Both the position numbers and the translations under genes were made by a program. The notes below the pieces were generated by a model. It had not been told where the DNA came from and searched no databases. It saw only the letters and a program-made list of their open reading frames with translations. A DNA stretch of 56,643 nucleotides from an uncultured Gammaproteobacteria bacterium (GTDB lineage Bacteria; Patescibacteriota; Patescibacteriia; SG8-24): NCBI GenBank assembly GCA_964486995.1, contig CAZAOV010000005.1, positions 13,903 to 70,545 on the forward strand. The letters are read 5' to 3'. Positions 1-56,643 of this stretch are shown here, one piece after another. Within the stretch, counting starts at the first letter, position 1. The number at the start of each line of letters is the position of its first letter.

Positions 1-55
1 GGTTGAGGAGGCTCCGGTTGAGGAGGCTCCGGTTGAGGAGGCTCCGGTTGAGGAG
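1..55 (+). repeat. 15-nt tandem repeat ggttgaggaggctcc, about 3.5 copies
   Basis: Perfect head-to-tail copies at the window edge. The unit is 5 codons, so it stays in frame. Confidence 0.95.
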
Positions 56-67
56 AGCGCTGAGTAA
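2..67 (+). CDS. 3' end of an upstream CDS (partial) with VEEAP pentapeptide repeats
   Basis: Open frame from the window edge translates VEEAP x3 then VEESAE, with TAA at 65-67. A hairpin terminator follows. Confidence 0.45.
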   Translation, partial: VEEAPVEEAPVEEAPVEESAE

Positions 68-92
68 GCGCTTTGTACCAGGATTAATGCAG

Positions 93-120
93 AAACCACC
101 GGCATGCCGGTGGTTTTGTT
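93..120 (+). terminator. Rho-independent terminator of the partial upstream CDS
   Basis: Stem aaaccaccggca/tgccggtggttt (93-116) followed by a T-rich run. Confidence 0.7.
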
Positions 121-230
121 AAATCCCAGGAAACCCCGGGTGGAGCGGAGCGGAACCCGGGGAGGAGGTCATTATATTCCAGAAACCCCGGCTTCCGCGG
201 GGGGCTCAACATGGGGTTTCCTGGAATACA
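121..230. other. GC-rich nested inverted-repeat element between two convergent terminators
   Basis: ccaggaaacccc (126-137) is the exact complement of ggggtttcctgg (213-224). Inner hairpins are ccccggg/cccgggg (134-162) and ccccg/cgggg (186-202). The 10-mer gaaaccccgg occurs at 130-139 and 182-191. Confidence 0.6.
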
Positions 231-265
231 AAAAATCCGAGCCGTTAGGCTCGGACCATTTTTTA
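228..265. terminator. Bidirectional terminator serving pepF on the minus strand
   Basis: Stem tccgagcc/ggctcgga (236-255) is flanked by an A-run and a T-run, directly after the pepF stop (263-265). Confidence 0.75.
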
Positions 266-2161
266 GATTGTGACGCCCATCTTAGCGGACAGCCGTATCG
301 CTTCCTCTACCCATCTGCCGAAACTTACTTTAATTCCAGCTTCCCAGAATTCGGAATCAGTCGGATTGAGGCCGAAAGGCTTCAGCAATTCAACCGCGTT
401 TTTGGTCATTCCGGCGCGCAGCAGCTCTAGATACATCGGTTCGAAATCATCGCCGAATTCTTCGTGTCGCGCGAATAGCGACTGCGTGAAGATTTCGCCG
501 GTCGCATACGCATATACGTAGAACGGGCGATGGAAATGGCTGACGTAAGCCCAAAGCCGTTCGGCGTTTTCGTAAGTGAACACTTCGCCGTCGGGTCCAT
601 ACAGATCATAAGTCGTTTCTATCCAGATTCTGCTCAGGTCGTCTGCCGAAAGTCGCTTGTCGGCCCCGTGTACACGCCGCTCGAACTCTGAGAAACCGAC
701 CTGCCGCACCACGCTGTTGGCAAAATCATCGCTTTTGCCCATGATCAGATTTAAAGCGCCCTGCCAATTTTGCTTAGCCTCCAAATCCTTCATCAGATAT
801 TTGAACGTAACCATCTCACCAAAGATGCTGGCGGTTTCCGCGTATGCCATAGGTGCATGCATCATCAGGTTGCCCTGTGCATGGCCTGCCAACAGGCCGT
901 GGACGCCGTGACCCAGCTCATGAGCCAGTGTGGCCACATCCCGAACCGAACCCAGATGGTTCAGGAACGTGAACGTCATCGGCGTTCCGTCCAACATGCA
1001 CAGCGAGGCGTTAAACGCTCCGCCGCGTTTGCCTTCGTAATGCGGCGCATCAATTCGTCCCAAGCGATATTGCTCTTTAATCATGTCGGCAAGTGTCGGG
1101 CTGAAACTGCGGTACGCCGCATCGACAATGCGCCGAGCTTCATCGAACGGAATAACCGTGTCGTCGCTGAACGGCAGTGGGGCGTTACGATCGCTCCAGG
1201 CCAAGCGCTCCAGACCCAGGTGGGCCGCTTTCAGTCGATAATGCTGCTGCATAATCGGCGCTGCCACCCGCGCTACGGCTTCGTGTAGCGCCTCCACGGT
1301 CGCATCGCTCATCATGTTGGCCGTGTTTCGAGCGGCCATAGGGTGCGGATAACCGCGCTCGGCGTCTTCGAGCGCCTTGGCGCGGACCGTATTCATGAGA
1401 GTTTCGGTGGAGTATTTCAAGAAAAAACCGTCAAACGCGTCATGAATTCCCTGCAGAATTCGCGCCCGAGTCTTGGCGTCGCGTTCTTCAGACAAATCAT
1501 GTAGCGCCCGGGTCAGTGTGAATTCTCCGTCTGGCAGATTCACTCGCAGGTCGGCTTCCACCTCATCAAAGAACTGCGCCCAGGAACCCGGACCAAACGG
1601 ACTGCGTTTGGCGAGCGCCTGCTCGACCTCCTCGGACAGAAGATGGTCTTTGAAAAGACGCATCTTGTTGATGAGCGGCAGATGCTTTCTGACGAAATCG
1701 CTTTCTTGGGCCTGTCGATCGATGTCAGCCCAATCAAGCGCACATACCTCAAGCTGGAAAAACGTCAGATGCTGACCTGCGGCCATCATGATTCGTTCAG
1801 TAGTTTCGCCTAGGCGCTTTTTGATTTCTTGGTCACCAGTTGTCAGCGATTGCCGCAAGAAAAGATAATCTAACGGCTTGTCAGCCAGCCTGTCGAGTCG
1901 GGCGTACTCCTCGAGTGCCTCCGCTAGCTTTGTATTCAATCGACCGCAATAATCCGCATTGAATTTGGCTGCCAGCTGTTCGAATTGATTTATGTCCGCA
2001 TCGATTTGCGGATCGTCCAGCTCAGAATAAAAGCAAGACAAGTTCCAGCGAACGTTCATCGCCGATTGATCCGGGCTACGTTGCATTTTGCCACCCATTC
2101 CGCCGTCTTTGGCTGATTGTATTAAGGTGCATCGGGCGTTATCTTGATTTGTCTTAAACAT
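263..2161 (-). CDS. pepF: Oligoendopeptidase F (M3B zinc metallopeptidase)
   Basis: 632-aa ORF with the HEXXH zinc motif (AHELGHGVHG) and length and layout typical of PepF. The start may lie at an internal Met (M22/M26). Confidence 0.85.
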   Translation of the reverse strand: MFKTNQDNARCTLIQSAKDGGMGGKMQRSPDQSAMNVRWNLSCFYSELDDPQIDADINQFEQLAAKFNADYCGRLNTKLAEALEEYARLDRLADKPLDYLFLRQSLTTGDQEIKKRLGETTERIMMAAGQHLTFFQLEVCALDWADIDRQAQESDFVRKHLPLINKMRLFKDHLLSEEVEQALAKRSPFGPGSWAQFFDEVEADLRVNLPDGEFTLTRALHDLSEERDAKTRARILQGIHDAFDGFFLKYSTETLMNTVRAKALEDAERGYPHPMAARNTANMMSDATVEALHEAVARVAAPIMQQHYRLKAAHLGLERLAWSDRNAPLPFSDDTVIPFDEARRIVDAAYRSFSPTLADMIKEQYRLGRIDAPHYEGKRGGAFNASLCMLDGTPMTFTFLNHLGSVRDVATLAHELGHGVHGLLAGHAQGNLMMHAPMAYAETASIFGEMVTFKYLMKDLEAKQNWQGALNLIMGKSDDFANSVVRQVGFSEFERRVHGADKRLSADDLSRIWIETTYDLYGPDGEVFTYENAERLWAYVSHFHRPFYVYAYATGEIFTQSLFARHEEFGDDFEPMYLELLRAGMTKNAVELLKPFGLNPTDSEFWEAGIKVSFGRWVEEAIRLSAKMGVTI

Positions 2162-2265
2162 AAAGTCAACAATGATAATTATTGTCAGTGCTCGGCAAAA
2201 GGTGTAACATAGCCGAGATTAGCAATATAAATGTAACACTCGGCTGATTTAGCGGAAACCTACCT

Positions 2266-2910
2266 ATGAAGAAAGCAATCGTCATCGTAATTCTATTAGG
2301 CTGCATTGTCGGCCTTGACGTGATAGTCGGTCGTTCTGGCATTTCTGGTGACCAGGCCTCAGCCGGTGAATTCGAAGAAAAAATGAGTATTGGCTTACTG
2401 GCTCCTTTGAGCGGTGAAAAATCCGCTGATGGACGCTCGGCTAAGCGGGGATTTGAGTTGGCGGTCCGAGGGCTGAGAGCTTGGGGGCTGTCGGTTGAGT
2501 TGGAGGATACCCGTTGTGATGCTCAGTATGCGATTGGGGCGGTAAATCGCCTACTGAGGGCTGGGGCTGATGCGGTGGTTGGTGGCCTGTGTCCATCAGT
2601 GGCCAACGTGGTGGAAGAAGCGTTAGCTGAGCAAGGCGTGCCCTATGTGGCGCTGGATGTCGGGGAGTCGGCAACCGTGTATAGGCTGGATTCATACATC
2701 GATAAAGAAGAGGCGCTAGCTGATTATTTTGTCGATGGACATAAAGAAAATTACGGCGCTCGGCCGGATTATATCGCGGCGTTAGCATTTGATACCTTGA
2801 CCGCCGTGACTATGGAGCTGCGCGATGGCATGCCGAGCGACGAAGATCCGCTGCAGTTTTTGCGCGAGACGGTTCATTACGGGGTTTCCGGAGAAGTTAA
2901 ATTTAGATAG
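2266..2910 (+). CDS. Short type-1 periplasmic-binding-fold protein (LivJ-like), membrane anchored, apparently lacking the central part of the fold
   Basis: N-terminal hydrophobic anchor. SIGLLAPLSGEKSADG and LEDTRCD resemble the N-lobe of Leu/Ile/Val-type binding proteins. The C-terminus ends in the GVSGEVKF-type motif, but the protein is only 214 aa. Confidence 0.5.
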   Translation: MKKAIVIVILLGCIVGLDVIVGRSGISGDQASAGEFEEKMSIGLLAPLSGEKSADGRSAKRGFELAVRGLRAWGLSVELEDTRCDAQYAIGAVNRLLRAGADAVVGGLCPSVANVVEEALAEQGVPYVALDVGESATVYRLDSYIDKEEALADYFVDGHKENYGARPDYIAALAFDTLTAVTMELRDGMPSDEDPLQFLRETVHYGVSGEVKFR

Positions 2911-2912
2911 TG

Positions 2913-2947
2913 AAAAAACGCCTGACATTTTACCGTCTGGCGTTTTT
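2913..2947. terminator. Bidirectional terminator between convergent genes
   Basis: aaaaacgcctgac / gtctggcgttttt imperfect stem with flanking A and T runs. Confidence 0.6.
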
Positions 2948-3665
2948 AGTTGCTTCTTTTTAGTTGTTCAATTTCATTTTTTGATAATTCGCGCCATTGG
3001 CCGTAGCGCAGCCGTCCCAATTTGAGCGTATGAATTCTGATTCGTCGCAGTTTAGTAGCCTCCAGACCGACCGCTTCGCACATTCGTCGAATCTGCCGAT
3101 TCATGCCCTGCCTCAATACAATGCGAAATTGATTGCTTGATATGCGATTAACCTTAGCCGGTAATGTTTTGCCGTCCGGCAGTTTAATGCCGTCTCGTAG
3201 CTGTCCAATTTGCTCATCGTTGATTTCTTTGGACACTTCCACTTCGTATTCTTTTTCATGCTCGTATCGTGGGTGTGTAAGGCGTTCGGTTAGTTCGCCG
3301 TCGTTGGTCAGCAGCAGCAGTCCGGACGACTCTACGTCTAGGCGGCCAACCGGAAATACGCGCTCTGAAAGTCCAACATAATCGATTACGTTATCAGGTG
3401 CGCTGTGATCGGTCGTGCTGATAACACCGATCGGCTTATTCAGCATGATGTAGATTTTTTTTGACGGCCCGTCGATTGGCAGGCCATCAACTTCGATATC
3501 ATCATTATGACCGACCTGTTCTCCCATTTCCGCAGTTTGTCCGTTTATCAAAACACGACCAGCACTGATTAGCCGGTCTGCTTCGCGTCGTGAACAAACA
3601 CCGCGTTGCGATAAAATTTTATTGATGCGTTCTGTCATGTCAGGACATGATAGCTTAAATATCAT
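2946..3665 (-). CDS. Pseudouridine synthase, RsuA/RluB family
   Basis: S4 domain (INKILSQRGVCSRREADRLI) plus catalytic motif PVGRLDVESSGLLLLTNDG. The likely start is M10 at complement 3636-3638. Confidence 0.9.
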   Translation of the reverse strand: MIFKLSCPDMTERINKILSQRGVCSRREADRLISAGRVLINGQTAEMGEQVGHNDDIEVDGLPIDGPSKKIYIMLNKPIGVISTTDHSAPDNVIDYVGLSERVFPVGRLDVESSGLLLLTNDGELTERLTHPRYEHEKEYEVEVSKEINDEQIGQLRDGIKLPDGKTLPAKVNRISSNQFRIVLRQGMNRQIRRMCEAVGLEATKLRRIRIHTLKLGRLRYGQWRELSKNEIEQLKRSN

Positions 3666-3732
3666 AGCCGGTCAACCGTATTGACCCAGAAAAGAAAATG
3701 CCATATCATAAATGCTTCAATAAGGAGAAGCC

Positions 3733-3864
3733 ATGTCTGAGCGAGAAGTTGACGGACAGGAGCTGTTTGAGGTGGTTGAGGGCTTACTGGAGCAAGCTGA
3801 AAAAATTGTCGGCTACCAGAAAGACAGTGGAAAGCAGTCTGCAGACGCTTATTTTGCTCAATAA
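3733..3864 (+). CDS. Candidate small acidic protein (43 aa)
   Basis: AGGAG lies 5 nt upstream of the ATG. The translation MSEREVDGQELFEVVEGLLEQAEKIVGYQKDSGKQSADAYFAQ looks protein-like. It competes with the 3698..4000 ORF in another frame. Confidence 0.3.
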   Translation: MSEREVDGQELFEVVEGLLEQAEKIVGYQKDSGKQSADAYFAQ

Positions 3865-3895
3865 TCAGTATCCGGCCACGCAGGAGTTTCTGGTC

Positions 3896-4000
3896 ATGAG
3901 GGGTCTAGGTAGTGTAGCCGAGTTAGACGAGCGGGGCATTAAGGAGCTTGAGCTCCATCTGCTTAACTGCCTCAGTCAGGCACAGAGCCAAAATAACTGA
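3896..4000 (+). CDS. Candidate small protein (34 aa), the C-terminal part of tracked ORF 3698..4000
   Basis: Only the second half of the 100-aa ORF looks protein-like (GLGSVAELDERGIKELELHLL). AGGAG lies 9 nt upstream of this ATG. A terminator follows. Confidence 0.2.
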   Translation: MRGLGSVAELDERGIKELELHLLNCLSQAQSQNN

Positions 4001-4010
4001 TTTCTATACG

Positions 4011-4037
4011 ATGCCTCAACTACGAGGCATTTTTTTA
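4011..4037 (+). terminator. Rho-independent terminator
   Basis: atgcctc/gaggcat stem followed by ttttttt. Confidence 0.75.
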
Positions 4038-4091
4038 TTTAATTTTAGTAAAAAATAATAAAAATAAAGCAAAAAATGCCAGTTTATACCC

Positions 4092-4122
4092 TTGACAAAA
4101 AGGCGTAAACATGGCATACTAT
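4092..4122 (+). promoter_or_regulatory. Sigma70-like promoter candidate
   Basis: TTGACA (4092-4097) with CATACT/TACTAT 17-19 nt downstream, about 60 nt before the 4182 ORF. Confidence 0.45.
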
Positions 4123-4181
4123 GACGTTGTCTAGCAGATGCTAGACTATTTATTTTTAGCCGTAACAAGCGAAATTTATTT

Positions 4182-4766
4182 ATGGACGAAGAGAGTCCAA
4201 GGAGTAAAATTGTAGTCCTGGCCCTAGCGGTATTAATAATTCTTGTAGCTACAGATCGTGCGGTCGGCAATGTAACTGTCGGGAATCCGTTCAAGGCCAC
4301 CTCAGCAGAGGCAGCTGTGCAAGGTCCGGGTGCTGACTACATGAATGAAGAGCTGCAAACGGCACAGACATTCAACACCGTTCAAGGGACGTTGCTTGAG
4401 TTATGTGAAAATCGTGGTTACGGCGAGGATTGCGCTCGCACACTGCTGGGCATGCTTTGGAAGGAGTCGCTCAACGATGCTCAGGCAATAGGAGACTATG
4501 GTCAGGCGCGTGGCTATTTTCAGATATGGTATCGATTGCACGGCATTTCCATAGATTGCGCTGAGGATTTGACCTGCTCGGCCAATTGGACGCTCGACTA
4601 TTTGGAGCAGAACGGTTACCCGCACCATAAGGCTTACGCCATTCAGTGCCATAACGGGTGTGAAATCTGGAACGGCTATTGGCAATCGGCCGTTCGTTGG
4701 GGTGACCGAAAATGGAACACACCGCTGTTCCTGGATGATCCGCGACATAATGTAGCCATGAAATAA
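4182..4766 (+). CDS. Membrane-anchored lytic transglycosylase (SLT domain) protein
   Basis: TM anchor followed by WKESLNDAQAIGDYGQARGYFQI, which matches the SLT catalytic ES...G(L/Y)(M/F)Q motif. Confidence 0.6.
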   Translation: MDEESPRSKIVVLALAVLIILVATDRAVGNVTVGNPFKATSAEAAVQGPGADYMNEELQTAQTFNTVQGTLLELCENRGYGEDCARTLLGMLWKESLNDAQAIGDYGQARGYFQIWYRLHGISIDCAEDLTCSANWTLDYLEQNGYPHHKAYAIQCHNGCEIWNGYWQSAVRWGDRKWNTPLFLDDPRHNVAMK

Positions 4767-4773
4767 TATCGGC

Positions 4774-4797
4774 AAAACGGGCAATAGCCCGTTTTGT
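4774..4797 (+). terminator. Rho-independent terminator
   Basis: aaaacgggc-aata-gcccgtttt hairpin. Confidence 0.7.
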
Positions 4798-4827
4798 GAT
4801 ACACTGATGTAATAAACATACGTAAAT

Positions 4828-5169
4828 ATGATTATGCGAATACTAATACAGTGGATTGGCTCCGCGGTCGCGGTCATGGCTTTCGCGTACATACTGCCCG
4901 GGGTGGAGGTGCGCAATTGGTTCGTGGCGTTAGTGGTTGCCGTGGTGCTTGGTCTGATTAACGCCATCTTGCGACCGATATTATTGATTCTTACCTTGCC
5001 GGTAAACATTTTAACGCTTGGTTTGCTTACATTTGTAATTGATGCATTGCTGGTGATGCTGGCGGCCAGATTAATAGACGGCTTTACGGTTACGGCGTTT
5101 TGGTGGGCACTGCTATTTGCTCTGCTTATGGGCATCGTAAATACACTGCTAAAGATAGGTAGCAAATAG
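4828..5169 (+). CDS. Phage-holin-4-2 / DUF360 (YvlD-like) small membrane protein
   Basis: 113 aa with four hydrophobic helices. LPGVEV...LGLINAILRPILLILTLP is typical of this family. Confidence 0.8.
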   Translation: MIMRILIQWIGSAVAVMAFAYILPGVEVRNWFVALVVAVVLGLINAILRPILLILTLPVNILTLGLLTFVIDALLVMLAARLIDGFTVTAFWWALLFALLMGIVNTLLKIGSK

Positions 5170-5249
5170 CGCTTATTGCGCCAACAGGAAAGTCGCGCTA
5201 CTATCGAATGGCGTGGCTCTTTTGAATCACATCAACCGGGGAGACAACA

Positions 5250-5750
5250 GTGCCTAACTCCAATTATGGTCCACAAAATGGATGGTTTTCTATCGTGCAT
5301 GTCGAAACGCTCAACGACGGCAACATCAATTGCCTGTCAGCCATGGTGTATGACCCGCAGGATAGCCAGCTGAAGGCGTTTTATGAGGCTCGTATCAGCC
5401 GGAATGCGATGGACGGATGCGATTCCCGGTGCGTCTCGCTCGAAGTGGCCATGTGCGGACTGGCCGATACCTGTCGTGGCACGTCACTGATGGCATTTGA
5501 GGTTGCTGCGGTTCGTGATTTTATTCAGGAAGGCTGTCAGACGGCCGGGATTGAATATCCGTTTATCGCTGGAAACGACGTTGATGTCAAAACTCTGGCT
5601 GACGTAAGCGTTGGTCCATTGGCGCAAGGTGCCGTTGGGTTGCGTCAGGCCGCCGAACGGCTTGGTATCCGAACGCTCCCGGCTGAGGATGCTCCGTCGT
5701 GGGGTGCGGTAGCCTGTTGGTACGTGCTACGGCGAATTATGAAGGTTTAA
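5250..5750 (+). CDS. Hypothetical Cys-rich protein
   Basis: 166-aa ORF with a GTG start 6 nt after GGAG and a terminator downstream. I recognised no domain. Confidence 0.6.
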   Translation: MPNSNYGPQNGWFSIVHVETLNDGNINCLSAMVYDPQDSQLKAFYEARISRNAMDGCDSRCVSLEVAMCGLADTCRGTSLMAFEVAAVRDFIQEGCQTAGIEYPFIAGNDVDVKTLADVSVGPLAQGAVGLRQAAERLGIRTLPAEDAPSWGAVACWYVLRRIMKV

Positions 5751-5754
5751 TATG

Positions 5755-5783
5755 AAAACCCGAGTTGTGACTCGGGTTTTTTC
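5755..5783 (+). terminator. Rho-independent terminator
   Basis: acccgag/ctcgggt stem plus tttttt. Confidence 0.8.
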
Positions 5784-5811
5784 TTTGGTTTTGATATACT
5801 GTTTCAACACC

Positions 5812-5896
5812 TAACCCACGCGAGGACATGCTGTAATGCGCGCGGCCAGCAGCGTTCAGCGTGTCCGAGCCACCTATTAGAAGTAAGACACCACAT
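5812..5896 (+). promoter_or_regulatory. Composite copy (A) of the recurrent pre-ATG leader element
   Basis: 5861-5896 is 35/36 identical to 32150-32185. 5812-5829 matches 32100-32117 at 17/18. 5828-5844 is identical to 32782-32798. Confidence 0.8.
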
Positions 5897-6094
5897 ATGT
5901 TAGATAACCACCTCTACAACTTAATGTCACAAATTGTTGAAGATCATCGTTCGCTTTGGCGTATGCGCGACATGTACGAAAATGATTCCGGTGAATGTAT
6001 AGAATGCCGCGAAATGTGGCAGAAGATAGCTGACGAACGCGAGGTCGAACTTAATAATTTGGTCCAAAAACTCAAAGCACACCTGACCGAATAA
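5897..6094 (+). CDS. Hypothetical small helical protein (65 aa, CxxC)
   Basis: The ATG directly follows the conserved leader. The tracked ORF start at 5861 is the GTG inside the leader motif. Confidence 0.6.
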   Translation: MLDNHLYNLMSQIVEDHRSLWRMRDMYENDSGECIECREMWQKIADEREVELNNLVQKLKAHLTE

Positions 6095-6099
6095 GCAAA

Positions 6100-6130
6100 C
6101 AAAAAAATCGGGCTAGACCCGATTTTTTGG
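6100..6130. terminator. Bidirectional terminator
   Basis: aaaaaaatcgggctagacccgatttttt palindromic hairpin between convergent genes. Confidence 0.8.
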
Positions 6131-6135
6131 TGTTC

Positions 6136-7572
6136 TTATAGTCCGATCGTCGCCGCCTCGACAGTTTCTCCTAACAGCAGGAGCGGTTCTCCCATTGGAT
6201 GCAGAGCCAGGGCCTTATCGTTGCAGGTAACAATCGAGGTCCAGTTATATCCGTATCCCAGGAATACTTCCTCGCTCGGTATGCGACGGCGAAAGCTATC
6301 GGAAATGACAAATACGGCCGGGTCATCAGGAGATTTGGCGAGCGTGCCTTCGGGGAAAGTAACTGGTTCACCGATTGAATACTCAACAATTTCTTCGGGT
6401 GAGGCTGGAATGACAGATCTTTCGCCAAATCGCGCCTTTAAGATTGCAATGTCCCAAATCGCATGGCGTACGCCATTTTCTACGTACCACACGCCTCCGG
6501 TGACCGAGTCCTGAATCAGCTGACCAAGCGGGTAAGCACTTTCCAACGTAATCATGTTGCCGAGGCTATAGTCCTCGATATCCTCTAGCGACACCTCTTC
6601 TACCTCTTCTGGGTTGAATCCAATTTCTCGGAACACATCTTCCGATGCTATCGGTCGTCGCTCGTCACCAATTAGCAAATAGATTACGCCGTTCTCGTCG
6701 CTTACCAGTGACAAATCCGGGAATGACAGCGGTTTGCCCGGATTGGCTTCTTCCAGTGCGCGGAATTCATATTCACCTAACACCACCGGAGCGCGATTGC
6801 CGAACCGTGACTCCAATACCGACTGACTTATTATCGGTCGGAACTTACGACCCTGAATTATGGCATATGCGCCGGTTTCCTCATTCATTACTAGCGTGCC
6901 GTCTGGAAACATAATTTCTCCGACACCTTCCCCCCACCATCGCTGCCAGATATTATAGAATAGCTTGTTGCCGTGAATGTGCGGCGTATAATTATACATT
7001 CCGGCAGTTGCCAAGTTTGCTGGCGTGACGTCTTTGTAGCTAATAGTATAGGTCACCTTCGGCTGTTTGAGGTAGTCCGGGACGTTAGACATGTACCAGT
7101 CCATCCAACCGGCAGCAGCATCAATTTGCTTGGCAAAGCCTTTATACTTTTGCGCCAGCGAACTGGATTTATAACAACCGTCACATAACGCGTATCCGGC
7201 AGCCCAATCCAGCTGATCTTTCGTAGGTTTGTCCGTTTCCACGATGCCCTGCTCTTTTTGCAGAATTGCGAGAACATATTTTGGATTGATGCTGTAGCGT
7301 TTGGCCGCATCATCGACGAGCTGGGCGGTTCCTTTGAGCAGACCGTCTATCGCGTCTACATCGAACTGATTATTTAAACCACCTTTTTCATCTAGGAAAT
7401 CATAGATTTCCTGAAAGTTCATCGCGTAAGCATCGCGCATTTCGTCATCCGACATAATATAGTTCGGATTGAAGGCAGCTGCCCGCGCTGGAAGCGGGAC
7501 GGCGCTTAATAACATGGCTGCGGTAGCCACGACCACGGTAATTTTTTTGCTGAAATTTTTGATGCTCATCAT
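6136..7572 (-). CDS. Secreted protein with four C-terminal ~55-aa repeats
   Basis: Signal peptide (AVPLPARAAA). The C-terminal half holds four repeats beginning FPDGTLV / FPDLSLV / YPLGQLI / FPEGTLA. Confidence 0.75.
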   Translation of the reverse strand: MMSIKNFSKKITVVVATAAMLLSAVPLPARAAAFNPNYIMSDDEMRDAYAMNFQEIYDFLDEKGGLNNQFDVDAIDGLLKGTAQLVDDAAKRYSINPKYVLAILQKEQGIVETDKPTKDQLDWAAGYALCDGCYKSSSLAQKYKGFAKQIDAAAGWMDWYMSNVPDYLKQPKVTYTISYKDVTPANLATAGMYNYTPHIHGNKLFYNIWQRWWGEGVGEIMFPDGTLVMNEETGAYAIIQGRKFRPIISQSVLESRFGNRAPVVLGEYEFRALEEANPGKPLSFPDLSLVSDENGVIYLLIGDERRPIASEDVFREIGFNPEEVEEVSLEDIEDYSLGNMITLESAYPLGQLIQDSVTGGVWYVENGVRHAIWDIAILKARFGERSVIPASPEEIVEYSIGEPVTFPEGTLAKSPDDPAVFVISDSFRRRIPSEEVFLGYGYNWTSIVTCNDKALALHPMGEPLLLLGETVEAATIGL

Positions 7573-7680
7573 ACGATAACATTATAACTATTTGCTGAGC
7601 GGATTTGTAGTTTGGTGTCAATCCCATATTTGATATTCAGATTATGGTAATCTAACAGCATAGAGCTAAGTCGAATATTT

Positions 7681-8079
7681 ATGACATCCACAGTCACCAT
7701 AAAACCTTGGGGAAAAGAAGTGTTACTCACAGAGCCTGATTCTAGCTATGTCGCGAAGCTATTATATGTTAAGGCTGGCGCGCGATTGTCGTTGCAGTAC
7801 CACGATAAGAAGGTGGAAACTCATTGCTTGGTGTCAGGGAGCGTTTTGCTCTGGCTGGAAAATGAGTCTGGGGATATCGAGAAGATAGAGATGGAGCCGG
7901 AGAAAGGTTATACTATACTTCCTGGCAAGAGGCATCGGCTTGAGAGCATGGATGACGCCGTGGTGTTTGAAGCTTCCACTCCAGAGATTGGGACGACATT
8001 TCGTGTAGAGGATGACTACGACCGGCCGGACGAAACTCAGGAATTAAGATCGACAACAAATCGCGGCTGGACACAATAA
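7681..8079 (+). CDS. Cupin-domain protein (mannose-6-phosphate isomerase type II-like)
   Basis: KPWGKE...LSLQYHDKKVETHCLVSG...GKRHRLE is a cupin motif pattern. Confidence 0.65.
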   Translation: MTSTVTIKPWGKEVLLTEPDSSYVAKLLYVKAGARLSLQYHDKKVETHCLVSGSVLLWLENESGDIEKIEMEPEKGYTILPGKRHRLESMDDAVVFEASTPEIGTTFRVEDDYDRPDETQELRSTTNRGWTQ

Positions 8080-8112
8080 TTGGAAGTAGCTCGGTACGCA
8101 TACAAACCCTAT

Positions 8113-8835
8113 ATGATAAACCGCACAAATTACTTAAAGACAAATCGCCATAAACACAGCACGATTCGCGAGCTGGTTTTTGGGCTGGAAGATGGCATAG
8201 TTTCCACCACGGGTGCGGTCATCGGTATTGCCGCCGGCACCGGTAATAAGCCTGTGGTGATTTTGTCCGGCATGGTGATCGTTGTAGTAGAAGCGCTCTC
8301 AATGGCGGCGGGAACCTATTTGTCATCTAAATCAAAGCGGCAAATGCTTCAGCACATGATTCAGCAGGAGCGCGAGGAGATTGAGAATTCACCGGAAGAG
8401 GAAACCGAAGAGTTGCGCGAGATGTATCGACAGCGCGGTTTTTGCAAGATTGAAATTGATTTGATGGTCCAGCACATAACAAAAGACAAGAAACTTTGGC
8501 TGGAGGAGATGATGCATAAGGAGCTGGGCATCGGCACAATGGAGCTTGAGGACTCGCGGGCCGGTGTGGTGGTGATGTGGCTAGCCTATACAGTGGGTGG
8601 CTTGGTGCCAATCATACCGTTCCTACTGTTTGGAATCCGTTCGGCGATGATTACTGCTTTTATTGCCGGATTATGCACCCTGTTCGCTATCGGTACCTGG
8701 AAGGCTAGAGTTACCAAGACTAACGTTTTGTTTGGTGGTTTAGAAATGTTGGCGGTATCGGCGATAGCTGGCTTGATTGGTTTTGCTGTCGGTCGAATTG
8801 TCGGCTCTTTGACCGGAATCGATGTCGGAGTATAG
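8113..8835 (+). CDS. VIT1/CCC1-family iron/manganese transporter
   Basis: RELVFGLEDGIVSTTGAVIGIA plus C-terminal TM helices. I prefer ATG 8113 over the TTG at 8080. Confidence 0.8.
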   Translation: MINRTNYLKTNRHKHSTIRELVFGLEDGIVSTTGAVIGIAAGTGNKPVVILSGMVIVVVEALSMAAGTYLSSKSKRQMLQHMIQQEREEIENSPEEETEELREMYRQRGFCKIEIDLMVQHITKDKKLWLEEMMHKELGIGTMELEDSRAGVVVMWLAYTVGGLVPIIPFLLFGIRSAMITAFIAGLCTLFAIGTWKARVTKTNVLFGGLEMLAVSAIAGLIGFAVGRIVGSLTGIDVGV

Positions 8836-8844
8836 GATAGTGGC

Positions 8845-9528
8845 ATGCAGACAAAACATTTTCGGCTATCACCAACGACACTGCAGCTATTCGTGAATTG
8901 TCCGCGTTGCTTTTGGCTGCAGTTTCGTCGCAAGATTCATCGACCTAAGTCGATTTTTCCGTCACTGCCCGGCGGCATGGATTATGTAATCAAGGATTAC
9001 TACGACCGATATCGCAGTCAGGGCGAGTTACCGCCGGAAATCGAAGGGCGGGTGCATGGACAATTGATGCCCGATCAGGACCTCATGGACAAGTGGCGCA
9101 ATTGGCGCACTGGTCTCGAGTACAATGATAACGCACGTAACGGCACTTTGTTTGGAGCGCTGGACGACTGTTTGCTGGACGGTCAGCTGTATATCCCGCT
9201 GGACTATAAGACACGGGGTTTTAAACCAAGACCTGGTGATAGTCAGCGTTACTATGGACTGCAGCTAAATAGTTATGCGCTGATGCTGCGGGAAAACGGG
9301 TATCCGGTAGCTGATATCGGCTATTTGGTGTATTACTACCCGCTGTCCGTGTTCGCGAACGGTTCGGTAAAGTTTGGCGTAGAGCCAGTGGAGATTCCGG
9401 TAAGTGCTGACGAGGGGTGTCGTGTCTTCGAGAGGGCGCTTGATTGTCTGTGGGGTAACGAACCCAAAGCCCATAGCAAATGCGAATTTTGTGGCTGGGC
9501 CGGAAAGTTCGACGAAGAATTTGATTAA
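8845..9528 (+). CDS. PD-(D/E)XK nuclease, Cas4/RecB-like with Cys ligands
   Basis: N-terminal CPRC, GALDD..., PLDYKT (D-x-K) and C-terminal CEFCGW. Confidence 0.7.
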   Translation: MQTKHFRLSPTTLQLFVNCPRCFWLQFRRKIHRPKSIFPSLPGGMDYVIKDYYDRYRSQGELPPEIEGRVHGQLMPDQDLMDKWRNWRTGLEYNDNARNGTLFGALDDCLLDGQLYIPLDYKTRGFKPRPGDSQRYYGLQLNSYALMLRENGYPVADIGYLVYYYPLSVFANGSVKFGVEPVEIPVSADEGCRVFERALDCLWGNEPKAHSKCEFCGWAGKFDEEFD

Positions 9529-9535
9529 ATCCTAG
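9519..9535 (+). repeat. 17-nt direct repeat, copy 1 (atttgattaaatcctag)
   Basis: Identical to 10729-10745. It overlaps the stop codon of the 8845 gene. Confidence 0.9.
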
Positions 9536-9573
9536 TTAGCTTCACAGGGACACTGATTACGTACTCTCACTTT

Positions 9574-9599
9574 AGGCCCGTCTCGGGCTTTTTCGTTTT
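9574..9599 (+). terminator. Rho-independent terminator
   Basis: gcccg-tct-cgggc followed by a T-rich run. Confidence 0.65.
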
Positions 9600-9607
9600 G
9601 GTCAATC

Positions 9608-9636
9608 TTGACAGTCGAATATTTCTGGTTTATTAT
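9608..9636 (+). promoter_or_regulatory. Near-consensus sigma70 promoter with direct-repeat operator-like sites
   Basis: TTGACA-17 nt-TATTAT. tcgaatat occurs at 9615 and 9636, and tatccga at 9641 and 9650. Confidence 0.7.
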
Positions 9637-9669
9637 CGAATATCCGAATTATCCGAGCTAGGAGGATCG

Positions 9670-10116
9670 ATGCCGCTGGTTAGTGACAAGAAAAGGCCCT
9701 ACACCATTCGCTTGAGCTTCGAAGGTATCGCTAGGCTGGATGCCCTGCGGGCTAAGCTGGGATTTCGGCGAACTGGCATTTTGCTGAAGGCGATTCGCGT
9801 TTGCGTTATGGCACACTGTTGCGGTGGTAACGAATCGCTATATATTAAGCAGAACGATGCTCAGATTGACCAACTGCGTTTGCACGGCTGTCAGGGGTTA
9901 GACTCAACGGATATGGAAACGTTTCCGGTGACGCTAATGGTCTCGGCGCGCGAGAAGGGTGCGTTGAAGCGCTGTGGTGCCAAAGCTGGCGGCATATTTG
10001 CCGGAGCCGAAACCGCACTCGCGTTTCTTGAAGACGTGCTGGCCAACGGTTTTCCCGAGTTGCTTGAGAAGCGCGGTAATCATTTTTACCCGGTTCTGCC
10101 ATGTCAACGGGGCTAG
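9670..10116 (+). CDS. Putative double ribbon-helix-helix DNA-binding protein
   Basis: GGAGG lies 4 nt upstream of the ATG. YTIRLSFEGIARLDALRAKLG and a second FPVTLMVSAREKGALKR segment both look RHH-like. Confidence 0.55.
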   Translation: MPLVSDKKRPYTIRLSFEGIARLDALRAKLGFRRTGILLKAIRVCVMAHCCGGNESLYIKQNDAQIDQLRLHGCQGLDSTDMETFPVTLMVSAREKGALKRCGAKAGGIFAGAETALAFLEDVLANGFPELLEKRGNHFYPVLPCQRG

Positions 10117-10634
10117 TCACAAGGGTTCGTTTTTGGCTCAGTAGCTTACTGCAAATCAGCATTCGTTATCAGGTCACCTGCGACCTATCTACGGAAGATG
10201 TGCGCCGGCTCGAAGAATGCCGTCATGTCGCGGAAAGGTATGCCGGCGGCAGTTCTGACGTTGCGATCATGCGTTTGGCACTGCGCGTTTATAGCCGCAT
10301 CATCTACAATGATTTGCCGACTTTGTACGCGTTTGATACTGGCGGGGAACGCAAGACCGTCGAATTGCGAGCGGATAAGGCCCCGACGTCGCAGGCAGAT
10401 TTAACGGTCAGTCAATTGCAGCTGTCGATTGGTCGCAAGTCACGTGCGGCAATTAAGCGACTGGCGGTAGAAACCGGACAGGACAATTGTGGCGTGCTCC
10501 GCAGCTCCTTGGCTACGTTGCATCGAGCAGCACGAGGTGACTATCAGTCGTTTCAGACTCGCGTGGCTGGGGGAGAATATGTGGAGTATGATTTAATCCG
10601 TTTGGTCCTGGGTAGCCGCTCAGCAAAACAATAA
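10101..10634 (+). CDS. Paralogous putative double ribbon-helix-helix protein
   Basis: Overlaps the previous gene by 16 nt. YQVTCDLSTEDVRRLEE and LQLSIGRKSRAAIKRLA segments show the same architecture as the upstream gene. Confidence 0.5.
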   Translation: MSTGLVTRVRFWLSSLLQISIRYQVTCDLSTEDVRRLEECRHVAERYAGGSSDVAIMRLALRVYSRIIYNDLPTLYAFDTGGERKTVELRADKAPTSQADLTVSQLQLSIGRKSRAAIKRLAVETGQDNCGVLRSSLATLHRAARGDYQSFQTRVAGGEYVEYDLIRLVLGSRSAKQ

Positions 10635-10667
10635 TCTTTCTAAAGAATCGCAATTCAGCGGTTCTTT

Positions 10668-10708
10668 TTATCCCCAGAATAGGTCCCTGGCACCTATATT
10701 GGGGATAA
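10668..10708. promoter_or_regulatory. 41-nt near-perfect palindrome abutting the suf promoter
   Basis: ttatccccagaataggt-ccctggc-acctatattggggataa has 17 arm positions with one mismatch and one G-T pair. It ends 3 nt before the -35. Confidence 0.6.
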
Positions 10709-10711
10709 GTC

Positions 10712-10740
10712 TTGACGGATTTTAGGAGATTTGATTAAAT
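10712..10740 (+). promoter_or_regulatory. Sigma70-like promoter for the Rrf2-suf operon
   Basis: TTGACG-17 nt-TTAAAT. The -10 lies inside copy 2 of the 17-nt direct repeat. Confidence 0.55.
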
Positions 10741-10745
10741 CCTAG
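10729..10745 (+). repeat. 17-nt direct repeat, copy 2
   Basis: Identical to 9519-9535, 1210 bp upstream. Confidence 0.9.
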
Positions 10746-10766
10746 CATTCAACTGTGAATTAAATT

Positions 10767-11183
10767 ATGAAGCAATTTTTACGTGTGCCACAGCGCGTAC
10801 ATAATGCAGTAATGTTGATGACCGACCTGGCAAGCGAAGCCGAGGCCGATAATTTTATTTCGCTCGCTGACGTGGCTGAGCGTAATATGCTATCGCGTGG
10901 TTTTCTAGAAGAGGTAGTGGTGCCCTTAAAAGAATCTGGTCTGGTTGACGCGAAGCGAGGATCTCATGGTGGGTATAGGTTGTCACGCGACCCCGAAGAT
11001 ATTTCAATCGGCGATATCGTTACCGCCGTAGAGGGTCCACTGGCTTTGGTTGATTGTTTGGGCGGTGCGGAGTGTGCAATCGCTGGCGGTTGTGCGTCGA
11101 AAAAGGTCTGGCGCAACGTTCAGCGCCATATCGAGGATTCGCTGTACGCGATTTCATTGATTGACGTAATGAACGGTAATTAG
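10767..11183 (+). CDS. Rrf2-family (IscR-like) Fe-S sensing transcriptional regulator
   Basis: Winged-helix N-terminus (ISLADVAERNMLSRGFLEEV) and a C-x5-C-x5-C cluster-ligand spacing. Confidence 0.85.
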   Translation: MKQFLRVPQRVHNAVMLMTDLASEAEADNFISLADVAERNMLSRGFLEEVVVPLKESGLVDAKRGSHGGYRLSRDPEDISIGDIVTAVEGPLALVDCLGGAECAIAGGCASKKVWRNVQRHIEDSLYAISLIDVMNGN

Positions 11184-12560
11184 ATGACCGAGGAACTAGA
11201 AAAATCTGATCAAGTGCAAGCCAAGTATCACGCCGCCCCCGGACTGACCGAAGAGTTGGTGCGGGAGATTTCGCGCCAGAAAAACGAACCGAAGTGGATG
11301 CTCGAAAAGCGTTTGCAGGGTTTGCGATTATGGAATCAGGCCGAAATGCCGGATTGGAGTCCGGACTTGAGCGGCTTGGATTTGGAACAGTTGGCGTATT
11401 TTGTTCGACCAGACACGCAGGAATCGCGCAGATGGGAAGATGTGCCGCCTGAGATTCGTCGTACATTTGATAAATTGGGCATTCTGGAGGCCGAGCAAAA
11501 AGCACTGTCCGGCGTGGGTGCGCAGTTTGATTCGGACGTGGTGTACCACAATCTAAAGGAAGAATGGGCCGAGCAGGGTGTGGTTTTCGAGAACATGGAC
11601 GTGGCCGTGCAGAAGTATCCGGATTTGGTGCGCGAGTATTTTATGACTCAATGCGTGCCGGTCAGCGACCACAAATTCGCCATGCTGCATGCCGCGGTTT
11701 GGAGTGGCGGGACTTTTATCTACGTTCCGTCCGGTGTGAAAGTGGAAGTGCCGATGCAGGCATATTTTCGGATGAACACCGAACATGGCGGGCAGTTTGA
11801 GCACACGCTCATCATTGCAGATAAGGGTGCGACCGTGGAATATATCGAAGGCTGTTCGGCGCCGAAGTTTTCTGCCAGCTCTCTTCATGCTGGCTGCGTT
11901 GAAATTTATGTTCGCCAGAACGCCACGGTCAGATATTCAAGCATCGAAAATTGGAGCAAGAATACTTATAACCTGAACACCAAACGCGCGCTGGTCGATG
12001 ATGCCGGCACTATAGAATGGCTATCAGGCAATATGGGGAGCGGCAAAACCATGTTGTATCCGACGTCTGTTTTGCGGGGTTGCGGTTCGCGCGCCGAAGC
12101 TTTAGGTGTGGCGTTTGCCGGGCCGGGTCAGGAACAGGACACAGGCTTCAAGGTGATTCATGCGGCGCCAGACACCACCGCTACGATTCGTTCCAAGGGT
12201 ATCGCCAAGGGAGGCGGCAAATCTGTTTATCGCGGTGTGGTCAAAGCCGCCGGCCGGGCGACCGGCGCTCGATGCACCGTGGACTGCGATACGCTAATTC
12301 TGGACGAGTCCTCGGCTTCAGATTCATGGCCGCGAGTGGTCGCCGAAAACAACGAAGTGGAGTTGGCGCATGAGGCGCGAGTCGGTCGAATCGGCGACGA
12401 GGAGATTTTTTATCTGACCTCGCGCGGCATAGGCGGAGACCGCGCAGTGAAGATGGTGGTGAGTGGATTTGTGGCGCCGGTTATTAAGAAATTGCCGTTG
12501 GAGTATGCGGTTGAGCTGAATCGGTTGATTGAGTTAGAAATGGAGGGGTCAGTTGGATAG
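11184..12560 (+). CDS. sufB: Fe-S cluster assembly scaffold SufB
   Basis: 458 aa with strong SufB-like sequence throughout (FENMDVAVQKYPDLV..., HEARVGRIGDEEIFYLTSRGI). Confidence 0.95.
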   Translation: MTEELEKSDQVQAKYHAAPGLTEELVREISRQKNEPKWMLEKRLQGLRLWNQAEMPDWSPDLSGLDLEQLAYFVRPDTQESRRWEDVPPEIRRTFDKLGILEAEQKALSGVGAQFDSDVVYHNLKEEWAEQGVVFENMDVAVQKYPDLVREYFMTQCVPVSDHKFAMLHAAVWSGGTFIYVPSGVKVEVPMQAYFRMNTEHGGQFEHTLIIADKGATVEYIEGCSAPKFSASSLHAGCVEIYVRQNATVRYSSIENWSKNTYNLNTKRALVDDAGTIEWLSGNMGSGKTMLYPTSVLRGCGSRAEALGVAFAGPGQEQDTGFKVIHAAPDTTATIRSKGIAKGGGKSVYRGVVKAAGRATGARCTVDCDTLILDESSASDSWPRVVAENNEVELAHEARVGRIGDEEIFYLTSRGIGGDRAVKMVVSGFVAPVIKKLPLEYAVELNRLIELEMEGSVG

Positions 12561-12657
12561 TATGAGAGGAGCAGAAAAGCAAAGGTGCAGAGGGGCAAGG
12601 ACCTGCGGGGCTGGATTGCCGTGCGGGGATTGTTCAGCCTGCTCCGCACAGGCCGAA

Positions 12658-13491
12658 ATGCCGAAAAAATCTTCGTTGAGGATAAATGACGGGGAGACGA
12701 ATCATGAACCCTATGCGATGCCGCTCGCTGAGCAGGTGGACATCGAAATCGGCGCGAACTGCATTGTCAGTATCATTGAACCGGCGGTTGGTCCGGCTTG
12801 TGCTGGTTTGGATAGCTCTGGCTTGTCGGTGACAATCGGTAAAGAATCCCTGGTTCGATTCACGTCTATCCGCGAATGCGCCGCGCACGGAAAGCGCGAC
12901 TACGCTTCGCGGTTTCAGCTGGCCGCTGGTGCGTCACTAGAAATTTTCGAATGCCGCCTGGGTGGCGGTGACATCAACGCCGTGGCTCAGGTAGATCTGC
13001 TGGGTATAGACGCCAAAGTCACTGTGCGTTCAGCGCTGTTCGCCGCAGAAACCGACCATCTGCTGTCAGAAATCAACATCAATCATTTCGCGTCGCGCAC
13101 CACTTCACGTATTATTACTAAAGGAGTTTTGGCCGACCGGGCGCGAATCGAGTACCGTGGATTGGTCAGCATAAATAAAGAAACCTTGGGCTGTGTGGGC
13201 GAGCAGTATGCCGATGCCCTGCTGTTGTCCGCCGACGCCCGCGCTGACTTGATGCCAAATCTAAAAATCGATGCCAACGACGTTCGTTGCGGTCACGGTA
13301 CTGCAGTGTCCGGAATGGATGAGCAAAAGTTGTACTATTTAATGTCTCGTGGTTTGAGTCGAGCCGCGGCCATGGAAGCGGCGACGCGCGGTTTCATGGC
13401 CGATGTACTTTCCAGCCTACCCGAGCAGGAAATCGACACAGTTGAAAAAATTATCACCCCGCGCCTGCAATGCGCGTTAGCTGTCACATAA
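12658..13491 (+). CDS. sufD: Fe-S cluster assembly protein SufD
   Basis: SufB/D C-terminal domain (NDVRCGHGTAVSGMDEQKLYYLMSRGL). The start is uncertain. TTG 12553 and ATG 12562 would add a Cys-rich, low-complexity stretch. Confidence 0.8.
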   Translation: MPKKSSLRINDGETNHEPYAMPLAEQVDIEIGANCIVSIIEPAVGPACAGLDSSGLSVTIGKESLVRFTSIRECAAHGKRDYASRFQLAAGASLEIFECRLGGGDINAVAQVDLLGIDAKVTVRSALFAAETDHLLSEININHFASRTTSRIITKGVLADRARIEYRGLVSINKETLGCVGEQYADALLLSADARADLMPNLKIDANDVRCGHGTAVSGMDEQKLYYLMSRGLSRAAAMEAATRGFMADVLSSLPEQEIDTVEKIITPRLQCALAVT

Positions 13492-13535
13492 CTCATGCGG
13501 GGACATTTATTTATCGAATGACTAGACCGCAAAAT

Positions 13536-13575
13536 GTGTGCCCGAGCTATCTATTAGAAATAAGACGTCACCTTA
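13536..13575 (+). promoter_or_regulatory. Copy B of the recurrent pre-ATG leader element
   Basis: gtgtgcccgagctatctattagaaataagacgtcacctta then ATG. It shares a 15-nt identical core, tattagaaataagac, with copies A and C. Confidence 0.7.
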
Positions 13576-14799
13576 ATGCCATTATTTAAAAAAACACGAC
13601 GAGACGATTTTCCGACGTTCAAGTTCGAATATGGAGCTGGTCGGCCTTATCACTTTCTAGATTCGGCGGCGTCGTCGCTCACGCCAAAACCGGTGCTGGA
13701 TGCGATGGATTTATATTATCGAACGTATCGCGCCAACGTGCATCGCGGTTTGTATCGCGCCAGCAACAAGGCGACCTTAGAATATGAAGTGGCTCGTGAA
13801 AATGTGGCCGAGCTGATTAATGCCGATCCAAAGGAAGTGGTTTTTACTTGTGGCACTACCGAGTCTTTAAATTTGGTCGCCTATTCGTTGGCTCCAACAT
13901 TGAAGCCGGAGGATGAGGTGGTGATTTCCATCATGGAACATCATGCTAACTTTGTGCCGTGGCAGCAGATGGCCAAGCGCTACGGGTTCAAGCTGCATAT
14001 CTTGTCGATTACCGACCAATATGAGCTAGACATGGACGAGGCGCGACGAGTGATTGGTCCGAACACTAAGGTGGTTTCAATCGCGCATGTGTCGAATGTC
14101 CTCGGAACCGTAAATCCGATCAAAGAGCTGGTCGATTTGGGTCATCAACATGGTGCGGTCGCTATCGTTGACGCGGCGCAGTCGTTGGGGCATCGACCGG
14201 TTGATGTGCAGGAGTTGGGATGCGATTTTCTGGCGCTTTCGAGCCATAAGGCCTATGGACCGACCGGTATCGGGGTGCTCTGGGGTAAAAAGAAAGCGCT
14301 AGAAAATTTGGCGCCGTTTCAGTTCGGTGGGGAGATGATTATCGAAGTGACCAAGGAAGATTCCGAATGGAATGAGGTGCCACACAAGTTTGAGGCTGGT
14401 ACGCCGAATATCGCCGGTGCCATCGGTTTGGGTGCGGCCGCAAACTACATTAAAGAGATCGGCATCGAAGAAATTTCAAAGCATGAGCGGGATATCACTA
14501 AATATGCCATCGAACAGATGTCTGAAATTGACGGCTTGAAAATCATTGGCCCAGTCGCGAATGAGAATCGCGGCGGTGCGGTCTCGTTTGCGATTGACGA
14601 GATTCATCCGCATGATATGGCGCATGTCCTAGGCGGTAAGGGTGTATGCGTGCGTGGCGGTCATCATTGTGCCATGCCGCTAATGCAGGAGCTGGAACTG
14701 CCCGGCACCACCCGCGCCAGTTTCGGAATTTACAGCCAAGAAATGGACGTGGATGCGCTGGTTGAGGCCATCAAATATGCGAAAGATAAACTTAGATAG
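13576..14799 (+). CDS. sufS: Cysteine desulfurase SufS
   Basis: Class V aminotransferase with PLP lysine motif SSHKAYGPTG and catalytic Cys in RGGHHCA. Confidence 0.95.
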   Translation: MPLFKKTRRDDFPTFKFEYGAGRPYHFLDSAASSLTPKPVLDAMDLYYRTYRANVHRGLYRASNKATLEYEVARENVAELINADPKEVVFTCGTTESLNLVAYSLAPTLKPEDEVVISIMEHHANFVPWQQMAKRYGFKLHILSITDQYELDMDEARRVIGPNTKVVSIAHVSNVLGTVNPIKELVDLGHQHGAVAIVDAAQSLGHRPVDVQELGCDFLALSSHKAYGPTGIGVLWGKKKALENLAPFQFGGEMIIEVTKEDSEWNEVPHKFEAGTPNIAGAIGLGAAANYIKEIGIEEISKHERDITKYAIEQMSEIDGLKIIGPVANENRGGAVSFAIDEIHPHDMAHVLGGKGVCVRGGHHCAMPLMQELELPGTTRASFGIYSQEMDVDALVEAIKYAKDKLR

Positions 14800-14873
14800 A
14801 TGTGGAGCCAGCCTTCCTGCATTACCAGCTAAGTGAGCGGAAGCCCGGCTCTATGTCAAATCAATGAAATACT

Positions 14874-15278
14874 ATGGGAAAAAACGCAGAACCGTGCGGT
14901 GAGTCGGATGTGTATCGTGAGGAGATCCTGGAACACAGCCGCAACCCACGCAACAAAAAAGTCATGGACAACGCCACGTTCCAGAGTAGGCGCCGCAACA
15001 TGAGCTGTGGTGACACTATGGAGATGTTCGTAAAGCTGGACAATGAAGGTAGGGTGGCTGAACTAACGTTTGACGGGGTGGGCTGCGCCATCAGTCAGGG
15101 TGCCGCGTCCATGCTGACAGAGGAGGCGACCGGAAGAACCCTGGACGAACTTAAGGCCATGACCAAAGAAAACGTTTTCGATTTGCTCGGTACAGAAGTG
15201 GGGCCGGCACGAATTCGCTGTGCCATGCTGGCGTTAGAGACATTGCAAAAGGGTATCGATGAGTTCGAGAATAGCTAG
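14874..15278 (+). CDS. sufU: SufU/IscU-like sulfur-transfer protein
   Basis: NPRN..., SCGD, GVGCAIS and RIRCAML conserved Cys motifs. Confidence 0.9.
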   Translation: MGKNAEPCGESDVYREEILEHSRNPRNKKVMDNATFQSRRRNMSCGDTMEMFVKLDNEGRVAELTFDGVGCAISQGAASMLTEEATGRTLDELKAMTKENVFDLLGTEVGPARIRCAMLALETLQKGIDEFENS

Positions 15279-15287
15279 ACGCACTTA

Positions 15288-15331
15288 TGTCATTCCGATA
15301 CTCATATCATTTTTGCCCCCGCGGGAATGAC
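15288..15331. repeat. REP-like hairpin (tgtcattcc ... ggaatgac) between sufU and sufC
   Basis: 8-bp inverted repeat gtcattcc/ggaatgac with a 27-nt loop. The 9-mer tgtcattcc recurs at 17534-17542. Confidence 0.6.
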
Positions 15332-15366
15332 GTTTTAAGTTCTGGTGATAGAGTCTAAATGAAAAT

Positions 15367-16104
15367 ATGATAAACATGCTTAAAATTGAAAAACTTAAAG
15401 TAGAACGCGACGGCAAGGAAATAATCTGTGGCGTTGATTTGGAAATCGCACCTGGGGACGTGGTCGCATTGATGGGTCCGAACGGTTCGGGCAAGAGCAC
15501 ATTAGCCGGAGCACTGATGGGCCATCCGGAATGTGAAATCACGAACGGTAAGATAGAGATAGACGGCAATGACGTCACTGACCTGTCTGCGGATAAACGC
15601 GCCAAAGCCGGACTGTTTCTGTCAATGCAAAATCCACCCGAGATCGCCGGACTCACGTTGTCGGCGTTTATACGCACGGCCTACAACGAAATTAACGGCG
15701 AACGGGTAGGTCCGCGAGAGTTTCGTGAAAAACTTAAAGATAAAGCCAAATTGATCAAGATGAATCCCGATTTACTTTCACGCGGCCTGAACGAAGGCTT
15801 TTCGGGCGGTGAACGCAAGAAGTCGGAAATTCTCCAGCTGATGATGCTCGCTCCCAAGTACGCCGTGCTAGACGAAACTGATTCCGGCTTGGACGTAGAT
15901 GCGCTAAAAGCAGTCGGTGAGGGGATTGCCGCCGCGCGCGAAAACGCGCCAGATGGCATGGGTATTTTGATTATTACCCATCATCAAAAACTGTTGGAAT
16001 TTCTGAAGCCCGATCGAGTTGCCGTGCTGAAAGAAGGAAGAATAGAAAAACAGGACGGACCGGAATTGGCTGAAGAAATATTGAAAAAAGGTTTTGAATC
16101 ATAA
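15367..16104 (+). CDS. sufC: Fe-S cluster assembly ATPase SufC
   Basis: Walker A GPNGSGKST, ABC signature FSGGERKK and Walker B AVLDETDSGLD. Confidence 0.95.
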   Translation: MINMLKIEKLKVERDGKEIICGVDLEIAPGDVVALMGPNGSGKSTLAGALMGHPECEITNGKIEIDGNDVTDLSADKRAKAGLFLSMQNPPEIAGLTLSAFIRTAYNEINGERVGPREFREKLKDKAKLIKMNPDLLSRGLNEGFSGGERKKSEILQLMMLAPKYAVLDETDSGLDVDALKAVGEGIAAARENAPDGMGILIITHHQKLLEFLKPDRVAVLKEGRIEKQDGPELAEEILKKGFES

Positions 16105-16106
16105 TT

Positions 16107-16133
16107 AAAAGACGTCGTGGCAGCGTCTTTTTT
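16107..16133 (+). terminator. Rho-independent terminator of the suf operon
   Basis: aaaagacg/cgtctttt stem followed by a T run. Confidence 0.65.
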
Positions 16134-16140
16134 GGTTGCA

Positions 16141-16330
16141 TATACACCTCGTGGCGTCGGGCCGGGGTTTCTTACCGACCTAACTTGACACCCCGTCCCT
16201 GAGCTGGAATCCAGTCCTAGACACGCGCGGCGTCGGCCAGAAATTCGGAGCCCGCATCGAGCAGGGGGCAGGCTTACGTCTCAAGGCCGGACGGACACGG
16301 TTGGGGACCGGCGAAGCCTGCATTTAAAAA
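16141..16330. other. GC-rich structured non-coding segment, candidate ncRNA or element remnant
   Basis: About 190 nt with no ORF of 60 aa or more in any frame. Hairpin gcaggctt...aagcctgc (16268-16320). ggcgtcgg occurs twice. ccggggtttc (16161-16170) is the complement of the 10-mer in the 121-230 element. Confidence 0.4.
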
Positions 16331-16391
16331 ACACTCGGTGTCAGCCCAAGGATATTTATTCGGTAATCAAATTCAAATTTGTCAGCTAGCA

Positions 16392-16420
16392 TTGACGCTT
16401 GGTGGTTGATGTGCGATACT
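16392..16420 (+). promoter_or_regulatory. Sigma70-like promoter candidate
   Basis: TTGACG-17 nt-GATACT upstream of the GT4 gene. Confidence 0.5.
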
Positions 16421-16465
16421 TGGGCGCAGATTAGGGCTTCGCGATCTCATTCAATTACAAACAAT

Positions 16466-17506
16466 ATGCGAGTCGCCGAATTAGTCTCAAATTATCATAG
16501 CCTACCGCCTGTTAAGGCCGGCGCCATTTATCAGGTCGTGGATTGCATCACGAACGGTCTTTTGGATAAGGGACATGATGTGACGGTTTTTGGCTCAGGT
16601 GACTCAAAAACTAGGGCTAACTTGGTGTCAGTAACCGACAAATCAACCTCTAAGATGGGTTTGCCCAGCAATGGAGTTAACCACTACATGCATCTTTTAG
16701 CGTCAAAATGCTTCGAGATGGCGGATGAATTCGATATTATTCATAGCCACTTTAGTTTGATAAGCGCTTTCTATAGCCGGCTTGTCAAAACCCCGACCGT
16801 TCAAACGATTCATAGCAGTGTTACCGATGATGTTCGTCCGTTTCTAAAAGCATTTAAGGACCTTAATTACATCTCATTTTCGCATAGTCAGCGTCGCCAG
16901 GTGCCCGAACTGAATTGGATTGCCAACGTGTATCATGGCATCGATACCAAGAAGCTGAAATTCAAAGCTAAGCCCGACGATTATTACCTGTTCATGGGGC
17001 GAATCGTGCAGGAGAAGGGGCCACATTTGGCTATCGAAGCGGCCAAAGCTCTAGGCGCGAATATCGTAATTGCCGGACGTTCGTATGCGGATGACCAGTA
17101 CTGGCACAAGTATATAGAACCTCAGATTGATGGCCGACAGGTACGATTTATCGGTGAGGCCAGCAATAAGGATAAGATTACATTTTTTCGAAACGCCAAA
17201 GCGCTGCTGTTCCCAATTCAGTGGGAAGAACCGTTTGGTTTGGTTCTCATTGAGGCTATGGCCTGCGGTACGCCGGTCATTGGATACAACCGCGGCTCAG
17301 TCGCAGAGATAATTCGTGACGGAGAGACCGGCTACGTAGTCGAGGACGTAAAGGAGATGGTTGAGGCCATGAAAAAAATCGAGCATATCGATCGTTCCGC
17401 CTGCAGATACCGAGTCGAACACCTATTCAGCCAAGATAAGATGGTAAACGGATACGAGCGCGTGTTCGAGCGGGTGATAGATCAGTATTCCAGATTGCGG
17501 AAGTAA
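16466..17506 (+). CDS. Glycosyltransferase family 4
   Basis: EEPFGLVLIEAMACGTPVIGYNRGSVAEII is the GT4 (E-x7-E) signature. The start is set at MRVAEL, downstream of the promoter. Confidence 0.9.
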   Translation: MRVAELVSNYHSLPPVKAGAIYQVVDCITNGLLDKGHDVTVFGSGDSKTRANLVSVTDKSTSKMGLPSNGVNHYMHLLASKCFEMADEFDIIHSHFSLISAFYSRLVKTPTVQTIHSSVTDDVRPFLKAFKDLNYISFSHSQRRQVPELNWIANVYHGIDTKKLKFKAKPDDYYLFMGRIVQEKGPHLAIEAAKALGANIVIAGRSYADDQYWHKYIEPQIDGRQVRFIGEASNKDKITFFRNAKALLFPIQWEEPFGLVLIEAMACGTPVIGYNRGSVAEIIRDGETGYVVEDVKEMVEAMKKIEHIDRSACRYRVEHLFSQDKMVNGYERVFERVIDQYSRLRK

Positions 17507-17517
17507 AATTTGGCAAT

Positions 17518-17603
17518 AAAAACACCTCTCAATTGTCATTCCCACCGAAGTTAATCCTCGTATTGACGGGGCCGGAAATGAAATGTGATGAAGGGTGTTT
17601 TTT
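17518..17603. terminator. Long hairpin between convergent GT4 genes, containing a REP-like core
   Basis: aaaaacacc (17518-17526) pairs with ggtgttttt (17594-17602). The inner part holds tgtcattccc...ggaaatga. Confidence 0.5.
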
Positions 17604-17612
17604 GACGGTCTA

Positions 17613-18716
17613 TTATTTCTTTCCCCACAGGCGGTGCGCTTTTTGATAAAGCTTTTCGTAGTCGTTCGCCATTCTCTCTATACTGAAGCGGCGTTCCACA
17701 TAGCGACGACACTCTCGTCGGTCAATGGTATGAATTTTTTTCATGGCCGCCACCATTTCGCGCTTATTATTTACTATAAAGCCGGTCTTTCCGTGCTTGA
17801 TTACTTCTGGTACTGAACCGCGGCGGTAAGCGATGACCGGCGTACCGCAGGCCATAGCCTCTATCATCACCAGCCCAAACGGTTCTTCCCATTTGATTGG
17901 GAAAAGTAGGGCTTTTGCCTTGCCGTAAATTTCTGGCATCTCCGTATGGTCCGCGTTGCCACGGAACTGCACTTTGCCGTAACAGAGCTTCTTTATTTTT
18001 CTCAGATAGCTCTTGCTGTAATGTCGACCGTAAATGTCTAACCCCTGCCGTGTGATGCGGCAAGACGAAATCGCATCTTCAATACCTTTTTGTGGCACTA
18101 GGCGACTGGCAAATAGGAATCGATCGTTGTGGTCTTCACTGAACGAAAACAACTTTGTATCAACACCGTTATAGATATTCGCCGCATACGGCAATTTAGG
18201 GGCCGGTTTTCGTTGCGACATGCTGATTGATACTAAATGAGTTTTCGGTCCCTTGAATAGCTGCAAGGCTCGCTTGCCGTATGGGTTTATTGGGTCGTGA
18301 AAAGTAATCACGGAAGGCGTTTTAAACAAACCGACGAACGGTAATGCCCGTTCCGAATGAAAATGAAGTACGTCATAACGACCGTCATCCGCATCTTGCA
18401 GCATTTTAGAGATTAAATACTGGTCGAACAGTGCAATATGATTCAATCCGTATGGCATTTTTTTTCGTTCCGGCGTAATTTTTTTGATGAATTTCGGATC
18501 GGCGATCCCTTCTTTTAGCAGGCCAGAAACCGTATGAAATGGATTATTAGGCGAAGGCGGCGCATAGAAAGTCATCTCATGGCCCTGTTTGGAAATATGT
18601 CTGGCGATGTCTAGCGCCAAATCAATCGGAGCCCAAATGACTCCTTTTGGAACAGGAATCGCTCTTTGGCTAGTCACAAATTGGGCGATGCGAAGTTTTC
18701 GGTTTGTTGTAGGCAT
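17613..18716 (-). CDS. Glycosyltransferase family 4, paralog of 16466..17506
   Basis: EEPFGLVMIEAMACGTPVIAYRRGSVPEVI. The C-terminal half is highly similar to the convergent neighbour. Confidence 0.9.
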   Translation of the reverse strand: MPTTNRKLRIAQFVTSQRAIPVPKGVIWAPIDLALDIARHISKQGHEMTFYAPPSPNNPFHTVSGLLKEGIADPKFIKKITPERKKMPYGLNHIALFDQYLISKMLQDADDGRYDVLHFHSERALPFVGLFKTPSVITFHDPINPYGKRALQLFKGPKTHLVSISMSQRKPAPKLPYAANIYNGVDTKLFSFSEDHNDRFLFASRLVPQKGIEDAISSCRITRQGLDIYGRHYSKSYLRKIKKLCYGKVQFRGNADHTEMPEIYGKAKALLFPIKWEEPFGLVMIEAMACGTPVIAYRRGSVPEVIKHGKTGFIVNNKREMVAAMKKIHTIDRRECRRYVERRFSIERMANDYEKLYQKAHRLWGKK

Positions 18717-18818
18717 ACAAGCTGGTTACGAAAATCGCGGTTAGTATACATTTAGCACGGCAGGGTGGCAATTTTTTGCTCTTTTTTGTTAGTTGCGCTC
18801 GGTAAGGAGGTGGCAGGA

Positions 18819-19091
18819 ATGTTCAGAAACTCGGACGGCTTATCCGACTAACTGAAAAACGTCGGCACTATACGCTTTGGTGGAGCTATCACTATGATCA
18901 TGTTCCTGGGGCATTTCGTTGAAGATGCGGCGTGGGTGCATCTTGATATCGCTGGGCCAGCCTAAACGACAAAAAATACCGTGCCTTATCAACCTAAAGG
19001 CGCGACTGGTTTCGGCGCGCGGACTGTGATAAGATTTCTTCGTAACTTTAAACAATTATGTAGCTGCAAGGTCGGGTCACGTTCAATTTAG
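18819..19091 (+). pseudogene. Remnant of the 3' end of a leucyl aminopeptidase (M17, pepA) gene
   Basis: One frame reads [71 protein letters not shown]. This matches the PepA C-terminus (GGAITA...WAHLDIAG...KGATG) but carries in-frame TAA at 18849 and 18963. The N-terminal part of the gene, roughly 400 aa, is missing. Confidence 0.75.
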
Positions 19092-19207
19092 TAGGCACAT
19101 GCTTACTGGATCGCATAGTGGCAGAGCTTGTCCGATCTTAGAACTGTAAGAGCCCCCTGTCACCGAGGCAGAGACAGGCTTTACAGCTATAAATAGTAAT
19201 TAATTTT

Positions 19208-19492
19208 ATGGACGAGAAAAAAAACGAGCCACAAGAGGAACAAAAGCCCAGTGGCGATACGAAAGTAATCGTGTACTCAACCCCAACTTGCCCTTACTGT
19301 AAAATGGTCAAGCAATACTTCGATGAGAACGACGTGGCCTATGAGGATATTGACGTATCCAAGGACGAGAAGGCGGCCGAAGACATGGTCAGGAAATCCG
19401 GTCAGATGGGCGTGCCGGTTATCGACGTGCACGGTCAGATTATCGTGGGGTTCGATAAGGAAGAGCTCGCTGGCGCACTTGGTTTAAGCTAA
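19208..19492 (+). CDS. Glutaredoxin-like protein (CPYC)
   Basis: VIVYSTPTCPYCKMVKQYF...GVPVIDV is a thioredoxin-fold motif. Confidence 0.9.
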   Translation: MDEKKNEPQEEQKPSGDTKVIVYSTPTCPYCKMVKQYFDENDVAYEDIDVSKDEKAAEDMVRKSGQMGVPVIDVHGQIIVGFDKEELAGALGLS

Positions 19493-19505
19493 AAGCGATA
19501 GACAA

Positions 19506-19533
19506 CAAAAGCGTCCAAATGGGCGCTTTTGTT
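19506..19533 (+). terminator. Rho-independent terminator
   Basis: aaaagcgtcc-aaat-gggcgctttt hairpin. Confidence 0.75.
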
Positions 19534-19562
19534 ATTGACTTCAGGCTGTTTTTATCTTATTA
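19534..19562 (+). promoter_or_regulatory. Near-consensus sigma70 promoter giving a (nearly) leaderless thiI mRNA
   Basis: TTGACT-17 nt-TATTAT. Only 9 nt separate the -10 from the ATG at 19572, and there is no SD. Confidence 0.65.
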
Positions 19563-19571
19563 TGACCCACT

Positions 19572-20735
19572 ATGGCTGACTCAATTATCATCCACACAGA
19601 CGAGATTGCGCTTAAGGGCGGTAACAGGCACCAGTTTGAGCGAGCGTTGGTAAAGAATATCCGGAACCGATTGGTGGAAATCGGTGATTTTGAAGTCGTG
19701 AATCGTAAGGGGACGGTTGTGGTGCGGATCGGCAAGTCCATGAGCGAAGGTACGATTAGACAAGTGACTGAGGCGTTAAAATCGGTTTTTGGTATCGCTT
19801 ATTTCCGAGTGTCACATGAATGCAATGCGGATCTGTCGATTATTAAAAGACGTTCGGCTGAATTATGTTGCGAACTCTCCGGAACTTTCAGGGTAACCGC
19901 CAAACGTGGCAGTAAAAAATTTCCGCAGAAGTCCACGGAAATTATGCGACAGGTTGGCGGTGCGGTGCTGGCGGCGAATCAAAATCTAAAAGTTGATTTG
20001 CATAACCCGAATCATGTTTTGTATGTCGAAGTGAACGAAGACGGCGCTTTTGTCTCGCTTGACCGGACAGTCGGTGCAGGCGGCTTACCGACTGGAACCA
20101 CCGGTCGCGTGGTGGTGATGTTGTCCGGCGGAATCGATTCGCCGGTCGCCGCATATAAAGTGATGAGCCGTGGTTGCCGAGCAGTGTTTGTGCATTTTCA
20201 TAGTTATCCGCATGTCGGAAAAAAATCTATCGAGAAAGTTCGACGACTGGCGAAAATTCTAAATCGCTATCAATTGCGCAGTAAGCTGTTTATGGTGCCG
20301 TTTGCCAAGATTCAACGGGATATTACAGCTAAGACCGACGGAAAATTACGGGTGTTACTATATCGTCGTGCCATGTTACGCATCGCCGAGCGCATCGCAA
20401 ACGAGCAACATGCGTTGGGCTTGGTAACCGGAGACAGCATCGGACAAGTGGCATCGCAAACATTAGAAAACATTCGTACCGTTGGCGAGGCAGTTTCACT
20501 GCCCGTTCATCGACCGTTGATTGGTGAAGGTAAGTTGGAAATCGTGAATCGGGCCAAGCGTATAGGTACATTTGCGACTTCCATTGAGCCGCACGACGAC
20601 TGCTGCACCCTGTTTGTGCCGGATCATCCCGAACTGCGATCCACACCTGAACAGGTCGCCGCAGAAGAGCATAAGCTAGAACTTGACAAATTGATTGACG
20701 AGGCCATCTCACAAACCGAATCGGAAATGCTGTAA
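19572..20735 (+). CDS. thiI: tRNA 4-thiouridine synthase ThiI
   Basis: THUMP-type N-terminus and PP-loop SGGIDSPVAAY. Confidence 0.9.
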   Translation: MADSIIIHTDEIALKGGNRHQFERALVKNIRNRLVEIGDFEVVNRKGTVVVRIGKSMSEGTIRQVTEALKSVFGIAYFRVSHECNADLSIIKRRSAELCCELSGTFRVTAKRGSKKFPQKSTEIMRQVGGAVLAANQNLKVDLHNPNHVLYVEVNEDGAFVSLDRTVGAGGLPTGTTGRVVVMLSGGIDSPVAAYKVMSRGCRAVFVHFHSYPHVGKKSIEKVRRLAKILNRYQLRSKLFMVPFAKIQRDITAKTDGKLRVLLYRRAMLRIAERIANEQHALGLVTGDSIGQVASQTLENIRTVGEAVSLPVHRPLIGEGKLEIVNRAKRIGTFATSIEPHDDCCTLFVPDHPELRSTPEQVAAEEHKLELDKLIDEAISQTESEML

Positions 20736-20736
20736 T

Positions 20737-21426
20737 ATGCCAGGCACTCTATATATAATCGCCACTCCAATTGGAAATCTTAGTGATATTTCTCAACGCG
20801 CGCTGGAAACACTGCGTTCGGTGGACCTGCTTTTATGCGAAGACACGCGAGTTACTCGTAAATTACTGAATAGATTTGAGATTTCCGTTCCGACCGAAAG
20901 CTACCGAGAGCACAACCATGAAGCTAAGTTGGGCCACGTATTAGAATTAATGGAGCAGGGGAGTGATGTGGGGTTGGTGAGCGATGCCGGAACGCCCGGC
21001 ATCAGTGATCCCGGAAGTCGGTTGGTAAGAGATTTACTCGCAGAAAATTCGGAGCTGAACATTGTGACAGTTCCCGGACCAAGCGCGGTTACGGCTGCGG
21101 TCAGCATGGCGGGCTTTCCGGCTGACGGCTTTACCTTCCTGGGTTTTCCGCCGCACAAAAAGGGACGCAATAATTTTTTTCGACAGGCGGTCGAATATCC
21201 GCATCCGGTCGTGCTTTATGAATCGCCACACCGTATACTAAAGGCGCTCGCCAGCATCAGTGATCTCGCGCGAGAACGCAAGCTGTGCGTATTGCGGGAG
21301 TTGACCAAGCTGCATGAAACAACATATCGTGGCACGGCGAACGAAATTTTGGCCGCATTGGGAGATGTACCTAAAGGAGAATTCGTTATAATTATTGACA
21401 GAAAAAATAAGCGCATGAGCGCATGA
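20737..21426 (+). CDS. rsmI: 16S rRNA (cytidine1402-2'-O)-methyltransferase RsmI
   Basis: GTLYIIATPIGNLSDISQRALETL...LLCEDTR is a tetrapyrrole-methylase-fold signature. The ATG is 1 nt after the thiI stop. Confidence 0.9.
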   Translation: MPGTLYIIATPIGNLSDISQRALETLRSVDLLLCEDTRVTRKLLNRFEISVPTESYREHNHEAKLGHVLELMEQGSDVGLVSDAGTPGISDPGSRLVRDLLAENSELNIVTVPGPSAVTAAVSMAGFPADGFTFLGFPPHKKGRNNFFRQAVEYPHPVVLYESPHRILKALASISDLARERKLCVLRELTKLHETTYRGTANEILAALGDVPKGEFVIIIDRKNKRMSA

Positions 21427-21436
21427 ATGCGTAAGA

Positions 21437-21476
21437 GTGTAAGCGATTCCTCAGATTCGCCCACGGTCGCTTACAC
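21437..21476 (+). promoter_or_regulatory. 10-bp perfect hairpin in the metG leader
   Basis: gtgtaagcga (21437-21446) pairs with tcgcttacac (21467-21476) across a 20-nt loop, 25 nt before the metG ATG. Confidence 0.55.
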
Positions 21477-21501
21477 CCTGACCAGCTCACACCTTCAACA
21501 T

Positions 21502-23037
21502 ATGCCGGGAAAATTTTACGTCACAACACCCATCTACTACATCAACGACAAGCCTCATATCGGTCATGTCTATACGACAATCGCGGCTGACGTTTTGGCG
21601 CGGTATCATCGCATGCGCGGTGATAACGTGTTCTTTTTGACCGGAACGGACGAGAACAGCCAGAAAAACGTAGAAGCTGCCGAAAAGCATGGCTACAAAA
21701 GCATTCAGGAGTATTTGGATATGATGGCGACAACTTGGCAAAAGACATTTGCCGATTTGCAGATGACCAATGATTATTTCATTCGCACCACCGACGATCG
21801 GCATCAAGCCGGCGTAAGGAAATTCTGGGAGATGGTCGCGGCCAAGGGTGATATCTATGAAGGAGAGTACGAAGGCCTGTATTGCACCGGCTGCGAAGGC
21901 TTCAAGGCTGAAAGTGATTTGGTTGACGGTGAGTGCCCTCTGCACAAAAAAGCTCCAGAGATTCTTATGGAGAAGAATTATTTTTTCAAAGTAACCGCCT
22001 ACCGCGAGGCATTGCTGAAACATATCGATGAGAATCCGAATTTCATCCAGCCTGTATCGCGAAGAAACGAGGTGCGGAGCTATGTTGAGAATTTCATGGA
22101 GGATTTCAGCATCTCGCGCGAAGTCGGTGCGGTGAAGACCGGTATTCCGGTTCCGGGTGACGAGTCTCAGGTTATTTATGTTTGGTTCGACGCACTGATT
22201 AATTATATGACCGGTGTGGGATTCGGGACGGATGATAATAGCTATAAGAAGTGGTGGCCAGCGGACGTTCATCTGGTTGGTAAAGACATCATCAAGTTTC
22301 ATTGTGCCTTGTGGCCGGCCATGCTGATGTCGGCGGGCCAGCCGCTACCGAAAAAAGTATTTGCGCACGGTTTTTTCACCATCGACGGCGACAAGATGTC
22401 CAAGTCATTGGGCAATGTAATTGATCCACTTGATGTGGCGGAGAGATACGGCCGCGATCCGCTGCGCTATTTCTTGCTGAAGGAGATTACGTTCGGGGAA
22501 GACGGCGACTTTTCTCTGAAGAGACTGGAAGAGCGCTATAACAATGATTTGGCAAACGACTTGGGAAATCTGCTGCACCGTTCATTGTCGATGATCGAAA
22601 AATATCGTGAAGGTAAGGTGTCTGCATCCGCTCGCATGTCTTTTTGCCTCGTCGATGAAAACGATATTGATTATCTATGGAAACGATATCAGGATAGGTT
22701 AGAAAATTTTGATTTTAATTCTGCGTTTGAATATGGAGTCTGGCGCATCGTCCGCGAGCTTAATGGCTATATAGACAATGAGAAGCCGTGGGTTTTGGCA
22801 AAAGAAAACCAAGAAAGATTGGATGTCGTTCTCTACAATCTCGCAGAAGGCCTCCGCCATATTGCTTGGATGCTCAAACCGTTCATGCCCGAGACATCAG
22901 ATAAAATCTTCACCCAGCTCGGAATCGCCGACCAGGAGGTCGAAAAGACCTATGAACAGGCTAAGCGGTGGGGCGGAATTCCAGAAAATGCTACAATAGC
23001 CAAAGGAGAACCACTGTTCCCGCGTCTTGAAGAGTAG
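21502..23037 (+). CDS. metG: Methionyl-tRNA synthetase
   Basis: HIGH-type motif PHIGHVYT and KMSKS. The start is set at MPGKFYVTTPIYY. Confidence 0.95.
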   Translation: MPGKFYVTTPIYYINDKPHIGHVYTTIAADVLARYHRMRGDNVFFLTGTDENSQKNVEAAEKHGYKSIQEYLDMMATTWQKTFADLQMTNDYFIRTTDDRHQAGVRKFWEMVAAKGDIYEGEYEGLYCTGCEGFKAESDLVDGECPLHKKAPEILMEKNYFFKVTAYREALLKHIDENPNFIQPVSRRNEVRSYVENFMEDFSISREVGAVKTGIPVPGDESQVIYVWFDALINYMTGVGFGTDDNSYKKWWPADVHLVGKDIIKFHCALWPAMLMSAGQPLPKKVFAHGFFTIDGDKMSKSLGNVIDPLDVAERYGRDPLRYFLLKEITFGEDGDFSLKRLEERYNNDLANDLGNLLHRSLSMIEKYREGKVSASARMSFCLVDENDIDYLWKRYQDRLENFDFNSAFEYGVWRIVRELNGYIDNEKPWVLAKENQERLDVVLYNLAEGLRHIAWMLKPFMPETSDKIFTQLGIADQEVEKTYEQAKRWGGIPENATIAKGEPLFPRLEE

Positions 23038-23084
23038 ATGATTTTCGCTGTCTCCCACTAAAACACCACACTAAAGGAGGAGTC

Positions 23085-23597
23085 ATGAACGCAATCGATA
23101 TAACACTAATCATAATGTTGGCCGGTTTTGTGCTGGCAGGGCTATGGTTTGGAGTGATTCAAATGATTGGATCGGTGCTAGGGGTGTTGGTTGGCGCAGT
23201 GGGTGCAGGGCAATTTTACGGTCAAGCATCAGATATTCTTCTTCCGCTAGTTGGCGGCAATGAAAATTTAGCCAAGTTATTGGCGTTCTTCGGGCTTTTT
23301 ATCGTGATAAACCGTCTGGTCGGTTTTATTTTTTATTTTATCGAGAAGCTGTTTAATATCGTAGCCGTTATCCCTTTTCTCAAGACGTTCAACAGGTTAT
23401 TGGGTGCGCTACTGGGTTTAATCGAGGGTACGTTAATTCTTGGTCTATTGGTTTTCTTTGCGGGCCGCTTTCCATATTCCGAATCGTTCGCCATGATGCT
23501 CACCGAATCTTCCATTGCTCGTGCATTTAATGTAGTAGGTTCTATTTTAGCGCCTTTGCTTCCGGATGCAGTGCGAGCAATTAGAACAATTTTCTAG
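23085..23597 (+). CDS. cvpA: CvpA-family membrane protein
   Basis: AAAGGAGG SD. The multi-TM profile and N-terminus are typical of colicin V production protein. Confidence 0.8.
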   Translation: MNAIDITLIIMLAGFVLAGLWFGVIQMIGSVLGVLVGAVGAGQFYGQASDILLPLVGGNENLAKLLAFFGLFIVINRLVGFIFYFIEKLFNIVAVIPFLKTFNRLLGALLGLIEGTLILGLLVFFAGRFPYSESFAMMLTESSIARAFNVVGSILAPLLPDAVRAIRTIF

Positions 23598-23600
23598 CGT

Positions 23601-24446
23601 ATGATAGTTAAACCGACGATTATTGATACTCACGTCCATCTAGACGACTCTTTATACGAGCGGGATTTGGATGTCGTCGTTCGTCATGCGCAGGATGAGG
23701 GTGTTTGGATTATCACGGTTGGCAAGGACTATACCTCATCGGTACAGGCGGTAAACATCGCGGAGCGATACTCTAATGTTTTTGCTGCGATTGGTTTGCA
23801 TCCGCTCAAAATTGGCGGTGCAGTTCGTTCTGAGGATAAGTTGCTAGACACTAGTCGGTATATGGAACTAGCGAAGCATCCGAAAGTAGTGGCCTTGGGT
23901 GAAACTGGGCTTGATTTTCATGATTTGCCGCATGGTAAGCGAAAGAGCCCCGGGTTCCAACTTGCTGAACGGATCAAGGACAATCAGCGGAAAGTGTTTG
24001 CGCGTTTCCTTGAGATGTCACGCGAATTGCGATTGCCGCTGATGCTGCACTGTCGCGAAGCGCATAACGAAATGCTTAAGCTGCTCGAAACTTGGGATAG
24101 AGCAACCAGCGGCTTTGATTCTCGCGGTGTGGTTCATTGTTTTTCCGGAAATTGGAAGCAGGCCAAGCGATATTTCAATTTGGATTTCATGATTTCAGTC
24201 ACCGGTATCATGAGTCATGGCGGCCATCAGGGCGAATTACTGAAGAAGGCTCCGCTGTCTAGACTTTTGGCGGAAAGTGATTGTCCGCATTTAACGCCGA
24301 TACCATGGAGCATTCGTCGTAGTGAACCGGCCTATGTGCGCTCAACGGCCGCTAATCTTGCGGGATTACGCAAAATGAGCACGGCAGAGGTGGAGTCGCA
24401 GCTTTTACAAAACGCGCTACAGGTATTTAAAAGAATATCCAGATGA
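23601..24446 (+). CDS. TatD-family metal-dependent hydrolase
   Basis: IDTHVHLDD..., GETGLDF, HCR..., VHCFSG and ESDCPHL metal-ligand motifs. Confidence 0.9.
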   Translation: MIVKPTIIDTHVHLDDSLYERDLDVVVRHAQDEGVWIITVGKDYTSSVQAVNIAERYSNVFAAIGLHPLKIGGAVRSEDKLLDTSRYMELAKHPKVVALGETGLDFHDLPHGKRKSPGFQLAERIKDNQRKVFARFLEMSRELRLPLMLHCREAHNEMLKLLETWDRATSGFDSRGVVHCFSGNWKQAKRYFNLDFMISVTGIMSHGGHQGELLKKAPLSRLLAESDCPHLTPIPWSIRRSEPAYVRSTAANLAGLRKMSTAEVESQLLQNALQVFKRISR

Positions 24447-24651
24447 TATACGGCCCTAACATGGATACATAGGTAAGCGCAATGAATCCGTTGAAGCGGT
24501 CGTACCTGAAGGGTTCCGGTGTTTCGCTATTCGACATCGAGCAAATGACAGCACCCGGAGTTCTCCCGGCTTTTTTATTTGCATAATGATTTATGCGAAT
24601 TGCACCCTTTTAATCTGACCGTTATTCTGAAAATATTTATTGGCAAGAATT

Positions 24652-25554
24652 ATGACTATCGATCAACTATCACTAATTGACGTACACAGCCACATCAATT
24701 TTAGCGCGTACAAGGATGATGCGGAGCAGGTAATAAACCGAGCTTTGGAGCAGGGTATCGGGATGTTTGCGGTCGGTTCTCAATCGACTACCAGCCGGCG
24801 TGCTGTCGAGTATGCCCAGAAATACGACGGCGTTTGGGCAATTGTCGGTTTGCATCCGATTCACTTATTCGAGCAAGACGTTGATGAGAGCGAGGCCGGA
24901 GAAAATTTGGTCAGGTTTAAGAGTCGTGCCGAAACTGTAGATGAAGACATTTACGGCCCGATGGCCGGCAGTTCTGACAAGGTTGTTGGCATCGGTGAGA
25001 TTGGGCTGGATTATTATCACGTTCCTGACGGTGTCAATTGGGAGGAGTTTAAGCAGCTGCAGGTAGGTGCGTTTAAAAAACAAATAGATTTGGCGGTGGA
25101 ATTGGATTTGGCGATTATGATTCATAGCCGCAACGCACCAGATGAGTCAACCGATGTTCACGCGGATATTCGGTCGATACTAAAAGAATACACCGATGCC
25201 GGCAAGCAGTTACGGGGTAATGTGCATTGTTTTTCGGGTGGCGTGAAGGATATGGAGGAATATGTCGATTTGGGCTTTCACGTGTCGTTTACAGGTAACT
25301 TGACCTATAAGCCGCGCAAGGTGGATATCGAAAAAGGTGAATCGCTGCATGATGTAGCGCGTTCGGCGCCATTAGAGCGAATCTTGGTTGAAACCGACGC
25401 ACCGTACCTGACTCCGGTGCCGCACCGTGGAGAGCGAAATGAGCCAGCCTATGTACGGCATGTCGCAGAAAAGTTGGCCGAACTAAAAGAAATGAAGCCG
25501 GAAGATATGGAGCGGCAGCTCATGAAGAACACCCGAGAATTATTTCGCATATAA
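24652..25554 (+). CDS. TatD-family metal-dependent hydrolase (second paralog)
   Basis: IDVHSHINF, GEIGLDY, IHSR, VHCFSG and ETDAPYL. Confidence 0.9.
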   Translation: MTIDQLSLIDVHSHINFSAYKDDAEQVINRALEQGIGMFAVGSQSTTSRRAVEYAQKYDGVWAIVGLHPIHLFEQDVDESEAGENLVRFKSRAETVDEDIYGPMAGSSDKVVGIGEIGLDYYHVPDGVNWEEFKQLQVGAFKKQIDLAVELDLAIMIHSRNAPDESTDVHADIRSILKEYTDAGKQLRGNVHCFSGGVKDMEEYVDLGFHVSFTGNLTYKPRKVDIEKGESLHDVARSAPLERILVETDAPYLTPVPHRGERNEPAYVRHVAEKLAELKEMKPEDMERQLMKNTRELFRI

Positions 25555-25599
25555 GGTGTTAACACTCTGCGCCTACCCCAGAGTATTAACGCTCCCCGT

Positions 25600-25631
25600 A
25601 AAAAAGGAGACCCGTAAAAGGGTCTCTTTTG
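25600..25631. terminator. Bidirectional terminator
   Basis: gagaccc-gtaaaa-gggtctc with flanking A and T runs, between convergent genes. Confidence 0.75.
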
Positions 25632-25637
25632 ATGTGA

Positions 25638-26309
25638 TTAATTCCACTTGTCGTCGTCGTCGCTGTCGTCGCTGTCGTTGACATTGCCGCGACTACGTTG
25701 AGCAATGCCGGCGGCTGTATCGAACCAGCCAGCTTTCTCCATCAGGTAGCCGATATCACCGTCATCTGACCATCCACCAAGCGCATCATCTGAATTATCC
25801 GGCAGGTCGTCTTGCTGGCCATCGTTTTCGTGTTGGTTTGGGGGTGGCTTTTGGCCGTCCTCGTTATTGATGTCGTCCAGAATTTGTTCGGCTACGAGCT
25901 CGGCGATGACGTCGGTCGGGATGCCTGCGTCTGGCTTCATTGCGTTTTCGACCGCATAGACGGTCCACTTCTTGCGAAACACGATGAGGGCGCCCTTGCG
26001 TTTCAGGTCGGCAACTTCTGGCACCAACTCCTCGGTCTCGTGCATAATCATGGCGGCAATGAAGTCAACATAGCGCCGCAGTCTGTCGATGGTATCCTCG
26101 GGTGCAGAGCTGACGTTGTTCACGAAATAGAACACCTCTTTGCGCAGTTCTTCCATACGAAGCTGCATCACTGCGGCCATACGGCGAATCGGCTCCGGAA
26201 CCTGGGTCACATATAGTTCTTCGACTCCAGGCTCAATCTCAGGTTCCGCAAAATCGACGTTATCGATTTGCCTCATCTCTTTAAGCAGTCGTTGCATTTG
26301 AAGGGGCAT
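25638..26309 (-). CDS. Hypothetical protein with a strongly acidic C-terminal tail
   Basis: TAGGAGG SD. 223 aa ending ...NVNDSDDSDDDDKWN. I recognised no domain. Confidence 0.7.
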   Translation of the reverse strand: MPLQMQRLLKEMRQIDNVDFAEPEIEPGVEELYVTQVPEPIRRMAAVMQLRMEELRKEVFYFVNNVSSAPEDTIDRLRRYVDFIAAMIMHETEELVPEVADLKRKGALIVFRKKWTVYAVENAMKPDAGIPTDVIAELVAEQILDDINNEDGQKPPPNQHENDGQQDDLPDNSDDALGGWSDDGDIGYLMEKAGWFDTAAGIAQRSRGNVNDSDDSDDDDKWN

Positions 26310-26327
26310 AAGACCTCCTAGTCATGT

Positions 26328-26356
26328 ACCGTAGATTATTTGTTCGGTGATGTCAA
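26328..26356 (-). promoter_or_regulatory. Promoter candidate for the 223-aa gene
   Basis: On the minus strand, TTGACA-17 nt-TACGGT. Confidence 0.45.
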
Positions 26357-26415
26357 TGAGGCCGGAATGCGGGAAACGCAGAAATCAAAGTTGTTTTTTA
26401 TGCTTTTTCTCTAGA

Positions 26416-26440
26416 CAAAAACCGACTCAATTGAGTCGGT
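26416..26440 (-). terminator. Terminator of the AdSS-like gene
   Basis: Palindrome accgactcaattgagtcggt followed by a T run on the minus strand. Confidence 0.75.
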
Positions 26441-26448
26441 CGTCGTAA

Positions 26449-27963
26449 TTACACGCCATCACACATGATGCGTTGTCCTTGCTCGGGTCCGGTACCGATG
26501 TGAGTGACTTTGCAGTCGAGTTCTTTCTGGATGGCTTGGAGGTAGGATCGGGCAGTCCCGGAAAGCTGTTTGATTGCGGTTGCTCCGTAGATGTCCTCGT
26601 CCCAGCCGTCAATTTCGATATACAAGGGCGTGCATTTTTCGATTGGCACGTCGGCGGGGAGTGTCTTGAGCTGACGACCTTGATACTCGTACGCCACGCA
26701 GATCTTGAGCGGGCCGATGCCGGACAGGATATCGAGCCTCGTGACCGAGAGTTCGTTGATGTCCATGGTCAGCATGCCGGTGCGGGCAGAAACCAGATCG
26801 AGCCAACCCACGCGCCGCGGGCGACCGGAAATGGTTCCGAACTCGTGACCCTTATTGCGAATCAGGTCGCCGATGGCGTCATGCAGTTCGGTCGGAAACA
26901 CGCCCTCACCAACGTGTGAGTCATACGCCTTGATGGCCGAGATGATATGCGCACCGTCATTGGTGACCGAACTGGCGGGCAGACCAGAGAGCTCGAGGAT
27001 GCTCGGGATACTGATGAGCGACGTGGTCACCATAGGATAATCGCCGAACACCGGATGCAGCTTGCGGCCGTTAGTCGCCACGATGGCCATACCCTCTTTG
27101 CGTCGTCGATTCTCGGCCACAAGCGCATCAATGTCACGGACGTACTGCATGAGTTCGCGCTTGGTGTTCAGTAGCCACTCGAACAGCTCATCTCCCAACT
27201 TATCGAGTGAGAAGTCGCCCACGAAGTCATCGTACCGCTCGATTGCCTCAACCAGACGGTCCTCGTCACCGTCCCAGTCGAGGAAACGTTTGGCTACTTT
27301 TCTGATCGAAGTTTCATCCAGCTTGTTGAGGTGGTCGCCTGCGTACCCCGCCAGACCCTCGATTGTTGCTGTACCGAGGCGGTGTGCCATGCAAAATCGT
27401 CGTTCTAGCTCACGCTCGTTCAGAAGCAGGTCGCCCATGCGCAGGCAGTTGCGTCCGAAATAGGTCGAGGCTATTGGCCCCATTCCGTTCACTGTCGTGC
27501 CGATGTCGTCCGGCATACGAACGATTTCCTCAAGCATATCCTGGAGCAGATGCCAAGGCATGCCGAGTGCGGCGCGCGGCGAGATGGACAGGTTGCCGCG
27601 GAAGAATCCAGCGTCCTTGAATCGCTGAATTTCCTGCAGTAAACCGGTCTTGCCGTTGAACAGCTTGGCGAGTACCGGATCGCTGTACTTGTAAGCGTCC
27701 GGATAGATAAATGCCAGGTGACCTATGACCGCTTCGACTCCGCGGAAGGCGATGCCTTCCGGAAGCTGAGCGAATACCAGCTTGGAGCCTTCGCGATAAG
27801 CGGTGCGGCCGGAGCCGGCGCCGCCAATCGGCTTGCACATCAGTTGGATGCGACCGCTGGCGAGCAGGTCAATTAGAATCTTGGCCTTACCGGCATCGCC
27901 GCGCTTGGCGTCGATCAGGGCGAACAGTTCGCCATGTTCGGGGGATATAGAAAAGAATGTCAC
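26449..27963 (-). CDS. Divergent adenylosuccinate synthetase-family (PurA/PurZ-like) enzyme
   Basis: GTG start 7 nt after GGAGG. AdSS motifs are present: GDAGKAK (P-loop), GTTVNGMGP, KAYDSHVGEGVFPTEL, GHEFGTISGRPRRVGWLD, VTRLDIL and GTGP. The N-terminal half is divergent and about 70 aa longer than E. coli PurA. Confidence 0.8.
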   Translation of the reverse strand: MTFFSISPEHGELFALIDAKRGDAGKAKILIDLLASGRIQLMCKPIGGAGSGRTAYREGSKLVFAQLPEGIAFRGVEAVIGHLAFIYPDAYKYSDPVLAKLFNGKTGLLQEIQRFKDAGFFRGNLSISPRAALGMPWHLLQDMLEEIVRMPDDIGTTVNGMGPIASTYFGRNCLRMGDLLLNERELERRFCMAHRLGTATIEGLAGYAGDHLNKLDETSIRKVAKRFLDWDGDEDRLVEAIERYDDFVGDFSLDKLGDELFEWLLNTKRELMQYVRDIDALVAENRRRKEGMAIVATNGRKLHPVFGDYPMVTTSLISIPSILELSGLPASSVTNDGAHIISAIKAYDSHVGEGVFPTELHDAIGDLIRNKGHEFGTISGRPRRVGWLDLVSARTGMLTMDINELSVTRLDILSGIGPLKICVAYEYQGRQLKTLPADVPIEKCTPLYIEIDGWDEDIYGATAIKQLSGTARSYLQAIQKELDCKVTHIGTGPEQGQRIMCDGV

Positions 27964-28024
27964 CAGAACGCCTCCGTTTGTGAAATAACGTTACGTAGTT
28001 CTTTAGCTTAGCGGCCAGTTTCGG

Positions 28025-28053
28025 ACGTTAGCAGGGTGAGGTTGTGGTGTCAA
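28025..28053 (-). promoter_or_regulatory. Promoter candidate for the AdSS-like gene
   Basis: On the minus strand, TTGACA-17 nt-TAACGT. Confidence 0.5.
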
Positions 28054-28143
28054 GGTGTCGGAGTTGCCGCTTGAAAATTGTTTGACGCCAGTGCGAGTCA
28101 GGGAATTATTCACGCCAGCAACCAGCACAACTGGCAATTGAAC

Positions 28144-28175
28144 AAAAAACCAGCCGTGATATGTCACGGCTGGTT
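28144..28175 (-). terminator. Terminator of the 349-aa gene
   Basis: aaccagccgtga/tcacggctggtt 12-bp stem followed by a T run on the minus strand. Confidence 0.8.
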
Positions 28176-28202
28176 GAAGAAATGTCATCCAGTCGGGTGA
28201 GC

Positions 28203-29252
28203 CTACTTTGTTTCGGCCTTCAGCCTCTTGAGCTGTTCGGCCATGGACTGAGGTCGATACCCCGAGGGCTGCGGAGATTCGGGGAGCGGGGGGGCTGCTG
28301 GCTTCTCAGCGTGAGGGGTACCGTCACCGTGTCGCTCTCGGAACTTGTCGACCTGCGACTTCGGACACTCATCCTGTCGGGGCTTGCCCTGTCGGCGACC
28401 GCTCTCGTTGCCCCGCTTCTGTCCGTCCTGTCGACGACTGCGGCGACGGTCATGCCTGTCGCGCTGCGGTCGCTTAGCCGTGTGGAACTCAGCATTTGGA
28501 TACTTCTTCTTGAGTTCCTCGACCGACTCGAGAGGGCGGGCGATAACACGCCGGTCCTGCTCGATCAGGTTGACCTTGACGACGCGCCTGACCGGAACGG
28601 TCGCTCCCCAGGCCGGAAAGATCGGCTTTCCCTCGAAACGGCGATGGAAAGCGATGACACCCTCTTCATTCTTACGCCGGGGCTTGAAGCTGACCAAGAC
28701 GGCGTCGACATCCTCGGGCACCGTAAAGGCCCAGTCGACATCAGGATTGTTCGGGTCGGGTGCCGTAAGCGCATTGTCCGGCGGCTCGTGGAGCGGAAGA
28801 GCGGTGACCTTCCGGCCGTACCTGTCTTCCTCGAGCATATACTGCTGTTCGACGTCCACCCATACCCGCTTGCCGGGCATGAATCGAATCCGTCTCCCGG
28901 TTACCGGATGAATCGCGCTCACGTTCTTGCTGTCGTTGCGAACCTGGGGGCTAAGAACGGCGATTACCGTTCCGTCACACCAAGCGGGATCACCCGCTGC
29001 GGCGAGCGCGTTGGTGGTTTCCTCGGTCGGCTCGGCCACGTAGAAGTAGTGTCTGCCGACCTGAAGATCGTAGATGTGGCACCGGTACGGCACGCCGACG
29101 GTTGGGTTGAAATGAATGGAGTTGACAAGAATATCTCGCCCGCCCCACCTTGAAATTTTGCGGCCGCCCGCCTCCTCTCGGAAAATCAGGGCCGGCGGCT
29201 CGTCGCTGACGCGCTTCATGTTGACGCCATGGTTCTGATGCTGATGATTCAT
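28203..29252 (-). CDS. Hypothetical protein with an Arg/Lys/Gln-rich basic C-terminal tail
   Basis: GGGAGA lies 5 nt before the ATG at complement 29250-29252. The tail reads RPQRDRHDRRRSRRQDGQKRGNESGRRQGKPRQ. The tracked start at 29381 lies too close to the promoter -10. Confidence 0.7.
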   Translation of the reverse strand: MNHQHQNHGVNMKRVSDEPPALIFREEAGGRKISRWGGRDILVNSIHFNPTVGVPYRCHIYDLQVGRHYFYVAEPTEETTNALAAAGDPAWCDGTVIAVLSPQVRNDSKNVSAIHPVTGRRIRFMPGKRVWVDVEQQYMLEEDRYGRKVTALPLHEPPDNALTAPDPNNPDVDWAFTVPEDVDAVLVSFKPRRKNEEGVIAFHRRFEGKPIFPAWGATVPVRRVVKVNLIEQDRRVIARPLESVEELKKKYPNAEFHTAKRPQRDRHDRRRSRRQDGQKRGNESGRRQGKPRQDECPKSQVDKFRERHGDGTPHAEKPAAPPLPESPQPSGYRPQSMAEQLKRLKAETK

Positions 29253-29384
29253 GCAATTCTCCCAAACCACCGCACTGCAGTGGCGAGTGCGCCGCGATTT
29301 GCGGCAGTTGAAATTTCGTACTCGCCACCATGGCGAGCACAGCGTTTTTGGTCCGAACAGTTGTAAAAGACCGGATGACAAATG

Positions 29385-29413
29385 AATATACTATATCTTA
29401 ATCATCCTGTCAA
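29385..29413 (-). promoter_or_regulatory. Consensus-like promoter for the 349-aa gene
   Basis: On the minus strand, TTGACA-17 nt-TATATT. It predicts a ~125-nt hairpin-rich 5' UTR. Confidence 0.65.
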
Positions 29414-29443
29414 TCCCTTGCGGGGAATAAGAGGGTTATCCTC

Positions 29444-29472
29444 TTGATGCGATCAAATGCTTCGTGTATATT
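29444..29472 (+). promoter_or_regulatory. Divergent promoter giving a nearly leaderless mRNA for the 29483 ORF
   Basis: TTGATG-17 nt-TATATT, then 10 nt to the ATG at 29483. Inverted repeat aagagg/cctctt (29429-29445) overlaps the -35. Confidence 0.55.
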
Positions 29473-29482
29473 CGTATCGATT

Positions 29483-30061
29483 ATGTTTAAGCCAGAATCC
29501 AGACAGCTCAGCATTGCCGTCAAGGACAGAAAAGAGCGACTGTTGCGACGTCGCTTTATTTCATATGTAATCCGACAGAACGACAGTGGCGCATTTGAGT
29601 TGATTGATAATTACGAGGAGCTGAATCGAATAACACGGCAGTATATAAAGAAACAGGAGATTTTGCCGTTGCCGGCAACCATGAGTCGGTTTTTGCAAAA
29701 TGCTAGCATGGCTGAACTAGAAAACATGTGCAATTCTGTTCGACATGAACTGGAGCAAACCGGACTAAAGATATTTTTTGATCCCAGTCGGGATGGTGAA
29801 CTGCGACCAAAGTGGCGCTATCGCGTCCGGTCGCAGACCATGACTGACTATATGCTGGCGACACCTGAATCAAGAGACGCGGAAGACGCCTATGACGAAA
29901 ACCCCAATCAGGTTCCATATAGAATCATTCAGCTGGTAAAACGAAATTATCAGTATCACATGACTCCTGAATGGAAGATTTGGTTCGGTCGAAAAGTGCA
30001 GCGCAAGCGCGAGCAGATTATACTGGACATAATTCAGAAAAATATAATGCGAGTGCAGTAA
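29483..30061 (+). CDS. Hypothetical protein
   Basis: 192-aa ORF (tracked from 29444). AT-richer than the neighbouring minus-strand genes. I recognised no domain. Confidence 0.6.
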   Translation: MFKPESRQLSIAVKDRKERLLRRRFISYVIRQNDSGAFELIDNYEELNRITRQYIKKQEILPLPATMSRFLQNASMAELENMCNSVRHELEQTGLKIFFDPSRDGELRPKWRYRVRSQTMTDYMLATPESRDAEDAYDENPNQVPYRIIQLVKRNYQYHMTPEWKIWFGRKVQRKREQIILDIIQKNIMRVQ

Positions 30062-30138
30062 AAAAACGCTCGACCACGCCAGAGTTCGATTTGCGACCAG
30101 CTTATATGACAAAACTGTGGAGAACTCTTTGAGTGGGG

Positions 30139-30167
30139 TTGACGCGGTTTTTTTATATCTTTATACT
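30139..30167 (+). promoter_or_regulatory. Near-consensus sigma70 promoter of the atp operon
   Basis: TTGACG-17 nt-TATACT. Confidence 0.7.
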
Positions 30168-30222
30168 ATGGGCGGCAAGTTGCTCTTAATGGGTGACTTG
30201 CGCTTCATTTTTTACTGACAGT

Positions 30223-30525
30223 ATGGCTACTTCCGAGCAGGACAGACAATACATGATGCTGGGGCTTAGAATCGTTGGTGAATTCGGTGTGATAATTGCC
30301 GCACCGGTGGTTATTTTAGCTATGCTTGGCAAATGGCTGGATACTCGCTATGATACCGCTCCGATGTTTTTGGTGGCTGGATTCATTTTTGCGGCGCTGT
30401 TGTCCGGCATCAGCATCTACCGACGCGCCAAACGTTTTGGCAAAGAGTATTTATCAATTGAGAAGACTGATCAGAATGATTCGAGCATAGACGGCGAAGA
30501 AGACACTAAGCAGCTCAACAATTAA
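30223..30525 (+). CDS. AtpZ/AtpI-like small membrane protein of ATP synthase operons
   Basis: Two TM helices with GKWLDTRYDT between them, in first position of the atp operon. Confidence 0.7.
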   Translation: MATSEQDRQYMMLGLRIVGEFGVIIAAPVVILAMLGKWLDTRYDTAPMFLVAGFIFAALLSGISIYRRAKRFGKEYLSIEKTDQNDSSIDGEEDTKQLNN

Positions 30526-30548
30526 GCAACTCAACAACTCCATAGCTT

Positions 30549-31442
30549 ATGGCAGTTCCCGTACAGGCAGATCAATTATTCACTGTGGCTAATGTTCCGG
30601 TCACCAATTCAATGATCAACGCTTGGATAGCGCTCGCGCTATTCTTAGCTCTCGCTGTTGCTTTGCGTAAGCCGGCGAATGGTGCGCCGCGCGGAATTCG
30701 CAACATGGCGGAAGCAGTACTGGAGTTTATGCTCGGTTTTATGGACCAGGTTACCGGTGACCGAGCAAAATCAAGGAAGTTCTTCCCGGTAGTCGGGGCG
30801 CTCTTCCTTTTTATATTGGTTTCGAACTGGATGGGGTTGCTCCCTGGTGTGGGTACGATTGGTTTCTGGGCCGAGTCTCATGGTAGTGCGCACTTGATTC
30901 CGCTTTTCCGGCCGGCCACCAGCGACCTAAACATGACATTGGCTATGGGGCTATCTGCAGTCGTGGTCTCACATATTTTTGGTGTGGCAACAATCGGATT
31001 TTTCAAACATGCCAACAAGTTCATTCAGCTCGGTACGTTCTGGAAAGCGGTTACCGGTTTCAGAGGCAAAAAGGTGGGTAAATACGTGATTGATGTGTTT
31101 GTGGCGATTGTCGAATTGGGTGTCGGCCTGATTGAGTTGGTTTCCGAAGTTGCAAAAGTCGTTTCGTTGTCCCTGCGTCTGTTTGGTAATATCTTTGCCG
31201 GTGAAGTTTTGATTCACGTGATGATGGGTTTGATTGCTTTCATCATTCCGCTGCCGTTCATGGCTATGGAGGTCATTGTTGGCGTAGTGCAAGCTCTGGT
31301 GTTCTCGATGCTGACTTTGGTGTACCTGACGATCGCTACAGCTGAGCCGCATGGGGATCACGAAGAAGAGCACGAAAAGGAAGAGCATTTTCACGATGAA
31401 TATAGACCGGCAATGGAGGAGGCTGAGCCAAATCCCGCATAG
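30549..31442 (+). CDS. atpB: F0 ATP synthase subunit a
   Basis: LSLRLFGNIFAGEVL carries the conserved Arg motif. There is an unusual acidic, His-rich C-terminal extension. Confidence 0.95.
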   Translation: MAVPVQADQLFTVANVPVTNSMINAWIALALFLALAVALRKPANGAPRGIRNMAEAVLEFMLGFMDQVTGDRAKSRKFFPVVGALFLFILVSNWMGLLPGVGTIGFWAESHGSAHLIPLFRPATSDLNMTLAMGLSAVVVSHIFGVATIGFFKHANKFIQLGTFWKAVTGFRGKKVGKYVIDVFVAIVELGVGLIELVSEVAKVVSLSLRLFGNIFAGEVLIHVMMGLIAFIIPLPFMAMEVIVGVVQALVFSMLTLVYLTIATAEPHGDHEEEHEKEEHFHDEYRPAMEEAEPNPA

Positions 31443-31458
31443 GAGGTAATGGGTGATG

Positions 31459-31530
31459 AAAAGGTATAAAGGTCAAAAGGTTCAAAGTAAATTGCTTTTA
31501 ACCTTTAAACCTTTACAGCTTTAGACCTGT
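31459..31530. repeat. Octamer-periodic inverted arrays (aaaaggt units versus aaccttt units)
   Basis: aaaaggt-ataaaggt-caaaaggt-tcaaagt faces aaccttta-aaccttta-cagcttta-gacctgta. Related units recur at 35888-35930. Confidence 0.7.
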
Positions 31531-31593
31531 AAAGAAAGATTCTTAACTGGATTTAACGACGACGTTAAAAATAATACCCCGTCGAATCGTTGA

Positions 31594-31884
<291 letters not shown>

Positions 31885-32099
31885 GGTAGTATTTTACTGC
31901 CTAATAGGCTATGGGGATCCTGCCTAGATTGAGGGTGGGTATGTTGATTGCTGTTATTCATACGCAATACAACCAGTTCCCATGTGCAGTACGACACCTG
32001 GCGTTCTGCAACCAACTGATTGGTTGCAGTCGCTAGGAAAAAACATTGATAAGATCTATGCCGTTGTTTGCCCCGAGGCTCGGCATGCGCGCCATTACG

Positions 32100-32188
32100 T
32101 AACCCGCGCGAGGACATTCATTTTACCGGGCGTCCAGCCGGCAAAGTGTGTGTCCGAGCCACCTATTAGAAATAAGACACCACATTAT
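32100..32188 (+). promoter_or_regulatory. Copy C of the recurrent pre-ATG leader element
   Basis: gtgtccgagccacctattagaaataagacaccacat (32150-32185) is 35/36 identical to 5861-5896. The upstream module 32100-32117 is shared with 5812-5829. Confidence 0.8.
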
Positions 32189-32707
32189 ATGACTCCAGAA
32201 GTAGAATCCGCAGGAATCGCAGCCACACTCGGTTTAGACTATAAGCTGTTTTTAGCACAGCTCATAAACTTTGGTTTGATTGTGCTGGTGATTTGGAAAT
32301 TTGTTTACGGTCCTCTCGCCAAAGCCATGGATGAGCGCACAGCCAAAATCGATAAAGGCCTAAAAGATGCTAAGGAGGCTAAGGCAATGGTCGAGAACGC
32401 CGAATCCGAGCGCGAGAAACTGATTACTGAATCGCGTTTGAAAGCTAAGGAAATCATCGAGAGCGCGGAGGCCGACGCCAAGAAACGCCGGGATGAAATG
32501 GTCACTGGCGCCAAGTCCGAAGTGGAACGCGTTGTGACCGAGGGTAAGCAGAGATTACGTGATGAACAGGCGGCGATGGTGGAAAGCGCTCGTCAGCAGG
32601 TGGCCGAGTTGGTGCTCGTGGCGACCGAGAAGGTAACCGGCGAGAAAATGGATGAAAAGAAAGACGCTGCGCTAGTGAAAAAAGCATTAGAAGGCCCTCA
32701 TGTTTAA
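32189..32707 (+). CDS. atpF: F0 ATP synthase subunit b
   Basis: MTPEVESAG..., a single TM (LINFGLIVLVIWKFVYGPL), then a long charged helix. The tracked ORF from 31982 reads through the non-coding spacer. Confidence 0.9.
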   Translation: MTPEVESAGIAATLGLDYKLFLAQLINFGLIVLVIWKFVYGPLAKAMDERTAKIDKGLKDAKEAKAMVENAESEREKLITESRLKAKEIIESAEADAKKRRDEMVTGAKSEVERVVTEGKQRLRDEQAAMVESARQQVAELVLVATEKVTGEKMDEKKDAALVKKALEGPHV

Positions 32708-32781
32708 TGACGCCAAAAAGATAGAGCGTATGGTCGCTTCAAGGCTTGGAATGAGCGGCAATATGTCACCTGTGTGCGGAT

Positions 32782-32854
32782 ATGCTGTAATGCGCGCGAA
32801 TAGGAGTGATAAGCGTGTCCCCACCACCTATCTCAAACTAAAATACCACATTAT
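32782..32854 (+). promoter_or_regulatory. Copy D of the recurrent pre-ATG leader element
   Basis: atgctgtaatgcgcgcg (32782-32798) is identical to 5828-5844. gtgtccccaccacctatctcaaactaaaataccacattat then ATG. Confidence 0.7.
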
Positions 32855-33286
32855 ATGAGGTACTCAGCCAATGAATATGCTCGGGCGCTGTACGAGGTGA
32901 TTCGCGATAAGAGCGACAGCGAGTCCGAGCAGACAATCAACAAATTTTTATCCGACATGAAGGATCGCGGCCAGATGGCTCTACTGCCAGAAATACTCAA
33001 GGAGATGCCCGATGCAATAAAAGCCACCGAAGGAATAGAAGATGTTCTAATCGAAACCGCATACGACATCGATGATCAGACAGTATCGGCGGCGCTAAGA
33101 GCGCTTGGAAAGAATGAGTCTGAAGTGGAAGTTACGACAGCGAAAAATCCGGAGTTACTTGGAGGTATTAAAGTTAAGGGTCGTGACACGGTCATGGATG
33201 CGTCACTGAAAGGACGGTTAAATATGTTGCGCGAAGCATTCGCCCGTCCAGCTGATTCACGTCTTGGCACAGACGCCAATACATAA
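32855..33286 (+). CDS. atpH: F1 ATP synthase subunit delta (OSCP), short form
   Basis: YARALYEV..., LLGGIKVKGRDTVMDASLKGRL is the C-terminal delta motif. Its operon position supports the call. Confidence 0.85.
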   Translation: MRYSANEYARALYEVIRDKSDSESEQTINKFLSDMKDRGQMALLPEILKEMPDAIKATEGIEDVLIETAYDIDDQTVSAALRALGKNESEVEVTTAKNPELLGGIKVKGRDTVMDASLKGRLNMLREAFARPADSRLGTDANT

Positions 33287-33328
33287 CCCGCATGAAGACA
33301 GGCCATTCGTAGCTATAGCGGAGGCAGC

Positions 33329-33367
33329 CTGTCTGAGCCACCTATTTCAATTAAAAAACTATATATT
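33329..33367 (+). promoter_or_regulatory. Copy E of the recurrent pre-ATG leader element
   Basis: ctgtctgagccacctatttcaattaaaaaactatatatt then ATG. It shares the gagccacctat core. Confidence 0.6.
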
Positions 33368-34921
33368 ATGGCTACCAAAGATTTCATCTTGGAATCACTC
33401 AAAAAGCAGATTGCTGGATTGGACGTTGAATCGCAGATTCAAAAAGTCGGCACGGTAGTGGAGGTCGCGGATGGCGTGGCTCGAATGACCGGCCTGTCCG
33501 AGTGTCTATCCATGGAAATGCTCGAGTTTTCGAACGACACGTACGGTGTGGCGCTGAACGTGGAGAAAGAAACCGTCGGCGCGATGATTCTCGGCGACTA
33601 TTCGCATATTAAAGAAGGAGACGAAGTTAAGACCACCGGACGCGTGTTGTCGTTGGAGGTGAGTGACGATATGGTTGGTCGCGTCATTGATCCGCTAGGG
33701 CGCCCGATTGACGGCAGGGGTCCGATTGGCGGCAACAAGAAGGTCATGCCAATCGAGAAGATCGCACCGGGCGTGATTACTCGCAAGTCGGTTTCTGTTC
33801 CGTTGCAGACCGGCATCAAAGCGATTGACTCGATGATTCCGATTGGCCGCGGTCAACGCGAGCTAATCATTGGAGATAGACAAACCGGTAAGACCGCCAT
33901 CGCCATCGACACCATCATGAATCAGGGCGATGACATCACCTGTATCTACGTTGCAATCGGACAGAAGGAGTCCAAGGTCGCGCAGATCGTCGCCAAGCTC
34001 GAACAGGCTGGTGCCATGAAGCATACTATCGTGGTTGTGGCTGGTGCCTCTGACCCGGCTTCGCTCGCATACCTTGCTCCGTACTCCGGCACCACTGTCG
34101 GTGAGTACTTCATGGATAAGGGTGAGGATGCGCTCGTGATTCACGACGACCTTTCCAAGCACGCTTGGGCGTATCGAGAGGTGTCGCTGTTGCTGCGCCG
34201 CCCGCCAGGTCGTGAGGCTTATCCGGGCGATGTATTCTACTTGCACTCTCGTTTGCTGGAGCGTTCGGCGCGTGTTAACGATTCGCACGGTGGTGGTTCT
34301 CTGACCGCCCTGCCGGTGATTGAAACCCAGTCCGGTGACGTGTCCGCCTACATTCCGACTAACGTCATCTCCATTACCGACGGTCAGATTTATCTGGAGC
34401 CGGATCTGTTCTACCGTGGCATTCGTCCGGCGGTGAACGCCGGTCTGTCCGTATCCCGAGTAGGTTCAGCCGCGCAGGTCAAGGCCGTGAAGAAAGTCGC
34501 TGGCCAGCTCCGTCTGGACCTGGCGCAGTTCCGTGAACTCGAGGCTTTTGCTCAGTTTGCAACCGACTTGGATGAAGCGACCCGTAAGCAGCTTGATCGC
34601 GGTAAACGCGCTGTAGAAATCCTGAAACAGGATCAGTACAAGCCGCTTTCAGTACCGGCTCAGGTTTCGGTTCTATATGCACTTACACGCGGGTATCTGG
34701 ACAAAATTCCAGAAAATAGCATTAAGGAATGGGAAGAAAAGTTCCTGCGCTATATGGAAACCTCTCGCAAGGATGTCATGGACATGATCGAGAAGGAGAA
34801 GGATTTGAACGACAAGGTTGAGGATGGGTTGAAAGAGGCGATTGAGGAGTTTAATAAGACATTTACAGTCGAAGAAGTTGCGGGAGAAGAGACTGAAGAA
34901 AAGAAAGAAAATAAGGAGTAA
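33368..34921 (+). CDS. atpA: F1 ATP synthase subunit alpha
   Basis: Walker A GDRQTGKT and overall alpha-subunit sequence. Confidence 0.97.
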
Positions 34922-34927
34922 CCGCCT

Positions 34928-37337
<2,410 letters not shown>

Positions 37338-37459
37338 ACAATGAGGCCGCGTGCCCATCATTAATGCTGTCATTGAGAGCAGAAACCCGCCGAAAGTGGG
37401 GTGGAGAGTTTGCCCACGCCGCTAGGCGCCAATCCTGTTGATTAAAGACAGCCGAGATT

Positions 37460-37894
37460 ATGAAACTGACATTCGAATTAACCACCCCCGAGCGGGTAGT
37501 AGAAAAAAAAGAGGTGGATGGCGTGACCGTTCCAACACAGGAAGGGGAGATTACCGTCCTGCCAGGTCACGTGCCGCTGGTTTCAAATCTGAAGCCGGGG
37601 GTTGCCACCCTGCACGACGGGAAGAATCAGGAATACATTTCGCTGTCCGGTGGTTTCCTGGAGGTTCAACCGGACGGACGGGTGATTATACTAGCCGATA
37701 CCGCCGAACGCGCTGAGGAGCTTGACCTGGAAAAGATAGAAGCCGCCCGCGAACGAGCTCGCAAGGTGCTGGAGGAGAAGCGTGACATGGACGAGGTGGC
37801 CGCAGCAGCGGCGATGGTGGCGCTAGAGCGAGAAATCGCCCGGGAGCAGACGGCCCGCAAGTACCGCGATCTTAAGCGCAGGCCCATTTCATAG
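37460..37894 (+). CDS. atpC: F1 ATP synthase subunit epsilon
   Basis: TPERVV...VTVPTQEGEITVLPGHVPL is an epsilon N-domain motif. It is the last gene of the operon. Confidence 0.9.
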   Translation: MKLTFELTTPERVVEKKEVDGVTVPTQEGEITVLPGHVPLVSNLKPGVATLHDGKNQEYISLSGGFLEVQPDGRVIILADTAERAEELDLEKIEAARERARKVLEEKRDMDEVAAAAAMVALEREIAREQTARKYRDLKRRPIS

Positions 37895-37904
37895 TGGAAT
37901 ATAC

Positions 37905-37930
37905 AAAAGACCGCTCGTAAGCGGTTTTTT
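37905..37930 (+). terminator. Rho-independent terminator of the atp operon
   Basis: accgc-tcgtaa-gcggt followed by tttttt. Confidence 0.75.
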
Positions 37931-38112
37931 GAATTGGTCAAAATCTCGGCCGTAATGGCTACCTGAGCCCCAGTAGTTTAGGAGGCGGATAGGAACGGGC
38001 ATAATATTAATTTTAAAAAGTCGTTCATTGACCGTTTTTCTATCTGAATTGCTTAAAAACCATAAACCCGATAAGGTTTTAGCTGTTGTACTTTGATAAG
38101 GTGGGAGGGCGA

Positions 38113-38601
38113 ATGAGCAAGGTTAGGAAGTGCTTCCTGGCTCAGCCCGTAAAGGGTTATCCAAACTGGAGTCGCATCAAAATCGTAAGTTTTGACCTTG
38201 GCGTTAAGCATGACGATTATTTGTATGACGGATATCGTTACGTAACTCGCGGCGAAATGCGCATTGCGCAAATGCTCACGCGGCAAGGTATTGCGTTCAC
38301 TCCGGACGTGGAATTTCCCATGCATAAACGTGGACGAAACGGCCGCTGGCGACGGTGTGCGTTTATACCGGATTTTATCTTTAATTGCGATACGTATATC
38401 TGGACCGATCATGATGGCGAGAAGTTTGTCATCCATGGTATCGAAGCTAAATCGTCGTTAAAGATGCCGCAGAAAGTAAAAATGCTTTTTGACCGGCGTA
38501 ACATCAAGATTTTGGTGTTAAGTGATAGGGAGATAAATAAATATTTATACGGCGATGGAATACCCCTCGAGTTGCTGCGCCGCTATCGTCGGCGCAGCTA
38601 G
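38113..38601 (+). CDS. PD-(D/E)XK nuclease-fold protein (TnsA-N / DUF1064 / RecU-like)
   Basis: GGGAGGG SD. Motif series RGE...IPDFIF...IHGIEAKS fits the E-PD-ExK catalytic pattern. Confidence 0.6.
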   Translation: MSKVRKCFLAQPVKGYPNWSRIKIVSFDLGVKHDDYLYDGYRYVTRGEMRIAQMLTRQGIAFTPDVEFPMHKRGRNGRWRRCAFIPDFIFNCDTYIWTDHDGEKFVIHGIEAKSSLKMPQKVKMLFDRRNIKILVLSDREINKYLYGDGIPLELLRRYRRRS

Positions 38602-38604
38602 AAT

Positions 38605-38631
38605 AGCCTGGCTTGATAAGCCAGGCTTTAT
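38605..38631 (+). terminator. Rho-independent terminator
   Basis: agcctggctt-gat-aagccaggct hairpin. Confidence 0.7.
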
Positions 38632-38659
38632 TGACCGAAGAATCATTGTCGGTTATCAT
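38631..38659 (+). promoter_or_regulatory. Sigma70-like promoter
   Basis: TTGACC-17 nt-TATCAT. Confidence 0.6.
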
Positions 38660-38679
38660 GATAATTCCGTTGTTGGGAG

Positions 38680-39180
38680 GTGTGCTTGCCAAAACGCAAC
38701 AAGATAGACAGGCGATCCAAGAAACGACGCCGACGACCACATCATAACTATCGCGTGCCCAACTGGCATGGGGTCAAGTTCATGAGTCGGCGCAATCTAA
38801 GCGAAGTAAGCGAAGGCTGTCCTCACGAGTTCAACGGTTATTGCTACCAAACCTACGGTGAGGCAGAGGTGGCTCGCTTGCTGACGGAAATGGGGATTGA
38901 TTTTACGCCAGACGTGACTATTCCTATACCGCCAAAGGGCGGTGCAAAAAAACCGCGTAGCTACGTACCGGATTTTGTCTTCAACGGTAGCGAGTACGTC
39001 TGGACAGAGGAAGACGGCACCGAGCAAATCATTCACGGCATCGAGTGCAAGGGCGCCAACGTTAAATCGGAGAAAGCCAGGGCGCTTTACGGCAAGCGCG
39101 GCATTAACGTTATCGTCGTGTTTGAAGCCGAGATTGATTTTTATAGTCGCCGCGGCAGGCTTCCGCTGAGGCTCAGATAA
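38680..39180 (+). CDS. Paralogous PD-(D/E)XK nuclease-fold protein with a basic N-terminal segment
   Basis: YGE...VPDFVF...IHGIECKG in the same spacing as the upstream paralog. N-terminal KKRRRRPHH. The start is GTG 38680 or TTG 38686, next to GGGAGG. Confidence 0.6.
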   Translation: MCLPKRNKIDRRSKKRRRRPHHNYRVPNWHGVKFMSRRNLSEVSEGCPHEFNGYCYQTYGEAEVARLLTEMGIDFTPDVTIPIPPKGGAKKPRSYVPDFVFNGSEYVWTEEDGTEQIIHGIECKGANVKSEKARALYGKRGINVIVVFEAEIDFYSRRGRLPLRLR

Positions 39181-39208
39181 AATACCCCCGCATCTAGCGG
39201 GGGTTTTT
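39178..39208. terminator. Bidirectional terminator
   Basis: cccccgc-atcta-gcggggg with flanking A and T runs. Confidence 0.8.
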
Positions 39209-39231
39209 AATCCATTATGACGGCGGTCATT

Positions 39232-39594
39232 CTATGGGCACCGCTTGAGTAGTCTGCTGACCTCAGCCGCCACGAACGGCAGGCCGTTCATTTTGCTGAC
39301 CACCGCATCGGCTTCGTCGCATGCCGGCAACGGCACCCAGGCTGTCCATAAAATCATGGGTTGTCTGTGGCCTTCTTGACGAAGAATTTGCACTAGCTGA
39401 ATGCCGTCAATCCGGGGCATTTGGTAATCAGTGATTAGTATGTCAAATTTCAACCCGGCTCGCACCAAGTCTAATGCTTCCTGACCGTCTCCGACCTCGA
39501 TTATTTTTATGCCGTACGTACGTAAGTGGGTAGCCAGGTTACGACGCATTTTTACGTCGTCTTCGGCCAAAAGTACAATAACGTGCTTCATCAT
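39232..39594 (-). CDS. Stand-alone response-regulator receiver (CheY-like) protein
   Basis: LLAEDD acidic pocket, phospho-acceptor context ILITDYQMP and conserved T (LWTAW). No output domain and no adjacent kinase. Confidence 0.85.
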   Translation of the reverse strand: MMKHVIVLLAEDDVKMRRNLATHLRTYGIKIIEVGDGQEALDLVRAGLKFDILITDYQMPRIDGIQLVQILRQEGHRQPMILWTAWVPLPACDEADAVVSKMNGLPFVAAEVSRLLKRCP

Positions 39595-39804
39595 GATACT
39601 CCATGTCAGTTAATGCTAGGTGTACAGTGTAGGATACGCGTTGTCTTAAAGATTCACAAGCTAGCAATTCACGGCTGGGCGTAATAAAATACCCCCGTCG
39701 GATAACAATCGCCGTCATCTGGCGCCGCGATTGTATAGGTGCTTACTTTTAAAAATTCAAAATTTTTTCTCGTAAACAAATCATTTAGGATAATTAGCGC
39801 TTCC

Positions 39805-42786
39805 ATGTCAAACCACAACCTGAAAAACCAAGACTTTGAACTCACCACCGAAAATATTGTTGAGGGGCTTAACGATGCGCAAAAACAGGCGGTGACGCAT
39901 GACGCTGGACCGCAGTTAATTGTGGCTGGTGCGGGTACGGGCAAGACTATGGTGATTACGCGCCGCGTAGCTTGGCTAGTTGCCGAAAATAAAGCTAACC
40001 CCGAGGAAATATTAGCCCTGACATTTACAGATAAGTCGGCTGGTGAAATGGAAGATCGCATCGACAAGCTCATGCCGATGGGATACGTAGATCTTTGGGT
40101 AATGACTTTTCATTCATTCTGTCAGAAGATTTTACAAGAGTACGGATTGCAGTATGGACTGCCGAATGATTTTCGTCTGCTGAACGAAATCGACTCATAT
40201 TTGCTGGTGCGAAATAATTTTGATCAGTTTGATTTGGATTATTATCGACCAGCCGGCAATCCCACTAAATTTGTTCAGGAATTGCTAACGCATTTCTCAC
40301 GCGCCAAAGATGAGGTTATTACACCCGATCAATACCTGAAATTCGCTGAGGAAATTGTGATGAACAAGGACAATACCGCGGCCACCGGAGCGGAAGAGGG
40401 GACTCGGCTACAGGAATTGGCTAACGCCTACCATGTCTATCAGCGGCTACTTCTCGAAAAAGGCATGATGGATTTTGGTGACCTGAACATGCACGTCATT
40501 AAAATGCTTCGAGAACGGCCGAACATTCTCAAAGAGCTGCAAGAGCGATTCAAATACATCGTGGTAGATGAGTTTCAGGATACTAATATGGCACAGTACG
40601 AATTGGTGAAGCTGCTCGCAGGAGATAAGGCTAACATTACGGTGGTAGGTGACGACGATCAGTCGATCTACAAATTCCGCGGGGCGTCGATATCTAATAT
40701 TTTACAGTTCAAAAACGACTTCCCAAATACAGAGGAAACCGTGCTGAACATAAACTACCGGTCGCTACAGGCAATACTGGACCACTCGTATCGGTTTATT
40801 CAGCACAATAATCCGAACCGGCTGGAATCAAAAATGGGGGAGAATTCAAAGCGTTTAAGCGCGTTTCGCGACGGTAAGGGTGAAGTAACTCATCTTCATT
40901 TTGCGACACTAAAAGATGAAGTATCTGAAGTTATCGCGACGCTACTTAAAATTAAAGCTAGCCATGAGGACTTAAAGTGGAGCGACTTCTGTATTTTAGT
41001 GCGTTCACACAGCCATGCTACACCTTTCACCGCCGAGTTACAGCGTCGGGGGGTTCCGTTTCAATATTTGGCGTTAAAGGGGCTATATACCAAGCCAATC
41101 ATTTTGGATTGCATCAACTACCTAAAACTTCTCGATAATTACCACGAAAGCCCGGCATTATACCGCGTTTTGACTTCTCCTCCGTTCAGTTTACCCGGAG
41201 CAGACTTGATTGAGTTAACGCACACGGCAGAGAATCGTCACGGGGAATCATTATATGAGACCGTCAAACGGCGCAATGAATTTTCCAGCTTGTCTCCAGA
41301 AGGCTTGAGAGTGTTGGATAAGTTGATGGGTTTACTTAACGAACATTCACAAAGCGTTCGCAAAGAAGGCGTCAGCGCCACGGTAAAGCGGTTCTTGTAT
41401 GATTCCGGCTATATTGATTTCCTGATTGGTGAAGATACTGCGGAGAAGAAAGAAAACCGCGAATTGGTCAAACAGTTTCTTGACCGAATTAAGCGCTATG
41501 AGGAGATGCACGAAGATCCGAATCTGAAGCACTTTAAGCAGGAACTTGATTTGGAACGAGAATCCGGTGATTCCGGTTCTTTGGCGTTTGATCCGGACGT
41601 GGGGCCGGATATGGTTCATGTGATGACCGTACATTCCGCCAAGGGGCTCGAGTTTCCCTACGTGTTTATCGTGAATCTGGTGGCGCAGAGATTTCCGACT
41701 TCTCGCCGCGGCGGAGAAATTGAATTGCCTGACGAGATGACCAAAGAGATCGTTCCCGATGGCGATATGCACCTAGAGGAGGAGCGCCGGCTGTTTTACG
41801 TGGCGATGACGCGCGCAAAAGACGGCTTATTTTTATCGTCGGCTGAAGATTACGGCGGTAAGCGCAAAAAGAAAATCTCCAGGTTTCTGGAAGAACTCGG
41901 TTTTGATGAGCCGGAAGTTTCACCTTCATTGCGACGCATGGAGGAGCTACAAGTTGAACCTGATCAGGTACCGAAACGACCAGCCCCAACATACGCTCCG
42001 CCTACATCGTTCTCATTCTCGCAGCTCGAGGCATACTATAGGTGTCCATATCAGTATCGGTTCGCTCACGTGTTGCGGTTGCCGATTTTCGGTAAGTCAG
42101 CTATGAGTTTTGGAAAAACGATGCACGCGACACTGGAGATGTTCATGAACGAGCTGGTGGCACGAGAGGGTTCCGTGCAAGGTGGCTTATTTAGCGCAGG
42201 AGCGCAGGAGCGCAGGAGCGCAGGAGAATTTCCGATCGGTCAGGCTGAGCTTTTTGAGATGTATGAAAACTGCTGGATTGATGACTGGTATCGGAGCAAG
42301 AAAGAGAGAGAAGAGTTCTATATGTCAGGCAAGAAGATGTTGATCAAATTCTACGAGAGTGCCGTGGCGGATAGACCCAAACCATTTTTGCTAGAAAAGG
42401 ACTTCAGCATCAAAATTGGCGGGCATATGTTCCGCGGAAAAATCGATCGAATTGATATTTTGTCGGACGGCACGCATGAAATTATCGACTATAAGACAGG
42501 TCAACCCAAAGAAAAGCTATCGTCGGACGATAAGCGCCAGCTTTTGTTGTATCAGCTGGCCGCCGGTCGCGTTTTGGGTTTGAAACCGAGCAAGCTGACC
42601 TTCCAGTATCTAAAAGATGACACGCAACAATCATTTATCGGCAAGGAAAAGGACCTAGTCAAGCTAGAAGAAAACATTGAAGAAACAGTCGGGGAAATTG
42701 TTGGCGGCAACTTCAAGGCGACGCCATCAAAACACAATTGCCGCTATTGCGATTTCGCCGATATTTGTGAGTTTCGGGTAAGATAG
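39805..42786 (+). CDS. UvrD/PcrA-type helicase fused to a C-terminal RecB/Cas4-like PD-(D/E)XK nuclease (AddA-like)
   Basis: Walker A AGAGTGKT, DEFQDT and VMTVHSAKGLEF helicase motifs. The C-terminus has CPYQYRF, GKIDRID, IIDYKTG and CRYCDFADIC. Confidence 0.9.
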   Translation: MSNHNLKNQDFELTTENIVEGLNDAQKQAVTHDAGPQLIVAGAGTGKTMVITRRVAWLVAENKANPEEILALTFTDKSAGEMEDRIDKLMPMGYVDLWVMTFHSFCQKILQEYGLQYGLPNDFRLLNEIDSYLLVRNNFDQFDLDYYRPAGNPTKFVQELLTHFSRAKDEVITPDQYLKFAEEIVMNKDNTAATGAEEGTRLQELANAYHVYQRLLLEKGMMDFGDLNMHVIKMLRERPNILKELQERFKYIVVDEFQDTNMAQYELVKLLAGDKANITVVGDDDQSIYKFRGASISNILQFKNDFPNTEETVLNINYRSLQAILDHSYRFIQHNNPNRLESKMGENSKRLSAFRDGKGEVTHLHFATLKDEVSEVIATLLKIKASHEDLKWSDFCILVRSHSHATPFTAELQRRGVPFQYLALKGLYTKPIILDCINYLKLLDNYHESPALYRVLTSPPFSLPGADLIELTHTAENRHGESLYETVKRRNEFSSLSPEGLRVLDKLMGLLNEHSQSVRKEGVSATVKRFLYDSGYIDFLIGEDTAEKKENRELVKQFLDRIKRYEEMHEDPNLKHFKQELDLERESGDSGSLAFDPDVGPDMVHVMTVHSAKGLEFPYVFIVNLVAQRFPTSRRGGEIELPDEMTKEIVPDGDMHLEEERRLFYVAMTRAKDGLFLSSAEDYGGKRKKKISRFLEELGFDEPEVSPSLRRMEELQVEPDQVPKRPAPTYAPPTSFSFSQLEAYYRCPYQYRFAHVLRLPIFGKSAMSFGKTMHATLEMFMNELVAREGSVQGGLFSAGAQERRSAGEFPIGQAELFEMYENCWIDDWYRSKKEREEFYMSGKKMLIKFYESAVADRPKPFLLEKDFSIKIGGHMFRGKIDRIDILSDGTHEIIDYKTGQPKEKLSSDDKRQLLLYQLAAGRVLGLKPSKLTFQYLKDDTQQSFIGKEKDLVKLEENIEETVGEIVGGNFKATPSKHNCRYCDFADICEFRVR
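42193..42226 (+). repeat. Octamer agcgcagg x4 (plus 2 nt) inside the helicase-nuclease CDS
   Basis: Perfect tandem copies encoding SAGAQERRSAGE. The unit length is not a multiple of 3. Confidence 0.95.
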
Positions 42787-42790
42787 AAAT

Positions 42791-43081
42791 ATGATTGAAC
42801 GAATCGATAAATTAATGTCTTCGTCGAAAAAAATCGGCGGAATATCAAAGCAAATTAAGACCGCTATGATTGCGGACGTAGCATTAGGCGTGCTACAGAT
42901 AAAATTCGGCCACAACGAAAAAAAAATGCGTGTACGTCGAGTGAAGGCCGGCACGATATCGGTCACCTGTGAATGTTCGGTACTAGCTGAAGAAATACGT
43001 CTCCACGAGCCTGACCTGATTGCCGAAATTAATAATCAGCTGAAGGATCAGAAAATTGAGCGCATTGTTGCAACAACGTAG
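42791..43081 (+). CDS. DUF721/DciA-like small protein
   Basis: 96 aa. The pattern ...VKAGTISVTCECSVLAEEIRLHEPDLIAEIN resembles the DUF721 family. Confidence 0.5.
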   Translation: MIERIDKLMSSSKKIGGISKQIKTAMIADVALGVLQIKFGHNEKKMRVRRVKAGTISVTCECSVLAEEIRLHEPDLIAEINNQLKDQKIERIVATT

Positions 43082-43097
43082 CGATAAGGAGATATCA

Positions 43098-43619
43098 TTG
43101 TCCGATTTGGTCAAAAAGTTCCTTAAAGACATAGAGGTCGCGATGATTGAGCCAACTTACGCCAAGGCTCAGGAATTACGCAAAAGATTAATGCTTTCGA
43201 GTTCACTGCTAGGCGTTGATGGCTACAGGTTACTGTCGGTTGAGCTTGATAAGTTGGCGGTGATGGCCGCGATTCGTGACGCGGAAAAGTGGACCGTGCA
43301 TTATCGAGCTAGTTTGCAGGTTAGGCCGTTGAATCACAAGAAATTGTTCAAGTGTGCCCACTGGGCTCAGAACGCTTGCCAGCTAGCTCTTAAAACGCTT
43401 AGCGCCGATTTGTTGCGTATGGCGAAAAAGACAGTTTCTAGGCGCGAAGTACGCTATAAACTAAGTGTAGCCAAGCATCCGGACCTGCTCATGGCTCGCG
43501 TCGGGGAGATTCTCCGCATCCTCGACGAAGATGAAAGCCATTTCACCGAAGACGGGGCAGTTCTGATCATGCTGACCTTTATCCATCTGGGCGCGCTCGG
43601 CCAGATACACTCACGATAA
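43098..43619 (+). CDS. Hypothetical helical protein
   Basis: The ORF is tracked from TTG 43056. AAGGAG 6 nt before TTG 43098 favours the shorter form. I recognised no domain. Confidence 0.5.
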   Translation: MSDLVKKFLKDIEVAMIEPTYAKAQELRKRLMLSSSLLGVDGYRLLSVELDKLAVMAAIRDAEKWTVHYRASLQVRPLNHKKLFKCAHWAQNACQLALKTLSADLLRMAKKTVSRREVRYKLSVAKHPDLLMARVGEILRILDEDESHFTEDGAVLIMLTFIHLGALGQIHSR

Positions 43620-43623
43620 TCTA

Positions 43624-43650
43624 AAGAACTTCAAGCGAAGTTCTTTTTTT
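43624..43650 (+). terminator. Rho-independent terminator
   Basis: aagaacttc-aagc-gaagttctt followed by a T run. Confidence 0.85.
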
Positions 43651-43680
43651 GTTTCCGAACGTAGTTTATAATCATCACAT

Positions 43681-44073
43681 ATGACCATCCGCCAGTATCT
43701 ATATCTAATGCTAATCGGAACTGCGCTGTGCTGGAGTGCGTTAGCGCTAATCGTAACCATGATTGATCCAACCAGTTCGCAGATGCCAGTTTTTGTCATG
43801 TTTTATGTGAGTGCGCTTTTTGCGCTAACCGGCTCGTTTTCAATTATTGGTTTTATGTCTCGCGTTATTATCCTGAACAAGCGTCGCCAGGTATCTCGTC
43901 AGGTGGCGGTGTCGTTTCGTCAGGCAGTCATGCTGGCTGTAATAATTGTCATCGGTCTATATCTGCAAAGTAAAACCATGCTGACTTGGTGGAATGGGTT
44001 ACTGATAGTCTCTGCCCTGACCATGTTAGAGTCTTTTTTCATATCTATCGCTGTCAAGGCAAAATCATCTTGA
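43681..44073 (+). CDS. Hypothetical four-TM membrane protein
   Basis: 130 aa with four hydrophobic segments. Confidence 0.65.
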   Translation: MTIRQYLYLMLIGTALCWSALALIVTMIDPTSSQMPVFVMFYVSALFALTGSFSIIGFMSRVIILNKRRQVSRQVAVSFRQAVMLAVIIVIGLYLQSKTMLTWWNGLLIVSALTMLESFFISIAVKAKSS

Positions 44074-44160
44074 GTGCAGGAGCTCAGGAAAGCGAGAATG
44101 TAGGAGCTAACCTTCATTTATTCATGCTTTTTTAGCTTCATGCATCTTTTGAGATTACTC

Positions 44161-44188
44161 TTGTAATTTTACGGCCGTTCTATATACT
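44161..44188 (+). promoter_or_regulatory. Promoter candidate for mreB
   Basis: TTGTAA-16 nt-TATACT. Confidence 0.4.
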
Positions 44189-44231
44189 TATGTCGATTCA
44201 ATAACACTCGAAATTTTGATGAACAAAAAAG

Positions 44232-45302
44232 ATGTTCAATAGCTTTTGGGGAAAATTTTCAAAAGATTTGGGTATTGATCTGGGTACGGCCAATACCCTG
44301 GTTTACTGCAAGGATAAGGGCATCGTGGTTAACGAACCGTCCGTAGTGGCGCTGAATTCTCGCACCGGACAAATTGTGGCGGTCGGACGTTCAGCTAAGG
44401 ACATGATTGGCAAGACTCCGGCTCACATTAGCACGGTTCGCCCGTTAGTTTCCGGCGTTATCTCTGACTTCGAGGTCACGGAGAAAATGCTCAAATTTTT
44501 TATCGAACGGATCCATAAGGACGGATTTGCGCTACTGCCTCGTCCACGTGTTGTTGTTGGTGTGCCGCTTGATTTGACTGAAGTTGAACGCAAAGCTGTT
44601 GAAGATGCGGCACTTAACGCTGGTGCGCGAGAGGTTTATTTGGTCGAAGAGCCTATGGCCTCGGCAATCGGTGCACGACTGCCCATAACTGAGCCAGTCG
44701 GAAATATGGTGGTGGATATCGGTGGTGGCACTACAGAAATTGCCGTAATCTCGCTCGGTGGTGTTGTTACCTGGAAATCGCTTCGTGTCGCCGGAGATGA
44801 AATGAATAAGAATATCGTCGGTTATGCGCGTGAGAACTTTAATCTTCTGCTCGGCGTGCGCGTAGCTGAAAACATTAAGATGCGCATAGGCACGGCCATG
44901 GAAACAGAAGAATCTTTAGAGATGGAAATGCGTGGTCGAGACATGATTACCGGGCTGCCAAAAGAAATCATGGTAAACGATGCGCAGATTCGTCAGTCGC
45001 TTTCTCGGTCCGTGCGAACCATCGTTGAGAGCATCAAAGCAGCGCTTGAGGTCACTCCGCCAGAATTGGTGGCGGATATTTACGAGCGAGGTATCGTATT
45101 GACCGGCGGCGGTGCGCTACTAAAAGGAATTGATACTGTAATTTCGAACGCGGCCGAAATTCCGGTGCGCATCACTGACGATCCATTAACCTGTGTAGTG
45201 CGAGGAACCGGCTATCTGCTAGATGATACCAATCTGCTTCAGACTGTTGCGTTACCATCGTCGCAAGAAAAAGCCAGAGATACGGTCGGTGCATTTAGCT
45301 AA
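44232..45302 (+). CDS. mreB: Rod-shape determining actin homolog MreB
   Basis: LGIDLGTANTLVY, VVDIGGGTTEIAV and LTGGGALLKG are actin-fold motifs. Confidence 0.97.
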   Translation: MFNSFWGKFSKDLGIDLGTANTLVYCKDKGIVVNEPSVVALNSRTGQIVAVGRSAKDMIGKTPAHISTVRPLVSGVISDFEVTEKMLKFFIERIHKDGFALLPRPRVVVGVPLDLTEVERKAVEDAALNAGAREVYLVEEPMASAIGARLPITEPVGNMVVDIGGGTTEIAVISLGGVVTWKSLRVAGDEMNKNIVGYARENFNLLLGVRVAENIKMRIGTAMETEESLEMEMRGRDMITGLPKEIMVNDAQIRQSLSRSVRTIVESIKAALEVTPPELVADIYERGIVLTGGGALLKGIDTVISNAAEIPVRITDDPLTCVVRGTGYLLDDTNLLQTVALPSSQEKARDTVGAFS

Positions 45303-45311
45303 TATTTATTT

Positions 45312-45386
45312 AGTTCGGGAGTGCGGAAGTTCGGGAGTGCGGGAGCATTGAATCTCCTGATCTCCTGATCTCCTGAACTCCCGCAT
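45312..45386. repeat. Composite repeat hairpin in the mreB-mreC spacer
   Basis: agttcgggagtgcgg x2 (45312-45326, 45328-45342), then tctcctga x3 (45353-45376), then actcccgca followed by ttttt. The left (gggag) and right (ctcct/ctccc) arms are complementary. Confidence 0.85.
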
Positions 45387-45394
45387 TTTTGTTT

Positions 45395-46201
45395 ATGCGA
45401 GCATTTCGACCTCAACAAATTACGATTATTGCCGCGGTGTTTGCGGCTTTGCTGATTTTGCTGCATTTAGCGGGTGTTTTGTCATGGGTGTCTCAAATGG
45501 TTGCCTCGGCTACATATCGTCTGGCCGCACCATTACACCGAATTGGTGCGGGCATGGCCTTAGCCGGAGAGGATGGTGAGTGTGCCTGTGCGGCGGATTT
45601 AAATGCCGAACTGGAACAGGTGATTATCGACAACTCCAAATTACGTACTTTGGCCGCAGAGAACGCCGCGCTAAAAACGGCCTTAGACTTCCAGGAACGC
45701 GAGTCTGACAAGCCGATTCTGGCTAGAGTCGTAGCAAAGTCGTCAGACATCACCAATCGCGGCTTGGTTATAGACAGAGGTCAAGGTGACGGCATCGAAC
45801 CGGGTCAGCCTGTAGTGGTGGATGATGGATTGCTGATTGGCAAGATTAAAACAGTTCGCCGTAAATCCTCGACGGTTTTACTGCTTACGGATTCTTTAAG
45901 CCGTTTGGCGGTGTCGTTGCAGGGCGGTAGCGGAACGACCGGTTTACTGGAAGGTGATCGAGGACTCAGCATGGTAATCTCGCTCATACCGCAGAATGAA
46001 GTGGTGAACGTTGGTGATGTGGTGGTTACTTCTGGTTTGGAGCCGGGCGTGCGTCGAGGCTTGATAGTTGGTGTCGTGGAGACAGTTCATAAAGATGACC
46101 AAGAGCCGTTTCAAACCGCTACCGTGTCTCCATTAGGTCACGCTGAACATCCAGTCTTTGTTCAGGTGCTAACATCTCACGACGGCGGCTATGCGCAATG
46201 A
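45395..46201 (+). CDS. mreC: Rod-shape determining protein MreC
   Basis: TM anchor, coiled-coil (LRTLAAENAALKTAL), then beta domain VVVDDGLLIGKI...VVTSGL. Confidence 0.9.
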   Translation: MRAFRPQQITIIAAVFAALLILLHLAGVLSWVSQMVASATYRLAAPLHRIGAGMALAGEDGECACAADLNAELEQVIIDNSKLRTLAAENAALKTALDFQERESDKPILARVVAKSSDITNRGLVIDRGQGDGIEPGQPVVVDDGLLIGKIKTVRRKSSTVLLLTDSLSRLAVSLQGGSGTTGLLEGDRGLSMVISLIPQNEVVNVGDVVVTSGLEPGVRRGLIVGVVETVHKDDQEPFQTATVSPLGHAEHPVFVQVLTSHDGGYAQ

Positions 46202-46715
46202 TGTAGCTACATATTCACTAGTTGCATTTTTAGCGTTGGTTCAGGCGGCGCTAATTTCAGCTTGGCCTCTCACCGTGTCATTGTTGTGTCTGCCGCTAAT
46301 CATGGTTTCTGCCCTAGCGTTAAACCTGAAACCGAAGACAGCCGCAATAACTGCGGTGATTTCCGGGCTGATTCTGGATTTGCTTTCCCCAACGTTTTTC
46401 GGTCTGCATGTCATAGCGGCATTATTATCGGTCAGCATCACATCCATATTGTTATTTCGCGTTTTGACGCATCACACAGTTAGAGCGGTTGCCGGTGTAA
46501 ATGCGGCGGTTTTCCTGCTGTACCATCTTCTGTTGTTTCTGCTCAACAGTTCGTTGAGAGCCCTGACTGCCGGTTCGCTAGTTCATCCCGCTTCGGGTCG
46601 CGCCTTGATGCTGGTGCTTATGGCCATGCCAATTCAAGTGGCCATCGCCGTGGCAGCCTCCTTGTTATTGCGCGGCTTCCGCGGATACACCAGCCGGTTC
46701 ATACTCGTGAAATAA
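46191..46715 (+). CDS. mreD: Rod-shape determining protein MreD-like membrane protein
   Basis: Polytopic membrane protein that overlaps the mreC stop by 11 nt, in the conserved mreBCD position. Confidence 0.75.
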   Translation: MRNDVATYSLVAFLALVQAALISAWPLTVSLLCLPLIMVSALALNLKPKTAAITAVISGLILDLLSPTFFGLHVIAALLSVSITSILLFRVLTHHTVRAVAGVNAAVFLLYHLLLFLLNSSLRALTAGSLVHPASGRALMLVLMAMPIQVAIAVAASLLLRGFRGYTSRFILVK

Positions 46716-46718
46716 TTC

Positions 46719-48701
46719 ATGATTCATATTCCAGGCGACAATTCGGATGATTCATCATTTTTTCCTTTGGGTGAGGTAGGTGAATCTATCGGCGGCACAA
46801 ATCAGGACGATGCGCCGGTTTTTGTGGATGACACGATGGCCGACTGGGGCGGTAAGCAAATCGATGACAACCACAAAAATCGTCGTATCGGCACTTCGGT
46901 AAAGAACCGAACTCTACAAATTGCTTTTCTGATTATGGTGCTCGGTTTGATTGCGGTGGCGGCGCGTGCCGCACATATTCAAGTTATCGAGGGGCGGTAC
47001 TATGCCGAGTTAGCCGAGGGAAACAGGAGTCGTATCGAATGGGTGCCTACAGAGCGTGGGGTGATGTTTGACCGAAATGGCAATCCGGTGGTCGGAAATG
47101 CTCCGCGTTTTACGGTTACCGTAACGCCGGCCGACCTGCCGCGTGATCCGGCGGAACGCCGTCTGGCCATTGGCCGGATATCGGAAATGCTCAGCATGAA
47201 TCCGCGAGACATCGAGGATCATCTGGCGACCTATAGCCAGACTTCTACGGTTGCAGTGCCTGTGGCGGAGAACGTTTCGCATGAGCAGGCCGTATTGACG
47301 GATATAGCGTCTATAAGATGGCCGGCCATTCAATTGGTCAAGGGTATCCGGCGCGAATATTATTTGACCGAGACCTCCAGATCCATGTCACACATTTTAG
47401 GCTTTGAAGGAAGTGTCAGCGAGGAAGATTTGGAGAATTCCGACTATTTGCCCACAGACCTGATCGGCCGCACTGGCTTGGAGCGCTCCTATGAAAGCGT
47501 GTTGCGGGGAACGCATGGTCGTCGTCGTATCGAAGTAGACGCACTGGGTAGTCGCAAGACCGTTATCGCAGAGGAGTCGGGTGTGCCGGGCAAGAATCTG
47601 ATTCTATGCATCGATTCTGAACTGCAGGAAAAAGCGGAAGAGGTGCTTTTAGGCGCGTTGGAAAAGCTCGATAAAAATCGGGGCAGCGTGGTCATCATGG
47701 ATCCAAATACCGGTGAGGTTCTGGCCATGGTGAGCTTGCCATCATTTGACAATAATCTTTTTGCGCGCGGAATATCGACCGAGGAATACCAGGCAATGGC
47801 TGAAGATGAGAACAATCCGCTATTTCCACGGGCTATAGGGGCGTCGCTGCCGTCTGGTTCGACATTCAAGCTGGTGGTTGCGGCAGCGGCCTTGTCCGAG
47901 GGTATTGTCACGCCGCGAACCACCTTTCTTTCCAGTGGCGGCATAGCAGTCGGTCGCTGGTTTTTCCCGGATTGGAAAGCCGGTGGGCACGGACTGACCA
48001 ATCTATACAAGGCGATTTCTGAGTCGGTAAACACGTATTTCTATATTATTGGTGGTGGCTATGAGGAACACGACGGTCTGGGAATGACTAAAATAATCGA
48101 ATACGCTAGGCGTTTTGGCCTAGGGGCCACTAACGGAATAGACCTGCCTGGCGAAGGCGGAGGTTTCCTGCCGTCAAAAGAATGGAAGCTCGAAACTAAG
48201 GGGGAGCGCTGGTATGATGGTGACACTTATCATCTCGCAATTGGACAGGGCGACATCTTAGTCACACCATTGCAAATTGCCACTATGACCGCGGCATTCG
48301 CCAATGGCGGCAAGTTAATTCAGCCACATGTAGTTAATGCCGTGATTACTCAAAATGGCGAGCGAATAGATATGCCAGTGAATGTGATTAATGATTCTGT
48401 CGTGGATTCAGAATATATTCATCATGTACGGCAAGGCATGCGCGATTCGGTGCTTTACGGCAGTTCACGTTCCCTATCCTTACTGCCTGTATCTGCGGCC
48501 GGAAAAACCGGCACCGCGCAATGGAGCAGTACCAAAGACACTCACGCTTGGTTCACCTCTTTTGCGCCGTTTGAAGAGCCAGAGATTGTCGTCACCGTTT
48601 CTATTGAAGAGGGCGGCGAGGGTTCAGTGGCCGCAGCTCCGGTCGCACGCGATATTATGGCGTGGTATTTTGGTGAAGATGAGGGTAGCGAACAGCCTTG
48701 A
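46719..48701 (+). CDS. mrdA: Penicillin-binding protein 2 (elongasome transpeptidase)
   Basis: SGSTFK active-site motif and KTGTAQ. PBP dimerisation domain. Located downstream of mreBCD. Confidence 0.95.
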   Translation: MIHIPGDNSDDSSFFPLGEVGESIGGTNQDDAPVFVDDTMADWGGKQIDDNHKNRRIGTSVKNRTLQIAFLIMVLGLIAVAARAAHIQVIEGRYYAELAEGNRSRIEWVPTERGVMFDRNGNPVVGNAPRFTVTVTPADLPRDPAERRLAIGRISEMLSMNPRDIEDHLATYSQTSTVAVPVAENVSHEQAVLTDIASIRWPAIQLVKGIRREYYLTETSRSMSHILGFEGSVSEEDLENSDYLPTDLIGRTGLERSYESVLRGTHGRRRIEVDALGSRKTVIAEESGVPGKNLILCIDSELQEKAEEVLLGALEKLDKNRGSVVIMDPNTGEVLAMVSLPSFDNNLFARGISTEEYQAMAEDENNPLFPRAIGASLPSGSTFKLVVAAAALSEGIVTPRTTFLSSGGIAVGRWFFPDWKAGGHGLTNLYKAISESVNTYFYIIGGGYEEHDGLGMTKIIEYARRFGLGATNGIDLPGEGGGFLPSKEWKLETKGERWYDGDTYHLAIGQGDILVTPLQIATMTAAFANGGKLIQPHVVNAVITQNGERIDMPVNVINDSVVDSEYIHHVRQGMRDSVLYGSSRSLSLLPVSAAGKTGTAQWSSTKDTHAWFTSFAPFEEPEIVVTVSIEEGGEGSVAAAPVARDIMAWYFGEDEGSEQP

Positions 48702-48755
48702 CGGCGAGCTTTTTAGAGCATATGCTAATTGTTGTTCAAATTTGACCCAATCCAT

Positions 48756-49217
48756 ATGGAATTGAAGCCGGTATATGTTAGCAAGGAAGGCCTGCAGAAG
48801 TTGCGGGATGAGTTAGAATACCTCGAAGGCACCGAGAAAAAGAAATTTGCCGACCGTATCGAAAAAGCCAAGGAAATGGGCGACCTGAAGGAAAACGCCG
48901 AATATCATGACGCTAAAGAGCAAATGGGTTGGCTCATGGGTCGAGTGACTGTTCTAAAGGACCAAATAGCCAGGGCGGAGATTGTCGAAAAGACTAATGA
49001 TGATAAGGTGGGTATTGGGTCGACAGTCAAGTTGACGTTCAGGGACAAAGAAAAGACGCTAACCGTTGTCGGAGCCACTGAAGCCGACCCGTCGCAAGGA
49101 TTAATTTCAAACGAATCACCGCTGGGTCAAGCGCTCATCGGCAAAAAAGCAGGTGACCAGACCGAAGTGGAAGCCCCGGCTGGCACCATCACCTACACTA
49201 TTCTAGAGATTAAATAA
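48756..49217 (+). CDS. greA: Transcription elongation factor GreA
   Basis: [14 protein letters not shown] coiled-coil tip motif and a C-terminal FKBP-like domain. The start is set at MELKPV. Confidence 0.95.
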
Positions 49218-49218
49218 T

Positions 49219-50721
49219 ATGTCAGAAGCCCCAATAGAAGAATCCGCCGTCAGGCTAGAAAAACTAAATCGACTGATAGAACAGGGAATTAATCCGTTTC
49301 CGTCCGAATCAGCCAGGACACATACCATAGAAAAGGTGCTGACGCTTTTTTCTGATTTGGCAGAATCGGGCGAAAAAGTGACCGTTGCCGGTCGGATACG
49401 CGCGATACGTGGGCATGGCGGCGCGAGCTTTGTTGATATCGAAGACGGCACTGGGAAAATTCAGGCGCACCTGAAAATGGATGTCTTGGGTGCAAACGCA
49501 TACGAGATGTTTGAGCAGAATATTGACCATGGTGATTTCATGCAGGTGACTGGAACCGCGTTCGTCACCAAAAGGGGTGAGCGCAGTTTGGCGTCTAAAG
49601 AAATACGCCTGCTTACTAAGGCCTTACGCCCCTTGCCCGCTAAGTATCACGGCCTTGCGGATACAGAAGTGAGATATCGAAAGCGCTACCTTGATCTGAT
49701 TGCTAACCCGGAAGTTCAGCTGAAGTTCATGAAGCGCAGCTTGATTGTCAAAATCATCCGTGAGTTTTTTCACGAGGAGGGTTTTATGGAAGTGGAAACG
49801 CCGATACTTCAGCCGATAGCCGGTGGAGCTACAGCACGACCGTTCATCACCCACCACAACGCCTTGGATATTGATTTATATCTGCGTATCGCGCCGGAGC
49901 TGTACCTAAAGCGGTTGGTTGTGGGCGGTTTCGAGAGAGTGTTCGAGATCGCACGCTGCTTTCGCAATGAAGGAATTGACCATCTGCATAATCCGGAGTT
50001 CACGCAGGTTGAGTTTTATCAGGCGTATGCGGACTACAACGATCTTATGGATTTGACCGAACGGCTACTGCCTCGTATCGCCAAGGCGGTGAACGGCTCG
50101 CTGGAGGTGGAATATGATGGCGACAAGATTGATTTTACCGGACCGTATCCGCGGTTGGATTTTAGGCAGGCCATTATCGATAACGGCGGTCCGGACATCG
50201 GTGCATTTGAAGACCGATCGTCCTTGGCCGATGCCGCTCGTGAAGCTGGGGTGGAAGTTGAGGATTCAGACGGGCGTGGTGACATTATGGACAACATATA
50301 CAAGAAGTTCGTTCGTGTGAATATTGTTAATCCGACCTTCATCATTAATCATCCAGTCGAGTTGTCGCCGTTAGCCAAGAAAATTCCGGGTAACGATAAG
50401 TATGTAGAGCGATTTCAGCTGGTGTTGGGTCGTGGCAATGAGCTCTGTAACGCGTTTTCAGAGTTGAACGATCCGATTGACCAGAAACAACGCTTCGCCG
50501 AACAGGAGAAGCTACGAGAGAGCGGGAACGAGGAAGCACAGCGGATGGACACCGATTACATCGAAGCGCTGGAAATTGGCTTGCCGCCAACCGCCGGATT
50601 TGGTATGGGAATTGATCGATTAGCGGCCATTCTGACTGGCTCCCATAGTCTCAAAGAAGTTATTCTTTTCCCGACAATGCGCTCCCCACAAGAGAGCGAG
50701 GAAGAAAGCGCTCTGAAATAG
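49219..50721 (+). CDS. lysS: Lysyl-tRNA synthetase, class II
   Basis: OB-fold N-domain and class II motifs (FRNEGID..., [15 protein letters not shown]). Confidence 0.97.
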
Positions 50722-50722
50722 C

Positions 50723-51319
50723 ATGAGCCAGATTTTAATCGGTACGTACAATCCAGGAAAGGCCACAGAGATGGCGGCGTTACTTAATGCCGCTGGGTTC
50801 AAGACGGTGAGCTTAGCCGACTTGGGTTTGGAGGATATCGAAGAGACTGGTGCGACCTTTAAAGAAAACGCCGTGCTCAAGGCCGTTCATTACGCCAAGC
50901 AGACAGGCCTCGTTACTGTCGCTGATGACAGTGGTTTGGAGATCGATGCGTTGGGTGGTGCTCCGGGCATCAAATCCAAGCGCTGGATTGGTGAGAATGC
51001 TACCTGGGAAGATTTGGCCCTGGCAGTAATCGAACGGATGAAAGATGTGCCCGTGGGACAGCGGTCTGCAAGATTACGAACTGTCATGTCCGTAGCAACA
51101 GCCGACGGACAAGTCAAAACTGCAGAGGCTACCATCGAGGGAGAAATTCCGGAAGCGCTGGACAAGTCACTCATCCAGGAAGGCTATCCTTATCGTGCCC
51201 TCCTGCACGTGACTCAGTTCAATAAATTATACGCAGAATTGACCCATGAAGAACATGAGCAAGTCAATCAACGACGAAAGGCTCTCAACGAGCTCTTGCC
51301 AGCACTCCACTCCGACTAG
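50723..51319 (+). CDS. rdgB: Non-canonical purine NTP pyrophosphatase (RdgB/HAM1)
   Basis: IGTYNPGKATEM..., VADDSGLEIDALGGAPG are the family motifs. Confidence 0.9.
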   Translation: MSQILIGTYNPGKATEMAALLNAAGFKTVSLADLGLEDIEETGATFKENAVLKAVHYAKQTGLVTVADDSGLEIDALGGAPGIKSKRWIGENATWEDLALAVIERMKDVPVGQRSARLRTVMSVATADGQVKTAEATIEGEIPEALDKSLIQEGYPYRALLHVTQFNKLYAELTHEEHEQVNQRRKALNELLPALHSD

Positions 51320-51749
51320 GAGATTCAGTAAAATTCCGAACACCGTCTTGGTGTTCGGCGTTTTTGATTTGTTGCATCCCGGGCATCATTATTTTTTATC
51401 GGCGGCAAAAGAGCACGGTGAAAGACTGGTGGTAGTGGTGACGCGCGACGATCGGGCTGAACACGAGAAGGGAAGACGTCCCATCAATAATCTCGTTACT
51501 CGAATCGGTACGCTAATGGCCTTGCCGTTTGTAGATGGGGCAATGGCTGGAGATAAAATCGGCGAATGGGGTACGGTAAGAAAAATCCAGCCAGACGTGA
51601 TTTGTATTGGCCATGACCAACGAGCCGACCATCCAAAGTTTTTAGCACAGCTCGAAGACCTGAATCCCGTACCGCGCATTGTACAGCTTGCTGCACACGA
51701 CAGAGATAAGTATTCAACTACGCGCCTGCGAAGTGAATTGCTTGGCTAG
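51246..51749 (+). CDS. Cytidylyltransferase-like nucleotidyltransferase (FAD synthetase RibL / TagD-like)
   Basis: VLVFGVFDLLHPGHHYFL carries the HxGH motif. The start is ambiguous: ATG 51246 overlaps rdgB by 74 nt, and the alternatives after AGGAGA (51318-51323) are non-ATG. Confidence 0.75.
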   Translation: MKNMSKSINDERLSTSSCQHSTPTRRFSKIPNTVLVFGVFDLLHPGHHYFLSAAKEHGERLVVVVTRDDRAEHEKGRRPINNLVTRIGTLMALPFVDGAMAGDKIGEWGTVRKIQPDVICIGHDQRADHPKFLAQLEDLNPVPRIVQLAAHDRDKYSTTRLRSELLG

Positions 51750-51972
51750 GAATATAAGGGTATAGGAGAAGAATGACGGCAGGGCTTGCTGATTGCGTAT
51801 TAGTACCCTTAGCTCTCCTACCCCTATCCGCTTCCGCCTCTCTACTCTTCCACCTCTGGTAGGAGTTTTTTTGCTTATTTGAGCAAAAAAATAATTCACA
51901 ATGACCGTGACCGCCAGCTTGCGGCTAGGCAGTCAAAATGGCATTATTAAACACGATAACAATAAGAAACCT

Positions 51973-53286
51973 ATGTTGGATATAAAGTACATTCGCGAAA
52001 ATGTTGATCAGGTCAAAGAGGCCGTCAAAAATAAGAATAAGGACGTCGATGTTGACCGGCTGATTGAATTGGACAGCCAACGGCGTCAGTTGATAGCCGA
52101 AGTCGAAAATCAACGAGCTCAGCAAAATAAGGTAGGGGAGACTATTGCCAAAGAAAAAGACGGCGATACAAAGGCTAAGGCAATCGAGGAAATGCGCGAG
52201 CTCAAAGAATCGCTAAAAGCATCTGAAGCCAAGATGGAAGAGGTGATGAACGAATACAACGAACTGATGGACGCACTGCCGAATGTTCCGTTCGAAGACG
52301 TTCCGATCGGTAAGGATGAATCAGAAAACGTAGTGCGGAAACAGGTGGGTGAAAAGCCTAAATTTGATTTCGAGCCAAAAGATCACCTGGATTTGGGTGA
52401 AGCACTGGGAATCATCGACACAAAAACTTCAGCCGAGGTAACCGGCAGTCGTTTTGTTTACCTAAAAGGTGACTTAGTGTTGATGCAATACGCACTACAG
52501 CAGTATGTGATGTCCGTACTGACCAACCGAGACACCTTGCGCGGAATAATCGACGACGCTGGGGTTGATGTGCCGGATACACCATTCACCCCAGTCATTC
52601 CGCCGCTCATGATTCGCCCGGAAACCTTTGCGCGCATGGCACGTCTGGAACCCAAAGAAGAGCGCTATCATATAGCGTCGGATGACTTGTACTTGATCGG
52701 TAGCGCCGAACACACGCTCGGACCGCTTCATATGGACGAATTATTGCGCGAAAAAGATTTGCCTCTGCGCTATGTGGCACTAACCGCAGCGTTTCGACGC
52801 GAGGCCGGCTCATATGGTCAGGACATCCGCGGCATCATCCGCCAGCATCAGTTCGACAAAATTGAGATGGAATCTTTCACGCTGCCGGAAAAGTCCCGCG
52901 ACGAGCAGGATTTCATTGTGACGATTCAGGAGCATATATTGCAGGGTTTAAATATTCCGTACCAAGTGATCGACATTTGCACCGGAGATATGGGTACGCC
53001 AGACGCACGTCAGATAGACATGGAGTGTTGGATGCCGGGTCAACAGGCTTACCGTGAAACTCACACGTCTGATTTGATGACCGACTATCAGGCGCGGCGT
53101 TTGAATACTCGTGTCAAGAGAAATTCAGGCGACAATGAATTCGTGCACATGAACGACGCCACTGCGCTCGCTATGGGACGCATCATAGTCGCCATCCTTG
53201 AAAATTTTCAACGCGAGGACGGTACCGTAGAGGTGCCAGAGGTTTTGCATCCGTATATGCACGGAAAAACATTGCTAAAGCAGTAA
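51973..53286 (+). CDS. serS: Seryl-tRNA synthetase
   Basis: MLDIKYIREN, a coiled-coil arm and class II motifs (FRREAGS..., TSDLMTDYQARR). Confidence 0.97.
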   Translation: MLDIKYIRENVDQVKEAVKNKNKDVDVDRLIELDSQRRQLIAEVENQRAQQNKVGETIAKEKDGDTKAKAIEEMRELKESLKASEAKMEEVMNEYNELMDALPNVPFEDVPIGKDESENVVRKQVGEKPKFDFEPKDHLDLGEALGIIDTKTSAEVTGSRFVYLKGDLVLMQYALQQYVMSVLTNRDTLRGIIDDAGVDVPDTPFTPVIPPLMIRPETFARMARLEPKEERYHIASDDLYLIGSAEHTLGPLHMDELLREKDLPLRYVALTAAFRREAGSYGQDIRGIIRQHQFDKIEMESFTLPEKSRDEQDFIVTIQEHILQGLNIPYQVIDICTGDMGTPDARQIDMECWMPGQQAYRETHTSDLMTDYQARRLNTRVKRNSGDNEFVHMNDATALAMGRIIVAILENFQREDGTVEVPEVLHPYMHGKTLLKQ

Positions 53287-53299
53287 TTATTTATTAGTG

Positions 53300-54445
53300 A
53301 TGGATTCTGCAGCTAAAACTTGGGTCGAAGTATCAAAATCTGCGCTTGTCTCTAACGTGCGCGAGATTCGTTCTGTATTGAAACCGGACGTGCTGTTTAT
53401 GGCCGTGGTGAAATCCAACGCGTACGGACATGGGTTGGAGCAGGTCGTGGAGGCGGTTTGTGATGAGGTTGATTGGTTTGGGGTGGATTCTCTGCTGGAA
53501 GCCGAGAGGATGCAGGATGCAGGATGCAGGATGCAGGGAATTATCGTGTTAGGTCACACGCCGCACGAAGCACATGGCAGAATCGTTGCCGGGAATTATC
53601 GGCAGGCTGTTTATGACCGAGCCGCGGTGGAATCATTGGCGGTGGCAGCGAAGAGTGCTGGAAAGGTGGCTAAAGTTCATCTTAAGATAGAAACCGGAAC
53701 TTCGCGTCAGGGAATGCTGATGGATGATCTGCCCGAGTTTATTGAATGGATTAAAACTGTTTCAGGCGTTGAGCTTGAGGGCGTATACACTCACTTCGCC
53801 AATATCGAGGACACGAGCGATGAGACTTATGCAATGTCCCAACTCAATCAGTTTAAAAAGGCGGTTGAGATGGTTCGTTCTGCTGGGGTGAATCCACGCA
53901 TATTGCATACTGCATGCAGCGCGGCTGTCATGCTCCATCCAGATACGCATTTTGATTTGGTTCGCGTGGGAATCTCTCTGTACGGCTTGTGGTCATCGGA
54001 TGTAACACGAGAGAACGTTAAACTAAGGGGTGATCAGGTTAAGTTGACCCCAGCAATCACGTGGAAAACTCGCATTGCCCAGGTTAAACTCCTGCCGGCC
54101 GGTACACCGATAAGCTATGGCCTGACCGAGAAGGTTTCGCGTGATTCATGTGTGGCGGTAATTCCGGTTGGCTACTGGGATGGCTATGATCGCAAGCTGT
54201 CGTCAGTCGGTACCGTTTTGGTGCGCGGCCATCGAGCCAAAATTTTGGGACGAATCTGCATGAACATGTTCGTGGTCGATGTCACGGATATACCAGATGC
54301 CTTAGCCGGTGACGAAGTGGTGCTTCTGGGCCGTCAAGGCGATGAGCAGGTTACTGCCGAGGAAATAGCCGGAAAAATTGGAACCATCAATTACGAAGTG
54401 GTAACCAGAATCAATCCGATGTTGCCCAGAATCATCGTGGATTAA
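53300..54445 (+). CDS. alr: Alanine racemase
   Basis: PLP-lysine motif AVVKSNAYGHG and the C-terminal beta domain. Confidence 0.95.
   Translation: MDSAAKTWVEVSKSALVSNVREIRSVLKPDVLFMAVVKSNAYGHGLEQVVEAVCDEVDWFGVDSLLEAERMQDAGCRMQGIIVLGHTPHEAHGRIVAGNYRQAVYDRAAVESLAVAAKSAGKVAKVHLKIETGTSRQGMLMDDLPEFIEWIKTVSGVELEGVYTHFANIEDTSDETYAMSQLNQFKKAVEMVRSAGVNPRILHTACSAAVMLHPDTHFDLVRVGISLYGLWSSDVTRENVKLRGDQVKLTPAITWKTRIAQVKLLPAGTPISYGLTEKVSRDSCVAVIPVGYWDGYDRKLSSVGTVLVRGHRAKILGRICMNMFVVDVTDIPDALAGDEVVLLGRQGDEQVTAEEIAGKIGTINYEVVTRINPMLPRIIVD
53507..53537 (+). repeat. Heptamer aggatgc x4 (plus 3 nt) inside the alr CDS
   Basis: Perfect tandem copies encoding RMQDAGCRMQG. The unit length is not a multiple of 3. 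Confidence 0.95.
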
Positions 54446-54446
54446 T

Positions 54447-55499
54447 ATGCGAAAAGTATCTGTATTATTAATCGAAGGCGGTCGCTCCGGAGAGCACGAA
54501 GTATCCAAGGCCTCGGCCGATTCCATAGCGCAGGCGCTAGATTCAAGTCGTTATGATCTGGTGCGCGTGACTATCGGTCGTGATGGCGTGTGGCGAAATG
54601 AGCTTGGTGAAATTCGGATATTGTCGCCAGTACCGAAAATTAATCATTTACTCAATGCGGCCGGACAGACGGCCGAGCCAGTTGATGTGGTGTTTCCGAT
54701 AATTCACGGAACATTCGGTGAAGACGGCTGCCTACAGGGTTTGCTCGAATTGGCCGAACTGCCATATGTCGGTAGCGGAGTGCTTGGTTCATCCATCGGC
54801 ATGGATAAGGTTCAGCAGAAGCGCGTTCTGCGTGATGCCGGCATTCCGGTCGTTGATCATATTTGTTTTAGAAATCAGGATTGGATGACTCGAAGTACAG
54901 ACATTATCACAGAGATAGAAACCCAACTCGGTTATGCTAATTTTGTGAAGCCGGTGAACATGGGTTCGTCGGTTGGAATTACTAAGGCCCATAATGTCGA
55001 GCAGTTGGCCAACGGAATAGAAACAGCCCTCAAATACGACAGCAAAATAATTATTGAGCGAGCCGTGTCTAACCCGCGAGAAATCGAGTGTGCGGTGTTG
55101 GGTGGAGACATTCCACGAGCTTCGGTGCTCGGTGAAATAAAAGCCGGTAATGATTTCTATGATTATGAAGCCAAATATGAGAGCAGTACCACGGAATTAA
55201 TTATCCCGGCCGATCTTTCAGGTGACATGGCCAAAAAACTCAGGCAATTGGCAGTGCGGGTATTTGAGGTGCTTGAAGCGGAGGGTCTTAGCCGTGTCGA
55301 TTTCCTTATCGACGCGAACACCGATGAGATAACGGTGAACGAAATCAATACCTTACCCGGATTCACGCAATTCAGCATGTACCCGAAATTATGGGAAGCG
55401 ACCGGAATTAGCTATAATGAACTACTGGACAAGCTCATCAGTATTGCGCTAGCCAAGGCTAAATCTAAAATGTCATTAGTGAGAGGGCGAGCAACATAG
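54447..55499 (+). CDS. ddl: D-alanine--D-alanine ligase
   Basis: ATP-grasp fold with HGTFGEDGCLQGLLE and NEINTLPGFT motifs. Confidence 0.97.
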   Translation: MRKVSVLLIEGGRSGEHEVSKASADSIAQALDSSRYDLVRVTIGRDGVWRNELGEIRILSPVPKINHLLNAAGQTAEPVDVVFPIIHGTFGEDGCLQGLLELAELPYVGSGVLGSSIGMDKVQQKRVLRDAGIPVVDHICFRNQDWMTRSTDIITEIETQLGYANFVKPVNMGSSVGITKAHNVEQLANGIETALKYDSKIIIERAVSNPREIECAVLGGDIPRASVLGEIKAGNDFYDYEAKYESSTTELIIPADLSGDMAKKLRQLAVRVFEVLEAEGLSRVDFLIDANTDEITVNEINTLPGFTQFSMYPKLWEATGISYNELLDKLISIALAKAKSKMSLVRGRAT

Positions 55500-55551
55500 G
55501 GGGAACCAAATCTGCCAGCCTTAGCGATCATTTAAGCCAAAAACACCATAG

Positions 55552-56574
55552 ATGAAGGTATATCACGGAAAAAATAACCGCAGCGGTATCCGCGACTACA
55601 ACAAGCGTCGATACGGCAATCCACTGTTCGGAGGCAAGAATAAAAGCCGCGGACGAAAGCGAGACTATCGTCAAATCAGACGATGGTTATTCGGAGTTGC
55701 TGTCTTAGGAATTTTTATAACCGGCTTGTGGTACCTGTTTTGGAGTCCCGCCTTCACCATAACGGAAATAGACATCCAGGGTGCCTCGGCTGATACTGAA
55801 TTAATTATCCGTCAGACACTGGAATCACGTTTGAATGATACTAAACTGCTGATTTTTCCTCAGTTTTCGGTTTTTTTGTATGATACTAAATCTGCGTCTG
55901 AAGACATCAAATCTCAGTTTTTCTTGAGTAATTTGGAAATTAGAAAGAAACTGCCACATAGTGTCTTGATTACAGTCGAGGAGCGTACCGCCGTGGCGTC
56001 TTTCTTGGCAGACGGGGAATTTTGGGCCACAGATGAAACTGGATTTATTGTTCGTAAACTGACCAAACGAGAACGAATTTCCATGGTTGATTTACCTGAA
56101 GGCATGGAAGCGGTTGACGCCGGTGAGCTGGGAGCTGTATCGGTCGATGTGGCAGAGATAGAGGGGGAGTCAGTCGAATCAAAACCATACGAAGCACGAC
56201 AAAACAGCAATCCGCTGCCTCTGGTTTTAGATAGAGAAAACTCAAGCAACGAATACGAACCAGGCGATGAAGCGGTTTCTGTCGAAGTGATGACTTTGAT
56301 ATTGCAAACATATGCCCGTCTGCCTGATATTACCGGCACGGGTGTTCGTTGGTTTGCGTTGGAATCGGCGGCTGACACCGTTGATGTTTTTTTGCGGGAA
56401 GGTTGGTATGTCTATCTGACAACAATGGTGCCATTCGATACGCAAAGCGAGCGTTTGGCGTTGGTGATGCGGGAGAAGATAGGCGAGCGACGTTTGGATT
56501 TAGAGTATGTTGATTTGCGCTACGATGAGCGGATATTTTACCGCTTTAAAGATGGAATAGAACCTGAGGAATAA
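55552..56574 (+). CDS. ftsQ: Cell division protein FtsQ/DivIB-like (POTRA)
   Basis: Basic N-terminus, single TM, then POTRA motif ITEIDIQGA...LPHSVLITVEERTAVA. Located downstream of ddl. Confidence 0.8.
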   Translation: MKVYHGKNNRSGIRDYNKRRYGNPLFGGKNKSRGRKRDYRQIRRWLFGVAVLGIFITGLWYLFWSPAFTITEIDIQGASADTELIIRQTLESRLNDTKLLIFPQFSVFLYDTKSASEDIKSQFFLSNLEIRKKLPHSVLITVEERTAVASFLADGEFWATDETGFIVRKLTKRERISMVDLPEGMEAVDAGELGAVSVDVAEIEGESVESKPYEARQNSNPLPLVLDRENSSNEYEPGDEAVSVEVMTLILQTYARLPDITGTGVRWFALESAADTVDVFLREGWYVYLTTMVPFDTQSERLALVMREKIGERRLDLEYVDLRYDERIFYRFKDGIEPEE

Positions 56575-56643
56575 ATCTTGCAAACAATGTGTTAGGATTG
56601 CAGCAATTAGGGTTACCTTTTCTCGTCAAAGGGTGTAAAGTGG

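What the first reader, a model, noticed from the sequence alone, without database searches (positions are those of the whole stretch)
26449..27963. Adenylosuccinate-synthetase-family enzyme with substituted catalytic motif positions, in an unrelated gene context
The 504-aa product is clearly AdSS-fold. Its C-terminal half keeps KAYDSHVGEGVFPTEL, GHEFGTISGRPRRVGWLD, VTRLDIL and GTGP. The N-terminal catalytic region differs from canonical PurA as I recall it for E. coli. The P-loop GDEGKGK becomes GDAGKAK. GGHNAGHT becomes GGAGSGRT, and the spacing to the downstream PSGI/PEGI motif is identical, so the alignment is secure. That replaces the IMP-phosphate Asn38 and the catalytic acid His41 with Gly and Arg. 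GAQG (Gln224) appears as ATNG. About 70 extra residues are inserted between motifs. No purB or other purine gene is nearby. The gene has its own promoter, SD and terminator and sits between unknown proteins. Phage PurZ shows that AdSS homologs can evolve new nucleotide chemistry. This could therefore be a neofunctionalised ligase (different nucleotide or amino-acid substrate) rather than a housekeeping purA.
Basis: partly seen in the sequence, partly recalled or inferred. Interest (0 to 1): 0.72.

Follow-up and report, generated by a model that had tools for sequence, protein, structure and literature searches.

The report
Divergent adenylosuccinate-synthetase homolog with altered catalytic residues
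A small group of Patescibacteria carries an intact, selectively maintained relative of the purine enzyme adenylosuccinate synthetase. Three active-site residues kept by all characterised relatives are replaced in it, so it probably does the same type of reaction in an altered way or on a different nucleotide.

Summary
ORF 26449-27963 (-) encodes a 504-aa protein with the adenylosuccinate synthetase (AdSS) fold: Pfam PF00709 E=3e-81, AlphaFold2 pLDDT 85.5, Foldseek TM 0.85-0.89 to bacterial and eukaryotic PurA. It scores far below the NCBIfam purA equivalog cut-offs (265 vs 402 bits).

Profile, MAFFT and structure-consistent alignments agree on the substitutions: E14A, G17A, N38G, A39S, H41R and Q224N. 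D13, K16, T128/T129, R143, T239, V273, R303/R305 and D333 are kept. N38 is invariant in 249 canonical homologs and H41 is present in 247 of 249. Phage PurZ (phiVC8) also keeps N38, H41 and Q224.

The protein belongs to a tiny, isolated Patescibacteria clade; bit scores drop from 653 to 190 outside it. The clade sits on the longest internal branch of the family tree. It is under strong purifying selection (core dN/dS 0.08).

It is not PurZ, because D13 is kept. No purB lies in the window or in related contigs. The neighbouring genes are lineage-only ORFans in conserved synteny, which says nothing about function.

My best reading is a still-catalytic, GTP-dependent nucleotide:aspartate ligase with a remodelled acceptor pocket. 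Whether it still uses IMP cannot be decided in silico. I classify it as a new variant of a known kind, of moderate interest.

The parts
26449..27963 (-). AdSS-like gene, 504 aa, GTG start, stop included
   Evidence: Pfam PF00709 scores 273.7 bits. AF2 pLDDT is 85.5. Foldseek top hits are PurA structures.
28048..28053 (-). -35-like hexamer TTGACA
   Evidence: Read from the sequence. Conserved in the L002 ortholog's upstream region. The pair was not called by the consensus scan because the -10 is weak.
28025..28030 (-). -10-like hexamer TAACGT, 17 nt after the -35
   Evidence: L002 has TAATGT at the same place. Inferred promoter, not demonstrated.
27971..27975 (-). Shine-Dalgarno GGAGG, 7 nt upstream of the GTG
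   Evidence: GGAGG is also present in L002 and L003.
26420..26441 (-). Terminator-like hairpin plus T-run after the stop codon
   Evidence: 9-bp stem, 5 GC pairs.
27880..27900 (-). P-loop GDAGKAK (E. coli GDEGKGK). D13 and K16 are kept; E14 is Ala and G17 is Ala.
   Evidence: Invariant in all 5 clade members that cover it.
27802..27825 (-). GGAGSGRT (E. coli GGHNAGHT): N38G, A39S, H41R
   Evidence: N38 is 249/249 and H41 is 247/249 in canonical sequences.
27469..27504 (-). IGTTVNGMGPIA. T128/T129 (IMP phosphate contacts) are kept; R131 is Asn.
27019..27078 (-). ATNGRKLHPVFGDYPMVTTS (E. coli [20 protein letters not shown]). Substitutions are Q224N, A223T, T226R, L227K, D229H and D231V. T239 is kept.
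   Evidence: Invariant in the 4 full-length clade members.
26797..26850 (-). GHEFGTISGRPRRVGWLD, the L-aspartate/ribose loop. G298, R303 and R305 are kept. T300 is Ile/Val, which 57 of 249 canonical sequences also show (53 Val, 4 Ile). T301 is Ser/Thr.
26725..26745 (-). VTRLDIL, the guanine-specificity motif. D333 is kept. K331 is Arg, which 11 of 249 canonical sequences also have.
27643..27693 (-). Insertion 1 relative to E. coli PurA (residues 91-107), modelled with low confidence
27199..27333 (-). Insertion 2 (residues 211-255), part of a helical segment 186-262 that is hypervariable between close relatives
   Evidence: pN is 0.49 here against 0.074 in the core.

Best explanation
The gene encodes a functional, lineage-restricted offshoot of the adenylosuccinate synthetase family that has diverged from housekeeping PurA. 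It most likely still follows the AdSS reaction scheme.

Proposed mechanism:
- The protein acts as a dimer; the Arg that reaches into the partner's nucleotide site (E. coli R143) is kept.
- It binds GTP-Mg2+. The P-loop Lys (E. coli K16), the Mg ligands D13 and G40, and the guanine-specifying D333 are kept.
- It binds a ribonucleoside 5'-monophosphate. T128/T129, T239, R143', G127, V273 and R303 are kept.
- Asp23 (E. coli D13) acts as base and the gamma-phosphate is transferred to a carbonyl oxygen of the nucleobase.
- The amino group of L-aspartate then displaces phosphate. The GxxxGRPRR loop is kept.

What has changed is the wall around the base and phosphoryl-intermediate site. Arg replaces the catalytic acid His41. 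Gly replaces Asn38, Asn replaces Gln224 and Ala replaces Glu14. New Lys, Arg and His residues appear at positions 10, 11, 226, 227 and 229.

I infer that Arg53 (the H41 position) takes over transition-state charge stabilisation. I also infer that the acceptor nucleotide is bound differently from IMP, or is not IMP at all. That would make this a neo- or sub-functionalised ligase rather than an ordinary purA.

Shown here: the fold, the residue states, isolation of the clade, the long stem branch and purifying selection. Inferred only: catalytic competence, the role of the Arg, and any change of substrate.
For: Fold and family: PF00709 E=3e-81. AF2 pLDDT is 85.5 and pTM 0.86. Foldseek gives TMt 0.85-0.89 to bacterial and eukaryotic AdSS.

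Not an equivalog: 265.2 bits against a cut-off of 402 (NF002223), and 244.6 against 395.55 (TIGR00184).

Residue states: of 65 positions at least 95% conserved in 249 canonical AdSS, the clade keeps 46. Twelve are replaced by a residue fixed in the clade: G8D, E14A, G17A, N38G, A39S, H41R, I133M, Y137A, G222A, A223T, S240T and R272H. Seven are variable. Canonical sequences deviate at a median of 0 positions (95th percentile 5).

Nucleotide contacts: seven of the eight residues that hydrogen-bond IMP in H. pylori AdSS (PMC11571797) are kept. Only N38 is lost.

Comparison with PurZ: phiVC8 PurZ, the characterised neofunctionalised homolog examined here, still has N38, H41 and Q224.

Isolation: exhaustive phmmer over 1.84 billion representatives drops from 653 bits (clade) to 190 bits, with no intermediates. 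The word-indexed search shows the same gap.

Tree: the clade's stem is the longest internal branch of an NJ tree of 253 sequences, at 0.565 against a median of 0.022 and a next-longest of 0.295. Mean identity to canonical AdSS is 33%, against 46% among canonical sequences.

Selection: the core has dN/dS 0.08 at dS about 1 against the closest relative, L022. Other pairs give at most 0.22. Identity between genomes is 59-71%, comparable to MetRS and TatD.

Convergence: an unrelated outlier, P0257, shares G8D, A39S, H41R and Q224N, although it ranks 208 of 249 in overall identity to the clade. This hints at a coordinated change of the site.
Against: There is no biochemical or genetic evidence. No ligand-bound model or coordinates were available, so pocket geometry is inferred from alignment only.

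All changes could be compensatory within an enzyme that still makes adenylosuccinate. H41R occurs in P0206, which is otherwise canonical. K331R, S414G, T300V and G17A each occur in some canonical sequences.

Patescibacterial proteins are generally fast-evolving, which explains part of the low identity. The net charge change over all substituted conserved positions is only +2. The gene context gives no functional clue.
Confidence: 0.45

Rival explanations
1. It is simply this lineage's adenylosuccinate synthetase (IMP + L-Asp + GTP gives adenylosuccinate). It would be used for purine salvage and interconversion. The active site is unusual but functionally equivalent: Arg stands in for His41, and other changes compensate for the loss of N38 and Q224.
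For: The catalytic base D13, K16 and the Mg ligands are kept. So are seven of eight IMP contacts, the Asp loop R303/R305 and the guanine-specific D333. H41R is found in the otherwise canonical homolog P0206. NCBI already names the ortholog P0003 adenylosuccinate synthetase. There is only one AdSS homolog per contig. Strong purifying selection fits a housekeeping role. To my knowledge purA is commonly unlinked to purB, so the absence of purB nearby is uninformative.
Against: N38 is invariant in 249 of 249 canonical sequences, H41 in 247 and E14 in 243, and all three residues except E14 are retained even in PurZ. From my own recollection of E. coli mutagenesis by the Fromm and Honzatko laboratories in the 1990s (not retrieved here), H41N is inactive and E14A, N38 and Q224 mutants lose about 100-fold or more in kcat. 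The stem branch is the longest in the family. The protein fails all five NCBIfam AdSS equivalog models. Most genomes of the phylum (93%) lack de novo nucleotide synthesis (bioRxiv 10.64898/2026.06.21.733656). That is only weakly relevant, because AdSS also serves salvage.
Confidence: 0.35
2. It is a pseudoenzyme. The protein would still bind GTP and/or a nucleotide but would no longer catalyse ligation, serving instead as a sensor, regulator or structural partner.
For: The catalytic acid His41 is lost, along with N38, E14 and Q224. A hypervariable surface insertion (residues 186-262, pN 0.49 against 0.074 in the core) could be an interaction surface. The flanking genes are fast-evolving lineage-specific proteins.
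Against: The residues that pseudoenzymes usually lose are all kept: D13, K16, the Mg-binding G40, T129, R143, R303, R305 and D333. The substituted motifs themselves are invariant across the clade. Of the canonical near-invariant positions, 58 of 65 are invariant within the clade, against 53% of all columns.
Confidence: 0.15
3. It is a decaying gene, a misassembly or a recent foreign insertion (for example a prophage-borne PurZ-like gene).
For: GC3 of the gene is raised: 0.69 against about 0.54 for most window genes. One partial homolog, P0005 on L023, breaks off after residue 280 on a 2-kb contig.
Against: The reading frame is intact in eight contigs from independent samples, and dN/dS is 0.08-0.22. 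Synteny is the same in four genomes whose synonymous sites are saturated. There is no relative in IMG/VR or in GenBank phages beyond canonical purA. The PHROG PurZ family scores lower than Pfam PurA. D13 is not Ser. The GC3 rise is similar to that of the ATP synthase genes in each genome.
Confidence: 0.03

Closest known systems
Bacterial/eukaryotic adenylosuccinate synthetase PurA (EC 6.3.4.4; for example E. coli 1CG0, B. anthracis 4M0G, H. pylori 6ZXQ)
   Same: The fold is the same: Foldseek TMt 0.85-0.89, with 4M0G the best sequence hit at E=6e-58. The long-form architecture is shared. Also kept are D13, K16, K18, G40, T42, T128/T129, R143, R147, T239, V273, G298, R303, R305, D333 and the GxGP motif.
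   Different: E14A, G17A, Q34I, N38G, A39S, H41R, R131N, E221V/L, A223T, Q224N, D229H, D231V, R272H and R419Q. There are about 75 extra residues at four sites. Identity is 33% against about 46% among canonical enzymes. The score is below every NCBIfam equivalog cut-off.
Phage PurZ / PurZ0 (2-aminoadenylosuccinate, i.e. deoxyguanylosuccinate, synthase; PDB 6FM1, 7ODX, 7VF6)
   Same: Both are AdSS-superfamily members that depart from PurA in the catalytic region. Both have Asp instead of Gly at E. coli position 8.
   Different: PurZ replaces D13 by Ser in 100% of phage sequences (PMC12884076) but keeps N38, H41 and Q224. This protein does the opposite. PurZ is short (about 340-370 aa), is derived from archaeal-type enzymes, and loses the R303 contact to the ribose 2'-OH (PMC8342488). 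This protein is long-form and keeps R303. Foldseek TMq to PurZ is only 0.42-0.55. There is no phage context and no viral relatives.
Uncharacterised AdSS variants P0257 (contig L014) and P0206 (GCA_964373425.1, L017/L018)
   Same: Both have Arg at the H41 position. P0257 also shares G8D, A39S, Q224N and the GPEQ motif (R419Q) with the clade.
   Different: Both keep N38, D229/D231, R272 and T300/T301 and have normal length (437-438 aa). P0206 is otherwise canonical. Neither is specifically related to the clade overall (ranks 208 and 195 of 249 by identity). Their gene neighbourhoods are unrelated.

Membership tests
AdSS superfamily (Pfam PF00709) | Profile HMM score above the gathering threshold | tested here: met
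   273.7 bits against a cut-off of 27, E=3.1e-81.
AdSS superfamily (Pfam PF00709) | AdSS three-dimensional fold | tested here: met
   AF2 pLDDT 85.5, pTM 0.86. The 31 best Foldseek PDB hits are all AdSS, E down to 1.8e-36, TMt 0.80-0.89.
Canonical PurA (NCBIfam equivalogs NF002223, TIGR00184, NF010355, NF010357, NF003295) | Score at or above the curated equivalog cut-off | tested here: not met
   265.2 vs 402; 244.6 vs 395.55; 170.4 vs 445; 159.9 vs 700; 100.3 vs 368.
Canonical PurA | Catalytic base Asp13 and P-loop Lys16 | tested here: met
   D23 and K26 align to D13 and K16 and are invariant in the clade.
Canonical PurA | Catalytic acid His41 | tested here: not met
   Arg in all clade members. 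His in 247 of 249 canonical sequences.
Canonical PurA | Asn38 (contact to the IMP 5'-phosphate and the 40s loop) | tested here: not met
   Gly in all clade members. Asn in 249 of 249 canonical sequences. It is an IMP contact in H. pylori AdSS.
Canonical PurA | Gln224 (contact to the IMP base and the 6-phosphoryl group) | tested here: not met
   Asn in the clade. Gln in 231 of 249 canonical sequences and Asn in 9 of 249.
Canonical PurA | Remaining IMP contacts (G127, T129, T239, V273, R303, R143 from the partner subunit) | tested here: met
   All are conserved.
Canonical PurA | L-aspartate loop (G298, T301, R303, R305) | tested here: met
   The loop reads GT(I/V)(S/T)GRPRR. T301 is Ser or Thr, and R303 and R305 are kept.
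Canonical PurA | Guanine nucleotide specificity (D333 in the (T/N)KxD motif, S414-x-G-P) | tested here: met
   TRLD with D333 kept. K331R occurs in 11 and S414G in 58 of 249 canonical sequences.
Canonical PurA | Catalyses IMP + Asp + GTP to adenylosuccinate; complements a purA mutant | not testable with these tools
   Needs an enzyme assay or a genetic test.
Canonical PurA | Is the only purA of the genome and co-occurs with purB | not testable with these tools
   Only 56.6 kb of the genome plus contigs of up to about 21.5 kb from relatives were available, and none holds purB or a second purA. The whole MAGs could not be read.
Phage PurZ/PurZ0 | Asp13 replaced by Ser (100% of phage PurZ, PMC12884076) | tested here: not met
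   Asp is kept. phiVC8 PurZ shows GSTGKG at this motif.
Phage PurZ/PurZ0 | Short archaeal-type architecture, with closest structural similarity to PurZ or P. horikoshii AdSS | tested here: not met
   504 aa. TMq to PurZ is 0.42-0.55, against 0.64-0.76 to bacterial and eukaryotic PurA. The PHROG PurZ family gives 1e-48 against Pfam PurA 3e-81.
Phage PurZ/PurZ0 | Viral genome context (datZ, mazZ, dpoZ) | tested here: not met
   The context is chromosomal, between TatD/MetRS and the ATP synthase operon. There are no IMG/VR relatives.

The most novel reading that the evidence does not exclude
The clade may be a third functional class of the AdSS superfamily, after PurA and PurZ. It would be a GTP-dependent aspartate ligase of host-dependent Patescibacteria that acts on a nucleotide other than IMP, for instance another oxo-purine or oxo-pyrimidine ribonucleotide scavenged from host RNA. 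It would use an Arg-based rather than a His-based catalytic apparatus. The partly convergent variant P0257 hints that the R41/S39/N224/D8 signature marks this new specificity.
Probability: 0.3. Interest if true: 0.8.

Novelty: new variant of a known kind. Interest (0 to 1): 0.55.

Why it matters
AdSS is among the most conserved enzymes of purine metabolism. Its N38/H41/Q224 residues are essentially invariant and survive even in phage PurZ, which changed both substrates. A homolog that replaced all three, yet is held under strong purifying selection, has two possible meanings. Either the textbook catalytic acid is dispensable, with Arg substituting for it, or it points to unrecognised nucleotide chemistry.

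The host lineage (Patescibacteria) mostly cannot make nucleotides and lives on scavenged ones. A remodelled nucleotide ligase could therefore reveal how these organisms rebalance their nucleotide pools.

There is also a practical point. Current annotation as 'adenylosuccinate synthetase' may mislead metabolic reconstructions of these genomes.

Tried and rejected
- **PADLOC:** only a 16-bit BrxB match over the insertion (E=0.002). I judged it spurious.
- **PHROGs:** only the PurZ family, and weaker than Pfam PurA.
- **Riboswitch or leader RNA:** Rfam at E<=1 over 25400-30300 found nothing. Alignment of the four upstream regions shows no conserved element beyond the upstream gene's terminator, the promoter (window and L002 only) and the Shine-Dalgarno sequence.
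- **Viral origin:** no clade member in IMG/VR. GenBank phages hold only canonical purA.
- **GTDB representative genomes:** the single scan returned only canonical PurA at 28-34% identity. Its exact-peptide patterns could have missed 60%-identical relatives.
- **Metagenome scan:** one extra locus, identical in protein to P0003.
- **Neighbour function:** p223, p349 and p192 have no Pfam, NCBIfam, PADLOC or PHROG hits. Their only homologs are from the same lineage. PDB profile searches found nothing. The AF2 model of p349 was unusable (pLDDT 42), so no fold search was run on it.
- **Shared neighbours between the clade and the P0257/P0206 loci:** none.
- **'More electropositive pocket' argument:** dropped as a general claim, because the net change over all substituted conserved positions is only +2.
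- **Literature on His41, Asn38 and Gln224 mutagenesis:** searches retrieved nothing usable. Those statements rest on my recollection.
- **tRNA or integration signs:** no tRNA in the window.
Full report
**What is there**

The minus-strand ORF 26449-27963 (GTG start, 504 aa) is the only long ORF at this place that makes sense. It hits Pfam PF00709 (Adenylsucc_synt) with 273.7 bits, E=3e-81. It also hits 22 distinct PDB AdSS sequences, best B. anthracis 4M0G at E=6e-58.

An AlphaFold2 model built on 43 sequences is confident (pLDDT 85.5, pTM 0.86). Its 31 best Foldseek matches in the PDB are bacterial and eukaryotic AdSS (TMt 0.80-0.89). The short archaeal enzyme comes next, and phage PurZ/PurZ0 come well behind (TMq 0.42-0.55).

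**The substitutions are real and securely aligned**

HMMER places 'iggagsgrtay' on 'qggnnaghtiv' with high posterior probability. MAFFT alignments with E. coli PurA, fetched from NC_000913.3, give the same register. There is no gap between this motif and PSGI/PEGI.

In E. coli literature numbering the clade shows these changes:

- P-loop and preceding strand: Q10K, W11R, E14A, G17A.
- 40s loop: Q34I, N38G, A39S, H41R.
- Around residue 224: E221V/L, G222A, A223T, Q224N, T226R, L227K, D229H, D231V.
- Elsewhere: R131N, S240T, R272H, R419Q.

No Asn or His lies anywhere in residues 40-70, so the catalytic residues are not 'conserved elsewhere'.

Among 249 canonical homologs collected in two searches, N38 is 249/249, H41 247/249, E14 243/249, E221 248/249 and Q224 231/249. 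Of the 65 positions that are at least 95% conserved in those 249 sequences, the clade keeps 46, replaces 12 with a clade-fixed residue and varies at 7. Canonical sequences deviate at a median of 0 and a 95th percentile of 5 positions.

**What is kept**

- The catalytic base and Mg ligand D13, the Mg-binding G40, and the P-loop residues K16 and K18, plus T42.
- T128/T129, T239 and R143. R143 is contributed by the partner subunit, so the dimer is probably kept.
- G127, V273, G298, R303, R305 and D333.
- The GxGP motif.

H. pylori AdSS hydrogen-bonds IMP through the equivalents of D13, N38, G127, T129, T239, V273, R303 and R143' (PMC11571797). Seven of these eight are kept here.

T300V/I, K331R, S414G and G17A each occur in a minority of canonical enzymes. 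The GTP site, the L-Asp loop and the phosphate and ribose part of the nucleotide site therefore look intact. The changes concentrate on the three segments that, in the E. coli structures as I recall them, surround the purine O6 and 6-phosphoryl group and the mobile 40s loop.

**Extra residues**

The roughly 75 extra residues are spread over four sites: the N-terminal 9 aa, residues 91-107, residues 211-255 and residues 335-338. Other AdSS with fully canonical motifs (P0121, P0139, P0143, P0181, P0196) also carry inserts at the 211-255 site. The insert alone is therefore not diagnostic.

Against the closest relative (L022) the helical segment 186-262 is hypervariable: pN is 0.49, with synonymous sites saturated. 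The rest of the protein is almost invariant: pN 0.074, dS 0.96, dN/dS 0.08.

**How isolated the clade is**

The word-indexed search of 5.8 billion proteins found the query itself, three full-length relatives (P0002 71%, P0003 60%, P0004 59%) and a fragment. It then dropped from 642 to 222 bits. The exhaustive phmmer run over 1.84 billion representatives shows the same gap (653 to 190 bits) and no intermediates.

Further copies come from L019 (identical in protein to P0003), L022 (about 78% identity over the 355 residues present) and the fragment P0129. NCBI names P0003 'adenylosuccinate synthetase [Patescibacteria group bacterium]'.

Mean identity to canonical AdSS is 33%, against 46% among canonical sequences. 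In an NJ tree of 253 sequences the stem of the clade is the longest internal branch: 0.565, against a median of 0.022 and a next-longest of 0.295. The NJ sister (P0145/P0240) is probably a long-branch artefact.

The protein fails all five NCBIfam AdSS equivalog cut-offs, for example 265 against 402 bits.

**It is a maintained gene, not a relic**

The frame is intact in eight contigs from independent samples. dN/dS is 0.22 against L002 (dS about 1) and at most 0.14 elsewhere, where dS is saturated. The core value against L022 is 0.08.

Protein identity between the four genomes is 59-71%. That is in the range of MetRS (67-70%), the two TatD proteins (64-78%) and CvpA in the same genomes. Within the clade 58 of the 65 canonical near-invariant positions are invariant, against 53% of all columns.

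**Signals**

GGAGG lies 7 nt before the GTG. A 9-bp hairpin with a T-run follows the stop codon (26441-26420). The upstream gene has its own strong terminator (28175-28148).

A perfect -35 TTGACA (28053-28048) is followed after 17 nt by a weak -10, TAACGT. The pair is conserved in L002 but was not called by the consensus scan. No Rfam family and no conserved leader structure lies upstream.

**Context**

The order is the same in all related contigs:

- the ATP synthase operon;
- a divergently transcribed protein of about 190-210 aa;
- a protein of about 350-370 aa;
- the AdSS-like gene;
- a protein of about 220 aa;
- then TatD, TatD, CvpA, MetRS and ThiI.

The three flanking proteins have no family, defence-system, phage-family or PDB match. 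They occur only in this lineage.

Because all available genomes are close relatives, this synteny says nothing about functional linkage, and each gene has its own terminator. The window otherwise holds ordinary housekeeping genes of a Patescibacteria-like genome: SUF, MreBC/PBP2, Ddl/Alr, aminoacyl-tRNA synthetases, and Ham1/RdgB at 50723-51319. No purB and no second purA is detectable by tblastn in the window or in any related locus.

Most genomes of the phylum (93%) lack de novo nucleotide synthesis, and their nucleotide-synthesis genes have scattered phylogenetic distributions (bioRxiv 10.64898/2026.06.21.733656). A PurA homolog here is therefore not a default housekeeping expectation. AdSS could still serve salvage.

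**Comparison with PurZ**

In phage PurZ the D13 position is Ser in 100% of sequences, while 99% of PurA keep Asp (PMC12884076). PurZ also loses the R303 contact to the 2'-OH (PMC8342488). I fetched phiVC8 PurZ and added it to the family alignment. It reads GSTGKG, NMPNAGHT and EGAQG, meaning D13S with N38, H41 and Q224 all kept.

The window protein is the mirror image: D13 and R303 kept, N38, H41 and Q224 replaced. It is therefore not a PurZ. It departs from PurA at positions that PurZ, the characterised neofunctionalised homolog examined here, did not touch.

**Other Arg41 variants**

Two of the 249 'canonical' sequences also have Arg at position 41.

- P0206 (GCA_964373425.1) is otherwise canonical. 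This suggests that Arg may be tolerated in a working AdSS.
- P0257 is itself an outlier, with 16 deviations at the 65 near-invariant positions. It shares G8D, A39S, H41R and Q224N, plus R419Q, with the clade. That is the highest overlap of any sequence: 213 of 249 share none of the 22 clade-fixed derived states. Yet it ranks only 208 of 249 by overall identity, and its neighbourhood is unrelated.

This looks like convergence, or very deep common ancestry, on a co-ordinated change. One possible reading is that a longer Arg at 41 is paired with a shorter Asn at 224 around the phosphoryl site. That interpretation is inference.

**Mechanism I think most likely**

The most likely mechanism is the AdSS scheme run by a remodelled site. 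A dimeric enzyme binds GTP-Mg and a ribonucleoside 5'-monophosphate. Asp23 (D13) acts as base, the carbonyl oxygen is phosphorylated, and L-Asp displaces the phosphate. Arg53 would stabilise charge in place of the His41 acid.

My recollection of E. coli work from the Fromm and Honzatko laboratories (not retrieved) is that H41N is inactive and that E14A, N38 and Q224 mutants lose about two orders of magnitude or more in kcat. If that is right, losing all four while the gene stays under strong constraint is easier to explain by a changed acceptor or binding mode than by drift.

My estimates:

| Reading | Probability |
|---|---|
| Catalytically active but functionally diverged ligase | about 0.45 |
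| Still a genuine IMP-using AdSS with compensated substitutions | about 0.35 |
| Non-catalytic nucleotide-binding protein | about 0.15 |
| Artefact, relic or mobile PurZ-like gene | about 0.03 |

These readings cannot be separated without whole-genome inventories and biochemistry.

**Verdict**

The neofunctionalisation reading is plausible and strengthened by the isolation of the clade, the long stem branch, the purifying selection and the contrast with PurZ, but it is not demonstrated. I rate this a new variant of a known enzyme family, of moderate interest.

Noticed in passing
window 28203-29252 (-); orthologs L002:8620-9699, L003:2149-3240, L006:8670-9773, L022:209-1279: The lineage-specific ~350-aa gene next to the AdSS-like gene keeps GC 0.61-0.66 and GC3 0.72-0.82 in every genome. 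Background GC ranges from 0.44 to 0.57, and neighbouring genes in L003 and L006 have GC3 of 0.28-0.51. The protein is only about 30% identical between genomes whose ATP synthase beta subunit is about 90% identical, and it carries an Arg/Gly-rich low-complexity insert. It is nevertheless under purifying selection (dN/dS 0.19 against L022). The cause of the persistent GC3 excess is unexplained.
   Followed up: partly
window 27178-27408 (residues 186-262 of the AdSS-like protein): The helical insertion segment is hypervariable between the two closest genomes (pN 0.49, with indels). The rest of the protein is nearly invariant (pN 0.074). This could be a rapidly evolving surface or merely an unconstrained loop.
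   Followed up: partly
L014:8001-9314 (P0257); L017:6524-7840 and L018:8001-9317 (P0206): Two other AdSS homologs from unrelated contigs carry Arg at the His41 position. P0257 also shares G8D, A39S, Q224N and R419Q with the window clade. P0206 is otherwise canonical.
   Followed up: partly
L023:1039-1905 (P0005, GCA_029935835.1): This clade member stops after about 280 homologous residues. The remaining DNA of the 2-kb contig encodes no AdSS sequence in any frame. It is either a chimeric contig end or a truncated copy.
   Followed up: partly
window 25638-29252: The three genes p223, AdSS-like and p349 are the only minus-strand genes between about 19 and 38 kb of a window whose genes and GC skew otherwise run on the plus strand. 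Each has its own terminator hairpin. Their GC3 (0.63-0.72) is the highest in the window.
   Followed up: partly
window 28161-29153 (+): A 330-aa ORF lies antisense to p349, and other long antisense ORFs overlap the AdSS-like gene. They are most likely by-products of the high GC content, not genes.
   Followed up: no
window 23601-25554: Two tandem TatD-family hydrolase genes (281 and 304 aa) lie next to CvpA and MetRS. The arrangement is conserved in all related contigs.
   Followed up: no
window 50723-51319: A Ham1/RdgB-type ITP/XTP pyrophosphatase (PF01725, E=1e-40) is the only purine-nucleotide enzyme found in the window besides the AdSS-like gene. It would produce IMP or XMP from non-canonical NTPs.
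   Followed up: no
window 1-56643: ARAGORN finds no tRNA gene in 56.6 kb. Several further ORFs have no Pfam match: 4182-4766, 5250-5750, 6136-7572, 9598-10634, 38680-39180, 43056-43619, 46191-46715 and 55552-56574.
   Followed up: no

What the first reader, a model, noticed from the sequence alone, without database searches (positions are those of the whole stretch)
32150..32188. Recurrent 36-40 nt element placed exactly in front of the ATG of five unrelated, SD-less genes
GTGTCCGAGCCACCTATTAGAA(A/G)TAAGACACCACAT occurs at 5861-5896 (before a 65-aa ORF) and at 32150-32185 (before atpF) with 35/36 identity. Diverged copies abut the ATGs of sufS (13536-13575), atpH (32815-32854) and atpA (33329-33367). 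The shared core is GAGCCACCTAT...TAARAN. None of the five genes has a GGAGG-like SD, while other genes here do (cvpA at 23073-23080, the RHH gene at 9661-9665, the AdSS-like gene). Every copy carries a TAAGAC, TAAAAT or TAAAAA hexamer 7-10 nt from the ATG. That is the same spacing seen between clear consensus -10 boxes and the ATG at thiI (19557-19562, ATG 19572) and at the 29483 ORF. The element could therefore be a portable internal promoter producing leaderless mRNAs. Alternatively, the GUGUC...GACAC hairpin in copies A and C and the CCACCU tract could make it an RNA-level translational or regulatory site. I know of no described family that matches it.
Basis: partly seen in the sequence, partly recalled or inferred. 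Interest (0 to 1): 0.68.

Follow-up and report, generated by a model that had tools for sequence, protein, structure and literature searches.

The report
Start-codon-abutting structured repeat in CPR bacterium
A roughly 95-150-base repeat (stop codon, RNA hairpin, G-poor leader) has been inserted just upstream of five start codons in one candidate-phyla-radiation bacterium; it looks like a small lineage-specific mobile element transcribed within mRNAs, not an internal promoter.

Summary
The window holds five co-oriented copies of a 95-nt element; three copies extend to about 150 nt. Each copy reads UAA, 5 nt, a hairpin usually closed by tandem G·A, then a 26-30-nt G-poor tail that ends 0-3 nt before a verified ATG. 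The genes are a 65-aa ORF, sufS, atpF, atpH and atpA. The hairpin shows compensatory changes in 7 of 14 pairs.

The organism is a Patescibacterium near Uhrbacteria. Five close relatives lack the element at the orthologous junctions. One relative (AtpA 91% identical) carries it instead before atpG. The family is therefore insertion-polymorphic, meaning mobile or duplicative.

No Rfam family, phage, plasmid, GTDB-representative or JGI-metagenome match was found. I found no sigma-70-like promoter inside any copy. Four copies are operon-internal, and the fifth lies downstream of its own promoter.

Lack of an SD is not distinctive, because 30 of 35 other genes here also lack one.

Best reading: an interspersed repeat acting, or tolerated, as an intercistronic "stop-hairpin-leader" RNA module. 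How it moves and what it does remain untested.

The parts
5808..5896 (+). Copy A (short form). UAA at 5812-5814, hairpin 5820-5870, G-poor tail 5871-5896, ATG of a conserved 65-aa Cys-rich ORF at 5897.
   Evidence: CM 97.9 bits. The start codon is conserved in L027.
5754..5800 (+). Terminator (5754-5781) and extended -10 promoter-like TGATATACT (5792-5800), just upstream of copy A. They place copy A in a 5' UTR.
   Evidence: Terminator. The promoter was read from the sequence and matches TGTTATAAT at the orthologous, element-free locus in L027.
13485..13575 (+). Copy B (short form), between sufD and sufS. Its UAA at 13489-13491 is the sufD stop codon. Hairpin 13497-13547, tail 13548-13575, sufS ATG at 13576.
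   Evidence: CM 84.3 bits. Pfam SufBD and Aminotran_5. SufD C-terminus compared with L027.
32042..32188 (+). Copy C (long form), between atpE and atpF. 5' extension 32042-32095, UAA 32100-32102, hairpin 32108-32159 (G·A/A·G at 32110-11 and 32156-57), tail 32160-32188, atpF ATG at 32189.
   Evidence: CM 103.1 bits. Fold leaves the tail unpaired. Extension aligned.
32708..32854 (+). Copy D (long form). It fills the whole atpF-atpH spacer. Extension 32708-32761, UCA in place of UAA, hairpin 32774-32824, tail 32825-32854, atpH ATG at 32855.
   Evidence: CM 89.7 bits. In five relatives atpF and atpH overlap by 4 nt or lie 1-5 nt apart.
33250..33367 (+). Copy E. Its 5' extension (about 33250-33283) is read as the last roughly 12 codons of AtpH. 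UAA 33284-33286 is the atpH stop. Hairpin 33292-33338, tail 33339-33367, atpA ATG at 33368.
   Evidence: CM 82.6 bits. AtpH ends ...LREAFARPADSRLGTDANT*, against LREEFAKQN* and similar in relatives.
31875..31995 (-). Possible decayed copy in inverted orientation, directly after the atpE stop. Low confidence.
   Evidence: R1 11.5 bits, nhmmer E 2.8, alignment with patchy tail similarity.

Best explanation
This is a lineage-restricted interspersed repeat of an Uhrbacteria-like Patescibacterium.

Each copy is a directional "stop-hairpin-leader" module:
- a UAA;
- 5 nt later, a hairpin whose base is GC + tandem G·A + GGACA/UGUCC and whose top varies;
- a 26-30-nt G-poor, C/A-rich single-stranded tail that ends at the AUG of the next gene.

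Copies were gained at different intercistronic junctions in different close relatives. The family therefore spreads by transposition, or by duplication and recombination. The mechanism is unknown (inferred).

The element is transcribed as part of operon mRNAs or a 5' UTR (inferred from position). I propose that it works, or is tolerated, at the RNA level, in three ways (all inferred):
- The UAA terminates whatever frame reads in.
- The hairpin insulates the downstream start region from upstream sequence, and may also stabilise or process the mRNA.
- The unstructured tail gives the SD-independent initiation context that most genes of this organism use.

It is not a promoter.
For: - **Family and structure.** There are five window copies at E 1e-15 to 1e-20. 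The hairpin is paired in 88% of cells, against 21-50% when the partners are slid. Seven of 14 pairs show changes on both sides, and 0 of 500 shuffles reach the covariation score. I count 10 G·U cells on the sense strand. About 4 cells are A·C, which would be the G·U pairs of the other strand (my tally from the pair table, five window copies).
- **Insertion polymorphism.**
  - The atpF-atpH spacer is 147 nt here. In L018, L019, L021, L023 and L028 the two genes overlap by 4 nt or lie 1-5 nt apart.
  - No copy was found in about 180 kb of DNA from relatives, except in L018. That genome carries one copy before atpG (40.6 bits) plus a truncated tandem copy, where the window has only 6 nt.
  - Copy E and the L018 copy belong to the same subfamily, yet sit at different loci.
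- **Stop-codon role.** The element's UAA is the real stop of sufD and atpH, and it changes both C-termini.
- **Tail.** It holds 0-5 G, against 5.6 ± 2.2 in other genes' -30..-1 regions. Predicted unpaired probability is 0.57-0.84, against 0.47 ± 0.12.
- **Organism context.** The genome is SD-poor: 5 of 35 other genes have an SD-like 4-mer, and upstream regions are A/T-rich and G-poor.
- **Position.** P is about 1e-8 to 1e-10 under random intergenic placement.
- **Not a promoter.**
- **Precedent.** In E. coli, REP hairpins closer than 16 nt to a stop codon affect translation of the upstream gene (PMC12306157). Here the hairpin starts 5-9 nt after the UAA.
Against: - There are no expression, 5'-end or ribosome data. 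The RNA-level function is inferred from anatomy alone.
- Only about 7 copies from two genomes were available, so the covariation counts rest on few, related and partly recombinant sequences.
- Hairpin conservation and the G·T bias would also fit a single-stranded-DNA substrate for a transposase.
- The tail's accessibility may follow simply from its base composition.
- The tandem G·A is altered in copies B and D.
- No mobilising enzyme was found in the window.
- Abutment to the ATG could reflect target-site choice rather than function.
Confidence: 0.5

Rival explanations
1. Purely selfish DNA-level mobile element. The hairpin is the single-strand DNA recognition structure of a transposase encoded elsewhere, for example an HUH enzyme of the IS200/IS605 or RAYT type. 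Target preference for A/T-rich sequence just before start codons, plus selection against disruptive insertions in a compact genome, would explain position and orientation. The RNA would have no function.
For: - The element is insertion-polymorphic between close relatives.
- It has no terminal inverted repeats.
- Its conserved hairpin foot and strand asymmetry are what such elements show.
- In this 50% GC genome, A/T-rich sequence is concentrated just before ATGs.
- A decayed inverted fragment may exist.
Against: - No transposase domain was found in 56 kb.
- 5 of 5 window copies, plus the one in the relative, are co-oriented with the gene. They end within 0-3 nt of the ATG even where spacers of 87-300 nt were available.
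- A conserved G-poor tail and a 5' UAA are not needed for transposition.
Confidence: 0.25
2. Portable internal promoter. The TAAGAC/TAAAAT hexamer would act as a -10 box and start leaderless or near-leaderless mRNAs at the abutting ATG.
For: - The hexamer lies 7-10 nt from the ATG in all copies.
- This organism probably does make leaderless mRNAs. thiI has TTGACT-17-TATTAT ending 9 nt before its ATG.
- Copy D has a good TAAAAT.
Against: - No -35/-10 pair is detected in any copy.
- The hexamer lacks the T at position 6 in A, B, C, E and the L018 copy (TTACAA).
- Four copies are operon-internal, after a strong operon promoter at 30139-30167.
- Copy A follows its own promoter.
- This reading does not explain the conserved hairpin or the 5' UAA.
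Confidence: 0.1
3. Ligand- or protein-responsive cis-regulatory RNA (riboswitch-like element or regulon operator) that coordinates translation of atp, suf and the small Cys-rich protein.
For: - It has a covarying helix with conserved single-stranded flanks next to start codons.
- There are several copies per genome, before energy and Fe-S genes.
- In copies A and C the 3' arm could pair instead with the tail (GUGUC/GACAC).
Against: - It is absent from the orthologous loci of relatives at 85-91% AtpA identity.
- The top of the hairpin is free to vary, with no conserved internal loop.
- The alternative pairing is not conserved in B, D, E or L018.
- There is no Rfam match.
- Three copies before consecutive cistrons of one operon is atypical for such elements.
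Confidence: 0.1

Closest known systems
REP / BIME / REPIN elements of Proteobacteria
   Same: Short, multi-copy, extragenic, hairpin-forming repeats that are transcribed within operons. A hairpin close to a stop codon can affect the upstream gene and mRNA stability (PMC12306157, PMC3116915).
   Different: REPs are palindromes of about 20-40 nt. They often occur in inverted pairs and in both orientations, lie mostly 3' of genes, and are linked to RAYT transposases. This element is 95-150 nt and directional, has long non-palindromic flanks, always abuts a start codon, and has no RAYT in view.
Transcribed MITE-like repeats (Correia/NEMIS of Neisseria, ERIC/IRU of enterobacteria and Yersinia, RUP and BOX of pneumococcus); compared from my own knowledge
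   Same: About 100-150 nt, non-coding and insertion-polymorphic between strains. They insert between cistrons, fold in mRNA and can change expression of neighbours. BOX elements are modular, as the mosaic copies here are.
   Different: Those elements have terminal inverted repeats and usually a TA duplication, and they occur in both orientations. Here there are no TIRs, no clear duplication, a strict sense orientation, and a built-in stop codon and leader.
Unstructured A/U- or C/A-rich translational enhancers and standby sites (for example the E. coli atpE leader and CA-repeat enhancers); from my own knowledge
   Same: A G-poor, predicted single-stranded leader directly 5' of an AUG that has no SD. 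The leader is placed after a hairpin that keeps it free.
   Different: Those are single-locus leaders, not a repeated, mobile module. Enhancer activity has not been tested here.
Short-tandem-repeat hairpins at the same junctions in sister genomes
   Same: They occupy the atpE-atpF, atpH-atpA, atpG-atpD and suf junctions between a stop and the next ATG. They are strongly folded (z -3 to -7) and differ from genome to genome.
   Different: Their arms are built from 7-8-nt tandem repeats, and they share no sequence with this element. Their 3' arm runs almost to the ATG instead of leaving a 26-30-nt free tail.

Membership tests
Structured RNA or ssDNA hairpin element (generic) | Helix maintained by compensatory changes | tested here: met
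   88% of cells paired; 7 of 14 pairs changed on both sides; 0 of 500 shuffles reach the covariation score; slid controls give 21-50% paired.
Interspersed mobile or duplicative repeat | Multi-copy, with presence/absence differences at orthologous sites in close relatives | tested here: met
MITE (Correia / ERIC / RUP type) | Terminal inverted repeats | tested here: not met
   local alignment of the first 35 nt against the reverse complement of the last 35 nt scores 4-8, against a shuffle mean of 4.9-5.9.
MITE (Correia / ERIC / RUP type) | Target-site duplication | tested here: inconclusive
   Filled and empty sites at atpF-atpH allow at most an AT/TAT repeat. The boundaries cannot be fixed to the base.
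REP / REPIN | Short palindrome occurring in inverted pairs and in both orientations | tested here: not met
   All six clear copies are single and co-oriented with the downstream gene. L018 has a direct tandem, not an inverted pair.
REP / REPIN | Associated RAYT (Y1 transposase) gene | not testable with these tools
   None was seen among the window proteins scanned with Pfam. The rest of the genome is not available.
Any Rfam 15 family (riboswitches, leaders, ribozymes) | Match to a curated covariance model | tested here: not met
   whole window at gathering threshold, 0 hits; 31400-33500 at E up to 10, no hit on any copy.
Riboswitch / conserved cis-regulatory leader | Conserved at orthologous loci across related genomes | tested here: not met
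   Absent before atpF, atpH, atpA, sufS and the small ORF in relatives.
Sigma-70-type promoter giving leaderless mRNA | -35 and -10 hexamers with 16-18-nt spacing; conserved -10 with A at position 2 and T at position 6 | tested here: not met
   Searches find none inside any copy. The hexamer is TAAGAC, TAAAAA or TTACAA in five of six copies.
Sigma-70-type promoter giving leaderless mRNA | Transcription start at or next to the ATG | not testable with these tools
   This needs 5'-end mapping.
K-turn / box C/D-like motif | Tandem G·A pairs next to a 3-nt bulge and a canonical stem | tested here: not met
   Read from the alignments. The G·A/A·G loop is symmetric (CGAG/CGAG) with no bulge, and it is altered in B and D.

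The most novel reading that the evidence does not exclude
The element is a self-spreading translation-initiation cassette. On this reading it is a mobile module that carries its own stop codon, an insulating hairpin and an SD-independent ribosome-entry leader. It could then insert between tightly coupled cistrons of essential operons (atp, suf) without killing the host, and it would replace translational coupling with its own start signal. That would make it a natural "portable ribosome landing pad" in bacteria that largely lack Shine-Dalgarno initiation.
Probability: 0.22. Interest if true: 0.72.

Novelty: new variant of a known kind. Interest (0 to 1): 0.48.

Why it matters
- **Little is known here.** Patescibacteria (CPR) have genomes of about 1 Mb, few recognised mobile elements, almost no characterised regulatory RNAs, and an unstudied, largely SD-independent mode of initiation.
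- **A natural experiment.** A directional repeat sits inside the ATP-synthase and Fe-S assembly operons and rewrites the ends of two proteins: AtpH gains about 12 residues and SufD loses about 4. It always delivers the same leader to the next start codon. This shows what a start site needs in these organisms.
- **Practical uses.**
  - It flags true start codons for gene callers.
  - It explains odd intergenic gaps and C-terminal extensions in CPR MAGs.
  - It gives a strain-level marker.
  - If the leader is active, it offers an insulated, SD-free initiation part.
- **If it is only selfish DNA.** It still documents recent mobile-element activity in a lineage thought to be nearly devoid of it.

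Tried and rejected
It is present only in copies A and C and is not kept in B, D, E or L018. It also competes with the covarying P1 helix. Rejected as the conserved structure.
2. **Rfam.** Nothing at gathering threshold over the whole window, and nothing on the elements at E up to 10.
3. **Exact-pattern scans.**
   - GTDB representative genomes gave 17 hits. Fifteen are in Prochlorococcus/Synechococcaceae; the one I read (L004) looks like coding sequence. The two Paceibacterota hits are the opposite strand of a predicted Mur-ligase-like N-terminus (HLIGIGGSGM).
   - JGI metagenomes gave 2 chance hits.
   - IMG/VR gave 0 hits.
   - These patterns were strict, so diverged relatives would be missed.
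4. **BLASTN of the long form.** No match in phages or plasmids.
5. **Fetching the rest of the source contig.** It is 70.5 kb according to P0121. Look-ups of the window's own proteins failed or returned only a 1.2-kb Logan contig.
6. **K-turn or box C/D reading of the G·A pairs.** There is no 3-nt bulge. Rejected.
7. **An extra helix in the 5' extension** (GCGCG/CGCGC around the UAA). It forms in C and L018 but not in D or E. Not adopted.
8. **Coding potential of the element.** Open frames differ between copies because of a 1-nt indel in D. Not a conserved peptide.
9. **"AACCGCCTAT" before atpE and atpG as an excision scar.** L028 has a similar native junction. Not supported.
10. **"ACACCAY" as a general pre-ATG signal.** There are a few extra cases (cvpA, the 55552 gene, L023 atpE), too few to call.
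11. **Literature searches** for CPR intergenic repeats or CPR translation initiation found nothing relevant.

Full report
**1. What is in the sequence**

The cited 36-mer is present at 5861-5896 and 32150-32185 and is 35/36 identical. Repeat finding and alignment showed that the similarity runs much further 5'. Each copy is about 95 nt.

The consensus layout is:

- UAC(A/G)**UAA**CCCGC;
- GC-GA-GGACA, then a variable stem-loop of about 35 nt, then UGUCC-GA-GC;
- CACCUAUUAGAAAUAAGACACCACAU(UAU), followed directly by AUG.

A covariance model built from the five copies was run over the window with filters off. It returns only these five copies, all on the + strand, at 83-103 bits. The next hit scores 14.7 bits. 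nhmmer gives the same picture.

Copies C and D share a further 5' extension of about 50 nt. Copy E, and the copy in the relative, carry a shorter part of that extension.

The five downstream ATGs (5897, 13576, 32189, 32855, 33368) are the real starts. The N-termini MLDNH..., MTPEVES..., MRYSANEYARALYEV... and [14 protein letters not shown]... match orthologues.

Pfam confirms the gene context:

- sufB - sufD - [B] - sufS - sufU - sufC
- atpI-like - atpB - atpE - [C] - atpF - [D] - atpH - [E] - atpA - atpG - atpD - atpC

**2. Structure**

RNAalifold and the pair count support one helix: 14 pairs, 88% of cells paired, and 7 pairs with changes on both sides. None of 500 shuffles reaches the covariation score. 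Sliding the 3' partner by 1-3 columns drops pairing to 21-50%.

The helix foot is G-C, C-G, a symmetric tandem G·A/A·G, then GGACA/UGUCC. The G·A pair is intact in A, C, E and the L018 copy, and altered in B and D.

I count 10 G·U cells on the sense strand. Roughly 4 cells are A·C, by my tally from the pair table. This mildly favours folding of the sense strand.

The tail from CCACCU to the AUG is G-poor, with 0-5 G in 30 nt. Other genes have 5.6 ± 2.2. The tail is predicted to be mostly unpaired, at 0.57-0.84 against 0.47 ± 0.12. In the minimum-free-energy fold of the long form of C, the whole tail is single-stranded.

**3. Organism and relatives**

The best AtpA hits are Patescibacteria, with Candidatus Uhrbacteria named among the next tier. 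The closest are 85-91% identical. I fetched atp, suf and lysS regions from six or more related genomes, about 180 kb in total.

With filters off, the model finds the element in only one of them. That genome is GCA_043804985.1 (AtpA 91%), and the site is one the window lacks: directly before atpG, at L018 6438-6520 with the ATG at 6521. A truncated tandem copy sits just after the atpA stop. The window has only 6 nt at that junction.

The reverse also holds:

- In five relatives atpF and atpH overlap by 4 nt or lie 1-5 nt apart. The window has 147 nt there, and copy D fills it.
- The atpH-atpA spacer is 5-34 nt in three relatives.
- The loci orthologous to A and B in GCA_043804985.1 carry no copy.

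Copy E and the L018 copy belong to the same subfamily, so the family predates the split of the two genomes. The individual insertions are younger. The element is therefore mobile or duplicative.

Segment identities are mosaic. A is closest to C in the tail, A to D in the 5' half of the stem-loop, and B to C in the stem-loop. This suggests recombination among copies.

**4. Effects on neighbours**

The 5' UAA of the element is the functional stop codon of sufD and atpH.

- SufD ends ...QCALAVT*, against ...KCALTTLDEVA* in the relative.
- AtpH runs about 12 codons into the element (...LREAFARPADSRLGTDANT*), against ...LREEFAKQN*.

The hairpin begins 5-9 nt after this stop. In E. coli, REP hairpins closer than 16 nt to a stop codon are reported to stall terminating ribosomes and lower expression of the upstream gene (PMC12306157, read).

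**5. Promoter reading**

Consensus scans find no -35/-10 pair in any copy.

- A strong candidate operon promoter lies at 30139-30167, before the atpI-like gene.
- Copy A lies after a terminator (5754-5781) and an extended -10 (TGATATACT, 5792-5800).
- The element-free orthologue in L027 has the same terminator-promoter arrangement, followed by a 31-nt UTR.
- Copy A is therefore a 5' UTR insert.
- The supposed -10 hexamer is TAAGAC, TAAAAA or TTACAA in five of six copies.

**6. Is "SD-less" special?**

No. Only 5 of 35 other ATG-start genes in the window have an SD-like 4-mer. Their upstream regions are A/T-rich and G-poor, with T at -1 in 63%. The tail fits the general start context of this organism.

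**7. Position statistics**

I removed the copies and allowed any intergenic site in either orientation. Only 1.4% of choices end within 3 nt of a co-oriented start, and 3.4% within 8 nt. The chance of 5 of 5 is then about 4e-10 to 4e-8.

Compact spacers explain part of this for D and E. They do not explain C, where the native spacer is 87-266 nt in relatives, or A, where the spacer is about 125 nt.

**8. Comparison with known systems**

There is no Rfam match, no match in phages or plasmids, and no true match in strict pattern scans of GTDB representatives, JGI metagenomes or IMG/VR.

The element has no terminal inverted repeats, and no transposase domain was found among the window proteins scanned.

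It works most like transcribed intergenic repeats such as REP/BIME, ERIC, Correia or BOX. It fails the defining tests for MITEs (TIRs) and for REP/REPIN (inverted pairs, both orientations).

Its distinctive traits are:

- strict sense orientation;
- a built-in stop codon;
- a leader that always ends at a start codon.

**9. Verdict**

This is a real, non-random, lineage-specific structured repeat family, and I class it as a new variant of a known kind.

- **Shown:** the anatomy, the covarying helix, the insertion polymorphism, the positional bias and the absence of promoter consensus.
- **Inferred:** RNA-level action as an intercistronic stop-hairpin-leader module, and the mode of spread.

Noticed in passing
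window 31443-31560; L018 3629-3781, 4698-4809, 7457-7577, 8976-9106; L027 8786-8969, 9894-10000, 11744-11806; L028 3345-3457, 4361-4521: A second class of intercistronic hairpins. Their arms are made of 7-8-nt tandem repeats, with a G/U-rich 5' arm and a C/A-rich 3' arm, and they end a few nt before the next ATG. They are very stable (z -3.3 to -7.4). Their sequence differs between sister genomes, and they occupy the same atp and suf junctions as the element studied here.
   Followed up: partly
window 32700-32858: A 52-codon ORF starts at an ATG 5 nt before the atpF stop (ATGTTTAA). It runs through the whole of copy D, where UCA replaces the element's UAA and there is a 1-nt insertion. It ends in a UGA that overlaps the atpH AUG (AUGA). 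It could restore translational coupling across the insert, or it could be chance.
   Followed up: partly
window 31982-32188: The atpF reading frame stays open for 69 codons upstream of the true ATG, through all of copy C. Automatic callers would report a 241-aa AtpF instead of 172 aa.
   Followed up: no
window 33250-33286 and 13470-13491: The element changes protein ends. AtpH is about 12 residues longer than in relatives, and SufD is about 4 residues shorter. Both stop at the element's UAA.
   Followed up: yes
window 19527-19574: thiI has a consensus TTGACT-17-TATTAT whose -10 ends 9 nt before the ATG. It is probably a leaderless or near-leaderless mRNA, so leaderless initiation likely exists in this organism.
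   Followed up: no
window, all genes: The genome is SD-poor. Only 5 of 35 ATG-start genes without the element have an SD-like 4-mer at -18..-4. T is at -1 in 63% of them, and upstream regions are G-poor.
   Followed up: partly
window 1-55: A perfect 15-nt tandem repeat, GGTTGAGGAGGCTCC, of about 3.7 units at the very start of the window.
   Followed up: no
window 30505-30548 and 45340-45388: Unpaired C/A-rich short repeats lie directly upstream of atpB (CAGCTCAACAATTAAGCAACTCAACAACTCC) and of the 45389 ORF (CTCCTGAT x3). They resemble the 3' arms of the tandem-repeat hairpins.
   Followed up: no
window 23056-23078 and 55535-55551; L023 5610-5622: Tail-like ACACCA(C/U)A motifs occur just upstream of cvpA (followed there by a strong SD), of the 55552 gene and of atpE in a relative. 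This is possibly a favoured start context or a remnant of the tail.
   Followed up: partly
window 34880-34921: AtpA carries a Glu/Lys-rich C-terminal extension (...[12 protein letters not shown]). It is 517 aa, against 500-513 aa in the closest relatives.
   Followed up: no
L018 6337-6523: Direct tandem of the element in the relative. A truncated first copy starts right after the atpA stop, and a complete second copy ends at the atpG ATG.
   Followed up: yes
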